From contig NIVC01000769.1 of the NCBI GenBank assembly GCA_002269645.1, positions 62,001 through 126,000 of the forward strand: a stretch of DNA of 64,000 nucleotides. The letters are read 5' to 3'. Numbering within the stretch: position 1 is the stretch's first letter; each line of letters begins with the position of its first letter. A program made the translations under genes and the position numbers. The stretch is from Macrostomum lignano. Its lineage: Eukaryota. The notes beneath the pieces are model-generated. The model worked only from the letters and a program-made list of their open reading frames with translations, ran no database searches and was not told the DNA's origin. This document shows positions 1 to 64,000 of the stretch, piece after piece.

Positions 1-2
1 TT

Positions 3-227
3 GACCATGGACTCGCCCGCACCTCTGCCGATGGCTGCGCCCGCCTCCGCCCCGACATTGGCGTGCCCGGTCTCCTGTGCTCCGGCCAAGACGTTGCCAG
101 CTGCGGCTTTGTCGGCGGCCTTGTGGGCGGCCTGCTGTGCGCCTCGGATGCTTTGGGCAGAAACCTCTTCTTCGACCTGGCCGCTCAGGTGCGGCAGGAG
201 AGGCGAAGGGCCAAGCAGATGGATTAA
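3..227 (+). CDS. RETSAT: C-terminal part of all-trans-retinol 13,14-reductase (retinol saturase), gene truncated by window start
   Basis: Frame 3 (not in the ORF track) reads DHGLARTSADGCARLRPDIGVPGLLCSGQDVASCGFVGGLVGGLLCASDALGRNLFFDL...KQMD*, matching the remembered RETSAT C-terminus ([48 protein letters not shown]); TAA at 225-227. Confidence 0.8.
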   Translation, partial: DHGLARTSADGCARLRPDIGVPGLLCSGQDVASCGFVGGLVGGLLCASDALGRNLFFDLAAQVRQERRRAKQMD

Positions 228-2162
228 GCCACGGCCGTGCTGGGGAAAATTCGGTTCAGATCAGGTTAGAGACGCCAAAAACTTTGACCGAATAGAGGAC
301 TGCATAATCAAATTAAAACATGCCAAGTTTATGAGGTTCAAGCTCTTCAAATCAAAATACTAATACACTTTTTATTATGACTAAGAGGCTATTAATAACT
401 TATAATTGCGAAAAGATTTTGTTGACGGAGCCAGTTTTTAATAGTGTATTATTAAAATGTGTGTACGCATCTCCTTTGCTTTGTACACGTAGAAATTTGT
501 GTTTAAAATAAATTTTGCAATATGCAGAATGTTGCGCAGACTTGAGGCGTAGAGTTCCATGTGCCATGTGTTTTTAGAAAGTTGTGGTTTTATGTGGTTA
601 AATAATAAATTGTCATGATTAAAACGATTTAAATTTTGAAATCAAATATATTACTGAACAAAAGTAGTTCGTTGTTCACACTTAGAAATTTCGTAAAATG
701 TCAAACGAGTATTTTTTAATATTCATTACTTTATTAACAATTATGACAACTTAGGCTCATAGAGGGGAGTCCCTAATTATGCCCTTGCTTGTTCGCCTCT
801 ATCCCAAAGTCCAACTTTTGTCGCTCTTTTGCCAAACCCAACTTCTTTGTGTCACTGTGAGCAAAATGATGTATCATTTGTGTACCATGATTACTCGGGC
901 TCCACTTTATATGCTTAAGTTGACAGGCCCTCTCTAGTAGTTAATGAAAGAAGGCTTAGCTGCCATGAAATCAATACTTCTTAACTACAAGTATTCCATT
1001 ACTTCCCGTGTCGGTCTTAGCGTCATGGTTGCTGACGTTAAAAAATTCAAATATCAAAATATCAAAGGTTTGCAAGTTTGTGAGAAATAAAAATTCTAGT
1101 ATTTTTCAAGTAATAAAACAAGCAAATAGAGCAAAATAGGCACCAGCCACAGCTGGCAGCAGCTTTACAGGACTCGAATTTGTTTTTATTGGCTTCAGCT
1201 TTCACCTCTCAGAGACTCAGTATTGGGTTGGCCAGCGTCTACAAGGAAAGAAAATCGTTTAAGTGTTTTACTGTTTTATGACCAAGGAATCTCGGAATTC
1301 TTTCTGCCAACCTCAGGAGTCTTTTATCTCTCATCAGCCCTAATGCTCTAGATCCTCATGGAGCTCTGCCTAGCAAAACTGGATATAACTGGAATGGAAG
1401 CAGCTGAAGGCGCATTCTCCATTCTTCCCATTCGTTCCCGCTTAAAAAATTGCTTTCTGTTCTGCCCGCCTCCCCTCCACCTTTTCGTCTCCACTCTGCA
1501 GAGCCTCCCCTCCCTCCAGTAAAATGTCATTAGGATAGAGTACGCTTTCTGTCGCTCTTTCTCGGCCTCTGTATTCGCTCCTATCTTTTTTAAGTCCTTA
1601 TCAGGTGATAATAGTGAAATTATGAAAGCCAATCTTCGAAATTAATGCAGGCAGCTCAACAACAATCTGTTAATTTAACAGCGATCAAAAGTGACCTGTG
1701 CTCAGCATTATACTGTCTGCGTAGCACAAGCGTAACACGGCGTAACCCTGCAGTCTCTATAGTAAGGGTAGGTAGAGTGCTTGCTTAACTGTTTCGCCAC
1801 TGCCCCCTTAACATTTGACACACTTCATGTGTTGCATTTGACACATCCATGCAACACATTGCCAGTAGGCTGTGAGAAGCACATCGCTATTCTTGCTGGC
1901 GTGTCTAAAAATTCCTATCCATAATTCCTCGAACCGGTTCTGGCATCCAGAGCTGAGAACCGGTTAAACCAGCTTTCAAGATCTGAGTACAAACAGGTAT
2001 CTGCACCTGTCCTGTTCCTGGCCAGTTTGAAATGTACTTCATGCTCCTCAAATGCATTTTTCTTTCCTTGGGACTGAGGAGGCATTGTAGCATGCTCAAT
2101 GGCTTCCCAAATCCTGCTTTCCTTTTGCCCCCCCCCCACTGCAGCTGGAAGTACGCGGGGAA

Positions 2163-2213
2163 CTGAGGCTGGCTCGTACATTGCGCCCTGAGGCTGGCTC
2201 GTACATTGCGCCC
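2163..2213. repeat. 25-bp tandem duplication just upstream of the aquaglyceroporin
   Basis: ctgaggctggctcgtacattgcgcc occurs twice back to back (2163-2187, 2188-2212). Confidence 0.85.
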
Positions 2214-2269
2214 ATTGCGTCCTTCAACTATTCAGATTGACACACGAAGAAGAAACCAGAAGCGGAGGA

Positions 2270-3315
2270 ATGCCTGCCGAAGATCGAAGACGCTTGACCT
2301 GGTCGCGGGTCGAGTCGCGCCTGGTGCTGCGGCACCGGCCATCGCAGCTGTTCCTGTCGGAGCTGATCGGCACAGTAGTGCTGGTCATTATTGTGGACTT
2401 GGGCTGCGGCTTGGCCACCATCACCCAGCGCGGTGGCATCAAGAATTTCGTGCCCGCGGTGGGCATCGGCAACGGACTCGGTGCCATGACGGGGATCATG
2501 GTCAGCCTGCGCCTCTCCGGTGGCACATCAATCCTGCGGTCTCATTCGCCATGTTTACCCTGCGAAAGATGAGCTTTAAACACCTGCTGCTGTACCAGTG
2601 GGCGCAATACCTTGGCGGGTTCCTGGGCGCCATGGTCGTCAATCTGCTCTACTTTCAGATCTTCAACAATCTGAACGGCGGCCAGCTGGTGGCCTTTGGC
2701 CCGAACGGCACAGCGGGAACCTTCTTTACTTTGCCGAATCCGGCCATCAACAACGGAGTGGCCTTCGCCGACCAGGTGGTGGGCACCTCCCTGCTGCTGC
2801 TGGCCGTCAGAGCCATCACGGATCCCAACAACCTGAACACGCCACCGGCTCTGCAGCCTCTGCTCATCGGGCTAGTGATCATGGGCCTCATCATCTCCGA
2901 GGTGATCGTGTCCGGCACTTGTCTGAATCCGGCGCGCGACTTCGCACCGCGCCTGGCAACTCTGGCTCTCGGCTACGGGCCGGAGGTGCTCAGCTCGCGC
3001 TCCTTCTACTTCTTGGTGCCGCTGGTGGGCCCGTACGTCGGGGCCGTTCTGGGCGCCTGGGTCTACGAGCTGGCCTACGCCAAGCCGTTGCAGCTGCTGG
3101 TTGAGCAGGAGGCTGCGGCCGCCCTCAATGAGGATCACGCGAATGACGACGAGGACTTTCCCACTGCCAGGGTGCAGCAGCCTCACCTCCAGCAGCGTAC
3201 GCCGATATTGGCCTCTGCGACAAAGCGTCGACCATGCGACGATGAGGACAGCGTCAAGGCGGAGTCGCTGCGGCATGCGGCAACTGCATCGCTGGAGGAG
3301 AAGGCTGAGTGCTAG
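2270..3315 (+). CDS. Aquaglyceroporin (MIP family, AQP3/7/9/10-GlpF type), single coding exon, one apparent 1-bp deletion near 2524
   Basis: N-terminal frame (MPAED...[15 protein letters not shown]...LSGG) joins the second frame (HINPAVSF...[12 protein letters not shown]...[20 protein letters not shown]) if one C is restored in ggc[c]ac. Two NPA boxes, NPARD aquaglyceroporin signature, six hydrophobic helices. A possible acceptor (ttcag, 2231-2235) lies upstream of the ATG. Confidence 0.9.
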
Positions 3316-3929
3316 GGTTATTTGGGTTAGGAAGGAACTTGATAAGATTTGACGGATGATGGAAACAAGTGACAAAGTAAGAGCCAAGACCTATCAGCAA
3401 AGGGTTCACGGCTGTCTTGCCAAAAAGTTATTACCAGCACCCTTCATTGATGCGTGCTTACTTTAGTTTCTTAGTTAGGTGACCGCGCGTTTTCTCAAAT
3501 CAGTTTAAAAAAGCAACTTAAATAACCGCAAAAAATTCTTATTTGCTTCTTTTTCCCCCACTCGGCTAAGCACATTCTGGTGCTTATCTTGCTTCGAAGT
3601 AAGCTTTGGTAGAAATTTTGATAGCGTAAAGATGTTTTATTCATTTATGATTGCGCAATGATTTTGAAGGCCCACTCTTTACGAGTTTTTTTGTGCACAG
3701 TTTTAAAATTTTTTAAAAATTTTTATACCTTTCCAATATCGACACTAGGTACGAGTTATTTGTCAGCAACGTATCTGCGCACTGATTTCGCAATGATTTT
3801 AAAGATTAAGACTGCAATACGAGCCACAGCCCTGCGCGTCTATCAGCAGCAGGCTTTTTGCTATTGTCATTGCAATTGTAATCGTTTGCGTTTCATCCTT
3901 CCACTGGACGTATTTAAAAGTGATTTTAC

Positions 3930-4206
3930 AAGTGGCTTAGTGGTTGCAGCTTCGGACTCACGGCTGAAAGGTCAGGGGTTCGATTCTTCACCCACTCGGA
4001 ACTATTTGTGTTCTTGAGCAAGACACCTTATTCTGCATTGCTTCAGTTCACCCAGCTGTAAAATGGGTGCCAGCATTAGCTTTGGTAATTGAGGGTGTGC
4101 GTGGCGACCCCCCAGTCCTTGGACTGAACAGCCGTACGCAGCCTTCAGATGCGCCGCGCAATAGCTGCGGCTGAGCTGTCGGTTGCACATCTGCCCATTA
4201 TTATTT
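3930..4206 (+). mobile_element. tRNA-derived CORE-SINE, copy 1
   Basis: Pol III A box (tggcttagtgg) and B box (ggttcgattc), CORE-like block (ttcttgagcaagacaccttattctgcattgcttcagttcacccagctgtaaaatgggt), (tta)n tail; second copy at 42514-42830. Confidence 0.85.
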
Positions 4207-5540
4207 TACTAATAAATGCGAAACGTATTAGTTTAGTGCTAATTCTGCTAATTAAGAGACCAAAATTTTCCATATTGCATGTACTACTGTCTCTCATGTA
4301 CCGGTAGGTAAAATTCTTTTCGGAGAATCAGATTTGTTTTTAGGCGAAGAAAACTAGGCAAGGACGCAGATCTCTACCTATAACACCTTTGAAATCCTTT
4401 TGAGAGCCTCTTTGGTCACAAAAAATTAAGAGATAGAGCTGGAGACCAACTTCTCAATCCATGTGCTTAGGCAGCGTAGAAGTACATGTAAAGTGAGCTT
4501 CTTAAACAATCTTAGCACGGGTAGACTCCAGTCACCTCCAGACCCGTTTGTTTCGTGTGTCGATGGCGGTGCTTTGAATGCAGTCCACCAGCCACTCTAA
4601 CCAAAAGTGCTCATCCTACTGAAGGACGCGTGGTGAATGGTTTCAGAAGTATTCGATGCATCGGCAGCTTTTGAATGCAATGCATCTGCATCTACCAGTC
4701 TTCTGAAAAAAAGACTTGGAAACCGAAGCCTACGGCTAAACGCTTGTTGGAGGAGCGTTGACAATTTTCATTCAGTATGCTATTCAGTAAACTACTTCGT
4801 AAATATAAACATAATAAGCATTTATAAACACAGGGAACGATCAGTCCGATCCTCTTTTACCAAAGCGCTCGTTAAAGTTTCTAAAAATACATGGGTCCAT
4901 GAGATTTTCTTCCTTATGTATTGCATTATTGTGGACAGAAAGTATTAGGAAAAAGAGGTTCGCAAGGTCTCTAGGCGGAAACTAAGGTAAACAATAAAAG
5001 GCTAATACGGAAATTGTCAGGAAGTTGAAGAGATGGTGGACATTTCTGGGGCAGCAGCTGGTCCAGCCGATTCCCCTGCATGGATGAAAAACACACGCAA
5101 GACAAAGTAGAACGAGTCGAGTCAAACAAAGGTAGCGAAAAACAATGGGAAAGAAATGTGTTCTCAATCCCTCCCGTGGATTGAATCGAAAGGCATTATA
5201 AGTATTGGTGGCCAACCGCATTAGAGTGAAATAGCTTGGGTTCGCACACTGACTGAATTTCTCACCCTATAGGTTAGCATAGACTGCTACAGCGAAAGAA
5301 AATGATGAGACAAGGCAGTGAAAGAAGGCAATACAGGAGACCGGGGGGTTAACTGAACGGCAGCGTGACCTGGCCTGCTGTCCCCAGTCACGAAAGCGCA
5401 GTCAATGTGCCAGGTGCATAAAAACCAAGGCCGTTCTGGATGCAAGCTTTGTGTGTCACTTGCAAAAATGCTGTGGCATACAGGCACCGCTCAGATCAAT
5501 GATCCCAACCCAAGACTCAATCATCTGAGTCCACGCCAAT

Positions 5541-5884
5541 TCAATGCTCATTGGCGCACGTAAATCTGATGAGACAGCGCGTGAGCCGGAGGCAATGCTC
5601 GAAGTTTCCAATGCTACAGTCGCGACTCTGCTGCTCAGACTCCAGCAGCTGCAGTTCGCAGCGGATCAGCTGTTCGAAGAGGGCAATGCAGCGGCATGCA
5701 GGACACTCGAAATCAACGAAACAGTCGGTCATGCGGCCTTGGTGCTGCTGGCAGAGCGGCAGGGAGATGGCGGTGCAGCTGGACTGCTCAGACAGGGGAC
5801 TGCGCTCGCCTGTGCGGGCCACCGAAGGACTGGCGGGGTCCAGGAACTGCGCCTCGTCTACCAGACTGTGGCCCGGCTGTACCA
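5541..5884 (-). CDS. Putative terminal coding exon, Cys/His-rich; possibly the last exon of the repeat-protein gene
   Basis: GC-rich open frame preceded on the minus strand by acceptor attttcag (AG 5886-5885), phase 1, ending TGA 5543-5541; ..LCQQHQGRMTDCFVDFECPACRCIALFEQLIRC.. No family recognised. Confidence 0.4.
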
Positions 5885-6791
5885 CTGAAAATATTTTAAC
5901 ATTTTAGGCTGAAAATACTGCTCTTACTCGAAGATTCAATACATTCAGTGATTAAGTTCTCATAAATTTCTCTGATCTCCACAATATCGTGCTTTTATTA
6001 GTGCGAGACGAACACGTGCGTGCTGGCCTAGCGGGTTTGAAGGCGCGATAAGCGCGAGTATCTCAACGCAGTGATACTAGGATATTTTCGGATGTACGAT
6101 TTTCGCACTTATCGCAGAGACAGCGAGCTATGCAGAGAGCTGTGCGGACTACCTAGCAAGCCCGAATAAAGCTTGAACACAATTCCATAACACCTATCAA
6201 ATCGATTTATCAGACTGGTTACTTTAACTAATGCGCCAGTTTGTGACACACAGAAAGTGGTGGTCGAACCTCGCGCAGGTAGACCGAGAGCGGTTTCTGG
6301 CTTGTTTTGCCCTTGTCAGTCAGCCATTGCCGCACGCCGTCCTCTCCCACCACTAAACTGTGCACAGACGCTTCTTCTGTGCTGACATTTTTTATGGCGG
6401 CATTTTTCGGGCTATGAGAGAGATTTTATGATTCAAATCTTTATTCGACTACTTATTCTCAATAGTCTAAATTGAATTTCCTTCATAGCAATGCACTCAG
6501 CAACATTCAAGTTTCAAGTTTCCACCCAGAAACCAGTGGTACACTTTTCACAGATCTCAGCCACGAGTGACGAAATTCACACCACGCTTGCGGTTCTCTT
6601 CTCAACTGTGGGTGATGCCAATTGGCGTCACAAGACCCTGGCTTAACCTGGTGAGGAGAGAGTGGAGAGTTATGGAGTTGGATTAAAGCTGTCACTTCAT
6701 GACCAGTGTTTTCGGGGTGGAAACTTTACCTGTTGCTGAGTGCTTATATGCAGACTAAGCATTTGCCCTCAAAATTTGAGCAAAAATGCAT

Positions 6792-7170
6792 TGGAAAGAT
6801 GGAGCTACCAGTTACCAGCTATCACTGATTTTTATCAGCCCTTAAAAATCGAATTTCATGTAGCTCTGACAATGCGACATGCACAACCACAATATTGATC
6901 GGGTTTTCTCTGCATGCTCATCATACATAGATTGACAAATTTGGTATCGTTTCAAAAGTGTTTAAATTTGCAGACAACGCGTCTCCTGCCCGCCAGACGC
7001 TCGAATCTGATAAAAACATTGGGAATATTGGCAAGAGTTCCACTACATCCAAGATTTGCTAGTTTTGTCCGCTCTTTAAGAGCCGTTCCCGACCAATCAG
7101 AACACGTTGAGGGACAGGTATTCTCAGACTGATAAAAACCAATTGTAGCTGGTAGCTGGTAGATTTTCCA
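6792..7170. mobile_element. Degenerate MITE with about 45-bp imperfect terminal inverted repeats
   Basis: Left ctaccagttaccagctatcactgatttttatcag (6805-6838) vs right ctgataaaaaccaattgtagctggtagctggtag (about 7129-7162), whose reverse complement is ctaccagctaccagctacaattggtttttatcag. Confidence 0.6.
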
Positions 7171-7342
7171 GTTATTAGTCTCTTATGGAATTGGGCCTTG
7201 GAGGAAGGCTCTCACACCAGTGCTGCGGATCTCTAGATGCGGAGTTGTGAAGGAGAGAGGAACAAAGCTAAGGAAACAGGAACACAGCAAAACCCGAAAA
7301 GTGTTGGTGGGTTTTTGCATCGAACTGAAAGGTGAAAACGGA

Positions 7343-10300
7343 TTAAATCAGATGCAGATATCCGTCGGACCCACCGCTCGGATTCAAGGACAGCTCGCTG
7401 CGTCCTGCCAGATCATCCGAAATCGGGTCGGTTCGCTGCCATGCTGACGATTCGCCCTTCTGCTCGGCCGCCAACTGCGGCGGCGCCCAGGTCTCCCGCG
7501 CGTAGCCAACCAGCGCCGGGTCGTCCGGCTGCCGCGCCACAGTCGGCCGCTGCAGGCCAGCATCGCTGCTTGTCAAATGGGTCGATCGGCTGGTGCCAAA
7601 CTCCGATACTGAGCCGTCCGCTTGCCACTCTTGCGGCCCGTCAAAGTTGGACTCCGCAGCGCGTGATATTGTGCGCCACTGCGACACCTGGCTGGGACCG
7701 GACATCTCCGTGCCAAGGTCTGTCGCCCTCAAAGTGGTGGCAGTGGCAGCAGTCGGCCGCGACTCTCGAAGGTGTAGCTCTCGCGCCTCCTCCGGCCTCT
7801 GCGACTGGCAGCAGATTGAAGCTCGGCAGCGCCTGGTGCGGTAACGACAATTTTTTGGTTACCATTTCTTGTGCTTATTTTAGCTGTTACTGCGGAATAT
7901 AAGTTAATTAATTAAATCGTTATTGCTCCTGACCTATAGGATTTTGTTGGTGGATTTGTCGCTTCTGATGGCTGAACCATTGATTCCGAAGCCAAAGACT
8001 GCGGACCCAGCGTCTGTGGACCCAGCGTCTGCGGACCCAGCGTCTGCGGACCCAGCGTCTGCGGACCCAGCGTCTGCGGACCCAGCGTCTGCGGACCCAG
8101 CGTCTGCGGACCCAGCGTCTGCGGACCCAGCGTCTGCGGACCCAGCGTCTGCGGACCCAGCGTCTGCGGACCCAGCGTCTGCGGACCCAGCATCTGCGGA
8201 CCCAACGTCTGCGGACCCAGCGTCTGCGGACCCAGCGTCTGCGGACCCAGCGTCTGCGAATCCAACGTCTGCGGACCCAAAGTTTGAGGGCCAAGAGTTC
8301 GAGGACCAAGTGTTTGTGGTCCCAAAAATAGTGAGGCCAATGATTCTGGTCCCTGTGTTTTGGAAGCCATCGATTGCGGATCCAGCGTTTGCGGACCAAC
8401 TGTTAGTGGAGCCACAGATTGCGGAGCTCGTGTTTGAGAAGCCTGTGATTGCGGGCCGAGCGTCTGCGGGCCGAGCGTCTGCGGGCCAATCGACAGCGGA
8501 GCCAGCACTTGCGATGGTGGCTGGAATTGTTGTCTTTCTTCCTGGATAGTTGGTGTCGCCCGAAGGTCCTGGTTCTCTCGAAAATTTCGTGTGCTCCGGT
8601 TTTCTGATTGGGGCCGGGTATCTCGTGTTTCTCGGTAGTTTCTGGTGTCCCGGCCCGCCGGAAAATCGCGGGTGTCCCGGCCCGCCGGATAATCGCGGGT
8701 GTCCCGGCCTGCGGGATAATCGCGGGTGTCCCGGCCCGCCGGATAATCGCGGGTGTCCCGGCCCGCCGGATAATCGCGGGTGTCCCGGCCTGCGGGATAA
8801 TCGCGGGTGTCCCGGCCCGCCAGATAATCGCGGGTGTCCCGGCCCGCCGGATAATCGCGGGTGTCCCGGCCCGCCGGAAAATCGCGGGTGTCCCGGCCCG
8901 CCGGATAATCGCGGGTGTCCCGGCCCGCCGGAAAATCGAGGGTGTCCCGGCCCGCCGGGAGATCGCGGGTGTCCCGGCTTTCCTTGTAATCTCGAGTGCT
9001 CCGATAGTCGCGGGAGTCACCGGTTGCCTCAGAAGTTGACTCCGGCGTTGCTCCTTCGTCAGCACTGCTGCCAAAAGCCCCTGCAGCGCCCCGGCGATCA
9101 GCATCTGCTGGCTCCCATCGCGACAGCTGGCAGTCGGATCCGGCAGCTCCGTCATCTATGCAGCGGCGGCAGCAGCAGCACCGCGATGAAGTGCTGCGAT
9201 GTCGCTTGCCACTACTGGAGCCTCCTCGAGTAGTGGTGCACCGGACACAGCACTGACAGGTAGGGTGGCTTCTGCCATCTGCAGAGAGAATTACGACTGT
9301 GGTATGCATATACAGCAAATGGCGCTGCTTGGCACTTCTGCAGCTAGTTGTTTTTAATAAAGCAATTGGGCCTAGCCAATTTATGCAGAGCTTACGAAGA
9401 GATGACCTTTCGGACATTATTGATAGATCAAGGCAACTCAATTGCACGGGGCAGTTGCTTATTCTGCACCTTATAAATTTGAAAGACGTCACCTTCTTTT
9501 AAGCCTATTTAAGCCTATTTTTGCAGAAAATGCACACAAAGTCAATATCAATATTTTTTGATGCAGCGTATGAAGATGCATTGCTGGTGTCAGATAGATA
9601 ATGAGCAGCAATACACTACACTACATTTTGTGCTCAGGTCGGAATATTATGTATGAACAATTAAAGTGAGCTCACCTCTTTGCTGCCAGGCAGATGAGCT
9701 TCCATGTCTTCGTCGGCCGCCGCGGCGGTGTCGCGTCCTGCGTCGACTACCTCGACTCTGCCGATCTGAAAAGGATGCGCCACAGCCGGCATCTCCACCA
9801 CCGCCGCTGCCGCAGCAGCCGCAGTCAGATCTGCAAGGCATGTCGAACTCCAGCAGGCAGTGCTCAGGGCAGCTACCACTACTGCTGCTGCAGCAAGCAG
9901 TGCCAGTCGCTCCGAATCCGCCGCCGCCACAAGCACCGCCACCGCCGCCGCCACCGCAGATGCTGCCGCAGCAACCGGATGTGCCTTGCTGATCGGCAGT
10001 CCTTGGATGTGGCGCCTGGCAGCTGCATTGATTGCAGGCATCTTTGCAGCATGGGTCAGGCTTGCAGCACGGGTCAGGCTTGCAGCACGGGTCAGGCTTA
10101 CAGCACGGGTCAGGCTTGCAGCACGGGTCAGGCTTGCAGCACGGGTCAGGCTTGCAGCACGGGTCAGGCTTGCAGCACGGGTCAGGCTTGCAGCACGGGT
10201 CAGGCTTACAGCACGGGTCAGGCTTGCAGCACGGGTCAGGCTTGCAGCACGGGTCAGGCTTACAGCACGGGTCAGGCTTGCAGCACGGGTCAGGTTTGCA

Positions 10301-11820
10301 ATAGCAACAACGGCAGGTATCTTTCTTCTTGCGACAGCGATCAATTTTTATGTCAATCACGCGGCAGCATCTTGGCGGAGCCGGTTGAATCGGCATCTGG
10401 ATGGGCATTGGCATTGTCTGCGGCTGCTGTGGCGGCGGTGCCATTGGAGCAACGGGACCCGCTTTAGACTGCCGCTTGCGATGGCGTCGGCGCCGTTTCT
10501 TCGCCGGTGGAGGCGGTACGGGCGCCATGGTCCGCTGAATGCTGCCCTGCTGGTATGGGTCCACCATGGCCGCGCCGCTCATGCGCCAAACAGCGCCACG
10601 CATGTCGGCCAGCTCGCACAGGTGGCACTCCTCCTCTTCCTCCTCATCGGAGCTGCCTGAGCTGCTTTCAGAGAAGGCGCGCCAAGCTCTGGGCAGGGGC
10701 ACCTGCTGCTGTTGGGGCATCTGCTGCTGATTCGGATACGCATATTGATCTGGCGGCGGCTGCTGCATTGGCGGCTGTTGGTAGCTCTGCGCTGGCATCA
10801 CCCCAGTCTCCTCACGGGCAGGCGAGAGGCTCCCAGTTTCCGATGGGCTGTCACGGTCGGAGTTGCGCCGGCTGGAGCGATGCCGAGATTTTCGGCCTGC
10901 GTTTGGTCGCGAATCGCGTCGGCGACGAAGGCTGGAGTCCCGCGACCCAACAGGCTCGCTTGCTCTGGGCATTGAAAGTTCACTTTGCCGACGGAGAAGG
11001 TCGCGCGATCCTCTGCGATCATCCCTGCTGGTAGGGCTCCCAGCTCCATCGTCTTCATCTTCCATAAATGTCTGGCGGCTGACGCGAGAACCGTGCGACA
11101 GGCGAGACTCTCGACCCGCCCTTCTACGCCTCTCCTTCTGCTGCTGCCGGCGCAGATGCTGCGACGAGGATCGCCGCGTCTTCGATTTTTGTCGGCGCCT
11201 GCGATTTTCCCCATCGGAGCCGGCCGCTGCTTCATCATAGTCTTCATCGTCGCGCATTCTAAATGAGGTGCCGCTGTCCGCCCGCCGACGATTTGACTGG
11301 CTCTGTTGCTCAGTTGAGCAGCTTCTCGGTCTGCAGCTGTCACTTAGCTGACTGCCTGCCGAGGTTAAGCTGCACGACTCAGACTCGGAAGCCGATGACA
11401 CCGATGCGGCCGAAGTAGAGGAGGTCGGCGTTACAGTCACCGTCCGAGTGGCAGTCATTGTTGTTGCCGACCCGGCCGCAGCAGCGCTGGGTTGACAGTG
11501 TCGCTGGCAACCGACGTCACTGCGACGATAGGGCCGACCTTGTCGGATCTCGAACTGGCTGGATGTGGAGTCGCCCGTCGCCTGGGTTGTTGCCCGACCT
11601 TCCAGCCTGTCATACTCGGTGACTGTTGTGGTTGCCAAGTTTGATGTTGTTATTGACGTTGGAAGCTCTTGGGGCGCATTGTTGGTGGAATTGTTAATGT
11701 TGCTGCTCAACTGGTGGCAGCAGGTGTTGATCATTCCACTGTAGATGGTCAGCTGCGTCATGGACGATGGAGTTCGTTTCTCCAAGGACTCGACATTGTA
11801 CACCTGGTTCAACAACATCA
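7343..11820 (-). CDS. Large low-complexity Cys/Arg/Pro-rich orphan protein with three tandem peptide-repeat modules (core exons 11803 or 11820..9676, 9278..7934, 7832..7343)
   Basis: The 724-aa and 526-aa ORFs join through a phase-1 intron (donor AGAG|gtgagc at 9675, acceptor ttctctctgcag| at 9279). A 101-bp phase-2 intron (TATAG|gtcagg 7933; caccag| 7833) joins the open frame 7832-7343. Repeat periods 18, 27 and 15 bp all stay open in this frame. Confidence 0.75.
7998..8290 (-). repeat. Coding 15-bp minisatellite, (LGPQT) about 19 copies, degenerate copies to about 8490
   Basis: Plus-strand unit gcggacccagcgtct; encodes ...TLGPQTLGPQ... in the long minus frame. Confidence 0.9.
8645..8978 (-). 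repeat. Coding 27-bp minisatellite, (RDTRDYPAG) about 12 copies
   Basis: Plus-strand unit ccggcccgccggataatcgcgggtgtc with variants giving D-Y/F/L-P-A-G. Confidence 0.9.
10047..10300 (-). repeat. Coding 18-bp minisatellite, (KPDPCC) 14 copies
   Basis: Plus-strand unit gcagcacgggtcaggctt; the variant ttacagc is synonymous in the KPDPCC frame (TGC/TGT, both Cys). Confidence 0.9.
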
Positions 11821-12365
11821 ACAGAGAAGAAATTGCAGCTCATGGTCAATGCGTAGTGCTACTCGAATTTTTGGCTGTTACGAGCGTATCGCTGTAACCA
11901 AAACGAAACAAAAGAGCAAATACTTATTTTCGTTAACTGGATACAGCACACTTGGTACCTACCGATTTTGCTTCCAGATAAAAATACGAGTACTTCTAAG
12001 AAGAGGCAAAAAATCACTGCAACATAAGACGTTGAATCTGCTACAATTTTGTCTCAAAATAAAAGAAGCTACACCTATTCACCTACATTCACCTACTGGT
12101 GAATGAATCAGCGAGAAACGTTGGGCAATTCTAGAAGACTTTTGAGAAGATCTAATTTAATTAAAAAATGTTTGCTTCGCCGAGATAAGAATGGAGATCG
12201 ATCATAGCATAGGAGAATTACTGAAGTTTGTCATACATGTACTTGTTTATCATGCCGTATGTTTAGCATGCATTTGTCATGTTTAGCAGCCATACCTGCT
12301 ATGTTCACAAAGAAACAATAGAGAGAACAGAGAAGATCTGGTTTCCTCAAGACAAGGAAAATTAC

Positions 12366-13010
12366 AGCCAGGCAAATCTGCTCGAGACAACTTTGGTAGA
12401 TTTTTTCCTGAAATCAGTCACACTGATATAGAATAGATAGACACAAACCATTTTTTGTATAGTGGAAGAGAAAATTGCAATGCACAAGCCACCACAGTGC
12501 TTTATACAAGTACACAGTTCTGCTCACCTCATTAGCAGCTTTCAGCTGGCTCCCTGTCAAGTCTCCCGCAGCCTCGACACTTGTCACCATCTCGGGCAGT
12601 GAGACCTGCTGTCGCAACAGCAAGTCAACTATGGCGCTGGTCAACGCTGGTCTCAGAAGATGGTCGGCCGAGCTTCGGCTAAACAGCATGCAGTAAATTA
12701 TCTCAAAGCAGCGCTGCGTGTGCTTGGGACCAGTGATGCCACCTTGCTCTCGATCACTGACACAGGCCGTCAGGTCGAGTTTCCTGTCCTGAGGGATCGT
12801 AGAACTGGTTGAGTCTCCGCTAATTTCGGCTATGACGACACCGCTGGACGAATTCGCCGCCGCCTCGAAGATCTTCCGGGCGTCAGTCGAGCCGGTCGAG
12901 CTTTGAGATCGAAGTCTACGGAACCGCCTGGGCCCCTCGGTCTTGCAATGAATTCCGTCATGGCGTTTCCCACCTTTCAGCTTGTCGCGTATTGCCCTCA
13001 CGAAGTCCAT
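12366..13010 (-). CDS. Probable 5' exons of the repeat-protein gene (13010..12528; optional 42-bp exon 12407..12366)
   Basis: ATG at 13010 (MDFVRAIRDKLKGGKRH...), open GC-rich frame to a phase-0 donor GAG|gtgagc (12527); acceptor tgatttcag| then EKIYQSCLEQICLA|gtaatt; compatible with the phase-0 acceptor aaccag| at 11804 (VYNVESLEKR). Linkage to the downstream exons is inferred from phase only. Confidence 0.5.
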
Positions 13011-13815
13011 GTAGTCATGGGGCAAAATGAGGTCACCTCGCAAAATTGATAGTGTAACTTGGTGGCTTCCTCGTGTGCGCCTTGTCTTTGACTAGCTATG
13101 ATATTTGTAATGCGATATTCATGCATGCAATACTATTGGGGACTGGGCAATTCGCGGCTTACAAAATCTAGAAATGGAGACTTTACCATAGATTAGCATA
13201 TTCTTGAATTTGAACAAGTGCGTAAATAGCATAGCACAACCAGTTGCAAAACTGTGCATGGTCATCAACTTCAAAAACAACCTAAAGCATAATGACGATA
13301 TTTTTGTATTTTATATGCGAGCGTAACGATAAAAATAATACACTGGCGGAATAGGAGAGAGATAGTGGAGAGAGAAAGGAGAGATAGTCACGTTTTTGGA
13401 AACGAAAGCTTAGTTTGACTATAGTTTGGCAGGGGTGACTTGATAGTAATGGTACGGTGTGACAATCAATAGTATTGCAGGTTAATTGGGCAAATGGGAC
13501 TTATAAATATATGTATATTTTTAAGCCCAAATCTTACATAATTACAATCAATAAAACTGCTGTTGAAGATCTATTAGTCGTTTTAATTGCCTTCCTAATA
13601 GTTAACGCCGAGTCTTCTTTAGCATATGACAGAGTTTTCTTCTGTAAGAAAGAAAATATCAATTAAAACACGTTGACTCGGTGAACTCTCTGTAAAAAAA
13701 ATGTAGCAAACAGGTCTTTGCAACTATTATGCTAAACTATTTTCTTGGTCCCCCCCCCCACATGACTGCAACTTATATACAATGTATATTCATATCTGAT
13801 TTGATTTTGCTGAGT

Positions 13816-14076
13816 ACGTTAATAACTTTTGTCATTTTCAAACAATGTTGACAAATTTTTAATACAACGTTGCCACAAGTATAGCATTATATTTGCAGAA
13901 TTTACGCACGCAAGCACACACTCACACACACACATACAAAAGAGGAGGTCCGAAGTCGAATGTGAAAAAAGCAAGCTGCAGGCATGCACCGCATTCACTA
14001 TGATTTGTGTGTGTGAGTGAGTGCTGGTGTTAATATTTTGTCAACATTGGTTGCAAAGGACAAAAGTTATTGACGT
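13816..14076. mobile_element. Palindromic MITE/foldback element between divergent genes
   Basis: acgttaataacttttgtc..caatgttgacaaa (13816-13855) is inverted to ttttgtcaacattg..gacaaaagttattgacgt (14036-14076); internal (CA)n and (TG)n tracts are also inverted. Confidence 0.6.
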
Positions 14077-14430
14077 TTTACTTTAAATCAGGTGCATTAC
14101 GTGGGCCATCCTGTACTCCATTGATTCGTACAATTTGCCGTCAACGATAAAAAACACTAAGTTATAACAAAATAGTTGTTGTATATTTACTAGTACGAAT
14201 TAAATAATTTCTGGTGTTTAATAATTAAAGCGTCAAATAAATATATAAATCAGAAATAGATGATTTTGTATCTGCTACTATGGCAACCACACAAGCTGAC
14301 AGCTGCATTTTTTCAGTTTAGTACACAAACGCTGATTACTGAGGAATTCAGTTAGAGATTTAGATATTGTGATTGTTTTGGAACTCACCGTCCTTGTTAT
14401 TAAATCAAATCAGTCATCTTGATCTCGTCT

Positions 14431-17400
14431 ATGGCGACATACACTAGCGCAGAAGTCGATGGACTTCCAAGTATTCACCGGCCTAAGCCAAGAGAAGTTT
14501 GGAAATTCGATGATGAAGCCGGTGATTCAGCAACAAAAGCTCGTCAAATGTATGAGGTAAATAATTAAGCCTGTGTAACAATAACAAACCATTAAGATTT
14601 CAATAATTTCATAATTTAAACGCGATTAAAGCTACGATATTTAATTGCGTGACTCGTCTATACACGATCGATATTTTTTATTTTAGTAAGGCATCGCATA
14701 TTTAACAAGCAAACTTTTCAGTATCTAGAGCCTAGACAAGTAATTTTTTTAAAAAATAATAAAACGTAAATTATGAAATTCTAGTAATTCTTGAAGTTTC
14801 CTATCAAAATAAAATTGACATGTCATAAGTGCTCATAATATTTCATAAATATAGCAAAAAATAATTACTGCACCAGACTTTACACATGTCAATCCTGTAA
14901 AAAGTAGAAAAGGATTTACTTATATCTGCCACAGGATTTTTCACAACACAATACTGAATTTGTTGTCTTAGCACGTCTATCTTTTATGCATGTAATTTTG
15001 AAAAATCATATTGTATTGTTTTTAGAACATTTTTTCTACTCATTTCACTGTCTGAGTTATAAAGTGTAATCAAGGAAATTTTTATTTAATAAAGTATACA
15101 TCGCAAGAATATGAGTTTATAAACATTAAAAAATTCAAAGATTATTCATCAGAAGCTATAGAGTTGTGTTAGACTGTTAGGCATATTCATACAATTTTTC
15201 TATTTAAAATCTTAGTTCAGCCCCATTTTGCATCAATTTTAGCTTCAAGATCAACTAAGAAGCCAAAGAGAGGAACTGAGACGACGCGATGAAGTAATTC
15301 GAGAACTGACTAAGTAAGGCTATTTATAGCGCTCTTTGTAGTACTGAATTGAACATACTGTAATTAAGTTTCTTAAAATTCTTCCAGTCGCGACCCGGCA
15401 GGAGGCAGCGGCGTCTGGGCAGCATCCGCCGCCGTCAACGGCGTCGGCGCCACGTCCGCACTTCTGGAGCACGGCCACTGTGGCATCACGGCCTGCCCGT
15501 CGGCGCGCAGCGAAGTCGCCGCGCTGCGCGTCAAAGTCGACGGCCTACAGGCGAAGCTACGTGAGAAGCAGCTGGAATTGGACTCGGCGCTGGAGTCAGC
15601 GCAGCGGCACCGGGCCGAGGCTGACCGGCTTCGCGAGGACAACGCGCGCCAGCTGGCGTTGAACGCGGAGCTCTCGCGCCAGATTGACTGTTGCGAGGCG
15701 ACGCGCGGCTCTTACGAGGAAGTGAAAAGCCGCAGCGGTCAGGCCGTATTCGAATTGCAAGAGCAGCTTCGGCGAGCCCAGGATCGAACTCGCGACCTTG
15801 AGGCTAAACTGGCCGACCGGGATGTCCGAGACGCCGGACGATCGAGCGCGGAGCGCCGCCTGACGGAGTTCGCGGCCAACTTGGCCTACCATCTGGAGGT
15901 CAGCGAGTCGGCCAGTCTGGACACCCTCATCAACCGGGCCTCGAGTCTGGCTCAGGTGAGTACTTGGTGTACTTTTAATAAAGGATATTTTCAGTTGAAG
16001 TGGTGAAATGAACTCGCGGCTCGAGCAAGATCGGCCAATAAAAACTTGCATATTCATAAGCAATTCATAAATTCATAATGTTGCATTAAAAATCTATATT
16101 TGAGTGTTTATTTCGTTAAGTACTGCATTAGCATCAGATCAATATCAAATATAGGTATTATAATTTCTGATCGAACAGTGCAAGTTCGAAGAAGATCGGT
16201 TGAGCCGTTTTTTCTCTAATCGATCACATAGATAGATCGTCACACACAGACAAAGCATTTTTATAGTATATGGGATCTTTTGTACTACGAAAAATAAAGA
16301 CCTTGTTGTCCCAACAACCAAGATCGAGGCATTTGAAAAAATTTCGCTTTGAATTGGTAGTTCTACTAGTAAGTAGTCAGCAAAAGATTGAAACTCTCAT
16401 CCCAATGTTTTTCTCGAATTGTAAGGAGGCGGCGACTCTCCGCGCCCGGTCGCGCAGCCAGGAGGAGCAGCTGGCGGCTCACGAGGCGGAGGCGCGGGCC
16501 AACCGGGAGACAATTCAGCGCCTGCTGGCGGAGGTGAACCGCGAGCACCGGCTGCGGCCGCCTATCAGACGCACCAGTCGGAGTTCCGCACGGGCACTGA
16601 GAAGCTCACAGCTGAACGAGACGATCTGGCCAGACAAGTTGAGCTGCTGGAGGCCCGGCTGGAGTCCAACAGGCGGGTGCTGGAAGCCACCAAGGCTGAG
16701 CTGGCGGAGAAGGACAGCCACGTGGCGAAGGTGAGCCTGCGGGTCCCTGTGTGCAATAGCCTCCCTGCCAGTAGCTTGTTGGTCGCGGTTAGTACAGTAT
16801 AGTTTACTTGGGATATTCACGGATGCAGTTTTGGGACACAAAAATATGCAAAATTTTACTCCCTAGAGATGTTAGCTCAGCCGTCTTCCCTGTCTCTGCC
16901 TTTCTAGGTATTTGAAGCTTTAATAGAATAATCGAAATCGAAATCTATCGAAAATAGAAAAAGAATAATCGTACGAGTTATTCATTCGATTCAATTGCAA
17001 TACTAGTTTCTAAGAATTTGACTCCTGATCAATACGCGCCGTCTCTTACTTGAAGATGAATTTTAATTTTTAGTTAAAAATGATTTTGTGTGTAATTTAA
17101 ATATTTGTGGTGTTTTTTAAGTTACCGCAGCAATATTACAGTATATATTGTAGGACTAGCAAAATTTGTGATTTTATCATCAGGATAGAGGCTAAAGTTT
17201 TGATTTTGTGCCAGCAAAAAGCAGAAAGTTATTAACTTCGATTCTATTTTCTAAGCAATGAATTGTCAATGCAGAGCTTGGGCGCAGAGCAGCTCAGCAT
17301 GGTAAACGCCTCTGGTTTGATTCCATGCGCAAACACATTCATTTGGCAGCATGGGGAATCTTCAAGGCACAGAGAGTACATGTCTGACGATAAAATTGCC

Positions 17401-19765
17401 TCATCGTTGGTTGTTGGGCGATATGTCGCCGAAGGTGTTGCGCCAGGTTGGCCATAGCCCTCCTGTGCGAATTTCCAATGCGCATTTTGCCCCATTGCAG
17501 GTCGATTCGACAAGTCGGGAGCTGCAGCGCCGAGCAGAGGACAGTGAGCAGCAGCTGGCCTCCCTGCTCCAGTCCTTGGCTTCAACGCTGAGCACGCAAT
17601 TCAGTCACGTGACAGCTACGGAGGAGGCTGTCAAAGAGCGCGTGTGCGCCCTCTGCCGCGACTACAAGGAGCTGTCGGAAGCGTCTGCGGCTCACGAGGA
17701 GCGGTCACGAAACGCAGCCAAGCAGCTGGAGGCTCAGGTCAGCAACAGTCGCGAGCGGGAGGCCCAGGCAAGGCGGGCCGAAGTTGAACTGCGCGACATG
17801 CACGAGCGGCTGCGGGCGATGGAGAGCGAGCTGGCGGCTGGTGATGTTGTGAGGGACGGCCTGGCCGCTGACAGGCAGAAATTCTACAAGTACATGCAGC
17901 AGCTGGCCGAGGCGATGAAGATGGATCAGGTGAGGCTGGTTGGATAGTTTTATTGATTCCTCGTGGCCTTTTTATGCAACTTTTACGAGCCCAATTCAAG
18001 CCAATATTTTCTGTTCTGGATAAACAAGTCATTTAATTGTTTCTCGGTAAATGACTCATGAGAAGTGCCCCTACTAATGCTTGGTTAAACAGCCTATTTT
18101 ATCCATGTGAAGTCAACTTGGTACCTAAACAGTAGCAAAATCAATATAACGAATCCTCGAAATACTCGGGAATTATTCTTTAGATATTGAAACACGATGC
18201 AATTAAATATTTTAATATATTCAGCTTTCAAATGCGCAAATTGCAAACACGCGAAGGAAGCCGTTTCTATTCGATCTTAGATCCATCTACCAGCTTTTTC
18301 TAGATAGTAATCTTCTTGAATCTACGAAAACATGATTTAGTAATTAATTGTCTGTGTGTTTTTATTATCTATGGTGGAAACCCGTCCTCTGGCAGGTCGG
18401 CGCCGACATCGGCTTCGACATGTTGGGCGACGCACTGCTGGCCAGGGCCAGCAGCTGGCCCGACTGTCCGATGACGCCGCCCACGACAAGGCTAGTACAG
18501 TGTACAGTCTGCAGAGGAAAGTCAAAGCGCTCAAAGAGCAGCTGGAGTCGCGCGATCTGCACATGGATTTGTTGCGCAAGAAAATCGGCCAGCTGGAGGA
18601 GCGCGCAGCCGGCCGGGTGGAGGTCGAGCGCGAGCGGGACAATGAAAACGGCCGCGTCCGGCGGCTGCAGAAGCAGCTGGAGAAGTCGCAGGCGCAGCTG
18701 GAGCAGGCCAGGGCAGAGATTGTCAGCCTGAAAGCGCAGCTACTCGAATGCAGCAATTTGAAGTTGGCCGCTCTTGAGCAGGACCGCGAGCTGGCGGCCC
18801 TGGAGAACACCATGGAGAAGCTGGAGCAGGTGCGCCAGAAGCAGGCTAAGAAAATCTCTCTATTAAAATCCGAAGTCGAAACGCGTCAACGCGAGTTGGG
18901 CGACAAAAGTACCGCAGCCGAGGGCGCGTTAAGCAACTTGAGCAGCGAGCTGCGCACCACAAAATCGGCGCTTGAGGAGGCCAGACGGCGCGAACACCAA
19001 CTGCTGGACCTGCGCGGGTGGTCGGCCGCATGCTGGGCCTGGACGTGGAGTCTCTGGCCGTGCCCGACTACGAAATTGTCAACCGGCTGGAGCGGCTCAT
19101 TCAGGTGAGATTATTTCTATTATTTCTATTGGTAAACAGGCCTGACTCTCAAGCCAAAGTACCCAGGCCCGCTTTATGGACAACTGAAGTACAAGGACGC
19201 CACATTCGATTTTCTAAGAAATGATCCGGAGTTCAGTAAGGAACGCATATTTGTCGTATCGCTGGTGCATCTAGTGTGCTCTGGAGAACGCATAGCCCTG
19301 AATGGGGTTTTGCCATAGACAAATTCGAAAAGTGTGCTGAAACTTTGCAATTGAGAAAATGGTATAAAATCCACCTGGAGGCGTCCCCTTATAATAATAG
19401 TTTTTTGCGATCTCCAGGCCCACCAGAGCAACGTGTACACAGCAGTGTCAGCCAACGAAGCGATGCAGGACATGCAGGCCAGCTTCTTGGATGGCTACAC
19501 TGACGCTCAGCGGCACCAGCTGAGCCTAACGGCCGCGTCAAAGCAGGAGCCAAAGCGTCCGCCCTGTCCGATGTGCCGCATGAGCCGCTGCTCCTGTCGG
19601 CGGCCCCTCGAAGCGTCTGGTGGCGGCGTCGTTGGCGGTGTAGGAGGTCGGCTAAGCGGCCGGAGCAGCCGGAGCGGATGCCGTGGCGGCGTCGGGGGCG
19701 GAGGAGCCTCCAAGGCGCGCACCAGGAGCGTATCGCCGACTGGAAGGGACAGCCGAAAGTACTGA
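14431..19765 (+). CDS. CCDC170: Coiled-coil domain-containing protein 170, about 850 aa; exons 14431-14556, 15243-15313, 15388-15955, 16426-16730, 17501-17929, 18396-19104, 19418-19765
   Basis: GT-AG boundaries with matching phases. Motifs match remembered CCDC170 sequence: ARSEVAALRVK, HEAEARANRETIQRLLAEVNRE, MESELAAGDVVRDGL..KFYKYMQQLAEAMKMDQV, DIGFDM, LQRKVK..LESRDLHMDLLRKKI, MLGLDVESLAVPDYEIVNRLERL. Three apparent 1-bp deletions (about 16550, 18449, 19017). Confidence 0.88.
17281..17459 (+). mobile_element. Dispersed repeat, probable second tRNA-derived SINE family, copy in CCDC170 intron 4
   Basis: A-box-like agctcagcatgg and B-box-like ggtttgattcc, then caaggcacagagagtacatgtctgacgat..aattgcctcatcgttggttg..gatatgtcgccgaaggtgttgcgccaggttggcc, homologous to the reverse complement of 41393-41592. 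Confidence 0.55.
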
Positions 19766-19968
19766 GTTTATTTTCGAAATGCGAACATCGCTTTTCTTGT
19801 GAAATGATTTTCGATGCAAAACAGCAGCTTGTAAGTGCTTCTGTAGGTTAATTTAGGCTTGGGGTTTTGGAATCGCTTTTAAAGTTTTCGGAATTACGAG
19901 CTAAATATTTTAATAAAGCGTCAACAATAACTACGCAGTTTAAATTGTAATTTTGAGAACAAAATATC

Positions 19969-20178
19969 TGTACGGCAGTGTAGTTTCATGAAACACTCTG
20001 ATCGAGTTCCGATATTAATATGATGTACTTCAATACCCAGCTAAATACTTTGTTATTTTTACATTTATTTACTTTATTTATTTATTTAAATATTGTACGG
20101 CAGTGTAGTTTCATGAAACACTCTGATCGAGTTCCGATATTAATATGATGTACTTCAATACCCAGCTAAATACTTTGT
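19969..20178. repeat. 85-bp exact direct repeat, two copies separated by a 40-bp AT-rich spacer
   Basis: tgtacggcagtgtagtttcatgaaacactctgatcgagttccgatattaatatgatgtacttcaatacccagctaaatactttgt at 19969-20053 and 20094-20178. Confidence 0.9.
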
Positions 20179-21418
20179 GACTACCAGATTCTACTTGGGT
20201 TTTCAAATCCGTTTGAAAATTTGTTTGTGCGATACCGTTTGGCAATCGCAGCCCAGGCCCTTTTTTTACGTAACCAATAAATTTATCTACTCTCCACTGA
20301 TTCGGGATCTTGAACTGTGCCGAATCCTATAGCTGCACGACCTCTTCCACCTGTGCTATAATCCTGATCATGTTAGTTGCTTGCTTGCTCGAATATCCCC
20401 CTTTCTAAGTTTTCCCCACTCTAATTGCTGCTTTCTTCTATTTATAGTTTTGCGGATTAATACTATTCTAATTTCTTGAGTTTTGTACACAACTCGACTT
20501 GCAAGCAAAATTCTGCTGTGATGATGAATTTGCGGCAAGCAATTTCGCGTTGATTTTGGTGTTGCAACATTTTCTTATGCACTTCCTTGCAAAAATTTCA
20601 ATCATTTTTTCGCGTTGATTCGCGCACTCCAATTTAAACTCCTACATGTACCTGAACTGATGTCTACGAGTATATAGGGAGCTACCAAATCTATAATAGT
20701 TGCAACTTCTTCCCGTAACGTTGCACTCCATGGAAAGTGCATCGCAAATATGAGGTTTATATATAGCTATATGTGGGGGATTTTGTATCCCACTCTTGTG
20801 CATTCAAATATATACTATCTATCTTTTGTGTAGATCTTTATATATTTATTTAATTTCTATCTTACATAGTATTGCTTCGATTTGTTTCATTTGTTTAGCC
20901 TGCGAAGTTGTTTTGGATTGTCACTGTTTGCTTTATTCAAGATTTGCTGTGTGATCAAAATAGACAATGTACATCATCGTACTCGTACCAGTGATGTTAC
21001 TTATGGACGACTCTACTAAAGTCGTCCAAGTACGTCTATACAAGAACCCTTTTTATTTTTTTAACAGTTATTAATAAAGATTCGATTGGTTTGCACCTCG
21101 ATCCCGCGCAGTACAATGTTTCTTGCGCGAAAAGCAAATTAGGACGTCTGTATAATTTAAATAAGTGTTGAAAACTACGTGTCTGCAGAATTGCTTTTGC
21201 TGTCTTTTCTATTGGCATCGATCTTCATAAAAGCTTGCTGCATGTATTTTATGCAATCGATAAATCGATTCAACGCGCCTACTGCAGTGTATGAGAATTT
21301 TAGCGATTTCATCAAGTTATGTCTATGGCCTAAATGTTCCTAGGGTTTTAAGGATCAGTTTGCAACTATGTTTGAGCAGCGAACCTTTTCTAATCAGCTA
21401 CCACTCAATTTTTTGGCC

Positions 21419-22569
21419 ATGGCTGAATTATTTTCATAGCAAGACATTCGAAGCTTGATGAAGTTTCAGTTTCTGCAAGGAAAAAACCGCCGGATATGTT
21501 TAGGGAGCTTCAGCAGGTGCTTCGCAACTGTGCACCAACTGAGCAGACAGTTCGAAAATGGTACCGGCTGTTCGCTGAGGGAAGAGAGAGCGTTGAGGAC
21601 AATGATCGCTCTGGAAGGCCAATGACTGCAACCAACGAGACTGCTGTGAAGAAAGTGCAAGAGCTCCTGGATGATGATCGGCGACGGACTTGCGAAGAGT
21701 TGGCAGAAGACGTTGGTGGGTCAGTAGGAAGCGTCCACACCATTCTGACTGAGCGTCTTCACCTGCCGAAAAAGTTCTGCAAGTGGGTGCCACACCTGCT
21801 GACAGGTGAGCAAAAGATGCAGCAAACTCTGGCTTCTACCTGCGTCGGTTCCATCGAGAAGGGGAGGATTTTCTATCGAGAATTGTTGCGAGAGACGAGC
21901 CGTGGGTTTACAACTGGGATCCTGAGACAAAGGCCCAGTCTGCCGAATGGCTTCCAGCACATTCTCCAAGACCTCAGAAGGCCATCAGGAAGCAGGGTGC
22001 GCTGAAGATCATGCACGTCATGTTTTTTGATTCCCAAGAAATCCTGCTGAACTCGGCAGTCCCACAAGGAGCCACCGTCAGCGGAGACTACTACAAGTGG
22101 ATTATGCAGGAGAAGTTGCGCCCAGAAATACGAAAGGCGCCCTGGTCTGCTGGAATCTGGCGTGATTCTGCTGCACGACAATGCGCGAGCACATTGCGAG
22201 CACAACGTCGTGGAACTCCTAAGCAAATGGAGCTGGGAAGTGCTCCAACATGCACCCTATTCGTCTGATTTGTCGCTGTGCGACTTTTTCTTATTTCGAT
22301 CTGTGAAGAGGCACCTTTGGGGCATTCGATTTGACAGCGTCGAGCACATCGAAGCTACTTGCAATCAAGCTGTTCGCCAAACGAACGCGAGGTGGTGTGA
22401 GTTCCGGAATCAGAGGTCTGGTACATCGCTGGTAGAAGTGCAAAGACGTTGGTGGTAAATATTTCAAGTGACAGAATCATGTTAAACAATCTAACAGTGC
22501 TTTCATAGTTCCAGTTGTTTTGTGTTCAGTTTTGTAGGGCACCGAAAAGAAATTTTTGAATACACCTCG
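21419..22569 (+). mobile_element. Decayed mariner (Tc1/mariner, DD34D) transposase relic
   Basis: HTH region (FRELQQV..TVRKWYRLFAEGRESVEDNDRSGRP), WVPHLL motif, DEPWVY, HDNA-x-PYSSDLSLCDFFLF with 34 residues between the two Asp; in-frame stop and several frameshifts; probable right TIR ..aaatttttgaatacacctcg (about 22550-22569). Left TIR not clearly found. Confidence 0.9.
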
Positions 22570-23042
22570 AATTTTGTCAACATTTTGTCAACCGCATATA
22601 CATGTAATTTCGTCGACCGGAATTTCGTCAACCGGTATTTCGTCAACCGGAATTTCGTCAACCGTATCAAAGCTCAGTATTTGAAATGCTCAAAGTACAG
22701 GTACATGTATCGCAACTGTATTGCAGGTAAGGTAAAACATTTCTTGTTGCAGCTGTTGCAGCGTAGTGGATCGAGTCCGCGTCCTCAACCGTCCTTTGAC
22801 GACCTTTTAAGGGAATCTCGGAGCTCGCCGCCGCCCCGAGGACCTATCGTATCTACAAAATTTACTTCCAAAGAGTGCACGTTTTAAATAAATTTGAGAT
22901 GATCATTTATACATTGTATATATACAATTACCACACGTCCCAATATTGGCTGGGTACAGCTATAAATTTTCCGAGTTGTCCTACTGTCTGGCTGACAACT
23001 TGCCGGTTGACGAAATGCCGAATGGCGAAACGTCCTGGAACC
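22570..23042. repeat. 15-bp subterminal-type repeats with an inverted partner, probable non-autonomous DNA transposon remnant
   Basis: aatttcgtcaaccgg-type units x4 at about 22606-22665 plus degenerate ttttgtcaac copies; inverted copy cggttgacgaaat at 23004-23016. Confidence 0.5.
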
Positions 23043-23785
23043 GATCCAGCTCGTCACTGTTACATGTGTACCTGCTGTGGCGGCCAAGACTAGGTGTACG
23101 GCTGAGAGCGGGGCCCGCATGTACACAGCCCCCTGCATATCATGCCTGGCTGCTGGGGAGTTTTGCTAGCCAGTTTGCTCTGACTCACACCTCCCTATAC
23201 TTGTTAAGTGTAAATGACTATGCTTAAACAAATATACGCGAAATCTTTTAGCTCGCTTGCTGCTTTTCAAGCTCCCACTCGCAAGCCGCTTTTACTGCTC
23301 AGATAACACGTTAAACTCTGGGATTAGAACTTGGACTTACAAGTTAGAACCTAAAAAATTAATATAGAACTTACAATACAACCCAGAAAATCTGTAGTAA
23401 TGCTGCCGATGCCTGATGAATGATTTTAGCATTTACAATACCATGATTTCTTTGGAGTCGTAAAATAAAAAAAGTATTGCATTTTGCCCAATAAGAATTA
23501 AAACGTCCTAATTTTTTAAAAATGAATCAAAATTGTTTTTAAAAGCTTTTTTCGAAGTAGGCATGATAAAAGAAACTAAGTGGTTATTTTTTTGTTTCAG
23601 TACAAAGCATGCTTTCGTGGAAAAATGATGATGCAACATCAGTCGCGGGTAACAGTAAATATTATGATCCAAGGCATTTTTTAAGGTCTCTAATTGGTTT
23701 CGTTGACCTATTTTTTTCGTAGAACTAGAATCTACCCAAGAATTTTCTCTGAATAAATATATACACATCTGAACAATAAGCAAGA

Positions 23786-26700
23786 ATGTCTGCTACAGAG
23801 CAGATGAGAGCAATGCTTGACGAGCTGATGGGCACAAATCGCGATGGTAATTAAGCCAAAATATATATTGTGATGTGATGGGATTTTTTTGTACACTTTG
23901 TCTAATGTAATTACTAAGGTCTCTTTATTATTAATTACTGAGTTATAAGACCAGCTTGGAAATATAAATTTGTTAGAAAATGCAAATTGTACAGTGTATA
24001 CTACATTCTACAATCTACATAGTATGTAAAATTTTAATATTCAAAAGTTCTAGCTAGCTCATACTTTTTTCTAGCATAAGGCTATAAGCAAGGAATAGGC
24101 CTTTTTGGAATATAATCACTAATATACAATTCTAACAACTATACTTGTTATAGCCTGATAGCTTGATACTTTTGCCATTTTCGACAATGAGGCAAAAAAG
24201 GAAGAGTTCTTTAATACCATCAATGCTACCCATAAGAACATCAGGTTTACTTCTGAGGGTGGTAGTAAAAGACTTCCCTTTGTGGACATTGACGTTGATA
24301 CAAGTAAGGGTTTGATTCAAACTAGCATGTTTAGAAACAGGGGCGTAGCCAGGATTTTTTTTGGGGGTATCGGTTAGCTGTTATCAGAAAGCAAGGGCTT
24401 GAGATCCACATATCCCCTTAATGTATTTCTAGTGCATAATACATATAATTACTCTATTTGTTTGTTAATTGTTATTCTTTTGATTTGGATACCTTTCTCT
24501 TCCTTAGTTAATGGTCACAATTGCAACTGAAAAAAGGAAAAAAAATGTTGCTTTGGAAATTTGGGGGTATTGGCCGATATACCGATACCCCCCTCGCTAC
24601 GCCCCTGTTTAGAAAAGCTGGCTTCACTGGTCTCATGCTTAGGTTTGATGCCCTCTACCCTAGGCAATGGAAAGACAGTTTGGTTTGGTGTTTTCTCTCA
24701 AGAGCTTTTTTGATTTGTAGTTCCTTGAAGCTTTTTCATGAGAAGCTAGAACAGCTTACTCGGCTATTTATGTTAAATGGATACCCTCGTGACTGTATTT
24801 CCGGCATCATTAATAGGTTTTTCTATAAGAAGTTTTCTAGTCAAAATCATACTTAGAAGAATGATCTCAATGATGATTGTAGTCCCGTCATTGCAGTTCC
24901 TTATTTAGGCCTCTGCTCCACAGAGTTTGGGGAGAAGTAGTAAAATTATTTAAATATCGTGAACATTGATTCCTAGCTCTGGGTTTTGTTTTGTATGGAA
25001 AAGATGGCTCAGTTTGTCTGCAGGTTGAAGTCCCATGTTCCTGGACTGCTTGTTGCAGGTGTCGTCTATAAATTTCATTGTTATATAGATCAGAACATCA
25101 CCTATATTGGTAAAACAAGGGTTAAAGAATATTGGATTAAAAATTCTACTATCAATAAGCACCTTCTCATGTGCAACTCCTGTTGCAATATGAACTGTTG
25201 TGATATGTTAAAAGTTATCGGTTCTTATAGCAAAGAAAACAAATAGAACATTCTCGAGGCAATGTACATCAAGGCTCAGAAACCAAATTTGAATAGCCAG
25301 TTAGCCATGGGGGTGTAAGCCACCAACTCAATGTGTTTTAGCTATGTTGGCAGTCTCATTGAACTTTATTTAAGTTTTCTTTTTCTTGTTAACCAGACTA
25401 GACTGAAATTGATTTGCATATGACATTGTACAGTCTTTATTTCTTAAATACAATATATAACTTGGTTATATGTGATTAATTGATATATCTACCCTGAAGA
25501 TGACCGATTGTAGCCAAAATGCATTGGCAAAACTAAAATGTTGATTTTGAGTTTTCTCTACTTAATTGTTATAGCTTATGTTATAATTATGACTAGGCTC
25601 CTAGTCTAGTATACAAAAGTTTATATTTGTAAATGAGCTTGACAAAAATGTTTATTAAAAAAATATATTAATATTATAGTTTGTAGGATTGTACTTTTGA
25701 TTACCAATCTTTGGTACATAAAAATAGTATTGAAATGATCATTATTCAAAATTAATTGAGGAAAAGATAGCATAGTACATATTTAGCTTTGTAAATTGTA
25801 ACCCCTCTCAATTCTCTCTTTAAACAGTTCTTTTTGCACTATATTCCACACTCTGGATCATATAATATGTCTAAAAATTTGGGCATGCATTGGCCTTATA
25901 TGGCAAAAATAATGTGCATAGTTAATATCATTCTTAAGAAAAACGTGTATATGCAATGCATACCTGGCATGTTTCTATTAGAATCAAAAGGAAAAGTTAA
26001 TGTTAAGTGTAAAAAATAGGGAAAAAGTTTATTGTTAAGCATAAATTTCAAGCTTTCTTGGCTTTTTAAGCTTGTAATAAGGTATTTAAATAAATATATG
26101 CATGTATTAATTTTTTGCTATAAATGCATAAGCAAAAAAACAAAAAATCATCCAAGTTATAAGCCAAAAAGGGTGCTTTATATAATCCAAAAAGGTCATT
26201 TATTGTTACCAATGCAAAAAAGATCATTTATTGTTGCAATATCAATGTAGATTTTTGAATTTGAATATGCAAAGAACATTTTTTGGCATATTTTGTAATA
26301 ATTATTTTGTAATTTGTAAAAATAATTTGTAATTATTTTGTAATCATTATTTTGTAATAATTCAATTTTTGTTCAGTTGTGCATTTAGTATGATCTGGAT
26401 TTTATGGACTATGTATAGAGTGGATATAAAGGCCTTTTGAGTGAGACAATAAAGATAAAAAGTGACTATAGTTTCAGAATGTAATTATTTTAAGGTAATT
26501 TTTGCATTTAAATGATTGGTTTTCAAAACTAAAATAGTATACAAGGTGCTTATTTATAAATAAAAGATGGTTCCATGATTTCTTAAAAGCTATATTGATA
26601 AGAAATGCTATAGTTTAGGAACACAGTCATTTTAAGGCATTTTTCATATTTGAATGATCATCATTAAAAATATATATAATAAATAAGGTGCTAATTAATA

Positions 26701-29700
26701 TAAAGTGCTAGAATCATTTGTTCCATAAAAGTTGGAATCTTCTATTTTGGAAACAGTTTGTTATATATTTTCTAAGAACTGTTAAGCTTTATTTATTTAA
26801 AACAATTTTTGAAGGGATTGCCACTTCATTTGGTGATTGTCATCCAAAAGATTGCTATTGGTTTTATGTAATTAATTTTTCTAGACTTTTTCAAGAAGAA
26901 ATCATAGTCTAGATCATACTGGGTGCATGCAAGAACAAGAATTAAATAGTTACAAATGCATACCAAAAAATTTTAGTGCATGCCTACACTCTTAAAGCTA
27001 GGCTGGTATTGTAACAATAAATGACCTTTTTTGTATTGCAATAATAAATTACCTTTTTGTGTTGCATAAAGGACTTTTTTAGCTAATAATTTGGTTTTTA
27101 TTTTATTTTCATATTTATACCAGTTATAGTAGAGAATTGATATATACCAACATTTGTTTAAATGCCTTATTATAAGCTTAAAAACCCAAAAGCTTTAAAT
27201 TTACACTTAAAAATGAACTTTTCAATTTTTTCCACCTAATACTAACTCTTCTATATTATTCTATTAAGTGTATGCCAACTGTGTACATTTAACTTTTGGT
27301 GTGCAAGGCCAATGCACACCCAAATTTTCTAGTATATACTACATGATCTAGAGTATATAGAAGAAATTTTGCTTTTGACTTATATGTTGTTAATATATAT
27401 TTTAATAGCTAGCCAAATACTTTAAACTTCTTGAATGGGACTTCTTGAACTTTAGGTAGATAAAATAGTTGCAGTTTTGATAGGATCATAATTTTGTCTC
27501 TATAAAGGTTTTGATAGTGCTGATTTCAAATTTAAGCTTCATTTTTGTAGCTTAAAAGCCAACCACTAAGACATAGGGGATGGGGGGTTTTAGGGTGGGG
27601 AAAATCTTCATTGGGAATGATTTTATGTGCCTAAACTTTAATAGAGGCATGGAGGTCTATTTAAGATTAGGTAGACAAATTTGGAGGCTAATGGGAAGGG
27701 GGAAGTTTTGGGGGATGGGGTGAGGGAGGGGCTAATACCATCAATAACAGGGCATGGGGAATGGTGGGTTTGGGGAGAATCTTCATGAGGATAGATTTTA
27801 TATACCTAAACTTCAATAGAGGTATGGGAGGTCTATTATAGATTAGGTAGATAAATTCAGAGACTGAGGGGGTCCAGGGGGGAATTGTAATGAAGCTTAA
27901 ATAAAAAATTCAGCAAGTTAGGCCTATCAAACGCCTCCATGAAGAAAAATTGTAATCCTATAAAACTATAACTAATTGATATCAGCAGTTGTAGTTACCT
28001 TCAGAATAGAGAAGACAATGCAGATTAGTAGAAATGAGTATAGGTAAACAAGTAAAGAATATAAAGCTAGTCACAACCATGAGAATGACAGCAAATCAAA
28101 AGTGGAAGGTGAGAGGCAGTGGCAAACTGTGAGTTAATATTTTTTAAAACACTAATCTGATGTGGCATTCTCACTGCACTATAACACACAGTGTGAAGAA
28201 ACTTAGAATAGAAACTCTTTTTATTGGAGTTAAAATTCTCACCCTCTAAATATTCTTTTAAAATGAATTCATTAAATTGCGGAAAATATTTATGTTTGAA
28301 AGTCATGATTCTAAAAAAAGCTTAATTTTCAAATATACAATTCTCAAAAACTACTTGTATCAAATTCTCACTAATTATATAGGGATATAAAATTGAGCTC
28401 TTGTTAACTCTAAAGGTAATTCTTTATAGTTTTTTGCTTTAATATCATTTTGGACATTCTCTAAGACTCTGGCAAAAGTTTCAGAAAAAATGGAAAATCA
28501 GAAGTATTTTATGTACCTAAAGTTCAAGAAGTCCCTTAAATGCACTTTAAGTATATAAATTTGTTGCAGTTTTGATAGGATCATAATTTTATCTCTATAA
28601 AGGTTTTTGATTGTGCTTATTTTAAATTTAAGCTTCATTTCTTAGTAGCTCAACCCAACTATATGTAGCTTAAAGCTAACAATTATAGTATGGGAAATAT
28701 AATAAGTATTTTTGGGTAGGGAGATTCTTAATGGGCAATGTTGTGCAAGCCACTTGAAAAAAAGTTATTTTTGGCACTAGTACTAAAAGCAAATCACTTT
28801 AAAAGAGTAATTTCTAATTCCTAGTTTCAATTAGGAATTTAAAAAGTTCTTAAAGTCCTGAGGTTTTTGAAAGGACCCTGATCTTGAGTTTAAGATATTG
28901 AGCTTAAAGATCAAGTCTATTGACTTTTAGTTTTTTTTTCATTCAAAGCTACCAAGGCAAAGATAAAATATTTTTAATGTAAGCAGTGCTAGCGACTATT
29001 GTATTGATAAGTGCCTTATCTAATTGTAGAATATAATGTGTAATATAAGGAAACCAGTTATTTTAGCAAGACATTTTGATAGAAAGCTTTTCTTAATGCA
29101 GTATAAGCATTGTGTTTTAAAGCAGTGAATTTAATAGCAAATAGAGTAAGGTAATGCAGTTTTGAATAAAAAAAGTAAAAGTGAGTTAGAGTTTTGAGCA
29201 GAACAATTTTTTGCAACAGTATAAGGTGGAGGAGTAGATGGGTAGTGGCAAGGTTAGACTGAGTTTGAGTGAGCTAGGATTATCAAAATTGAAGAAATAA
29301 AATATGCAGTGCACTTTGTATATTATATTTATATCTACTTATATCAATAATGTACAATAGTACAATAATGTAAATGTACAATAAGCATAGTCACAATGTG
29401 CCAACAGAATAGGTAAATAGAAATCACTGTTTACTAATCAAAATAACTAATTTTCTATTTGGCCTGAATATTATAAGAAATATTATAAAGCTAAAAATCA
29501 AGGTAACTCTAGGTTATAACAAAAACATTGATAAATATCCACTATAGCTTTTGCAAAAACTTCATTGCCAAAAAGACTTTTTGCCAAAATGACCCTAACC
29601 CATAGTATAAATCAAATAAAAAGTTGTCTTTTATGATAATATTATTTGATGTTAATCAACCAAACTATAATCAGTAAGACTGATTATATATAAGTATTTT

Positions 29701-32700
29701 GAGTGTATTATGTAAGTATTATAGTAATCACTAATCAAATACCTTAGGAAAAACAACTTAGGAGTCAAGTCAACTTACTTCCATTCTCAATAATAGCAAC
29801 AATTTCAAAATCTATAACAGTAATGTAAACTACATAATTAATGTAATTATTTGACAAAGCACTTTTGGCATTAGGTCTGCATTATGTTTTGCTTTTAATA
29901 AAAAACAGAAGGCAAATACCCAACCAATTACTGTACAAATAGTGAAATTGACAAAATTTACAATTGTTTATTTTTATTTTTAAAGTGCCAGAAGTTCCAG
30001 ACTTATCACAATGTAATTTGAAAATATGCTGCTTTAAAAAAAGTAACTTCTAGAAGTGCCAGAAGTGCTGGAACTTTACCAAACACTGTTGATAGGGATA
30101 AAGTTTTTTATACCTAAATTTCAAGAGGCATGAGTCTATTAAATATTAGGTATATATAAAAGTTTAGGGGGGTGACTAACCAAAAGGTTAACTACCAATA
30201 ACAGGGAGTCTATATATCTATTAAGGATTAAGAAAGCTTACAGGACAGAATGTGACATTCAAAAACGAGAAAAGTGCTCATAGATCAGCAGAATGGCCAT
30301 GCCATAATTGCTAAGAAACATTAGAATAGAAATATCAAATTTTCTTTTAACTGTTTTAGGTGAAAAGCCCAAGCTTCGTTTTGACGATCCAAGTGTCTGT
30401 AAATGCTTCTTGCTGGGCTGCTGCCCGCACGAAATTCTACAGGGCACGGTAAGTTGCATTCTGCCATATTGATCTTTCAAGCTTTAGTTGTAAAGCAGAA
30501 GAATTAGAAAACAGAATTTTGTTGATGTTAATATTGAGTTTGGGGAAGATTGAGCATTGAGCTGTTTTCTAATTGATTGTTAGCTTAGATTTTGTGTACT
30601 GTTTAGTCCTGCACTATCTTATGCAGTAAAGCTAGTGTTATTCTTATTACTATATAGTAGGTATATTAATAGTGGCCGCGCTGACTACCGATTTTTCGGC
30701 GCAAAAATTCACTTGACAATTCTCCCCCCTTTTCTGTTTTCTCTCCTATCTCCGAATGTCAAGCGGAAAGGCAGAGAACAGACAGACAGTGTTAGCCAGA
30801 CAGTGTGACCATTAACTATCAATGCATCTTCTTCTTAGGCACTGACACTAGACCAAAATTAGGTACGTAGCCCATGGGGTAAGTAAAACCGAACCAACTT
30901 GTGACAATTATGCAACTGACTGTGTTGAGATTGTGAAACTGTGCGGCAGCGTACAGTTGTTCTTTTTGTTGCTGGCAGAACTCTGGCAGAACAAATGCAT
31001 TCCAAATTCCGATTTGACATTGTATATTCATTTCCTGCTCCAAGCGTGTGGCGCTAAGCGAGAACTTGTGAGTATATGACTCTTTTTTTGTCCCGTGGTC
31101 TTGCCTTCTCGGCTGTCTAGCTTCTCCTGACTTCTAATCTACTAAATTGCTCGTCTTTTGACTAGTGAAACAATACCGGTAAAGTAGACAAATCTGCCAT
31201 TTCATTCTCTATCCTCTTCTTGATTCCCTACTCAAAAAATCCCGCCAACACGCAACGATTCGGTATCTTCGCTGGAAGCAGAAGATCCCATCCGAACCAG
31301 CTGAGAACGAGTCGGCATTGTACGCGGATCGTCTACTCGGGATGTTCTGTAAGCCGTGAACAAAGACTAGGGCCTTGTGAATAAATGAATTGTTAATAAA
31401 GCTCATGTTGGTCCGCTAGTGAAAGTGCTGCTCATGCTGCTCATCTTCGTGCACCACTGCTAGCGCAAATATTGACAGGTTTGTGTTGCCCTCCAGTTTG
31501 AGGCTCGGCGACTGTCATGTCATCATCATCTCTGCAACATGCCGGCCCACTTGTAAGACAAATAATCTCTGCTGACTTAATAAGCGTGAGGAATTGTAGC
31601 ATTGTGAGAGACTGAGAGGTATTCATCAATTTGCCTTGTTTTATCATTTGTCATATTCTTTTGTGCAATATAAAAGAAGCATTGTTTTAATCAGCTTTAT
31701 ACTACTTTTAATATTATTTGCATAATACACGCATAGTTAACACCTGCGTTTCTGTTAATCTCCTCTTTTTTCTATGTGTTGCTTCCGCGCAGCGAATGGA
31801 CATCGGCGACTGTCCGAATGTGCACGACGTGGCCCTGAAAGCCGACTACACGCAGGCTAGGGATCGGCGCCGCTACAACTTCGAATACGATGTAAGTCCG
31901 TTAGCTTCACCCCGAGGTGCGGTGAACTGATATATGACCCCCCCCGACCCCCAATTTCCTTGGCAGGAGGGGTCAGCTGACCCTCTGGTACCCGCCACTG
32001 CAGAATATCTGTCGCTTTATCCAGTATAATTACAAGGATCATAATCCTATAGCTCAGAGTTGGTTTCACACTTTAATATAACTTTGTTGTCAAAACAAGC
32101 ATAGATAAAAGTTCTTGCGTCAGTCGAAAACCGCCTTGCAATCAGATCTTTACAGCCTGGGCTGTTCTCAAAAGGGAAAGGACTTACGGAACACCTCTCC
32201 TCGTATATAGTCTCGGCTTAAGATCGAGTATGTAGTATCTAAGATCTTTTCTATTCGTGTAACTACTTACCGGTATGGGTAGTAGTTTATGTCTCTTATC
32301 CAGTAGTATTGGGCTTTAAATCGAGCATATAGTATCTTCGAAATTTCAATTTGTGCTACTACTCACGCCTGATAAGTAGTATAATAGCCTCCTAATCCGT
32401 TCGTTAAACAACTCGCAGGCCCTGAACCACTTGGAGAACTTCATTGGCGAATGCGATCGCCGAACCGAGCAGGCTAAGAAGCGCCTCCGCGACACCCAGG
32501 AGGACCTGTCCGAGGACGCCAGCGAGAAGGCCGAACTAATTAGCAAGCTGGGCGAAGAGATCGGCACTAAATTGGCCAACGCCGAGAAGCTCGGCGCCGA
32601 GGGCAAAGTCGACGAGAGTCTCAAACTGATGAAGGAGGTCGACGAGCTCAGTCGCAAGAAAGGCGACGTTGAGAAAGAGTTTCGCGACTGTATGCCTAAT

Positions 32701-33633
32701 AATACTTATCAGCAGCAGAAGCTGCGTGTGTGCGAAATCTGTTCGGCCTTTCTTGGCATCCACGACAACGACAGACGGCTAGCCGACCATTTCGGCGGCA
32801 AGCTGCACCTTGGCTTTATCGAGATTCGCGAACACCTGAGCGAATTGCGCGCCACAGTTAAAGCGATGCGCGAAGAGCGCAGCAGAAGCCGCAGAGGCAG
32901 CAGCAGCCGGCACAGCTTCGGCGGTGGTGGCGGCAACGACGACTATCGTCAGGGCGGCGGCGGCGGCGAAGGCCGGTCCCGGTCGCGCTCGCGCAGCAGT
33001 CGTCGCAGGCATCGCAGCCGTTCGAAATCGTCGTCCAGAGCGTCGCGAAAGCGACACCATCACCATAGGGGTAGCGATAGGCACAGTAGGCGAGACTCCC
33101 GATCCAGGTCCATATCCCGTGACGACAAGGACCGCGAGCGAGGTCGGGATCGGGACCGCGAAAGGAACCGAGACCGGGACCGAGACCATCGCTCGTCCGC
33201 ATCTAAGAAGTCCCGACGCCGATCCCGATCTAGATCTCGATCGAAGTCGCGCGGCAAAGACGGCAACCGCGACGCCGACAAAAATCGGAAGGAGCGGCGT
33301 CGGAAACGGGACCGGGAGCGACAACGCAGCGGCTCCGAGTCGAGTCGTCCAGCAGAAGCCGCCACGGCCGACGATGCGAAGAAGCCGAAGCAGGAGCTTG
33401 AATTAGCGGCTGCGCCCACAGCGGATGCAACACTGTCGAAGCCGACTGAGGTCAAGGAGTCGCCAAAGAGGGAGACCGACAAGCAGGACGTCGCCAACGG
33501 CGGCGGCAGCGTTGCAGCCGACAAAGATGTCGCCGCTGATGAAGCTTCTTCGGAGCCGGACTCGGCAGTAAAAACCGAGGAGGCTGTTCAAGAAAAAAGC
33601 CCCGCCGCCACGCCTGCTACAGATGATAATTAA
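23786..33633 (+). CDS. LUC7L: LUC7-like U1 snRNP-associated splicing factor (LUC7L/LUC7L2 type), 487 aa; exons 23786-23846, 30360-30448, 31793-31891, 32419-33633
   Basis: MSATEQMRAMLDELMGTNRDG / EKPKLRFDDPSVCKCFLLGCCPHEILQGT / RMDIGDCPNVHD (ZnF1) / ..QQQKLRVCEICSAFLGIHDNDRRLADHFGGKLHLGF (ZnF2) followed by an RS/RD domain. Splice phases 1, 0, 0 all match. Confidence 0.95.
24338..24607. mobile_element. hAT-type MITE (270 bp) with perfect 8-bp TSD, nested in the Penelope RT
   Basis: TIRs caggggcgtagc / gctacgcccctg; TSD tttagaaa at 24330-24337 and 24608-24615; removing it restores the RT frame (MFRK-AGFTG). Confidence 0.92.
25492..25527 (+). ncRNA. Decayed minimal hammerhead-ribozyme motif at the Penelope 3' end
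   Basis: ccCTGAAGAtgaccgattgtagccAAAAtgcattgg; CUGANGA core intact, GAAA core read as AAAA, palindromic aatgcatt stem III. Likely inactive. Confidence 0.5.
27437..28640. repeat. Mosaic of inverted and direct repeat modules in LUC7 intron 1
   Basis: Perfect 22-bp inverted pair gggacttcttgaactttaggta (27437-27458) / tacctaaagttcaagaagtccc (28514-28535); about 80-bp direct repeat gttgcagttttgataggatcataatttt..aagcttcatt (about 27468-27543, 28563-28639); two G-rich units of about 170 bp at 27575-27880 with a third relative near 30095-30200. Confidence 0.65.
30839..31178 (+). other. Candidate poison micro-exons in LUC7 intron 2 (30839-30862 or 30878; 31045-31067; 31166-31178)
   Basis: Each has a polypyrimidine-AG acceptor and a GT donor, and each would introduce a stop or frameshift in this phase-0 intron. 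No transcript evidence. Confidence 0.5.
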
Positions 33634-34618
33634 GGCAGCAGTCATCGCGCTAACACTAAGCACTCCTGGACATGTTGCTTCGTCCGTACCACAGATACTA
33701 TAGTAACTAGCTTTGCTGCTTGTACAACAGTTTTCTCTACTTTCAGTTCAGCTTACTAATAATATTCGCCCATCCGAGACAAAAATTGAAATAACATACC
33801 TACTTGCCTTGAATATACATGCAGTCCATTGTTGGTTTGGATAGTACATCCTGGGCCATGGGATCTCAGCAGTTCCCACTGAGCATTGGAGTCTACTAAA
33901 TGGTCAATCTCAGAGTACTAAATTACATTAAAATGCTTCTGTTGTACTTTTCTACTGAACTATAAGTAGCTTATGACCGAGTGTCCAATCTAGTTAGTTT
34001 ATTTTAAAGTATCTGTTGGTTCCCTGTTGAAAAATCTAATAAACTTTTTTTTCTTTAACATTATGATTACTAAAAACTCTGTTTAATTTATTTAGCATAA
34101 CTGTCACATACGCACTGTAGGTGTTATTTGATCACTGTTCCAATATACCTGTGCGCAATAACTAACTGTATGTCTGTAATTAAGTGCTGTATTTTGGTTT
34201 CCTGCATGGAAAATATGTAGTCTCAAGAACCTCGTCGCTTACAGTCAGTTTCGTATATTATATGATTTATTTAATTTTAAAAATATAATGAGGGCTCATG
34301 CACTACTATAAGTATTGCTGTGGGAAATTTATATTAAACTATATGCTTCTTTTGCGACAAAAAATGTAACATATATACCACTTTAGTACGAGTTGCTAAT
34401 TACTACAAATTCTATATCCTGTTTTTTAATTCCCCCGAAGCTTAATCCTCAATTGTTACTTAATTGAGCAATTATATTGGCTATGCGCGTTCCGTACTAT
34501 TATTATATACAGTAACGCACAAACAAGTACTTTGCTCTTGTTTATTTACCTCGAAAATATTTAGTAGCTTAAAATTTTTAGATTTATTCGATTGTTTACA
34601 GTAATTATCGTCCTACTT

Positions 34619-35547
34619 CATTCAATTCAGACAGTCAGCATTCAATTCAGACAGTCAGCATTCAATTCAGACAGTCAGCATTCAATTCAGACAGTCAGCA
34701 TTCAATTCAGACAGTCAGCATTCAATTCAAACAGTCAGCATTCAATTCAGACAGTCAGCATTCAATTCAAACAGTCAGCATTCAATTCAGGCAGTCAGCA
34801 TTCAATTCAGACAGTCAGCATTCAATTCAGGCAGTCAGCATTCAATTCAGACAGTCAGCATTCAATTCAAACAGTCAGCATTCAATTCAGGCAGTCAGCA
34901 TTCAATTCAGACAGTCAGCATTCAATTCAGACAGTCAGCATTCAATTCAGACAGTCAGCATTCAATTCAGACAGTCAGCATTCAATTCAGACAGTCAGCA
35001 TTCAATTCAGACAGTCAGCATTCAATTCAGACAGTCAGCATTCAATTCAGACAGTCAGCATTCAATTCAGACAGTCAGCATTCAATTCAGACAGTCAGCA
35101 TTCAATTCAGACAGTCAGCATTCAATTCAGACAGTCAGCATTCAATTCAGACAGTCAGCATTCAATTCAGACAGTCAGCATTCAATTCAGACAGTCAGCA
35201 TTCAATTCAGACAGTCAGCATTCAATTCAGACAGTCAGCATTCAATTCAGACAGTCAGCATTCAATTCAGACAGTCAGCATTCAATTCAGACAGTCAGCA
35301 TTCAATTCAGACAGTCAGCATTCAATTCAGACAGTCAGCATTCAATTCAGGCAGTCAGCATTCAATTCAGACAGTCAGCATTCAATTCAGACAGTCAGCA
35401 TTCAATTCAGACAGTCAGCATTCAATTCAGGCAGTCAGCATTCAATTCAGACAGTCAGCATTCAATTCAGGCAGTCAGCATTCAATTCAGACAGTCAGCA
35501 TTCAATTCAGACAGTCAGCATTCAATTCGAACAGTCAGCATTCAATT
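34619..35547. repeat. 20-bp tandem array, about 46 copies
   Basis: Unit cattcaattcagacagtcag, with few variants (aaacag, ggcag). Confidence 0.97.
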
Positions 35548-37548
35548 TGGATATTTGAATTCCAAGCTTGTCGGAGCGAGACCAGAAAATGCTGTTAATA
35601 GCGTACAGTATTACTGGTGTTAGTTAACTACCATCTGTACGATTTCCCACCCTCCCGAGCCCCATGTGTTCAAAGAGTGTCTGGTCGCCTCGGGCTGATA
35701 CACAGTTTTCTATTGGAAACATGTCGTCGTGGCCTAGATACACATGGAACGCGATAAGATCTACTATTGGGGTGCATGCTTCTCATGATTATTCAGCCAA
35801 TTGACTTTGATATGTTTTATTGTGCCAGCAAGTTTAGAGCTTTGGTTGCTTGAAGTTGTGAGAGAGTCAACTTGGCTACAGGTTCATGCTTCACCGCTTA
35901 TATCGTAACTGTTCGGTTTTATGGTCTGAATTGTAAAATGCCTTATCATCTCACTTACGAATCCAGATTAATCATCTTATGGACTGATTTGTGTAGTAAA
36001 CTAAAATGCTGTTTTAAATACTGAAAACTGGAGGTCCGAATGCTTAGCCTTAAAGCAAGTGCATAAGAATAGTATAATAATCTTCCGTTTTGAAATAGCA
36101 TTATAATAATATTGATAATCGGAACAGAGATATATATATTATGCTCGGTTGTTTTTATTGCTAGAATCACTCTTTGTGTTCTTAGTTAAGCTGATAATTT
36201 AGCCGATCAAGTTTCCCCAAGCGCTGCATCAGCCGCTGCCACAGAAATGCACTGGACCATATAGACAATAAAACCAGTCAAGTGGACAATTTCTTTCAAA
36301 ATCAGCACCAAGTGTAGAAATCAAGTCCTGCGGCCAGAATACTTGCTTTGATTGAAGCTCGGTTGGATTTGCAGCTTGCAGGCTGTTCACTTGATTGGCT
36401 TTATTGACTATGCTCGAGTGCAGTTCTTTGAGCAGTGCAAGATATCGTTAAGACCTTTATTGTTTATAATATCTGGAGTCATCAACAGAAAAAACCTCTT
36501 AACTGAGGCTTTTAGGTGGCAAATTGTGTACTGATGTTTTCAGCTAACCCAATAGTAGCCAAGGGGCGTCCATTACAGTATAGCTTAGGCGGCTATGGTG
36601 CTGGCGCCGAGTGACGCTACTTTTGCATGCTCGCGGTTCCTTAGCACGTTACGAAATCACCAATGGCATTGCTTAATGTGTGAGGAGTTAGGGGTTCCCC
36701 CAGTTTGGTTTCTGACGATAAATATTCTCTAATATTTGTCTCTGAATGACTGACTGACAGGTCTGACAACGGCTGCTCCAATTATGCATTAGTCTTTTTG
36801 CAGCATCTATAGTATTCCAAGCCTTTTTATATCGCACCTCTCCCCCTCTGACCCCTCTACTTGGCTGAATAGGGGCTAAGCTCTAGCTAGCTGTATAGCC
36901 AGTTAGCCTTCATGGCTTCGCGCGCAGGCGTACTTGTGCGTAGTTTCAAGGAGGCTTGAACAGCAAGTCTATAGTTTGATAGATGGACATTTTTGTGTTT
37001 TGAAAACTATGTAAACTAGTTCTGAGGCTGTTTTTTAGAATACAATATAATTTTCAAGTGTACGGTCGTACGGTGGGTTTAACTAGCTTTAAAATGAAAC
37101 CAAATTGATCATAAATTGCCTATATTTTGTGTGTAAACTGTCAAAACTGCAGCCAGCCTACAATTGTCTGATATCCAAGGCTTTAGGAAAGAGTTGCTTA
37201 CTCCAGATTCTGATAGTTGGCCTCCTTGCTAGTGTACAAAAAAATAAAGAGAGAGAGAGAGATAGAGGGGTGGAGAGAGGCGTGCCCCCATTCATTCATT
37301 TCTCGTGTATATAATAAAATGACGAAATTGCATTTCGTAAAATTAGAAGAGTTCATCATCACTCACAAGTGCTAGAAAATTCGGTTAGTAAAAAGATAAG
37401 CACAAGAAGTAAAGTCACGTGCAAATCGTATTCGATTTCAGCTGCAGTTATTTTGAGTCGCACGCAAAAGTTTAAAGAAAATACGCGCTGAAAAAATTCA
37501 GCCAAGCAGCGCAAAGTCGGAGAACTGAAGCAACTAAAAGACAAAATT

Positions 37549-40500
37549 ATGAAGCGTCCCGGAAGTAAAAACAATGTTAATAATAACAGCGCCACAGCTG
37601 ATGATGCCAATTCGTCAGTGGTTGTTGAGCAGAAGCCCAAGATTGAGCTGCGAAAAGAGATTGGCGTTATGCAAGGCGTCGGAATTATTATTGGCATCAT
37701 TGTCGGCTCGGGTATTTTTGTCTCGCCTAAAGGTATCCTGCAGGAGTCCAAGAGTGTCGGCTTAAGCTTTATTATGTGGGCAGTCACCGGCGTGTTCAGC
37801 GCTCTGGGCGCGATCTGCTATGCTGAGCTCGGAACTACTATACCCCGTTCGGGCGGAGAGTACATCTACGTACTGCAAGTGCTTGGCCCGCTGCCAGCGT
37901 TCTTAGTGCTATGGATCACCTTTGTAGCTATTGGTGCAGTTAGCACGGCTGCTAACTCGCTGCTGTTTGCCAAGTACTGCCTCACACCGCTGTTTGTTGG
38001 ATGCGAAGTTCCTGAGTATCTGACCAGGATGACCGCCTTCTTGTCTGTCGGTGAGTGCCCAGCAAAGCTTGGCTTATTCTGGCCATCACCGCCGGGTTTC
38101 AGTCGGTCATCTCCCTCCCTCCTGAGTTCTTTAGTCGGTCACCTCCCTCCCTCCTGAGTTCTTCAGTTAGTCATCTCCCTCCCTATTGAGTGTTTCAGTC
38201 GGTCATCTCCCCCTCCCGAGTTCTTCATTCGGTCAAGTCCTCTTTCCCGGCCGTTACTTTTCCTCTTTCCTGGTGATGGAGTTACTTGAGTGTCCAGTCT
38301 GAATTATTGGCAGTTTTGTCACGCAATAGGCTGTGAACTCGTTTGCGTAATTTGCACTTTGCTACCCAACTGAAAGCGCTGCAGTTCTAGCTTTGAAGGT
38401 TGGCTTTATTCTGCATATAATTTTGTTCAGTTTTTCTTGTTTTTTTAAGCGCAGTTGTCTTAAGTTCTCTCGTCCTCTGTGAGAAAAACTGAGCGGGCTG
38501 GTTTGTGCAGAGACTGCAATGGCACTGTTCAGTTGAATAAAAGCACAATCGTGAAGAAAACGCTAGCACATGTCAGGCAGCCTGTCTCTGTACATATAGA
38601 GCCATACTGATGAGGGCGGGGGCATTTTGGCTGGGCTTCCTCACCAAAAATGTGGCTGCGTCAGCTTTCAAATAGCGGGAGCTCTGGACTGGATCCCTGC
38701 ACTATGAAGTGTTAATGAGAGTGTTATATATTTCATTGCGTGCCCCTCCGCTATGCCAAGCCTCTCTGTCTTCTCTTTTAGTCTGGCTTTTTTCTCTTCT
38801 TTAAGTTTGTCTCTGCTTCTTCGGTTTAATATAGGGCTTATATTTTCGGCTTTTCATTTCTGTTTTTGCACCAGTTAAATTTGGCACACTTGTTGTATGA
38901 GCAGCGTTTTATAGTTTACTGCTTGTTGAATATATAAGCTGCGGCAAGGTTGACTGAGAACAAGAACATACGCTTACTAATAGTACTCTAATGTAGTGAA
39001 TAATTAACATCATTATCATTATAAAATCTGTCCCTGCTGGAATCTACCCCGAACTGGTAGAATCTACCCCAAACTGGTAGAATCTACCCCGAACTGGTAG
39101 AATCTACCCCAAACCTGCTAATCTACTCGAACTGGTAGGATCTGCCCAAAACCTGCCAGAATCTCCCCCAAACCTGCCAGAATCTACCCAAACTGCTAGA
39201 ATCTGTTCCAAACCTGCCAGAATCTACCCGAACTGCTAGAATCTGTTCCAAACCTGCCAGAATCTACCCGAACTGCTAGAATCTGTTCCAAACCTGCCAG
39301 AATCTACCCGAACTACTAGAATCTGTTCCAAACCTGCCAGAATCTACCCGAACTACTAGAATCTGCCTCAAACCTTCCAAAATCTACCCGAACTGCTAGA
39401 ATCTGTTTCAAACCTGCCAGAATCTACCCGAACTACTAGAATCTGTTCCAAACCTGCCAGAATCTACCCGAACTGCTAGAATCTGTTCCAAACCTGCCAG
39501 AATATACCCGAACTACTAGAATCTGCCTCAAACCTGCCAGAATCTACCCGAACTACTAGAATCTGTTCCAAACCTGCCAGAATCTACCCGAACTGCTAGA
39601 ATCTGTTCCAAACCTGCCAGAATCTACCCGAACTGCTAGAATCTGTTCCAAACCTGCCAGAATCTACCCGAACTGCTAGAATCTGTTTCAAACCTGCCAG
39701 AATCTACCCGAACTAGAATCTAAACCTGCCAGAATCTACCCGAACTTAGAATCTGTTCAAACCTGCCAGAATCTACCCGAACTGCTAGAATCTGTTCCAA
39801 ACCTGCCAGAATATACCCGAACTACTAGAATCTGCCTCAAACCTGCCAGAATCTACCCGAACTACTAGAATCTGTTCCAAACCTGCCAGAATCTACCCGA
39901 ACTGCTAGAATCTGTTCCAAACCTGCCAGAATCTACCCGAACTGCTAGAATCTGTTCCAAACCTGCCAGAATCTACCCGAACTGCTAGAATCTGTTCCAA
40001 ACCTCCCAGAATCTACCCGAACTACTAGAATCTGCCCCAAACTTGCCAGAATCTATCCCAAACCTGCTGGAATCTATCCAGAACTGCTAGAATCTGCCCC
40101 AAACCTGCCAGAATCTACCTGAACTGCTAGTATCCGGTCGAACTGCTGCTAGATTCACACTTAGATAGCAGGCCAGTAATCATTCAGAATGACAGCAAAC
40201 TGTTGGGCAGTTAAATGTTTAAGTCGGGCATCTTATTGGTTATCGTATTCAAGCTCCCTGTCGAAATGCAGTTATTAGGTTTCTAGTTGTTTATTGTTAA
40301 TTCTGTACAACGTCAATTATGCATGCATTTGAAGCACCACGTGCCTTAATTTTTAACTGTCACTTGGTCCACTTTGTAAATACAATTGTGAAAGTTTAGC
40401 TAATCAATCTATTATCAATCAACAAACTGCAGCAATGCTATGCGCAATCAACTGCATCAATGTTAAACTGGCCACAAAGACTGCGGTTGTAATCTCAGTG

Positions 40501-42444
40501 TGCAAAGTCAGCGCCCTGGTCATCATCACCGTTATCGGCTTTTACTACTTTGGCCAGGGGAAAACTGAGAACTTTGAAAACTCTTTCGAAGGTAGCGACT
40601 ACGGATTAGGCACAATATCCGCCTTCTACCAGGGCTTCTGGGCCTTTGCCGGCTGGTAAGCGTCTACCTATCTACCCTGAGTCTTCCCCTATCTTTTATC
40701 TGGCCTTCCCGTTCCCTATTCTCTAGCTTTCTCTATCAACCCTATCCTTTTCTATCTTCCCTATTCTCTACCCTATCCTTCCCTCTCTACCCAATCTTCT
40801 ATCCACCCTATCTTCTCCATCTTCCCCCACCTACCTCATCTTCCTCTGCCTACCTCTCTTCCCCTATCTACCCCGTCTTCCCCTACCTACCCTATCTTCC
40901 CCTATCTTCCCTTTATCTACTGTATTGTTTCTCTGCGTCATCTCCAACCCCCCGGCCTGATCTCCGTCCATTTTGCAGGAACTATCTCAACTTTCTAACG
41001 GAAGAGATGAAGCGACCATCCAGAAGCCTGCCACTGGCTATCATAATCTCCCTATCGCTAATTACCGTTATCTACGTTACGGCCAACCTGGCTTACCTGG
41101 CGGTACTTACGCCTGACCAGTTAATAGCGTCGCACGCAGTAGCCGTCACGTTTGCTGAGAAGACGATGGGCGCTGGAGCTTTTGTCATGCCACTGTTCGT
41201 TGCTATCGCCATATTTGGCAGCATGAATGGCGAAGTATTGAGCATGTCTAGGGCGGCGTTTACTGGTGCCTACGAGGGTCACTTCCCGACCGCCCTGGCT
41301 ATGGTCAGCGCTAAACGGCTGACGCCTATGCCTTCGGTGCTGTTCATGGTAAACTTGGGGTCTGGTTAAACATGAAAAGATACTCGCAAGAGGGCCGTGA
41401 CCACCCTGGCGCAACGCCTTTGGCGACATCATATCGCAACCAGCGCTGAGGCAATTCTGCCCATTCCTCTGACTCCTGAGCACACGCAAGCACAGGGATA
41501 CTGTACACAGGCACGCACTCAAGCACACGCTCACACAGGGTGTACAGCGGCCCTGACTGTCTAATCGTCAGGCATGTACACTCTGTTCCTTGGAGTTGGC
41601 CTTCGTGGCTGTGAATCGCACGGAAACCCATTAGGCCATTGTTGTGCACACGCCTTTCCAAGGTGCCATAATAACGCATAAATATTTGTTTTAATCATTT
41701 ACTCTTCAAGTGACTGAACCGATTTTGCAGGGCATCTGCACTTTAGTGTTCCAGCAGCTGTTCACTAATCAGCTGGATTATCTCATTGAACTGACGGGAT
41801 TTGCTTTCATGGCCATCATTCTATTGGCAATTGGCTGCCTATTGGTGCTGCGGGTTAAGCATCCCGAGTTGCCTAGGTCGCTTAAGGTATGTACTCTGGG
41901 GATCGAAGTTCTGAGGCTCGAACTGAGCTTATGAATCTGAGCTTATGAAATTTGGAACTCTTGATACGCACTGGAATCCCTGTGATAACCGAACTTACCT
42001 CTTTTTGTTTGTGCTCGATAAATTCCAGCTGCCGCTGCCGATCCCAATCTTGCTATTCATCATCACCAGCTTCATCTGTATCATAACGCTGGTTAAATCG
42101 CCCAAGGAGAGCCTCATCTCCATCTGCGTCATGCTGACTGGCCTGCCATTCTATTTTGTTGGCGTTGTTTGGAAACGAAAGCCGGCCTCGTTGCAGGGCA
42201 AATTCGGTAGGTAGCGGCTCTCTGCTTTGAATGCTTCTTTGCTTGATGCACTACTTGAAGGGGCAGAGCAGCTTAACGATTTGGGGCTTCTGTGTCTTTG
42301 CAAACTAGTCAATCTTTAACCAATCGCACAGCAAAAGTTATTATAGAAAGCATTACGCCTTACATTTTTACACTTGCAGACAAGCTGACGGAATTTGTGC
42401 AGAAGTTTCTACTCGTTCTGCCTCAGGAGAAACCGTTGGATTAA
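37549..42444 (+). CDS. SLC7 L-type/heteromeric amino-acid transporter light chain, 497 aa; exons 37549-38050, 40433-40655, 40979-41348, 41731-41886, 42029-42206, 42380-42444
   Basis: GIIIGIIVGSGIFVSPKGIL, YAELGTTIPRSGGEYIY, conserved heavy-chain Cys (PLFVGCEVPE), GFWAFAGW|NYLNFLTEEMKRPSRSLPLAI, FGSMNG..SRAAF..EGHFP, ending FVQKFLLVLPQE. All splice phases match (sum 1494 bp). Exact SLC7A paralog not assignable. Confidence 0.93.
38099..38235. repeat. 32-bp intronic minisatellite, about 4 copies
   Basis: Unit tcagtcggtcatctccctccctcctgagttct, starting about 50 bp after the SLC7 exon 1 donor. Confidence 0.85.
39040..40135. repeat. 40-bp tandem array (dimer of two ~20-bp subunits) in SLC7 intron 1, about 27 copies
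   Basis: Unit aacctgccagaatctacccg-aactgctagaatctgttcca; monomeric ~20-bp units at the left edge. Confidence 0.95.
41393..41672 (-). mobile_element. Second copy of the dispersed repeat at 17281-17459, antisense in SLC7 intron 3, with about 105 bp of extra internal sequence
   Basis: Reverse complement gives caaggaacagagtgtacatgcctgacgat..[insert]..aattgcctcagcgctggttgcgatatgatgtcgccaaaggcgttgcgccagggtggtc. Confidence 0.6.
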
Positions 42445-42513
42445 CTGAATAATAACTCCGTCAGCTGTTTAGCGTCACTACTGGCTCAATTAGCTTTTGT
42501 TAAAAAGTTATTC

Positions 42514-42830
42514 GGGGTTGTAGCCTAGTGATTAGAGCGTCCGACTCATGGCTGAAAGGTCGGGGGTTCGATTCATCACCCAGTCGTAGTAATTTGTGTC
42601 CTTGAGCAAGACACCTTATTCTGCATTGCTTCAGTTCCCCCATCTTTAAAATGGGTGCCAGCATTAGCTGGGGTAATTGAGGGTGTAAGGCGACCCCCCA
42701 GTCCTTGGACTGGACAGCAGTTCGCAGCCTTCAGATGCGCCGCGCAATAGCTGCGGCTGAGCTGTCGGTTGCACATCTGCCCGTTAAGGCAATTATGATT
42801 ATTAGTACTATTTTTATTATTATTATATAT
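42514..42830 (+). mobile_element. tRNA-derived CORE-SINE, copy 2, 70 bp after the SLC7 stop
   Basis: A box tagcctagtga, B box gggttcgattc, CORE block and 3' region closely matching 3930-4206; (att)n tail. Confidence 0.87.
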
Positions 42831-43520
42831 TTTAAGACTACTATGAAGTAGTTCAGTAGGACGCAACGGTTCCAACTTGGGCATTAATAAAATTATCGAT
42901 CAGACAAAAAAATTATAAGTATATAAGCAAACTGAGCCATGTTAATGCAGTTTTTCCTTGCACGCTTCGTACAATCTGCATGCTTGTTCTCTATTGATTT
43001 TGTTGATCTTGTCTGCTATGAACTATCAATGCATGCTCATTGTGGCCAATTCCAATCATGCTTTCTTTCTGCTCTGCACGGTTTCTAAATTCTTATTATT
43101 ATATTTAATAAGTCGGAATTATTCTGTTGTGCCATGCTTCGTTTTAGCCTCCCTCCAGTGTGTTCGCTTTTGTCTTATCTTAAACCAATATGTGCAGCAT
43201 TGTGCCTACTTATTATTAACTGTTGCTTTTATTAATAATTGGTTTTTCTGTTCACACGCACTCGCACACCTGTGTCCTATTGGAACTGTTGTTATTTTAG
43301 TCTGCTTGCACGGCTTCTACTACTCAAACAGGGTTGAAGTTTTCTCTGACATTTTCTCTTTTGTCTCTCTTCAGCAAGCTATGGGTGTGTTCTGAAATAT
43401 AAACGTTACAGTTTACTGACTCTGGGTTTACTTATGCTTATTTTCTCTTTTATTGGGTGATTTGCAAATTAAATTCATTCTCTGTGACTTGTTAGCAAGT
43501 GTCTTTGTCATATCGATTGT

Positions 43521-43692
43521 AGTGTCATACATTGGTTGCTGAGAATCACTATAGTGTCACACAGGGGTTGCTGAGAATCACTATAGTGTCACACTGGGGT
43601 TGCTGAGAATCACTATAGTGTCACACAGGGGTTGCTGAGAATCACTATAGTGTCACACTGGGGTTGCTGAGAATCACTATAGTGTCACACTG
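43521..43692. repeat. 32-bp minisatellite, 5 copies
   Basis: Unit ggttgctgagaatcactatagtgtcacac(a/t)gg, containing the palindrome cactatagtg. Confidence 0.9.
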
Positions 43693-44621
43693 TGGTAGAG
43701 TCACTCCTGTGTTGCACTGCGGTATTGAGAGTCGCTGTATTATTACAGATCTGAGTGATTCGAGTGATTCTGAAATCACTCGAATGTCACACGTAGTTTT
43801 GAGAATTACTCTCGAATGTCACACAATAGTAGTGAGAGTCACCGGTGTAGGTTAATTGTAAACATTAGGCTCTATGCGTATCAAAGTCTACATATCAGCT
43901 CGTTGCAATTTCCTGTTTTGTGATCTCAAAACCGTCTCATCAAGTAAAGCCTATCTGTATTTCTGTGGAATATTGAGCCGCCAATCTGCCAATATTCAAG
44001 TGCCATTGGGCGCCTACTCAATCTAAAAACATGCACGATCTTCGATGTTTAATGCATATTGCATAAAATTCTTACAATGTACGAGCTATACACTTTATTT
44101 GGCGATTTTAACGTGCCAAATTTTAGGACTATGGTGTGCTAATTTAATTTCCTTCAATTTGCGTTTATTGCTACTATCAGCGTCCTATATGCTCTATTTT
44201 TGTTTTAGCTTGTGCTCGACTCATTTTTTGAAAACCAATGCTCAAAGCAAAACGGTTTAATTGTTATTTCCTATTCAATACAACTTGATTCTTGTTTGTT
44301 GGTGTTTTACTTCTTTCTTTTTCCTTCCCTTCTCAAGTCTTCTGGTTTGGGCTGTTTCTCTTGCCTTATAATAGTTTCTAAAACGCATAAGTCCTTTTCT
44401 AAAATCACCAAGTCTTTAAGGTTTGTTTTTTTTTAACTATAAGCCGTAAACTGATAAACACCGCCAGGCCCCTTGCGAATGACTGAAGCAGACTTAGACG
44501 ACATGAACCTCCTTGAATTTATCTTTCTAACGTTAATACGAGCGTAATTCTTCAATAGAGTTGCTCTAAACATTAAAAACGTCGCTTAACTCTGAGAATC
44601 TTGCGCTCTTAATCATTCTTA

Positions 44622-45195
44622 ACAGCTGTGACAATCGCTCTTCAACATCCTTAAAACCGGCCATGTCACAGCTGTGACAATCGCTCTTCAACATCCTTAA
44701 AACCGGCCATGTCACAGCTGTGACAATCGCTCTTCAACATCCTTAAAACCGGCCATGTCACAGCTGTGACAATCGCTCTTCAACATCCTTAAAACCGGCC
44801 ATGTCACAGCTGAGACAATCGCTCTTCAACATCCTTAAAACCGGCCATGTCACAGCTGTGACAATCGCTCTTCAACATCCTTAAAACCGGCCATGTCACA
44901 GCTGAGACAATCGCTCTTCAACATCCTTAAAACCGGCCATGTCACAGCTGAGACAATCGCTCTTCAACATCCTTAAAACCGGCCATGTCACAGCTGAGAC
45001 AATCGCTCTTCAACATCCTTAAAACCGGCCATGTCACAGCTGTGACAATCGCTCTTCAACATCCTTAAAACCGGCCATGTCACAGCTGAGACAATCGCTC
45101 TTCAACATCCTTAAAACCGGCCATGTCACAGCTGTGACAATCGCTCTTCAACATCCTTAAAACCGGCCATGTCACAGCTGAGACAATCGCTCTTC
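44622..45195. repeat. 46-bp tandem array, about 12.5 copies, with a 16-bp palindrome at each junction
   Basis: Unit acagctg(t/a)gacaatcgctcttcaacatccttaaaaccggccatgtc; junction tgtcacagctgtgaca is self-complementary. Confidence 0.95.
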
Positions 45196-45818
45196 TATAT
45201 GTTAGAAATCTTTAGCAGTCATACCGTAGCATCCGTGAAATAAAATCGCTCCATAAAGCGTCCATAGGTGAATCGCTCTAAGCGCATTTTCGGCCTGTAC
45301 TACTAAATTTATCTTCCAGTCGAACCAAAATTTTCTGAATTTATTATTTTTCAATACAGTTGCTTGCTAATTCCGGATTTGTTTGCATCGGCGCTCGTAC
45401 TTTCGCTAATCTTCATCGATTTTCTCTGCGCATTATTTGGCTTGACGCGATCGTTTTATTTCTGCAACAGTTTTCTTCCTTGGAGAAAGTTGTGCTTTTA
45501 TGTTTTTTTGTTCTCTTACGCAACACCTTTTGTGTGCTTTTTTCTCTCCCACCTTCTTTATTGTACGCAGTTAATTGGTTTCCATGGTGATAAGCTCCGC
45601 GTCCGCTAATTTAAAATACAGCTGCGTCAGCTAACTGCCTGAATTGTTTTATTCGTCCCGTCTACCTTGCTAAAAGGCAAGCTGACATGCTGTGCCGCCA
45701 TTTATCTACCAATTGTTTATCTCGGCGGCCAGAATTGCAACAAAGCATTTTTGTGTATAGTCTGTCTCTGTGTGTCTACTTTTGTAATCATCGCCAAACT
45801 GCAGAATGTTTCTTTAGT

Positions 45819-46150
45819 CAGAGACGGAACAAAGTTCAGATGGATCGACAAATTTGAGTCAGAGACGTGGAACAAAGTTCACATGGATTTTCGGATTTGA
45901 TACAGAGACGTGGAACAAAGTTCAGATGGATTGTCAGATTTGAGTCAGAGAGGTGGAACAAAGTTCACATGGATTTTCGGATTTGATACAGAGACGTGGA
46001 ACAAAGTTCAGATGGATTGTCAGATTTGATTCAGAGACGTGGAACAAAGTTCAGATGGATTGTCAGATTTGAATCAGAGACGTGAAACAAAGTTCACATG
46101 GATTGTCAGATTTGAGTCAGAGGTGGAACAAAGTTCAGATGGATTGTCAG
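45819..46150. repeat. 43-bp minisatellite, about 8 copies
   Basis: Unit cagagacgtggaacaaagttcagatggattgtcagatttgagt with variants. Confidence 0.9.
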
Positions 46151-48690
46151 ATTTTATTCATCTGATTTGAGTCAGAACAGGTATCACAGAGGGTCAGACT
46201 GACCATGAGGATAAGTCAGACTTAAACCTTTCTTTCAAGGCTCGAATAGAGTACAGACTAAACTCGCTCAGATCACGTGAGAAATCTGGCGAAGCGGTTG
46301 TCGACCTCAAGCGGAGCTCAAACCGGCTCTAGGCTAAGAACCTGGCTTGCTCGTATAAATCTATCTCAGATCTTGAGCACGAGTTGTACACCGGAATCTC
46401 CTCCGTAATTCGGCCCTCTCGATCCATGAATTAGTGAGGAAGCAGAAGTGAAACAGATTAGGAGCCACTACAGGCGGGCACTGGGGCGATAATTCCCTTC
46501 TTCCTCTGAATCTCTTCCCTGCAGATACAGGGATTAATGTACAAGCAGTAGCTGCAGTGAGGAAGTGGGAAGAAACTGCCATGCGTGCACTCAAACTTTC
46601 ACGACTGTTGGTCTCCGGTTGTAAAAGAATTCTCTAATTATCGTCTACTCCGATTGAAAAGTACACGCTTCGAATTCTTTGATTCGTTTGCATTGAAACT
46701 CAATTTATAGGTTGAGACACTGTACAACACTAGACTGATTTTGGGTAATCCACAGCTTGCCTCCCTTCCAATCTCAATTGTCTGTCTATCTCACCTCCGT
46801 GACATTCTGCAGACACGCAAGGCAAAGCAATACAAGACATCATATTGTTCATTGTTTTGCTGAGCTACGTGGGCATAAATGCACGCCGCTCCGTATGGCC
46901 AAATTGGGCCTTCACGGATAAGGCCAAATACAAGGGCCGAGGGGGGGGGGTTGCCAAGGCTGAGTTTCTCTGGATTTTTTACCATAATAAACATTTCCCA
47001 CCGATGCACAGCGGTCTGCATGTGTTTTGCATTGCGGCATCCGCCTCGTGTAGCCCCTCCACCCCCTTATAAGGACCTTCACTCCGTTTTTTATATATTG
47101 GGGGTTCTGGGCGACGATTGATGGCTGAAGGGGCTTGACATTGGGGGGCTGTGTTTGGCTGCAGAGGTGAGGAAAAGATAGATGCTCGGAGATGGGCTTG
47201 AGCCAGACAGTGGAGCCGCCCTAATACTGCCAGCTAGCTGCTTTTTACCGAGCGAAACCGTCTAAGAGAATCCGAAATGACGGAGAGACCTCCCGCTGGG
47301 AGTCGCGGCGTGGACGGATGATGAGTCCTCGGTCTGGGGCGTCGGTAACCAACCAGCAATTCGAGGCTGCCTAAAGCTAGGATCTATCCCTCGCACTCGG
47401 CCCAAAAAGCGCTCTCCATCCACCGCGAGAGAAAGAGGGAAGCGGGGCGCCACGGGGATGATGGGGGCTGAGGGGGGAAGCGCTCTGCTAAAGGAGCTGG
47501 AGTGGCAGAGTTAGGATATATGAGACCGGCCTCGCCCCGGGGGAATTCAAGGACATCCTCAACCTGCTCTCTCTCTGTCTGTCTCTCTGTCTCTGTTTCT
47601 GTCGCCTTCTCTGTTTCTCATTCTTCATCTCTGCCTCGTTCTAAGCTCCCAATCCTTTTTTGCCATTCCGCCAGCTTTTTATTCGCATCGCTCATCGCCG
47701 GCTGCTTAAAGCTCTGGTGTGACACAATGCCTCCAGCTGCAGAAACAGAGGGGTTGCAGGACGGAGGAAGAGCAGGGGGCTGGCTTGGAGGCTGTGGAAC
47801 TGTAGAAATCCCATTTAGACGGACGGAGCTCCAGCATGGCGAGAGCAGCAGCGGCTGTACCGGCCAGAGCGTGAGGAAAAGGGATGAGGCTGCCGCACTG
47901 ACATGCAATCATGCAGCTGGATGCTGGCGGCACAGCCAATGGCGTTTCGAGGCACTTCGTCCGTCTTCCTGCTGCAGGCCAACCAGGTGCTCACCTGAAT
48001 TCTCTTCCCCCCTCCATTCACCCTTTAGTCTCTTCTCCTCATCACGTCCCTTTGCAAAACAGGGGAGGGTAGACAGGTAGTTCAGTAAGAGTCCGTCCGC
48101 GTCTGACTTCCCTCCCTCCTAGTGCCGCTCCAACCCTCGCTCACTCACTCGCCCGCCTCCAACCACCCCCTTACTCTTCCCTATCACTCTTTGCATGCAC
48201 TTCCTCCTCTGAAAGGAGGGCCTGCCGTTAGACCCCGCAGTTGAGGTGAGCGCTCAGTTGTTTCAGTTCTTAGCCGCCCCCCCCCCTTGTCTCTCCTCCC
48301 TGAGCTCCCTTGAGCCAGGCAGGCTGCTTAACTGTCGGTGCCGACTGGCCAGCTTCCAGCGTCAAAGCGATAGCAAAACTCGCTTTGCCAGTTGAAGTAG
48401 CAGGCAAACCAGAAGCAACAGGTGGCTACGGGGTTGCCCCCGCAAGTGTATCAAGTCTGGCTAAGGCGAAACCCTGACCCCTAACCCCAGCCAAGAAGTT
48501 GCAGCAGATTACAGAGGCGAGGCGCTCCCTCGGGAGGAGGCAGCCAAAAGAGGCTGAACAGGTGGAAAAGCAAATTTTATCAATCAGATTTCTGTTTGCG
48601 TCTCTTGACGGCTCTGACGGCAGCCACCCACCCAGCCCACCTACGCATCAGCCATGCTCGTAGGGACCGCCTGACCTGCCGCCTCCCTCA

Positions 48691-49605
48691 ATGCCGCTCG
48701 CTAAGGCGCGTTTGCCGACTTTGACGGCGCCGCTCACTCCGCCTCCTACGCCGGACGCCACAACCAGCCAACGCTCGAACGCTCCGACCAGTACCTTGAG
48801 CCCGGAGGCGCAGGCCGAGCTGCTGCTGCGCCTGAAGCACCAGCAGGACCTGAGAAACCTGCACGCCCAGTACAATCCCGGCGAAGGTATTCAAACCGGA
48901 GTGATTCTCGCCGCCTCCCTGGTCATCTGCTTCCTATACGTGTTCTACAAGTCCAAGTGCAAGCGCACCTCGGACATCTACGAGGAGGAGGTCATCCGCC
49001 GATCACAATTCGACGCAAAGTTTTTCTCCTATAGTCAGGAGTGGCCAACGGCAGCGGCGGCGGCGGCTGGTGTTGCTCGGGGACCAGTCGATGGGAAGCA
49101 TAACAAGCAGCAGCAACAGCAACAACAACAGAATAAAGCCCCCGGAAAGCGGAAGAGCGTCCGAAAGAAGCAACAGAAGCGGCTCGCCAACGCCCAGCAG
49201 ACGCTGAAATCCGACATGAAGAAGCGACAGAGCGACGCAAAGTGGTACCAGAAGCGGCTGAAAGAGGTCTGGCACTCTGGCAAGCAGAAGACGCAGGACT
49301 GGATCGCCAGCCACCGAGCCGCCGCAGATTTCCAAGATTCCCACCAGCGCCTTTGCCAGTCCAACGTGGAGCTGCAGCTGCGGCCCAGCCTCCTCGCCCA
49401 GCTGCATCTCGCCGAGTCCGGCAACGGCGGCACCGGCAGCAGTAGGAGCGCCAGCAACACGCCCTACCGACAGATTGGCGGCTCCAGACGGCAGCAGCCA
49501 CTGCAACGGGCTGGCCCGCTTACCCTCCTCGTTGACGAACCCGACCTGCAGCGGCAGTCACTGCAGCAACCCCAGGAGCTAAACTGCTCATCCAGTGCTA
49601 GCCAA

Positions 49606-49643
<38 letters not shown>

Positions 49644-49809
49644 GCAGCAACAGCAAGCAGCCTCTCTTTCCCCAGTCGCCGAGGAGGAGGCCTGCCCGCT
49701 GTTATTGAACTCAGCTGGAGCCACGGCAGTCCGGACTCTAGCCAGCTCAGACAGGTTTGAGGCCCAGGCACTGGTGCACAGCAGCAGCCAGCAGCCTGTT
49801 GGCACCTAA
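48691..49809 (+). CDS. Orphan single-pass membrane protein (372-aa ORF) with polyQ/polyA cytoplasmic tail; the N-terminus may be spliced from upstream
   Basis: 1.1-kb GC-rich ORF; one hydrophobic helix GIQTGVILAASLVICFLYVFY followed by basic KSKCKR; Q-tracts. Possible acceptor gctcgtag| at about 48663, in frame. Confidence 0.7.
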
Positions 49810-50295
49810 GGAGCTCTCCCTATCCTCTTTGTATTATCACATAGCGCCCATTGCTGAATTTTCCACTGACAGAGATGATTTTTCTCTTAGTTTTTATTAC
49901 GGCTGTTTTCTCTCCCTCTCTCCTGTCGTTCTGGATTTCTGCACATGACGGCAGCATCAGATCCACATTTTTAAACCAATTCATCACTGATCTCTCCTTC
50001 TCTGTATGCTTGTGTTTCCGTGTACGCGTGCCGTAGCCGTATCTCATAAAGCATTGCTGAAATTTGTTTTACTGGGTAACTGTCATTGCATTAGGCTCTC
50101 CCAAGATGTACCACAGACCGCTGTGAATGCGCTATGCGAGTATGCGTGTTGGATGATTGCATGTTAAGCCCAACATAAATGCACTACAGAGATGGAAGAT
50201 AGTCAATAGTTTGTTTTAACCGTGTTCGTTTTGAACGATGACATTAGTATAGAAATGTTCTTGTGTCCGTGTAGTGTATTGTTAAAATTCTATAG

Positions 50296-50639
50296 TAGGC
50301 GTCGGCAAACTTTCTTTCCACAAGGGCCAGATAGAGAACCCAGCTTATGGTTGCGGTCAGGTGAGAGAGTAAAGCAGAGGGAATAGAGAAGGGAGAAAAG
50401 GAAAGGGAGAGAAGAGATGAAAGAAGAGAGGAGAGGGGAGACGCGAGAGAGGAAACGAGAGGAGAGATGAGATAATATGAGATGAGAGGAGGTGCTCGTA
50501 GGAGAGATGAAAAGAGAGGAGATAGGGGAGACGAGAGAAGAGAGCTGAGAAGAGACACAAACCTCGAGCTATTGTAAAGTTTCAACTGACCCGAGGGCCG
50601 GATAGAGAGGCTTTGCGGGCCGTAGTTTGCCGACCCCAG
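50296..50639. mobile_element. hAT (Charlie-like) MITE with GA-rich interior
   Basis: Ends taggcgtcggcaaact / ggccgtagtttgccgaccccag; flanking 8-mers ttctatag (50288-50295) and gtctatag (50640-50647), a 7/8 TSD match. Confidence 0.8.
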
Positions 50640-53477
50640 GTCTATAGCAACCAATTAGAGTGACACCCTTCAGGTGCAGGCTGCTGCATTTCCCTGTCAT
50701 TAATTAACGTACAAAACAGCAAATTCGAGTGCGAGTCCCGTTTAATTTTTTATTCGTGTAATATTTTTTGTTATTGTCAGTGCCAATACAGCTTATGGTA
50801 TTTTATCGTGCACAAGGGTTCCGGAGTAGATCGTGTCCCTGGAAGACTGCTCGTTAATCAAGTTCAACAGGAACTGGATGTTGGAATTTTGGCTTGAGCA
50901 AGTTCGTTGCTATTGCATGCTTAGCGGTCAAGAGCGGCAGGCCCAAAATTATTCTATGAGATACTCGGTAGTGTTTCCGATAGCTATTCTCTCTCCGAGA
51001 CACCTGAGCTCAGTCTTTAAGTCCCTTCTATAGTCTCTGCTCCCCTCCGCTTCCCTCTTTAACTCTTCTTTTCTAGCTCCATCCTGCTCCATCCTCTCCC
51101 CTCTATTCCTCCTTATTCTTGTTCCTCTACTACCTCCCAGTCCCAAGCCATATCTGCCGCTCTGCTCTGCAATCGAACTACATGCAGCTCTGAGCCACCG
51201 TCTGTCCGGGCAGCGCAAGAGTCTCATAGCCACTGGTTCTAGTGCAAATATTGAACTAACAAATACACTGACTCACGCCCTTAGCCGCTGTATTTGTAAA
51301 TATTTTAATCAATTCTGGAATAGCGATAACTATTTTAATATTTGGGTTGCGCTTGTTTCTTTGATTTCTCTGAAGCAGTGTGAATAGCGCTTGCATTTCT
51401 GTCATGGGTAGGTTTTAATAAATGTCCGCAAAGCAAGCATTACCTCAAATGACGCATTGTATCATTTGCTTTTTGGTAGTGGCTAATATTTCTTAAAGTT
51501 GTCGCTGATACTCAACAGTAGCTTCTCATCATCTTTGTTAAACTATTAATTTTTAGTAGCGTAACGGATAACACGACCGGCAGTGTTGCGCCAGAGAAAC
51601 CGGGTTAAATTATCTGCGCGTGAACATTATTAATCTGGCGCTTATCGTGCGGATCAAATGAGGACCATTCCTAAGTCACAGCGTGTGTACACTCGTTGCC
51701 TGATGAGCGGCATGACTCAGACTTGCGACAGTTGCAAGCCTCAGACTACACGGGGCATTTTCAGGGTTGTCGTTATTCAATAAAACCAGCAGATAACGCT
51801 CGCATTAAAAGATCGCATTGAAGGCAGCCGCGAGAGCAAAGTCCGGTTTTGAGCTGTCATGAATGGCAGCGGTGGGCAAGTAGGGAGGCCTAAATAATTG
51901 ATTTGTCAGGCTACAAGGAGGGGCAAGATGAGGCGGAGAGGGGAACTCAGCATGCTATTAACAATGTTTTGGGGTCGGATTTTCTAAGCTGTTTTTCTGT
52001 CCAACGCTGCTCGTGCCGGTTGTGGGCGCAGCGGTGGCTATGGTGTGTAGGGGATCATCGCATGGCTTGGACCAACTTTCCCCATATCCAGAGCCCGCCG
52101 CCTGCTCAGCCAAACTATACCACCACCCCCAATGCCCTTTCACCTGGGTGGGGATAGGCATGGCGAGGAAGGAAAGGAGAGAGAACGATAGAGAGACAGT
52201 CGATTGCGAGTCAGGGGTAGAGCGGAGTGAATGGGTGCGGAAAATCTTCTCAGGGTTTATTTGGTTTTGGGGCTTGTAGTTTTTTCCTAGCATGCTGCAT
52301 ATTATACACTGGCTGCCAGGCACTGTTTGCACTGGGTCTCACGACAGCTCAGCTGATTTTCAAATCTGTCTTGCTGCCACTAGCGAAACCATGGGGGCAG
52401 CTATTTCTGCTTTTAATATTCGAAGCTACACTCTCCGAATCCCCAGCCGACGGGCCGGGAGTGCATTATCGCTGCGCCCTAGGTTTATGAGCAAGTGACC
52501 CGCCTCCGAACTCCCTCGGGATCTCCAGGGTACAATCATCTCTTCTGCTGTTGTTGTTCACAATGTCGCTTGGCACTGCGAAACTGCAACGGCGAAAGAG
52601 GGGAGAAGGTCCCTGCGGGCTCCAGTTGTGGAAACAAACGAATGCGCTTTTCCTTGGTGGCGGGGGGAGTGTAGGGGATCCCAGCCCGACCCCATTTTCT
52701 TTCCCAGCAGCATCCCCTGCTCAGGGCCTCAGCCGAGCAATGGTGGTGGAGAAGCTTTTGCTGCTGCCGGGGCCTCTCCTCCTAGTGTTTTATTGATTAT
52801 TCTCTCTCTACTCTTGTGGCTCCATGCCTCTGAGCAGCTCAGCTCTCATTCCCTGCATCCTCCTCATCCCCCAATTCAGTTTTCCCTACGGCTGTCTTCC
52901 CAACTAAACCCACACCCCCATGCGTGTCTCCCGCCCCTCTCCCGGTCTGTCCCCGCGCAGCCCTCCCTGGTTGCCCCCCTCCCCGATAACATTCGACAGA
53001 AACGAAGTCGTCCATTATGGACAGGCGAGCGAGAGAGACAGGCTGGGAGAGAGCGATGATGCAGAGGATGGCAAGGGCCATCTCAGGTTTGCGCGGATGA
53101 AGACAGGAGTGAAGCTGGAAGGATCAGCTGCAGCTGCGGCAGCGATATCCAACTGCCTCTGCCCGGGTTCCTCCGCTTGTGAAATCCGATGATAAAAATG
53201 CATTTTGAGATAGCAATTATGGAGCTGATATGTATGCAGTGCAATGCTGCTGTTTTACAACAGCTGAGCTCCCTGCGGAATTCAGGCTGAGAGCCAATTC
53301 GGGTTAATGATCAGGTGCCAGTCATTCTCCAACTTGCATTCCCTTTAGCCACCCCGGGCTGATTCACGTGCCTGCAGCTTGGCGAGCAAAATAAGTCTAA
53401 ACTGAAACTGTGGCAACTCGAGACTACCTAGAGCAGTTTGAGGCTGCTGAGGAATGCGAGGGATGAATTATTGTGAA

Positions 53478-56400
53478 TGAATTTGAGGGTTTAGTTTGAT
53501 TGAGTTTGAGGGTTTAGTTTGACTGAATTTGAGGGTTTAGTTTGATTGAGTTTAATGTTTTAGTTTGATTGAGTTTAAGGGTTTAGTTTGATTGAGTTTG
53601 AGGGTTTAGTTTGACTGAGTTTGAGGGTTTAGTTTGACTGAATTTGAGGGTTTAGTTTGATTGAGTTTAAGGGTTTAGTTTGATTGGGTTTGAGGGTTTA
53701 GTTTGATTGAGTTTGAGGGTTTAGTTTGACTGAGTTTGAGGGTTTAGTTTGATTGAGTTTGAGGGTTTAGTTTGACTGAGTTTGAGGGTTTAGTTTGACT
53801 GAATTTGAGGGTTTAGTTTGATTGAGTTTAAGGGTTTACTTTGATTGAGTTTAAGGGTTTAGTTTGATTGAGTTTGAGGGTTTAGTTTGACTGAGTTTGA
53901 GGGTTTAGTTTGACTGAATTTGAGGGTTTAGTTTGATTGAGTTTAAGGGTTTAGTTTGATTGAGTTTGAGGGTTTAGTTTGATTGAGTTTGAGGGTTTAG
54001 TTTGACTGAATTTGAGGGTTTAGTTTGATTGAGTTTGAGGGTTTAGTTTGACTGAATTTGAGGGTTTAGTTTGATTGAGTTTGAGGGTTTAGTTTGATTG
54101 AGTTTAAGGGTTTAGTTTGATTGAGTTTGAGGGTTTAGTTTGACTGAGTTTGAGGGTTTAGTTTGATTGAGTTTGAGGGTTTAGTTTGACTGAGTTTGAG
54201 GGTTTAGTTTGACTGAATTTGAGGGTTTAGTTTGATTGAGTTTAAGGGTTTAGTTTGATTGAGTTTAAGGGTTTAGTTTGATTGAGTTTGAGGGTTTAGT
54301 TTGACTGAGTTTGAGGGTTTAGTTTGACTGAATTTGAGGGTTTAGTTTGATTGAGTTTAAGGGTTTAGTTTGATTGAGTTTGAGGGTTTAGTTTGATTGA
54401 GTTTGAGGGTTTAGTTTGACTGAATTTGAGGGTTTAGTTTGATTGAGTTTGAGGGTTTAGTTTGATTGAGTTTGAGGGTTTAGTTTGATTGAGTTTGAGG
54501 GTTTAGTTTGATTGAATTTGAGGGTTTAGTTTGATTGAGTTTGAGGGTTTAGTTTGATTGAGTTTGAGGGTTTAGTTTGATTGAATTTGAGGGTTTAGTT
54601 TGATTAAATTTGAGGGTTTAGTTTGATTGAGTTTAAGAGTTTAGTTTGATTGAGTTTAAGGGTTTAGTTTGGTTGAGTTTGAGGGTTTAGTTTGATTGAG
54701 TTTGAGGGTTTAGTTTGATTGAGTTTGAGGGTTTAGTTTGATTGAGTTTGAGGGTTTAGTTTGATTGAGTTTAAGGGTTTAGTTTGGTTGAGTTTGAGGG
54801 TTTAGTTTGATTGAGTTTGAGGGTTTAGTTTGATTGAGTTTGAGGGTTTAGTTTGATTGAGTTTGAGGGTTTAGTTTGATTGAATTTGAGGGTTTAGTTT
54901 GATTGAGTTTGAGGGTTTAGTTTGATTGAGTTTAAGGGTTTAGTTTGATTGAGTTTAAGGGTTTAGTTTGATTGAGTTTGAGGGTTTAGTTTGATTGAGT
55001 TTGAGGGTTTAGTTTGATTGAATTTGAGGGTTTAGTTTGATTGAATTTGAGGGTTTAGTTTGACTGAATTTGAGGGTTTAGTTTGATTGAGTTTAAGGGT
55101 TTAGTTTGATTGGGTTTGAGGGTTTAGTTTGATTGAGTTTGAGGGTTTAGTTTGACTGAGTTTGAGGGTTTAGTTTGATTGAGTTTGAGGGTTTAGTTTG
55201 ACTGAATTTGAGGGTTTAGTTTGATTGAGTTTGAGGGTTTAGTTTGATTGAGTTTAAGGGTTTAGTTTGATTGAGTTTGAGGGTTTAGTTTGACTGAGTT
55301 TGAGGGTTTAGTTTGACTGAATTTGAGGGTTTAGTTTGATTGAGTTTAAGGGTTTAGTTTGATTGGGTTTGAGGGTTTAGTTTGATTGAGTTTGAGGGTT
55401 TAGTTTGACTGAGTTTGAGGGTTTAGTTTGATTGAGTTTGAGGGTTTAGTTTGACTGAGTTTGAGGGTTTAGTTTGACTGAATTTGAGGGTTTAGTTTGA
55501 TTGAGTTTAAGGGTTTAGTTTGATTGAGTTTAAGGGTTTAGTTTGATTGAGTTTGAGGGTTTAGTTTGACTGAGTTTGAGGGTTTAGTTTGACTGAATTT
55601 GAGGGTTTAGTTTGATTGAGTTTAAGGGTTTAGTTTGATTGAGTTTGAGGGTTTAGTTTGATTGAGTTTGAGGGTTTAGTTTGACTGAATTTGAGGGTTT
55701 AGTTTGATTGAGTTTGAGGGTTTAGTTTGATTGAGTTTGAGGGTTTAGTTTGATTGAGTTTGAGGGTTTAGTTTGATTGAATTTGAGGGTTTAGTTTGAT
55801 TGAGTTTGAGGGTTTAGTTTGATTGAGTTTGAGGGTTTAGTTTGATTGAATTTGAGGGTTTAGTTTGATTAAATTTGAGGGTTTAGTTTGATTGAGTTTA
55901 AGAGTTTAGTTTGATTGAGTTTAAGGGTTTAGTTTGGTTGAGTTTGAGGGTTTAGTTTGATTGAGTTTGAGGGTTTAGTTTGATTGAGTTTGAGGGTTTA
56001 GTTTGATTGAGTTTGAGGGTTTAGTTTGATTGAGTTTAAGGGTTTAGTTTGGTTGAGTTTGAGGGTTTAGTTTGATTGAGTTTGAGGGTTTAGTTTGATT
56101 GAGTTTGAGGGTTTAGTTTGATTGAGTTTGAGGGTTTAGTTTGATTGAATTTGAGGGTTTAGTTTGATTGAGTTTGAGGGTTTAGTTTGATTGAGTTTAA
56201 GGGTTTAGTTTGATTGAGTTTAAGGGTTTAGTTTGATTGAGTTTGAGGGTTTAGTTTGATTGAGTTTGAGGGTTTAGTTTGATTGAATTTGAGGGTTTAG
56301 TTTGATTGAATTTGAGGGTTTAGTTTGATTGAGTTTAAGATTTTAGTTTGATTGAGTTTAAGGGTTTAGTTTGGTTGAGTTTGAGGGTTTAGTTTGATTG

Positions 56401-58953
56401 AGTTTGAGGGTTTAGTTTGATTGAGTTTGAGGGTTTAGTTTGATTGAGTTTGAGGGTTTAGTTTGATTGAATTTGAGGGTTTAGTTTGATTGAGTTTGAG
56501 GGTTTAGTTTGACTGAGTTTAAGGGTTTAGTTTGATTGAGTTTGAGGGTTTAGTTTGATTGAGTTTGAGGGTTTAGTTTGATTGAATTTGAGGGTTTAGT
56601 TTGATTGAGTTTAAGGGTTTAGTTTGATTGAGTTTAAGGGTTTAGTTTGATTGAGTTTGAGGGTTTAGTTTGACTGAGTTTGAGGGTTTAGTTTGACTGA
56701 ATTTGAGGGTTTAGTTTGATTGAGTTTGAGGGTTTAGTTTGATTGAGTTTGAGGGTTTAGTTTGATTGAGTTTGAGGGTTTAGTTTGACTGAGTTTGAGG
56801 GTTTAGTTTGACTGAATTTGAGGGTTTAGTTTGATTGAGTTTAAGGGTTTAGTTTGATTGGGTTTGAGGGTTTAGTTTGATTGAGTTTGAGGGTTTAGTT
56901 TGACTGAGTTTGAGGGTTTAGTTTGATTGAGTTTGAGGGTTTAGTTTGATTGAGTTTGAGGGTTTAGTTTGACTGAATTTGAGGGTTTAGTTTGATTGAG
57001 TTTAAGGGTTTAGTTTGATTGAGTTTAAGGGTTTAGTTTGATTGAGTTTGAGGGTTTAGTTTGACTGAGTTTGAGGGTTTAGTTTGACTGAATTTGAGGG
57101 TTTAGTTTGATTGAGTTTAAGGGTTTAGTTTGATTGAGTTTGAGGGTTTAGTTTGATTGAGTTTGAGGGTTTAGTTTGACTGAATTTGAGGGTTTAGTTT
57201 GATTGAGTTTGAGGGTTTAGTTTGATTGAGTTTGAGGGTTTAGTTTGATTGAGTTTGAGGGTTTAGTTTGATTGAATTTGAGGGTTTAGTTTGATTGAGT
57301 TTGAGGGTTTAGTTTGATTGAGTTTGAGGGTTTAGTTTGATTGAATTTGAGGGTTTAGTTTGATTAAATTTGAGGGTTTAGTTTGATTGAGTTTAAGAGT
57401 TTAGTTTGATTGAGTTTAAGGGTTTAGTTTGGTTGAGTTTGAGGGTTTAGTTTGATTGAGTTTGAGGGTTTAGTTTGATTGAGTTTGAGGGTTTAGTTTG
57501 ATTGAGTTTGAGGGTTTAGTTTGATTGAGTTTAAGGGTTTAGTTTGGTTGAGTTTGAGGGTTTAGTTTGATTGAGTTTGAGGGTTTAGTTTGATTGAGTT
57601 TGAGGGTTTAGTTTGATTGAGTTTGAGGGTTTAGTTTGATTGAATTTGAGGGTTTAGTTTGATTGAGTTTGAGGGTTTAGTTTGATTGAGTTTAAGGGTT
57701 TAGTTTGATTGAGTTTAAGGGTTTAGTTTGATTGAGTTTGAGGGTTTAGTTTGATTGAGTTTGAGGGTTTAGTTTGATTGAATTTGAGGGTTTAGTTTGA
57801 TTGAATTTGAGGGTTTAGTTTGATTGAGTTTAAGATTTTAGTTTGATTGAGTTTGAGGGTTTAGTTTGGTTGAGTTTGAGGGTTTAGTTTGATTGAGTTT
57901 GAGGGTTTAGTTTGATTGAGTTTGAGGGTTTAGTTTGATTGAGTTTGAGGGTTTAGTTTGATTGAATTTGAGGGTTTAGTTTGATTGAGTTTGAGGGTTT
58001 AGTTTGACTGAGTTTAAGGGTTTAGTTTGATTGAGTTTGAGGGTTTAGTTTGATTGAGTTTGAGGGTTTAGTTTGATTGAATTTGAGGGTTTAGTTTGAT
58101 TGAGTTTAAGGGTTTAGTTTGATTGAGTTTAAGGGTTTAGTTTGATTGAGTTTGAGGGTTTAGTTTGATTGAGTTTGAGGGTTTAGTTTGATTGAGTTTG
58201 AGGGTTTAGTTTGATTGAGTTTGAGGGTTTAGTTTGATTGAGTTTGAGGGTTTAGTTTGATTAAATTTGAGGGTTTAGTTTGATTGAGTTTAAGAGTTTA
58301 GTTTGATTGAGTTTGAGGGTTTAGTTTGATTGAGTTTGAGGGTTTAGTTTGATTGAGTTTGAGGGTTTAGTTTGATTGAGTTTGAGGGTTTAGTTTGATT
58401 GAGTTTGAGGGTTTAGTTTGATTGAGTTTGAGGGTTTAGTTTGATTGAGTTTGAGGGTTTAGTTTGATTGAGTTTGAGGGTTTAGTTTGATTGAGTTTGA
58501 GGGTTTAGTTTGATTGAGTTTGAGGGTTTAGTTTGACTGAATTTGAGGGTTTAGTTTGATTGAGTTTGAGGGTTTAGTTTGATTGAGTTTGAGGGTTTAG
58601 TTTGATTGAGTTTAAGGGTTTAGTTTGATTGAGTTTGAGGGTTTAGTTTGATTGAGTTTGAGGGTTTAGTTTGATTGAATTTGAGGGTTTAGTTTGATTG
58701 AGTTTGAGGGTTTAGTTTGATTGAGTTTGAGGGTTTAGTTTGATTAAATTTGAGGGTTTAGTTTGATTGAGTTTGAGGGTTTAGTTTGATTGGGTTTGAG
58801 TGTTTAGTTTGATTGAATTTGAGGGTTTAGTTTGATTGAATTTGAGGGTTTAGTTTGATTGAGTTTGAGGGTTTAGTTTGATTGAGTTTGAGGGTTTAGT
58901 TTGATTGGGTTTGAGGGTTTAGTTTGATTTAATTTGAGGGTTTAGTTTGATTG
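53478..58953. repeat. 23-bp G/T-rich satellite, about 5.5 kb, about 238 copies, with internal block duplications
   Basis: Unit gagtttgagggtttagtttgatt; variants gact, gaat, ttaagg, ggtt. Confidence 0.98.
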
Positions 58954-59682
58954 AATCGGGGCTGTTTCATTGAATTAGAAGCTTGTTCGAAGAAGACTTT
59001 CCTGTTTAGCTCCATTATCGGTATTGCCAAGTACTCGAGAGCAGGCCGCATTAACGAGCGCCCCCAGTTGGAGACTACAACTGCGCAAGCACAAGATGAG
59101 GCTCAAGGTCGAAAAGAGCTCTGCCTTATACCGGTTAGAGTTAGAGCATATACCGGTAGAGTGCGGCGTCATACAAATTCATATCCGGAATTCTCCACAC
59201 TGCTATAATACTCTCCATCTCGTATTACTCGCGGAGGCAATGCTGAGCAGTGTCGCTGCCCTCACTGCTCGCGCCGTAATGATAAGCGCGTCTCCCTCTC
59301 ATCAGGCCTGGCCATTCATCATCGGCCAGGCCTGAGTCTCTCTTTGCTCACCACGCAGAGGTGAGGAGAATTCGTGGCTGTAGTTTCGGGATTAGGGATT
59401 TCGGGTAGCTGGACGGCTGCAGGATTCAGAGGGGTTAGAAAAAGAAAAGTCTAAAATCGAAATTTCCCATTCACTTTGAGCTCGCGACTCCAACACTCGC
59501 TGTCGCGTTTGCCTGTTCTACACGCCTTTTTGCACTTTTATGCTTTCGCCCAGCAGAATTCTGTAGAATTGAAAGCATTGCGGCATTGGGGGGGGGGGGT
59601 GGGGGTGATCGCTGCCAAGAATTCGCTGCGTACAACTGTGTGGCATGTCATTTCGAAAGAAGCTGCTGGATAAATGGAGTAT

Positions 59683-61030
59683 GACTCAAGGACACTGAGG
59701 GAGCGGAGAGGCAGACTCAAGGACACTGAGGGAGCGGAGATGCAGACTCAAGGACACTGAGGGAGCGCAGAGGCAGACTCAAGGACTCTGGGGAGCGGAG
59801 AGGCAGACTCAAGGACACTGAGGGAGCGCAGAGGCAGACTCAAGGACTCTGGGGGAGCGGAGAGGCAGACTCAAGGACACTGAGGGAGCGGAGAGGCAGA
59901 CTCAAGGACACTGAGGGAGCGGAGAGGCAGACTCAAGGACACTGAGGGAGCGCAGAGGCAGACTCAAGGACACTGAGGGAGCGCAGAGGCAGACTCAAGG
60001 ACACTGAGGGAGCGCAGAGGCAGACTCAAGGACTCTGGGGGAGCGGAGAGGCAGACTCAAGGACACGAGGGAGCGGAGAGGCAGACTCAAGGACACGAGG
60101 GAGCGCAGAGGCAGACTCAAGGACACTGAGGGAGCGGAGAGGCAGACTCAAGGACACTGCGGGAGCGGAGAGGCAGACTCAAGGACACTGAGGGAGCGGA
60201 GAGGCAGACTCAAGGACACTGCGGGAGCGGAGAGGCAGACTCAAGGACACTGAGGGAGCGGAGAGGCAGACTCAAGGACACTGAGGGAGCGCAGAGGCAG
60301 ACTCAAGGACACTGAGGGAGCGCAGAGGCAGACTCAAGGACACTGAGGGAGCGCAGAGGCAGACTCAAGGACACTGAGGGAGCGGAGAGGCAGACTCAAG
60401 GACACGAGGGAGCGGAGAGGCAGACTCAAGGACACGAGGGAGCGCAGAGGCAGACTCAAGGACACTGAGGGAGCGGAGAGGCAGACTCAAGGACACTGCG
60501 GGAGCGGAGAGGCAGACTCAAGGACACTGAGGGAGCGGAGAGGCAGACTCAAGGACACTGCGGGAGCGGAGAGGCAGACTCAAGGACACTGCGGGAGCGG
60601 AGAGGCAGACTCAAGGACACTGAGGGAGCGCAGAGGTGGACTCAAGGACACTGCGGGAGCGGAGAGGCAGACTCAAGGACACTGAGGGAGCGCAGAGGCA
60701 TACTCAAGGACACTGAGGGAGCGGAGAGGCAGACTCAAGGACACTGAGGGAGCGCAGAGGTGGACTCAAGGACACTGAAAGAGCGCAGAGGTGGACTCAA
60801 GGACACTGCGGGAGCGGAGAGGCAGACTCAAGGACATTGAGGGAGCGCAGAGGCAGACTCAAGGACACTGAGGGAGCGCAGAGGCAGACTCAAGGACACT
60901 GAGGGAGCGCAGAGGCAGTCTCAAGGACACTGAGGGAGCGGAGAGGCAGACTCAAGGACACTGAGGGAGCGGAGAGGCAGACTCAAGGACACTGAGGGAG
61001 CGCAGAGGCAGACTCAAGGACTCTGAGGGC
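59683..61030. repeat. 31-bp purine-rich satellite, about 43 copies
   Basis: Unit gactcaaggacactgagggagc(g)(g/c)agaggca. Confidence 0.97.
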
Positions 61031-62635
61031 AATCCGTAAAGCTGCGGCAAGAGATGGCATATCACTAATTCCTTTCTTTATTCCGCGTTCCTTGCACCCA
61101 CCCACCTGTGCGATAAAAAATTGAATTTAGTCAATTCCCCTACATTCGCGCGAAGCCACTCGCTCGCCACTAATTCAGCCATCCCGCCACAGTCCGACTT
61201 CCAACTCGGGTAACTCGGTTGCTGCTCTGCACCGCGGGAGCGAGTTGCCTCTGTCTGCAAGTCTCCGACCGCAATTAATTATTTCCAGCGGCACGAGCGG
61301 CGATGGAGTGCAGATATAGTTGTAGCTACTGCGGCTGCCAGGTCTGCTGCTCGAGAGTCGCCGAAATTGCCACGAGTATCCATGAGCATTCGCTCCATTA
61401 CACAAGTGTGTCATTTCTTCCGCTTTTCTGTGTTATCTGATCAGCCTATTTCTCTCTTTTTTTCTATGAAGGCAGTTGCGCATAGCCAGCCTTCGATGCC
61501 ATCAATTCCGCTCCTTCTCTTGCATCGATTGCATGCAGTCTTGGGAACTGAATATAAGAATTCTATAGACTGGCTCCTGTATGCAAGAGTTAGCCAGCCC
61601 CTGTTCGACCGGTGGGTCAACTATATCGGGGACTCAAAGTGGGAGATTAATTTTCTGGTTTAATTTTTTTCTCTTGTACTACAGGCTTAGCTTGACCTTG
61701 ACCTGTAGATCTTTAAAATATAAGCAATATAGCACAAATGTTCACTCACGAACACCGCCAGGTGCCATTTGTTGAAGAACCAAAGTGTCCCAACCGCTGG
61801 CAGGTGGGCTCATTAGTCCACGTGGCCGCGTCAAGTCCTGTGGCTGGCGCGCATCTGCAGGATGACATCGGCGTGGACTAGTTCGGGAGTAGTTTAACGT
61901 GCTCTGCTTCTGCGGGCAGTAACCCTTCGGAGCTCTGGATCGATGAAGCGTGGCTCGATCGTCCCCTTCCCTGCATGCAGTTGCAGGTGTCCAGGTTGTG
62001 CTTGCCAGTCGGGTTTATAGTCCCCCCCCCCTACAGCAAAAATTCTCAGCATCAACATCAAAATTGTTTTCGTGATGCTGGGCCTCGTGGAGTAATGGGG
62101 CGCGAGCGATGTTTAAGCACGCGAGGTACACAGTGACAGGATAAGGAAGGACAAAATTATGTAAAACAGCTGGATTAGTGCTTTTTGGCACGGATGCTCA
62201 GCGTTTGAGATGTGCAATTTTGAGCATATGATATATATAGGAGAGCAAGTTGATTTCGGTAAAAAGTTAACTGACCCCCATTTATGTTTCTCTATACATG
62301 TAGTTACTATGGGTTCTAGAATTTTGGGGTGCTTAAGTGTAAATAGTTTTTCTTAGACCTTTTCTCATTAATTTTTCTGTACAGCTAAGCTGTCTGTCCC
62401 TCTGTAGCTTGGGAGGTATACCGTACATATGCATACGCGAGTATAACAATAGCTACTGTATATATATTCTGGTATTATATAGGATTTCTCTCTCATCTTT
62501 CTCTTGTCGCAATTCCTAAACAGAAATCTTTATGAGCTGAGCTGAAGTTTTACTCTCCTTCTCTCATAGTCTGGGGCCTGGGGGTCATATATGGAACACA
62601 TGATGGCTACTTAACTTATTCCATAAATTTTCTTT

Positions 62636-62960
62636 AAACCCGAATATCATAAACCCGAAAAATCACAACTCCGAATTTTATTAATAGCAACGCACATCAT
62701 AAACCCGAAATATCATAAACCCGAAAGTCATATATTTCGTGCTTTTTATAACTCCGAACTTTCATAACTTCGAAAGTTCTAGCAATGTCCAACACTTTTT
62801 TGGTTTTCAGAGTTATGATATTTCGGGTTTGTGATATTTCGTGTTTATGAAGTGCGTTGCTAGTAATTTCGGAGTTATGATACCAGTATTTCGGGTTTAT
62901 GATATTTTGGGTTCATGATGGAAAGCGCTTTTCGGAGTAGTGATTTTTTGGGTTTGTGAT
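62636..62960. mobile_element. Foldback/MITE-like element built from modular ~15-bp repeats in inverted arms
   Basis: Left arm (atcataaacccgaa)n plus tagcaacgcac; right arm gtgcgttgcta plus (ttcgggtttatgat)n. Confidence 0.75.
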
Positions 62961-64000
62961 TGCCCCCGGCCCCCACAAGTGTTACAGAGTATTTCGTAGA
63001 AAGCTCATGTTTTGCAATTCTCGATTTCGCGCGCATACCATACTACTTGTATTTCTTCGTTCCATTTTAACAATACTCTATAGGCCTACGTATTATTACT
63101 GCGCTTACGAGCTATGCTACTAGCTCGAACCTGTGTAGAACGAAACAAAACCGTCAGATTCCGAATTTCTAGCGCGCGCACGTTAAACCTTTTTTTCAAA
63201 GGAACTTTATATTTTCCGCGTATTTTCAATTTTTGTCGAAATTGCTAAATAAATTATCGGTTTTAGCTTTGGGAATGTGGGAGCGTACATTAATTAGCCT
63301 ACTTTTCCGAGAAAATACATTGAGCTGAGTTGGCCGAACACGCTATTTGCCTGACCTACTTACTCTACTAATGCTTAGCTAGTTTTTTACAATCTCAACT
63401 TATATTTATACATACTGACTTAGGAGAGTCGAGACACAGGCAGATAGGCTGAGAGTATGAGTAATGAGAGTGCTATAATAGACCTATAATAGTTGGAGGG
63501 CAAGTGTACCCTAAGAGTAGGCCTAGAATTTCAATATCAGCTCACCATAGGCAAATTTGTTTTTGTGCAGGCCTAGCTTAGCTAGAGGCTAGAGCATGTC
63601 AACAACATCAAACAAAAACTTTTGTTTAGTTTAGACTAATTCAAATAGATTTTAGCAGTAGGCCTTACTCATTACTGGCCGATATCTAATATTGACAATC
63701 CTGGCAGTTTGCTGCATAGAATTATTTTTCAGTTTTTTTACACAGATGATTGAAATCAGGGGAATATGAGTAGAAGGCATATTATTATATATAGGCCCTA
63801 AGTGTTAGGACAGTCAGGTTAAGTGTCAGATCAGTTAAGAATAGGCCCTAGTAGGCAGTAGGCTAATATTAATAATTAGACCTATAAGTGGTAAGCCATC
63901 CAATATGGAAAGAGGAAGTTTCTAAAGACCTTTCCCAGAAAAAAGAGCACCATATAGATATAGGCCTAAGCATGGCCAATTAGCAAATAGTTGACATCTT

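Follow-up and report, generated by a model that had tools for sequence, protein, structure and literature searches.

SMCP and the keratin-associated proteins (KRTAPs) are ~100-300 aa long and consist almost wholly of Cys repeats, mammalian protamine P1 combines Arg clusters with Cys, and extracellular materials that are tanned or cross-linked are typified by tandem peptide repeats with Tyr, Cys and Pro. Nuclear speckles are scaffolded by SON and SRRM2, two large, natively unfolded proteins with large low-complexity domains (PMC9324279; PMC7671692), and proteins of human cells are targeted to speckles by RS repeats as well as by R and D residues in close adjacency (PMC9324279; bioRxiv 10.1101/771592). 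The germline of the flatworm Macrostomum lignano is enriched in non-conserved genes, which can be indispensable for normal sperm morphology (PMC5816591). Here we describe a genuine M. lignano protein-coding gene whose product, mostly disordered and mostly low-complexity, bears local likenesses to several of these proteins; it is a curiosity rather than a new kind of system.

The gene lies on the minus strand of a 64,000-nt stretch of contig NIVC01000769.1 (positions 62001-126000; hereafter, the window). An initial annotation had called its product an orphan, which holds insofar as none of the searches found a homologue. The gene does, however, have an annotation: GenBank already lists a minus-strand, unnamed and uncharacterised product of 1,585 aa (window 5541-13010), from an annotation built on StringTie/TACO RNA-seq assemblies (PMC5730564). 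The deposited CDS start, coordinate 21366 in L002 (NIVC01000769.1, to which the window is 100% identical), minus 8356, corresponds to window position 13010, and the CDS ends at 5541. Our reconstruction comprises five coding exons of exactly 4,758 nt or 1,585 aa, equal in length to the deposited product; agreement with the deposited models was judged by boundaries and lengths only. The elements of the model are as follows.

13042..13126, minus strand: upstream ATG (13126-13124), out of frame here owing to a TT insertion in the T-run 13045-13042
12528..13010, minus strand: coding exon 1, 483 nt; ATG 13010-13008; donor GAG/GTGAGC; the deposited CDS begins at 13010
12366..12407, minus strand: 42-nt micro-exon of the initial annotation; in phase, with AG/GT flanks; in no deposited product
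9676..11803, minus strand: coding exon 2 (previously exon 3), 2,128 nt
7934..9278, minus strand: coding exon 3 (previously exon 4), 1,345 nt; Cys/Arg-rich segment plus the RDTRDYPAG and LGPQT arrays
7375..7832, minus strand: coding exon 4 (previously exon 5, here shortened), 458 nt; donor GCG/GTGGGT at 7375/7374
5541..5884, minus strand: coding exon 5, absent from the initial annotation, 344 nt; acceptor tttcag/TGG; stop TGA 5543-5541

The chain of five exons proposed initially does sum to 4,488 nt (1,495 aa), is stop-free and has GT..AG at all junctions, and its strand, frame, ATG and three of its exons agree with the deposited boundaries and lengths; its micro-exon and its 3′ end do not. Three UniProt fragments (P0051-P0053) show exon 1 joined directly to exon 2 (..KAANE/VYNVE..), P0051 opening with MDFVRAIRD as exon 1 does. 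The micro-exon is thus missing from these fragments, and it is excluded by the product lengths of both gene copies (1,585 and 1,613 aa). It is nevertheless 100% conserved between the copies and may possibly be a cassette exon. At the 3′ end, the deposited CDS end and length are reproduced only with the donor at 7375/7374 plus exon 5884-5541. Because the model splices out at 7375, the previously proposed stop (7345-7343) is intronic and the product has 1,585 rather than 1,495 aa. The added last exon encodes a Cys-rich C-terminal segment with 11 Cys, in which helices are predicted at low confidence. The aquaporin encoded next to the gene matches BOX15_Mlig015833g3 with 100% identity.

A second genomic copy (L001), on another contig, is likewise deposited as a minus-strand gene, with a 1,613-aa product, and the five-exon model applied to it gives 4,842 nt and 1,613 aa, the same length as deposited. 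The CDS of L001 starts at the upstream ATG and is thereby 38 aa longer at its N-terminus, and the N-termini accordingly read MHEYRITNII.. in L001 and MDFVRAIRDK.. in the window copy, both being represented among independent UniProt fragments. L001 carries exactly two fewer LGPQT units, its exon 3 being 30 nt (10 aa) shorter. The 28-aa length gap between the copies equals the 38-aa extension minus these 10 aa, which places the LGPQT array inside the deposited CDS. Exon 5 is 100% identical in the two copies.

Within exon 2, the remainder of the N-terminal region is followed by an S/T-rich linker and an RS-like basic region; next come a Q/P tract, an acidic run and an NLS-like cluster, and last (KPDPCC)14 with a C/G-rich segment. 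The modules of the protein, including three tandem arrays identified by TRF, map to the window as listed below.

10862..11296, minus strand: RS-like basic region, aa 331-475 (145 aa); 39 Arg, 25 Ser, 11 RS/SR dipeptides, net charge per residue +0.14
10472..10501, minus strand: NLS-like cluster KKRRRRHRKR, following PPPPA, a sequence motif only
9130..10375, minus strand: Cys-rich core, aa 638-920 (283 of 1,585 aa); 61 Cys (21.6%), 23 CC pairs; split by the intron 9279-9675
10044..10300, minus strand: 18-bp array, 14.3 copies, encoding (KPDPCC)14; 14 exact units
8590-9021, minus strand: neutral R/D mixed-charge block, i.e. the RDTRDYPAG array with degenerate flanks; 144 aa with 27 RD/DR dipeptides, a charged-residue fraction of 0.45 and a net charge per residue of 0.007
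8644..8978, minus strand: 27-bp array, 12.4 copies, encoding (RDTRDYPAG)12; 12 RDT.D..AG units, 7 of them exact RDTRDYPAG
7999..8517, minus strand: LGPQT pentapeptide region, comprising one long 15-bp array (7999-8316, ~19-21 copies), another, short one (8450-8487, 2.5 copies) and older units that have degenerated; 19 exact and ~30 LGPQT-like units

All three repeat modules named initially, (KPDPCC)14, (RDTRDYPAG)12 and (LGPQT)19+, are thus borne out by TRF and by peptide counts, as are KKRRRRHRKR, the Q/P tracts and the CC pairs (25, with 88 Cys). Both the KPDPCC array and an Arg-rich stretch, SRRRTRHRRGGRRRHG, fall within the Cys-rich core. Overall the protein contains 10.8% Arg and is near neutral (K+R 212 vs D+E 185), and AF2 models of its two ends are of low confidence (pLDDT 37 and 46).

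Could the long ORF be an accidental product of tandem repeats and GC-rich sequence in a transcribed but non-functional locus? Simple or tandem repeats make up 15% of the M. lignano genome (PMC5730564), the window copy has lost the upstream ATG to a 2-nt indel, homology searches returned no homologue, and frames other than the proposed one are open across the arrays as well. The three arrays are nonetheless read in the frame proposed initially, since their unit variants are mostly synonymous, their periods are multiples of 3 and the two copies differ by whole LGPQT units, a repeat-number difference that stays in frame. Unit variants of LGPQT score 14 synonymous to 4 non-synonymous in the proposed frame, with every other frame scoring worse, and those of KPDPCC 5 to 0, a score equalled by the antisense frame with the same wobble position. 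The RDTRDYPAG variants (4 synonymous, 6 non-synonymous) are bettered solely by a plus-strand frame (6/5) that contains stops. Periods divisible by 3 occur in 3/3 arrays of the gene vs 1/11 arrays elsewhere in the window (Fisher p = 0.011), and phase is kept by five exons over 4.76 kb in both copies. Finally, comparison of the copies over aa 1-524, the unique N-terminal third, gave pN/pS = 0.25 (14 synonymous and 11 non-synonymous differences; p = 7e-4), which shows selective constraint. From ~aa 525 on the copies are identical, introns included, so that the repeat half is uninformative about selection in this comparison. Taken against this evidence, an accidental ORF is very unlikely. The arrays are translated peptide repeats, recently expanded by slippage or unequal exchange with the frame preserved.

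When aa 1-677 were run exhaustively through HMMER, M. lignano's own fragments were the sole matches among 1.84 billion representatives; word-indexed searches yielded no homologue, and Pfam no family, including the keratin-associated, protamine and metallothionein families. Homology to a well-characterised family, which would have spoken against the initial interpretation, was not found by any of the three approaches, and the searches support the gene being lineage-restricted, with no detectable relatives outside M. lignano.

Neither gene copy has a signal peptide (hydropathy of the N-terminal 30 aa, -1.1) and no membrane segment was found (maximum 19-aa hydropathy 1.06), so that the intracellular location proposed initially is reasonable. 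The Tyr-, Cys- and Pro-containing tandem repeats would also suit a secreted biomaterial precursor, e.g. of eggshell, adhesive, rhabdites or seminal fluid; given the lack of both signal peptide and membrane segment, and the strong basic NLS-like clusters, we regard this as extremely unlikely. The pentapeptide run (LGPQT, ~25-30 units) recalls elastin (VPGXG) and flagelliform silk (GPGGX). Its motif, however, has G-P in place of P-G and is Gln- and Thr-rich, no homology was found, and elastin and flagelliform silk are secreted. The run suggests a flexible, turn-rich spacer.

The reading we prefer, to which we give roughly even chances as a whole, is that of an intracellular, probably nuclear, multivalent and cross-linkable scaffold, possibly of the male germline. 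The analysis shows the gene structure, its reading frame, the constraint on it and the absence of homologues and of a secretion signal, while localisation, cross-linking and tissue are inferred. On this reading the protein would be drawn to the nucleus, and into condensates associated with RNA or chromatin, by its NLS-like cluster, RS-like region and neutral R/D block. Cross-linking through disulfides or metal would be afforded by the 22%-Cys core, i.e. (KPDPCC)14 with its CC- and Arg-rich flanks, and the Gly-Pro-Gln pentapeptide block would act as the flexible spacer. Since cytosol and nucleus are reducing, cross-linking would depend on oxidation at a late stage, such as occurs in sperm.

The protein might instead, in line with the initial interpretation, be a cytoplasmic, disulfide-cross-linked structural protein that works like SMCP and the KRTAPs. 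It would then belong to some hardened structure inside cells, for instance the shaft or bristles of the sperm, or the stylet, with the Tyr-containing and pentapeptide blocks supplying material properties. Like those proteins, this one has short Pro/Cys repeats, CC doublets (23 in the core), a lineage-restricted origin and no signal peptide, and their presumed disulfide cross-linking is a lead for the core. Lineage-restricted, P/C-rich and testis-expressed proteins are known, testis expression being SMCP's own feature (PMC10791643), and the sperm of M. lignano are complex, its stylet is hard and non-conserved genes affect both (PMC5816591). Yet the protein has no sequence or Pfam relationship to SMCP, KRTAPs or other Cys-rich structural families and is about ten times larger, the Cys-rich part makes up <20% of its length, and SMCP is confined to placental mammals whereas the host here is a flatworm. 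The core is, moreover, flanked by NLS-like, RS-like, R/D and pentapeptide modules; the first three are, to our knowledge, absent from KRTAPs and SMCP and would be left without a role. Such a fibre component is possible but doubtful, as these same three modules, judged by sequence, point to the nucleus over a cytoplasmic fibre.

Nuclear features would equally fit a broadly expressed, not germline-specific condensate or speckle scaffold, a functional analogue of SON or SRRM2. As in SON, SRRM2 and synthetic (DR)n proteins, a large and mostly disordered chain here combines an RS-like region with a neutral block of adjacent R and D, the pattern reported to drive speckle targeting (PMC9324279), and the Q/P tract and NLS-like cluster are also present. 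Unlike members of this class, however, it has no RRM, G-patch or other RNA-binding domain detectable in domain searches, nor any other conserved domain, and only 11 RS/SR dipeptides. Flatworms in general should share an essential speckle scaffold, and no homologue outside Macrostomum was found; the Cys-rich module, foreign to the class, would stay unexplained. A general speckle scaffold is hence unlikely. Two points also count against our preferred reading: published speckle-targeting sequences are much denser in R/D than the RDTRDYPAG block, where every 9 residues include just 2 RD pairs and Tyr, Pro, Ala and Gly dilute them, and a 22%-Cys module is unusual among nuclear-speckle proteins.

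A further likeness is to protamines and other sperm nuclear basic proteins, as the local stretches SRRRTRHRRGGRRRHG and KRHRSTSSRCCCCRRC join Arg clusters with Cys. Unlike protamines, the whole protein has only modest Arg content, is near neutral, ~30 times larger and without a Pfam protamine match; its processing into small basic peptides, protamine-style, is pure speculation. In sum, the initial observation is partly confirmed and its interpretation as a lineage-specific structural protein partly supported. Orphan genes are common in M. lignano, Macrostomum-specific genes accounting for 44.5% of genes overall and 54.2% of germline genes (PMC5816591). The gene shares its organism and its non-conserved class with Mlig-sperm1 and other Macrostomum- or flatworm-specific germline genes, although the Mlig-sperm1 family has relatives in other free-living flatworms and the present gene matched none in our searches. 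The male germline would be the most likely setting for the protein, which may act, for example, in condensing spermatid chromatin or in a perinuclear structure.

This gene is already present in GenBank, where its product is uncharacterised, and UniProt contains fragments of the N-terminal part. The deposited minus-strand gene lies at 13897-21366 of L002, the NIVC01000769.1 locus that is 100% identical to the window, corresponding to window positions 5541-13010 (window position = L002 position − 8356 = record position − 62000), and its product measures 1,585 aa; in L001 (NIVC01002593.1), a second genomic copy with 98-99% identity, it occupies 13277-20884, again on the minus strand, with a product of 1,613 aa. 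Neither product has a Pfam match on record. For the aquaporin copy without introns, the listed range equals the exact CDS, so deposited ranges are CDS ranges; the ATG at 13010, chosen as the start in the initial annotation, is therefore the deposited start, and the deposited CDS ends 1.8 kb past the stop proposed there. One parsimonious structure fits both the deposited range and the deposited length:

Exons of the revised gene model (all GT..AG)
13010-12528, minus strand: exon 1, 483 nt
11803-9676, minus strand: exon 2, 2128 nt
9278-7934, minus strand: exon 3, 1345 nt
7832-7375, minus strand: exon 4, 458 nt
5884-5541, minus strand: exon 5, 344 nt

These exons total 4,758 nt (1,585 aa), and the same structure on L001 gives 4,842 nt (1,613 aa). 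Judged by CDS boundaries and product length, the five-exon model thus agrees with the deposited gene in both copies. The GenBank annotation goes back to RNA-seq reads assembled with the genome as a guide (StringTie/TACO with TBONE), of which only coding 'coregenes' were retained (PMC5730564); the deposited junctions are therefore transcript-based.

The initial annotation had described a real gene in the right frame: its own five exons (minus strand, 7343-13010) join in phase into 4,488 nt that encode 1,495 aa and contain no stop before the last codon, and all junctions are GT..AG. Two of its elements nevertheless fell away. The stop at 7343 lies within intron 4 and is not the true end; the C-terminus is a Cys-rich segment of 115 aa (11 Cys), mostly contributed by exon 5884-5541, and neither AATAAA nor ATTAAA was found up to 1.2 kb downstream of its stop. 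The 42-nt micro-exon (12407-12366) is not a constitutive exon: it is missing from the deposited products and from three N-terminal UniProt fragments of M. lignano (P0051-P0053), in which KAANE is followed directly by VYNVE. Its inclusion would give 1,599 and 1,627 aa, as opposed to the deposited 1,585 and 1,613 aa; the deposited record keeps only the longest product of each gene. In the two copies the micro-exon and its AG/GT are 100% identical, within an intron that has otherwise diverged by 7.3% with many indels, and it is possibly an unannotated cassette exon. The stretch without any difference covers 12358-12422, taking in the micro-exon and its splice sites, and is bounded by indels on both sides.

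The two products differ by 28 aa, explained by a gain of 38 aa from an upstream ATG in L001 and a loss of 10 aa (two LGPQT units), which places the repeat array inside the deposited CDS. This upstream ATG (13126-13124) is out of frame in the window because of a TTTT that reads TT in L001 (within 13042-13126), so that only the L001 protein has the additional 38 aa at its N-terminus. Each of the two N-termini is represented among independent UniProt fragments, and the indel is therefore probably genuine and not a product of misassembly. Roughly 185 nt upstream of this ATG, a TATAAAA on the gene's strand (13309-13315) represents a possible core promoter element.

Tandem Repeats Finder recovered the three repeat modules of the protein as the following arrays:

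Tandem arrays within the gene
10044-10300, minus strand: 18-bp array, x14.3, translated as 14 exact KPDPCC units
8644-8978, minus strand: 27-bp array, x12.4, translated as 12 RDT.D..AG units, 7 of them exact RDTRDYPAG
7999-8316, minus strand: 15-bp array, x~19-21, translated as LGPQT
8450-8487, minus strand: additional 2.5 copies of the 15-bp array

In the frame of the initial annotation, LGPQT occurs in 19 exact units, or ~30 if degenerate ones are counted. Three kinds of evidence (unit variants, periods and the second copy) support this frame as more than chance. Variants among LGPQT units were 14 synonymous to 4 non-synonymous, with all other frames performing worse, and older units encode the same peptide with quite different codons. 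KPDPCC variants were 5 synonymous to 0 non-synonymous, a score tied by the antisense frame with the same wobble position (5/0), and RDTRDYPAG variants were 4 synonymous to 6 non-synonymous, the sole better frame (6/5) being on the plus strand and containing stops. The period is a multiple of three in all three arrays of the gene, as compared to one (a small one) of the 11 other arrays in the window (19-46 bp; Fisher p = 0.011). Finally, the LGPQT array in L001 differs by exactly two units, i.e. 30 nt, and stays in frame.

Elsewhere in the window, arrays at 39033-40119, 43520-43690, 44622-45195 and 45816-46154 have periods of 40, 32, 46 and 43 bp, none divisible by three, in contrast to the three arrays of the gene. 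A 5.5-kb satellite at 53474-58954 comprises 238 copies of a 23-bp unit (TGATTGAGTTTGAGGGTTTAGTT) with 95% matches and extreme strand asymmetry (GC skew ~0.95), followed by 44 copies of a 31-bp unit at 59683-61029. A 20-bp array (x46.5) at 34619-35547 produces a spurious 343-aa ORF with several meaningless sub-threshold Pfam matches, an example of how tandem repeats mimic ORFs in the M. lignano genome.

The DV1 line has large duplicated chromosomes, and its duplicated sequence amounts to 180-312 Mb (PMC5730564). Between the copies, 14 synonymous and 11 non-synonymous differences were counted, all within aa 1-524 (residue numbering follows the 1,585-aa model), corresponding to a pN/pS of 0.25 for this part of the protein (binomial test for an excess of synonymous changes, p = 7e-4). 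From ~10700 to 7375 the copies are identical over about 3.3 kb, introns 2 and 3 included, and the comparison is thus uninformative on selection for the repeat half of the protein; divergence, in turn, is 7.3% plus indels in intron 1 and 2% in intron 4. Such a patchwork suggests recent gene conversion of duplicated loci or, alternatively, assembly collapse. The pN/pS value between the copies and the frame tests on the repeats (unit variants, periods and the in-frame copy difference) speak against a non-functional ORF.

The neighbours of the gene are an aquaporin and a sulfate transporter gene. Within the window, ORF 2206-3315 encodes an AQP3-like aquaglyceroporin 100% identical to BOX15_Mlig015833g2/g3, and ORFs at 16270-19108 appear by eye to form a coiled-coil gene. 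A fragment of a mariner/Mos1-type transposase N-terminus (21496-22005) has HTH_32 and HTH_48 matches under Pfam cutoffs. Further neighbours, at 32431-33633, 37549-38157 and 48691-49809, are the gene of a LUC7-like protein whose RS/RD tail is long, an exon of an SLC7-type amino-acid permease, and a poly-Gln ORF with no Pfam match. No paralogue of the gene was found elsewhere in the window, and Rfam and tRNA scans of the window gave no matches.

The encoded protein (Arg 10.8%; net charge about +27 over 1,585 aa) divides into compositionally distinct regions:

Regions of the 1,585-aa protein
aa 1-215: unique and moderately hydrophobic; helices predicted with low confidence
aa 216-330: Ser/Thr-rich
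aa 331-475: RS-like basic region; 39 R, 25 S, net charge per residue +0.14
aa 476-530: Gln/Pro-rich
aa ~545-553: acidic run SSSGSSDEEEEEE
aa 596-605: KKRRRRHRKR after PPPPA, NLS-like
aa 638-920: Cys core; 61 Cys (21.6%), 23 CC pairs; (KPDPCC)14, a Gly/Cys segment and SRRRTRHRRGGRRRHG / RCCCCRRC
aa 957-1100: R/D block; 32 R, 29 D, net charge per residue 0.007, 27 RD/DR dipeptides
aa 1125-1297: LGPQT block
aa 1298-1470: acidic, non-repetitive
aa 1471-1585: Cys-rich C-terminus

AF2 predictions without an alignment reached pLDDT values of 36.6 (N-terminal 203 aa) and 45.8 (C-terminal 132 aa), which permit no inference on the fold, and no membrane segment was found (top 19-aa hydropathy window, 1.06). 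The absence of a signal peptide, as proposed initially, was borne out: hydropathy of the N-terminal 30 aa is −1.1, and the alternative N-terminus of L001 is likewise hydrophilic. Secreted repeat biomaterial proteins, such as those of eggshells or adhesives, have an N-terminal signal peptide, and the N-termini of both copies hence argue against a secreted biomaterial.

The orphan status assigned at the outset held up as well, in that Pfam, PDB and HMMER searches (the latter with aa 1-677) returned no characterised family and nothing outside M. lignano. Pfam scans gave nothing over threshold for any part of the protein, the repeat modules included, and a PDB sequence search with the Cys core, N-terminus and C-terminus nothing significant. 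Exhaustive HMMER comparison of aa 1-677 against 1.84 billion representatives yielded a single match, a 595-aa UniProt fragment from M. lignano itself (A0A1I8J7A8); two more fragments from M. lignano belong to its 90% cluster. Word-indexed protein searches with aa 1-281 and aa 282-1495 of the initial 1,495-aa model were without a match; as the former missed the species' own UniProt fragments, this is a weak negative and the exhaustive search is preferred. The searched collections seem to be devoid of close Macrostomum relatives, given that the best aquaporin match from another species is only 46% identical. Orphan status is common in M. lignano, with 'Macrostomum-specific' genes making up 44.5% of all genes and 54.2% of germline genes (PMC5816591). 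UniRef names P0051 (UniRef100_A0A1I8J7A8) and P0053 (A0A1I8GN53) 'Protein kinase domain-containing protein' and 'Bromo domain-containing protein'; neither domain appears in Pfam scans of this sequence, and the names are probably annotation artefacts. Literature searches with the repeat peptides and UniProt accessions found no mention in the papers searched, the UniProt accessions and the neighbouring gene's ID are absent among the rows listed in the table of Grudniewska 2018, and the tables of a 2026 Cells paper contained as sole match one unrelated 'scaf769' row. The gene is an uncharacterised example of a lineage-specific low-complexity repeat protein, with an unusual combination of modules.

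Individual modules were compared with several known protein classes. Keratin-associated proteins are built from CCxPx pentapeptides; the Cys core shares with them short tandem units with CC and Pro, (KPDPCC)14 and 23 CC pairs in aa 638-920, a resemblance only, as the unit here is a hexapeptide. In an hmmscan of the Cys core (291 aa; E <= 10), no keratin-associated family was matched, a result to be read with the possible suppression of such matches by HMMER composition filters, and DUF6338 and Trypan_PARP were the only, sub-threshold, matches. Protamines contain Arg and Cys, and the likeness to them is confined to local Arg/Cys clusters of the core: with 10.8% Arg overall, this is not a small protein of very high Arg content, and no protamine family emerged from the Pfam scans. 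SR proteins need a dense RS domain, as opposed to a basic region with 11 RS/SR dipeptides over 145 aa here, and the RRM or other domains of RS-domain splicing proteins were absent from all Pfam scans. The Pro/Cys repeats of the core also resemble those of cross-linked structural proteins like SMCP, which is P/C/Q-rich, testis-expressed and specific to placentals, where it arose (PMC10791643). SMCP, however, is a small protein of the epidermal differentiation complex, unlike a 1,585-aa flatworm protein with an aquaporin and a sulfate transporter as neighbours. Arginine-rich mixed-charge domain (R-MCD) proteins form a class by sequence, not by homology, defined by a low-complexity block in which R and D predominate and alternate closely and the net charge is about zero or slightly positive. 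The R/D block has a charged fraction of 0.45 and local RDTRD alternation, yet more than half of its residues are uncharged, unlike in (DR)50 (PMC9324279).

Together with the missing secretion signal, three kinds of sequence feature point to a nuclear location: basic stretches (an SV40-like cluster and several runs of RRRR), the RS-like region and the neutral R/D block. Proteins in human cells are directed to nuclear speckles by R and D placed close together as well as by RS repeats, and to nucleoli by clustered basic residues (PMC9324279; bioRxiv 10.1101/771592). Judging from composition, our preferred reading is a multivalent scaffold within the cell, probably in the nucleus, which disulfides or metal ions could lock, with spermatids as its most plausible setting. 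Competing explanations are a cytoplasmic structural protein of sperm or stylet, as the initial annotation had it, and a ubiquitous speckle scaffold; the nuclear-type features, combined with the likeness of the Cys core to cross-linked proteins and protamines, favour the lockable nuclear scaffold. A bolder version, which we consider improbable, is a Macrostomum-specific sperm chromatin or perinuclear scaffold of a new type that combines condensate with cross-linking modules to package the spermatid nucleus. Its condensate-type modules would be the RS-like region, the mixed-charge R/D repeats and the NLS, and its cross-linking modules the protamine-like Arg/Cys clusters and (KPDPCC)n; by phase separating and then being locked through oxidation, it would pack the spermatid nucleus into discrete chromatin bodies. 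Sperm chromatin of M. lignano condenses into discrete bodies (PMC5816591).

With nearly half of the genes lineage-specific and 15% of the genome made up of simple or tandem repeats, an orphan repeat protein is unsurprising per se, and the gene already forms part of public annotation. If made, the protein would be a compact natural case of three chemically different repeat modules on one polypeptide (Cys-rich and cross-linkable; zwitterionic R/D with Tyr; a Gly-Pro-Gln pentapeptide), together with nuclear-targeting features. Because M. lignano is transparent and open to transgenesis and to RNAi by soaking, localisation and loss-of-function tests are practical, and the gene could illustrate how repeat expansion builds lineage-specific low-complexity proteins and how these come to be used, perhaps in sperm.
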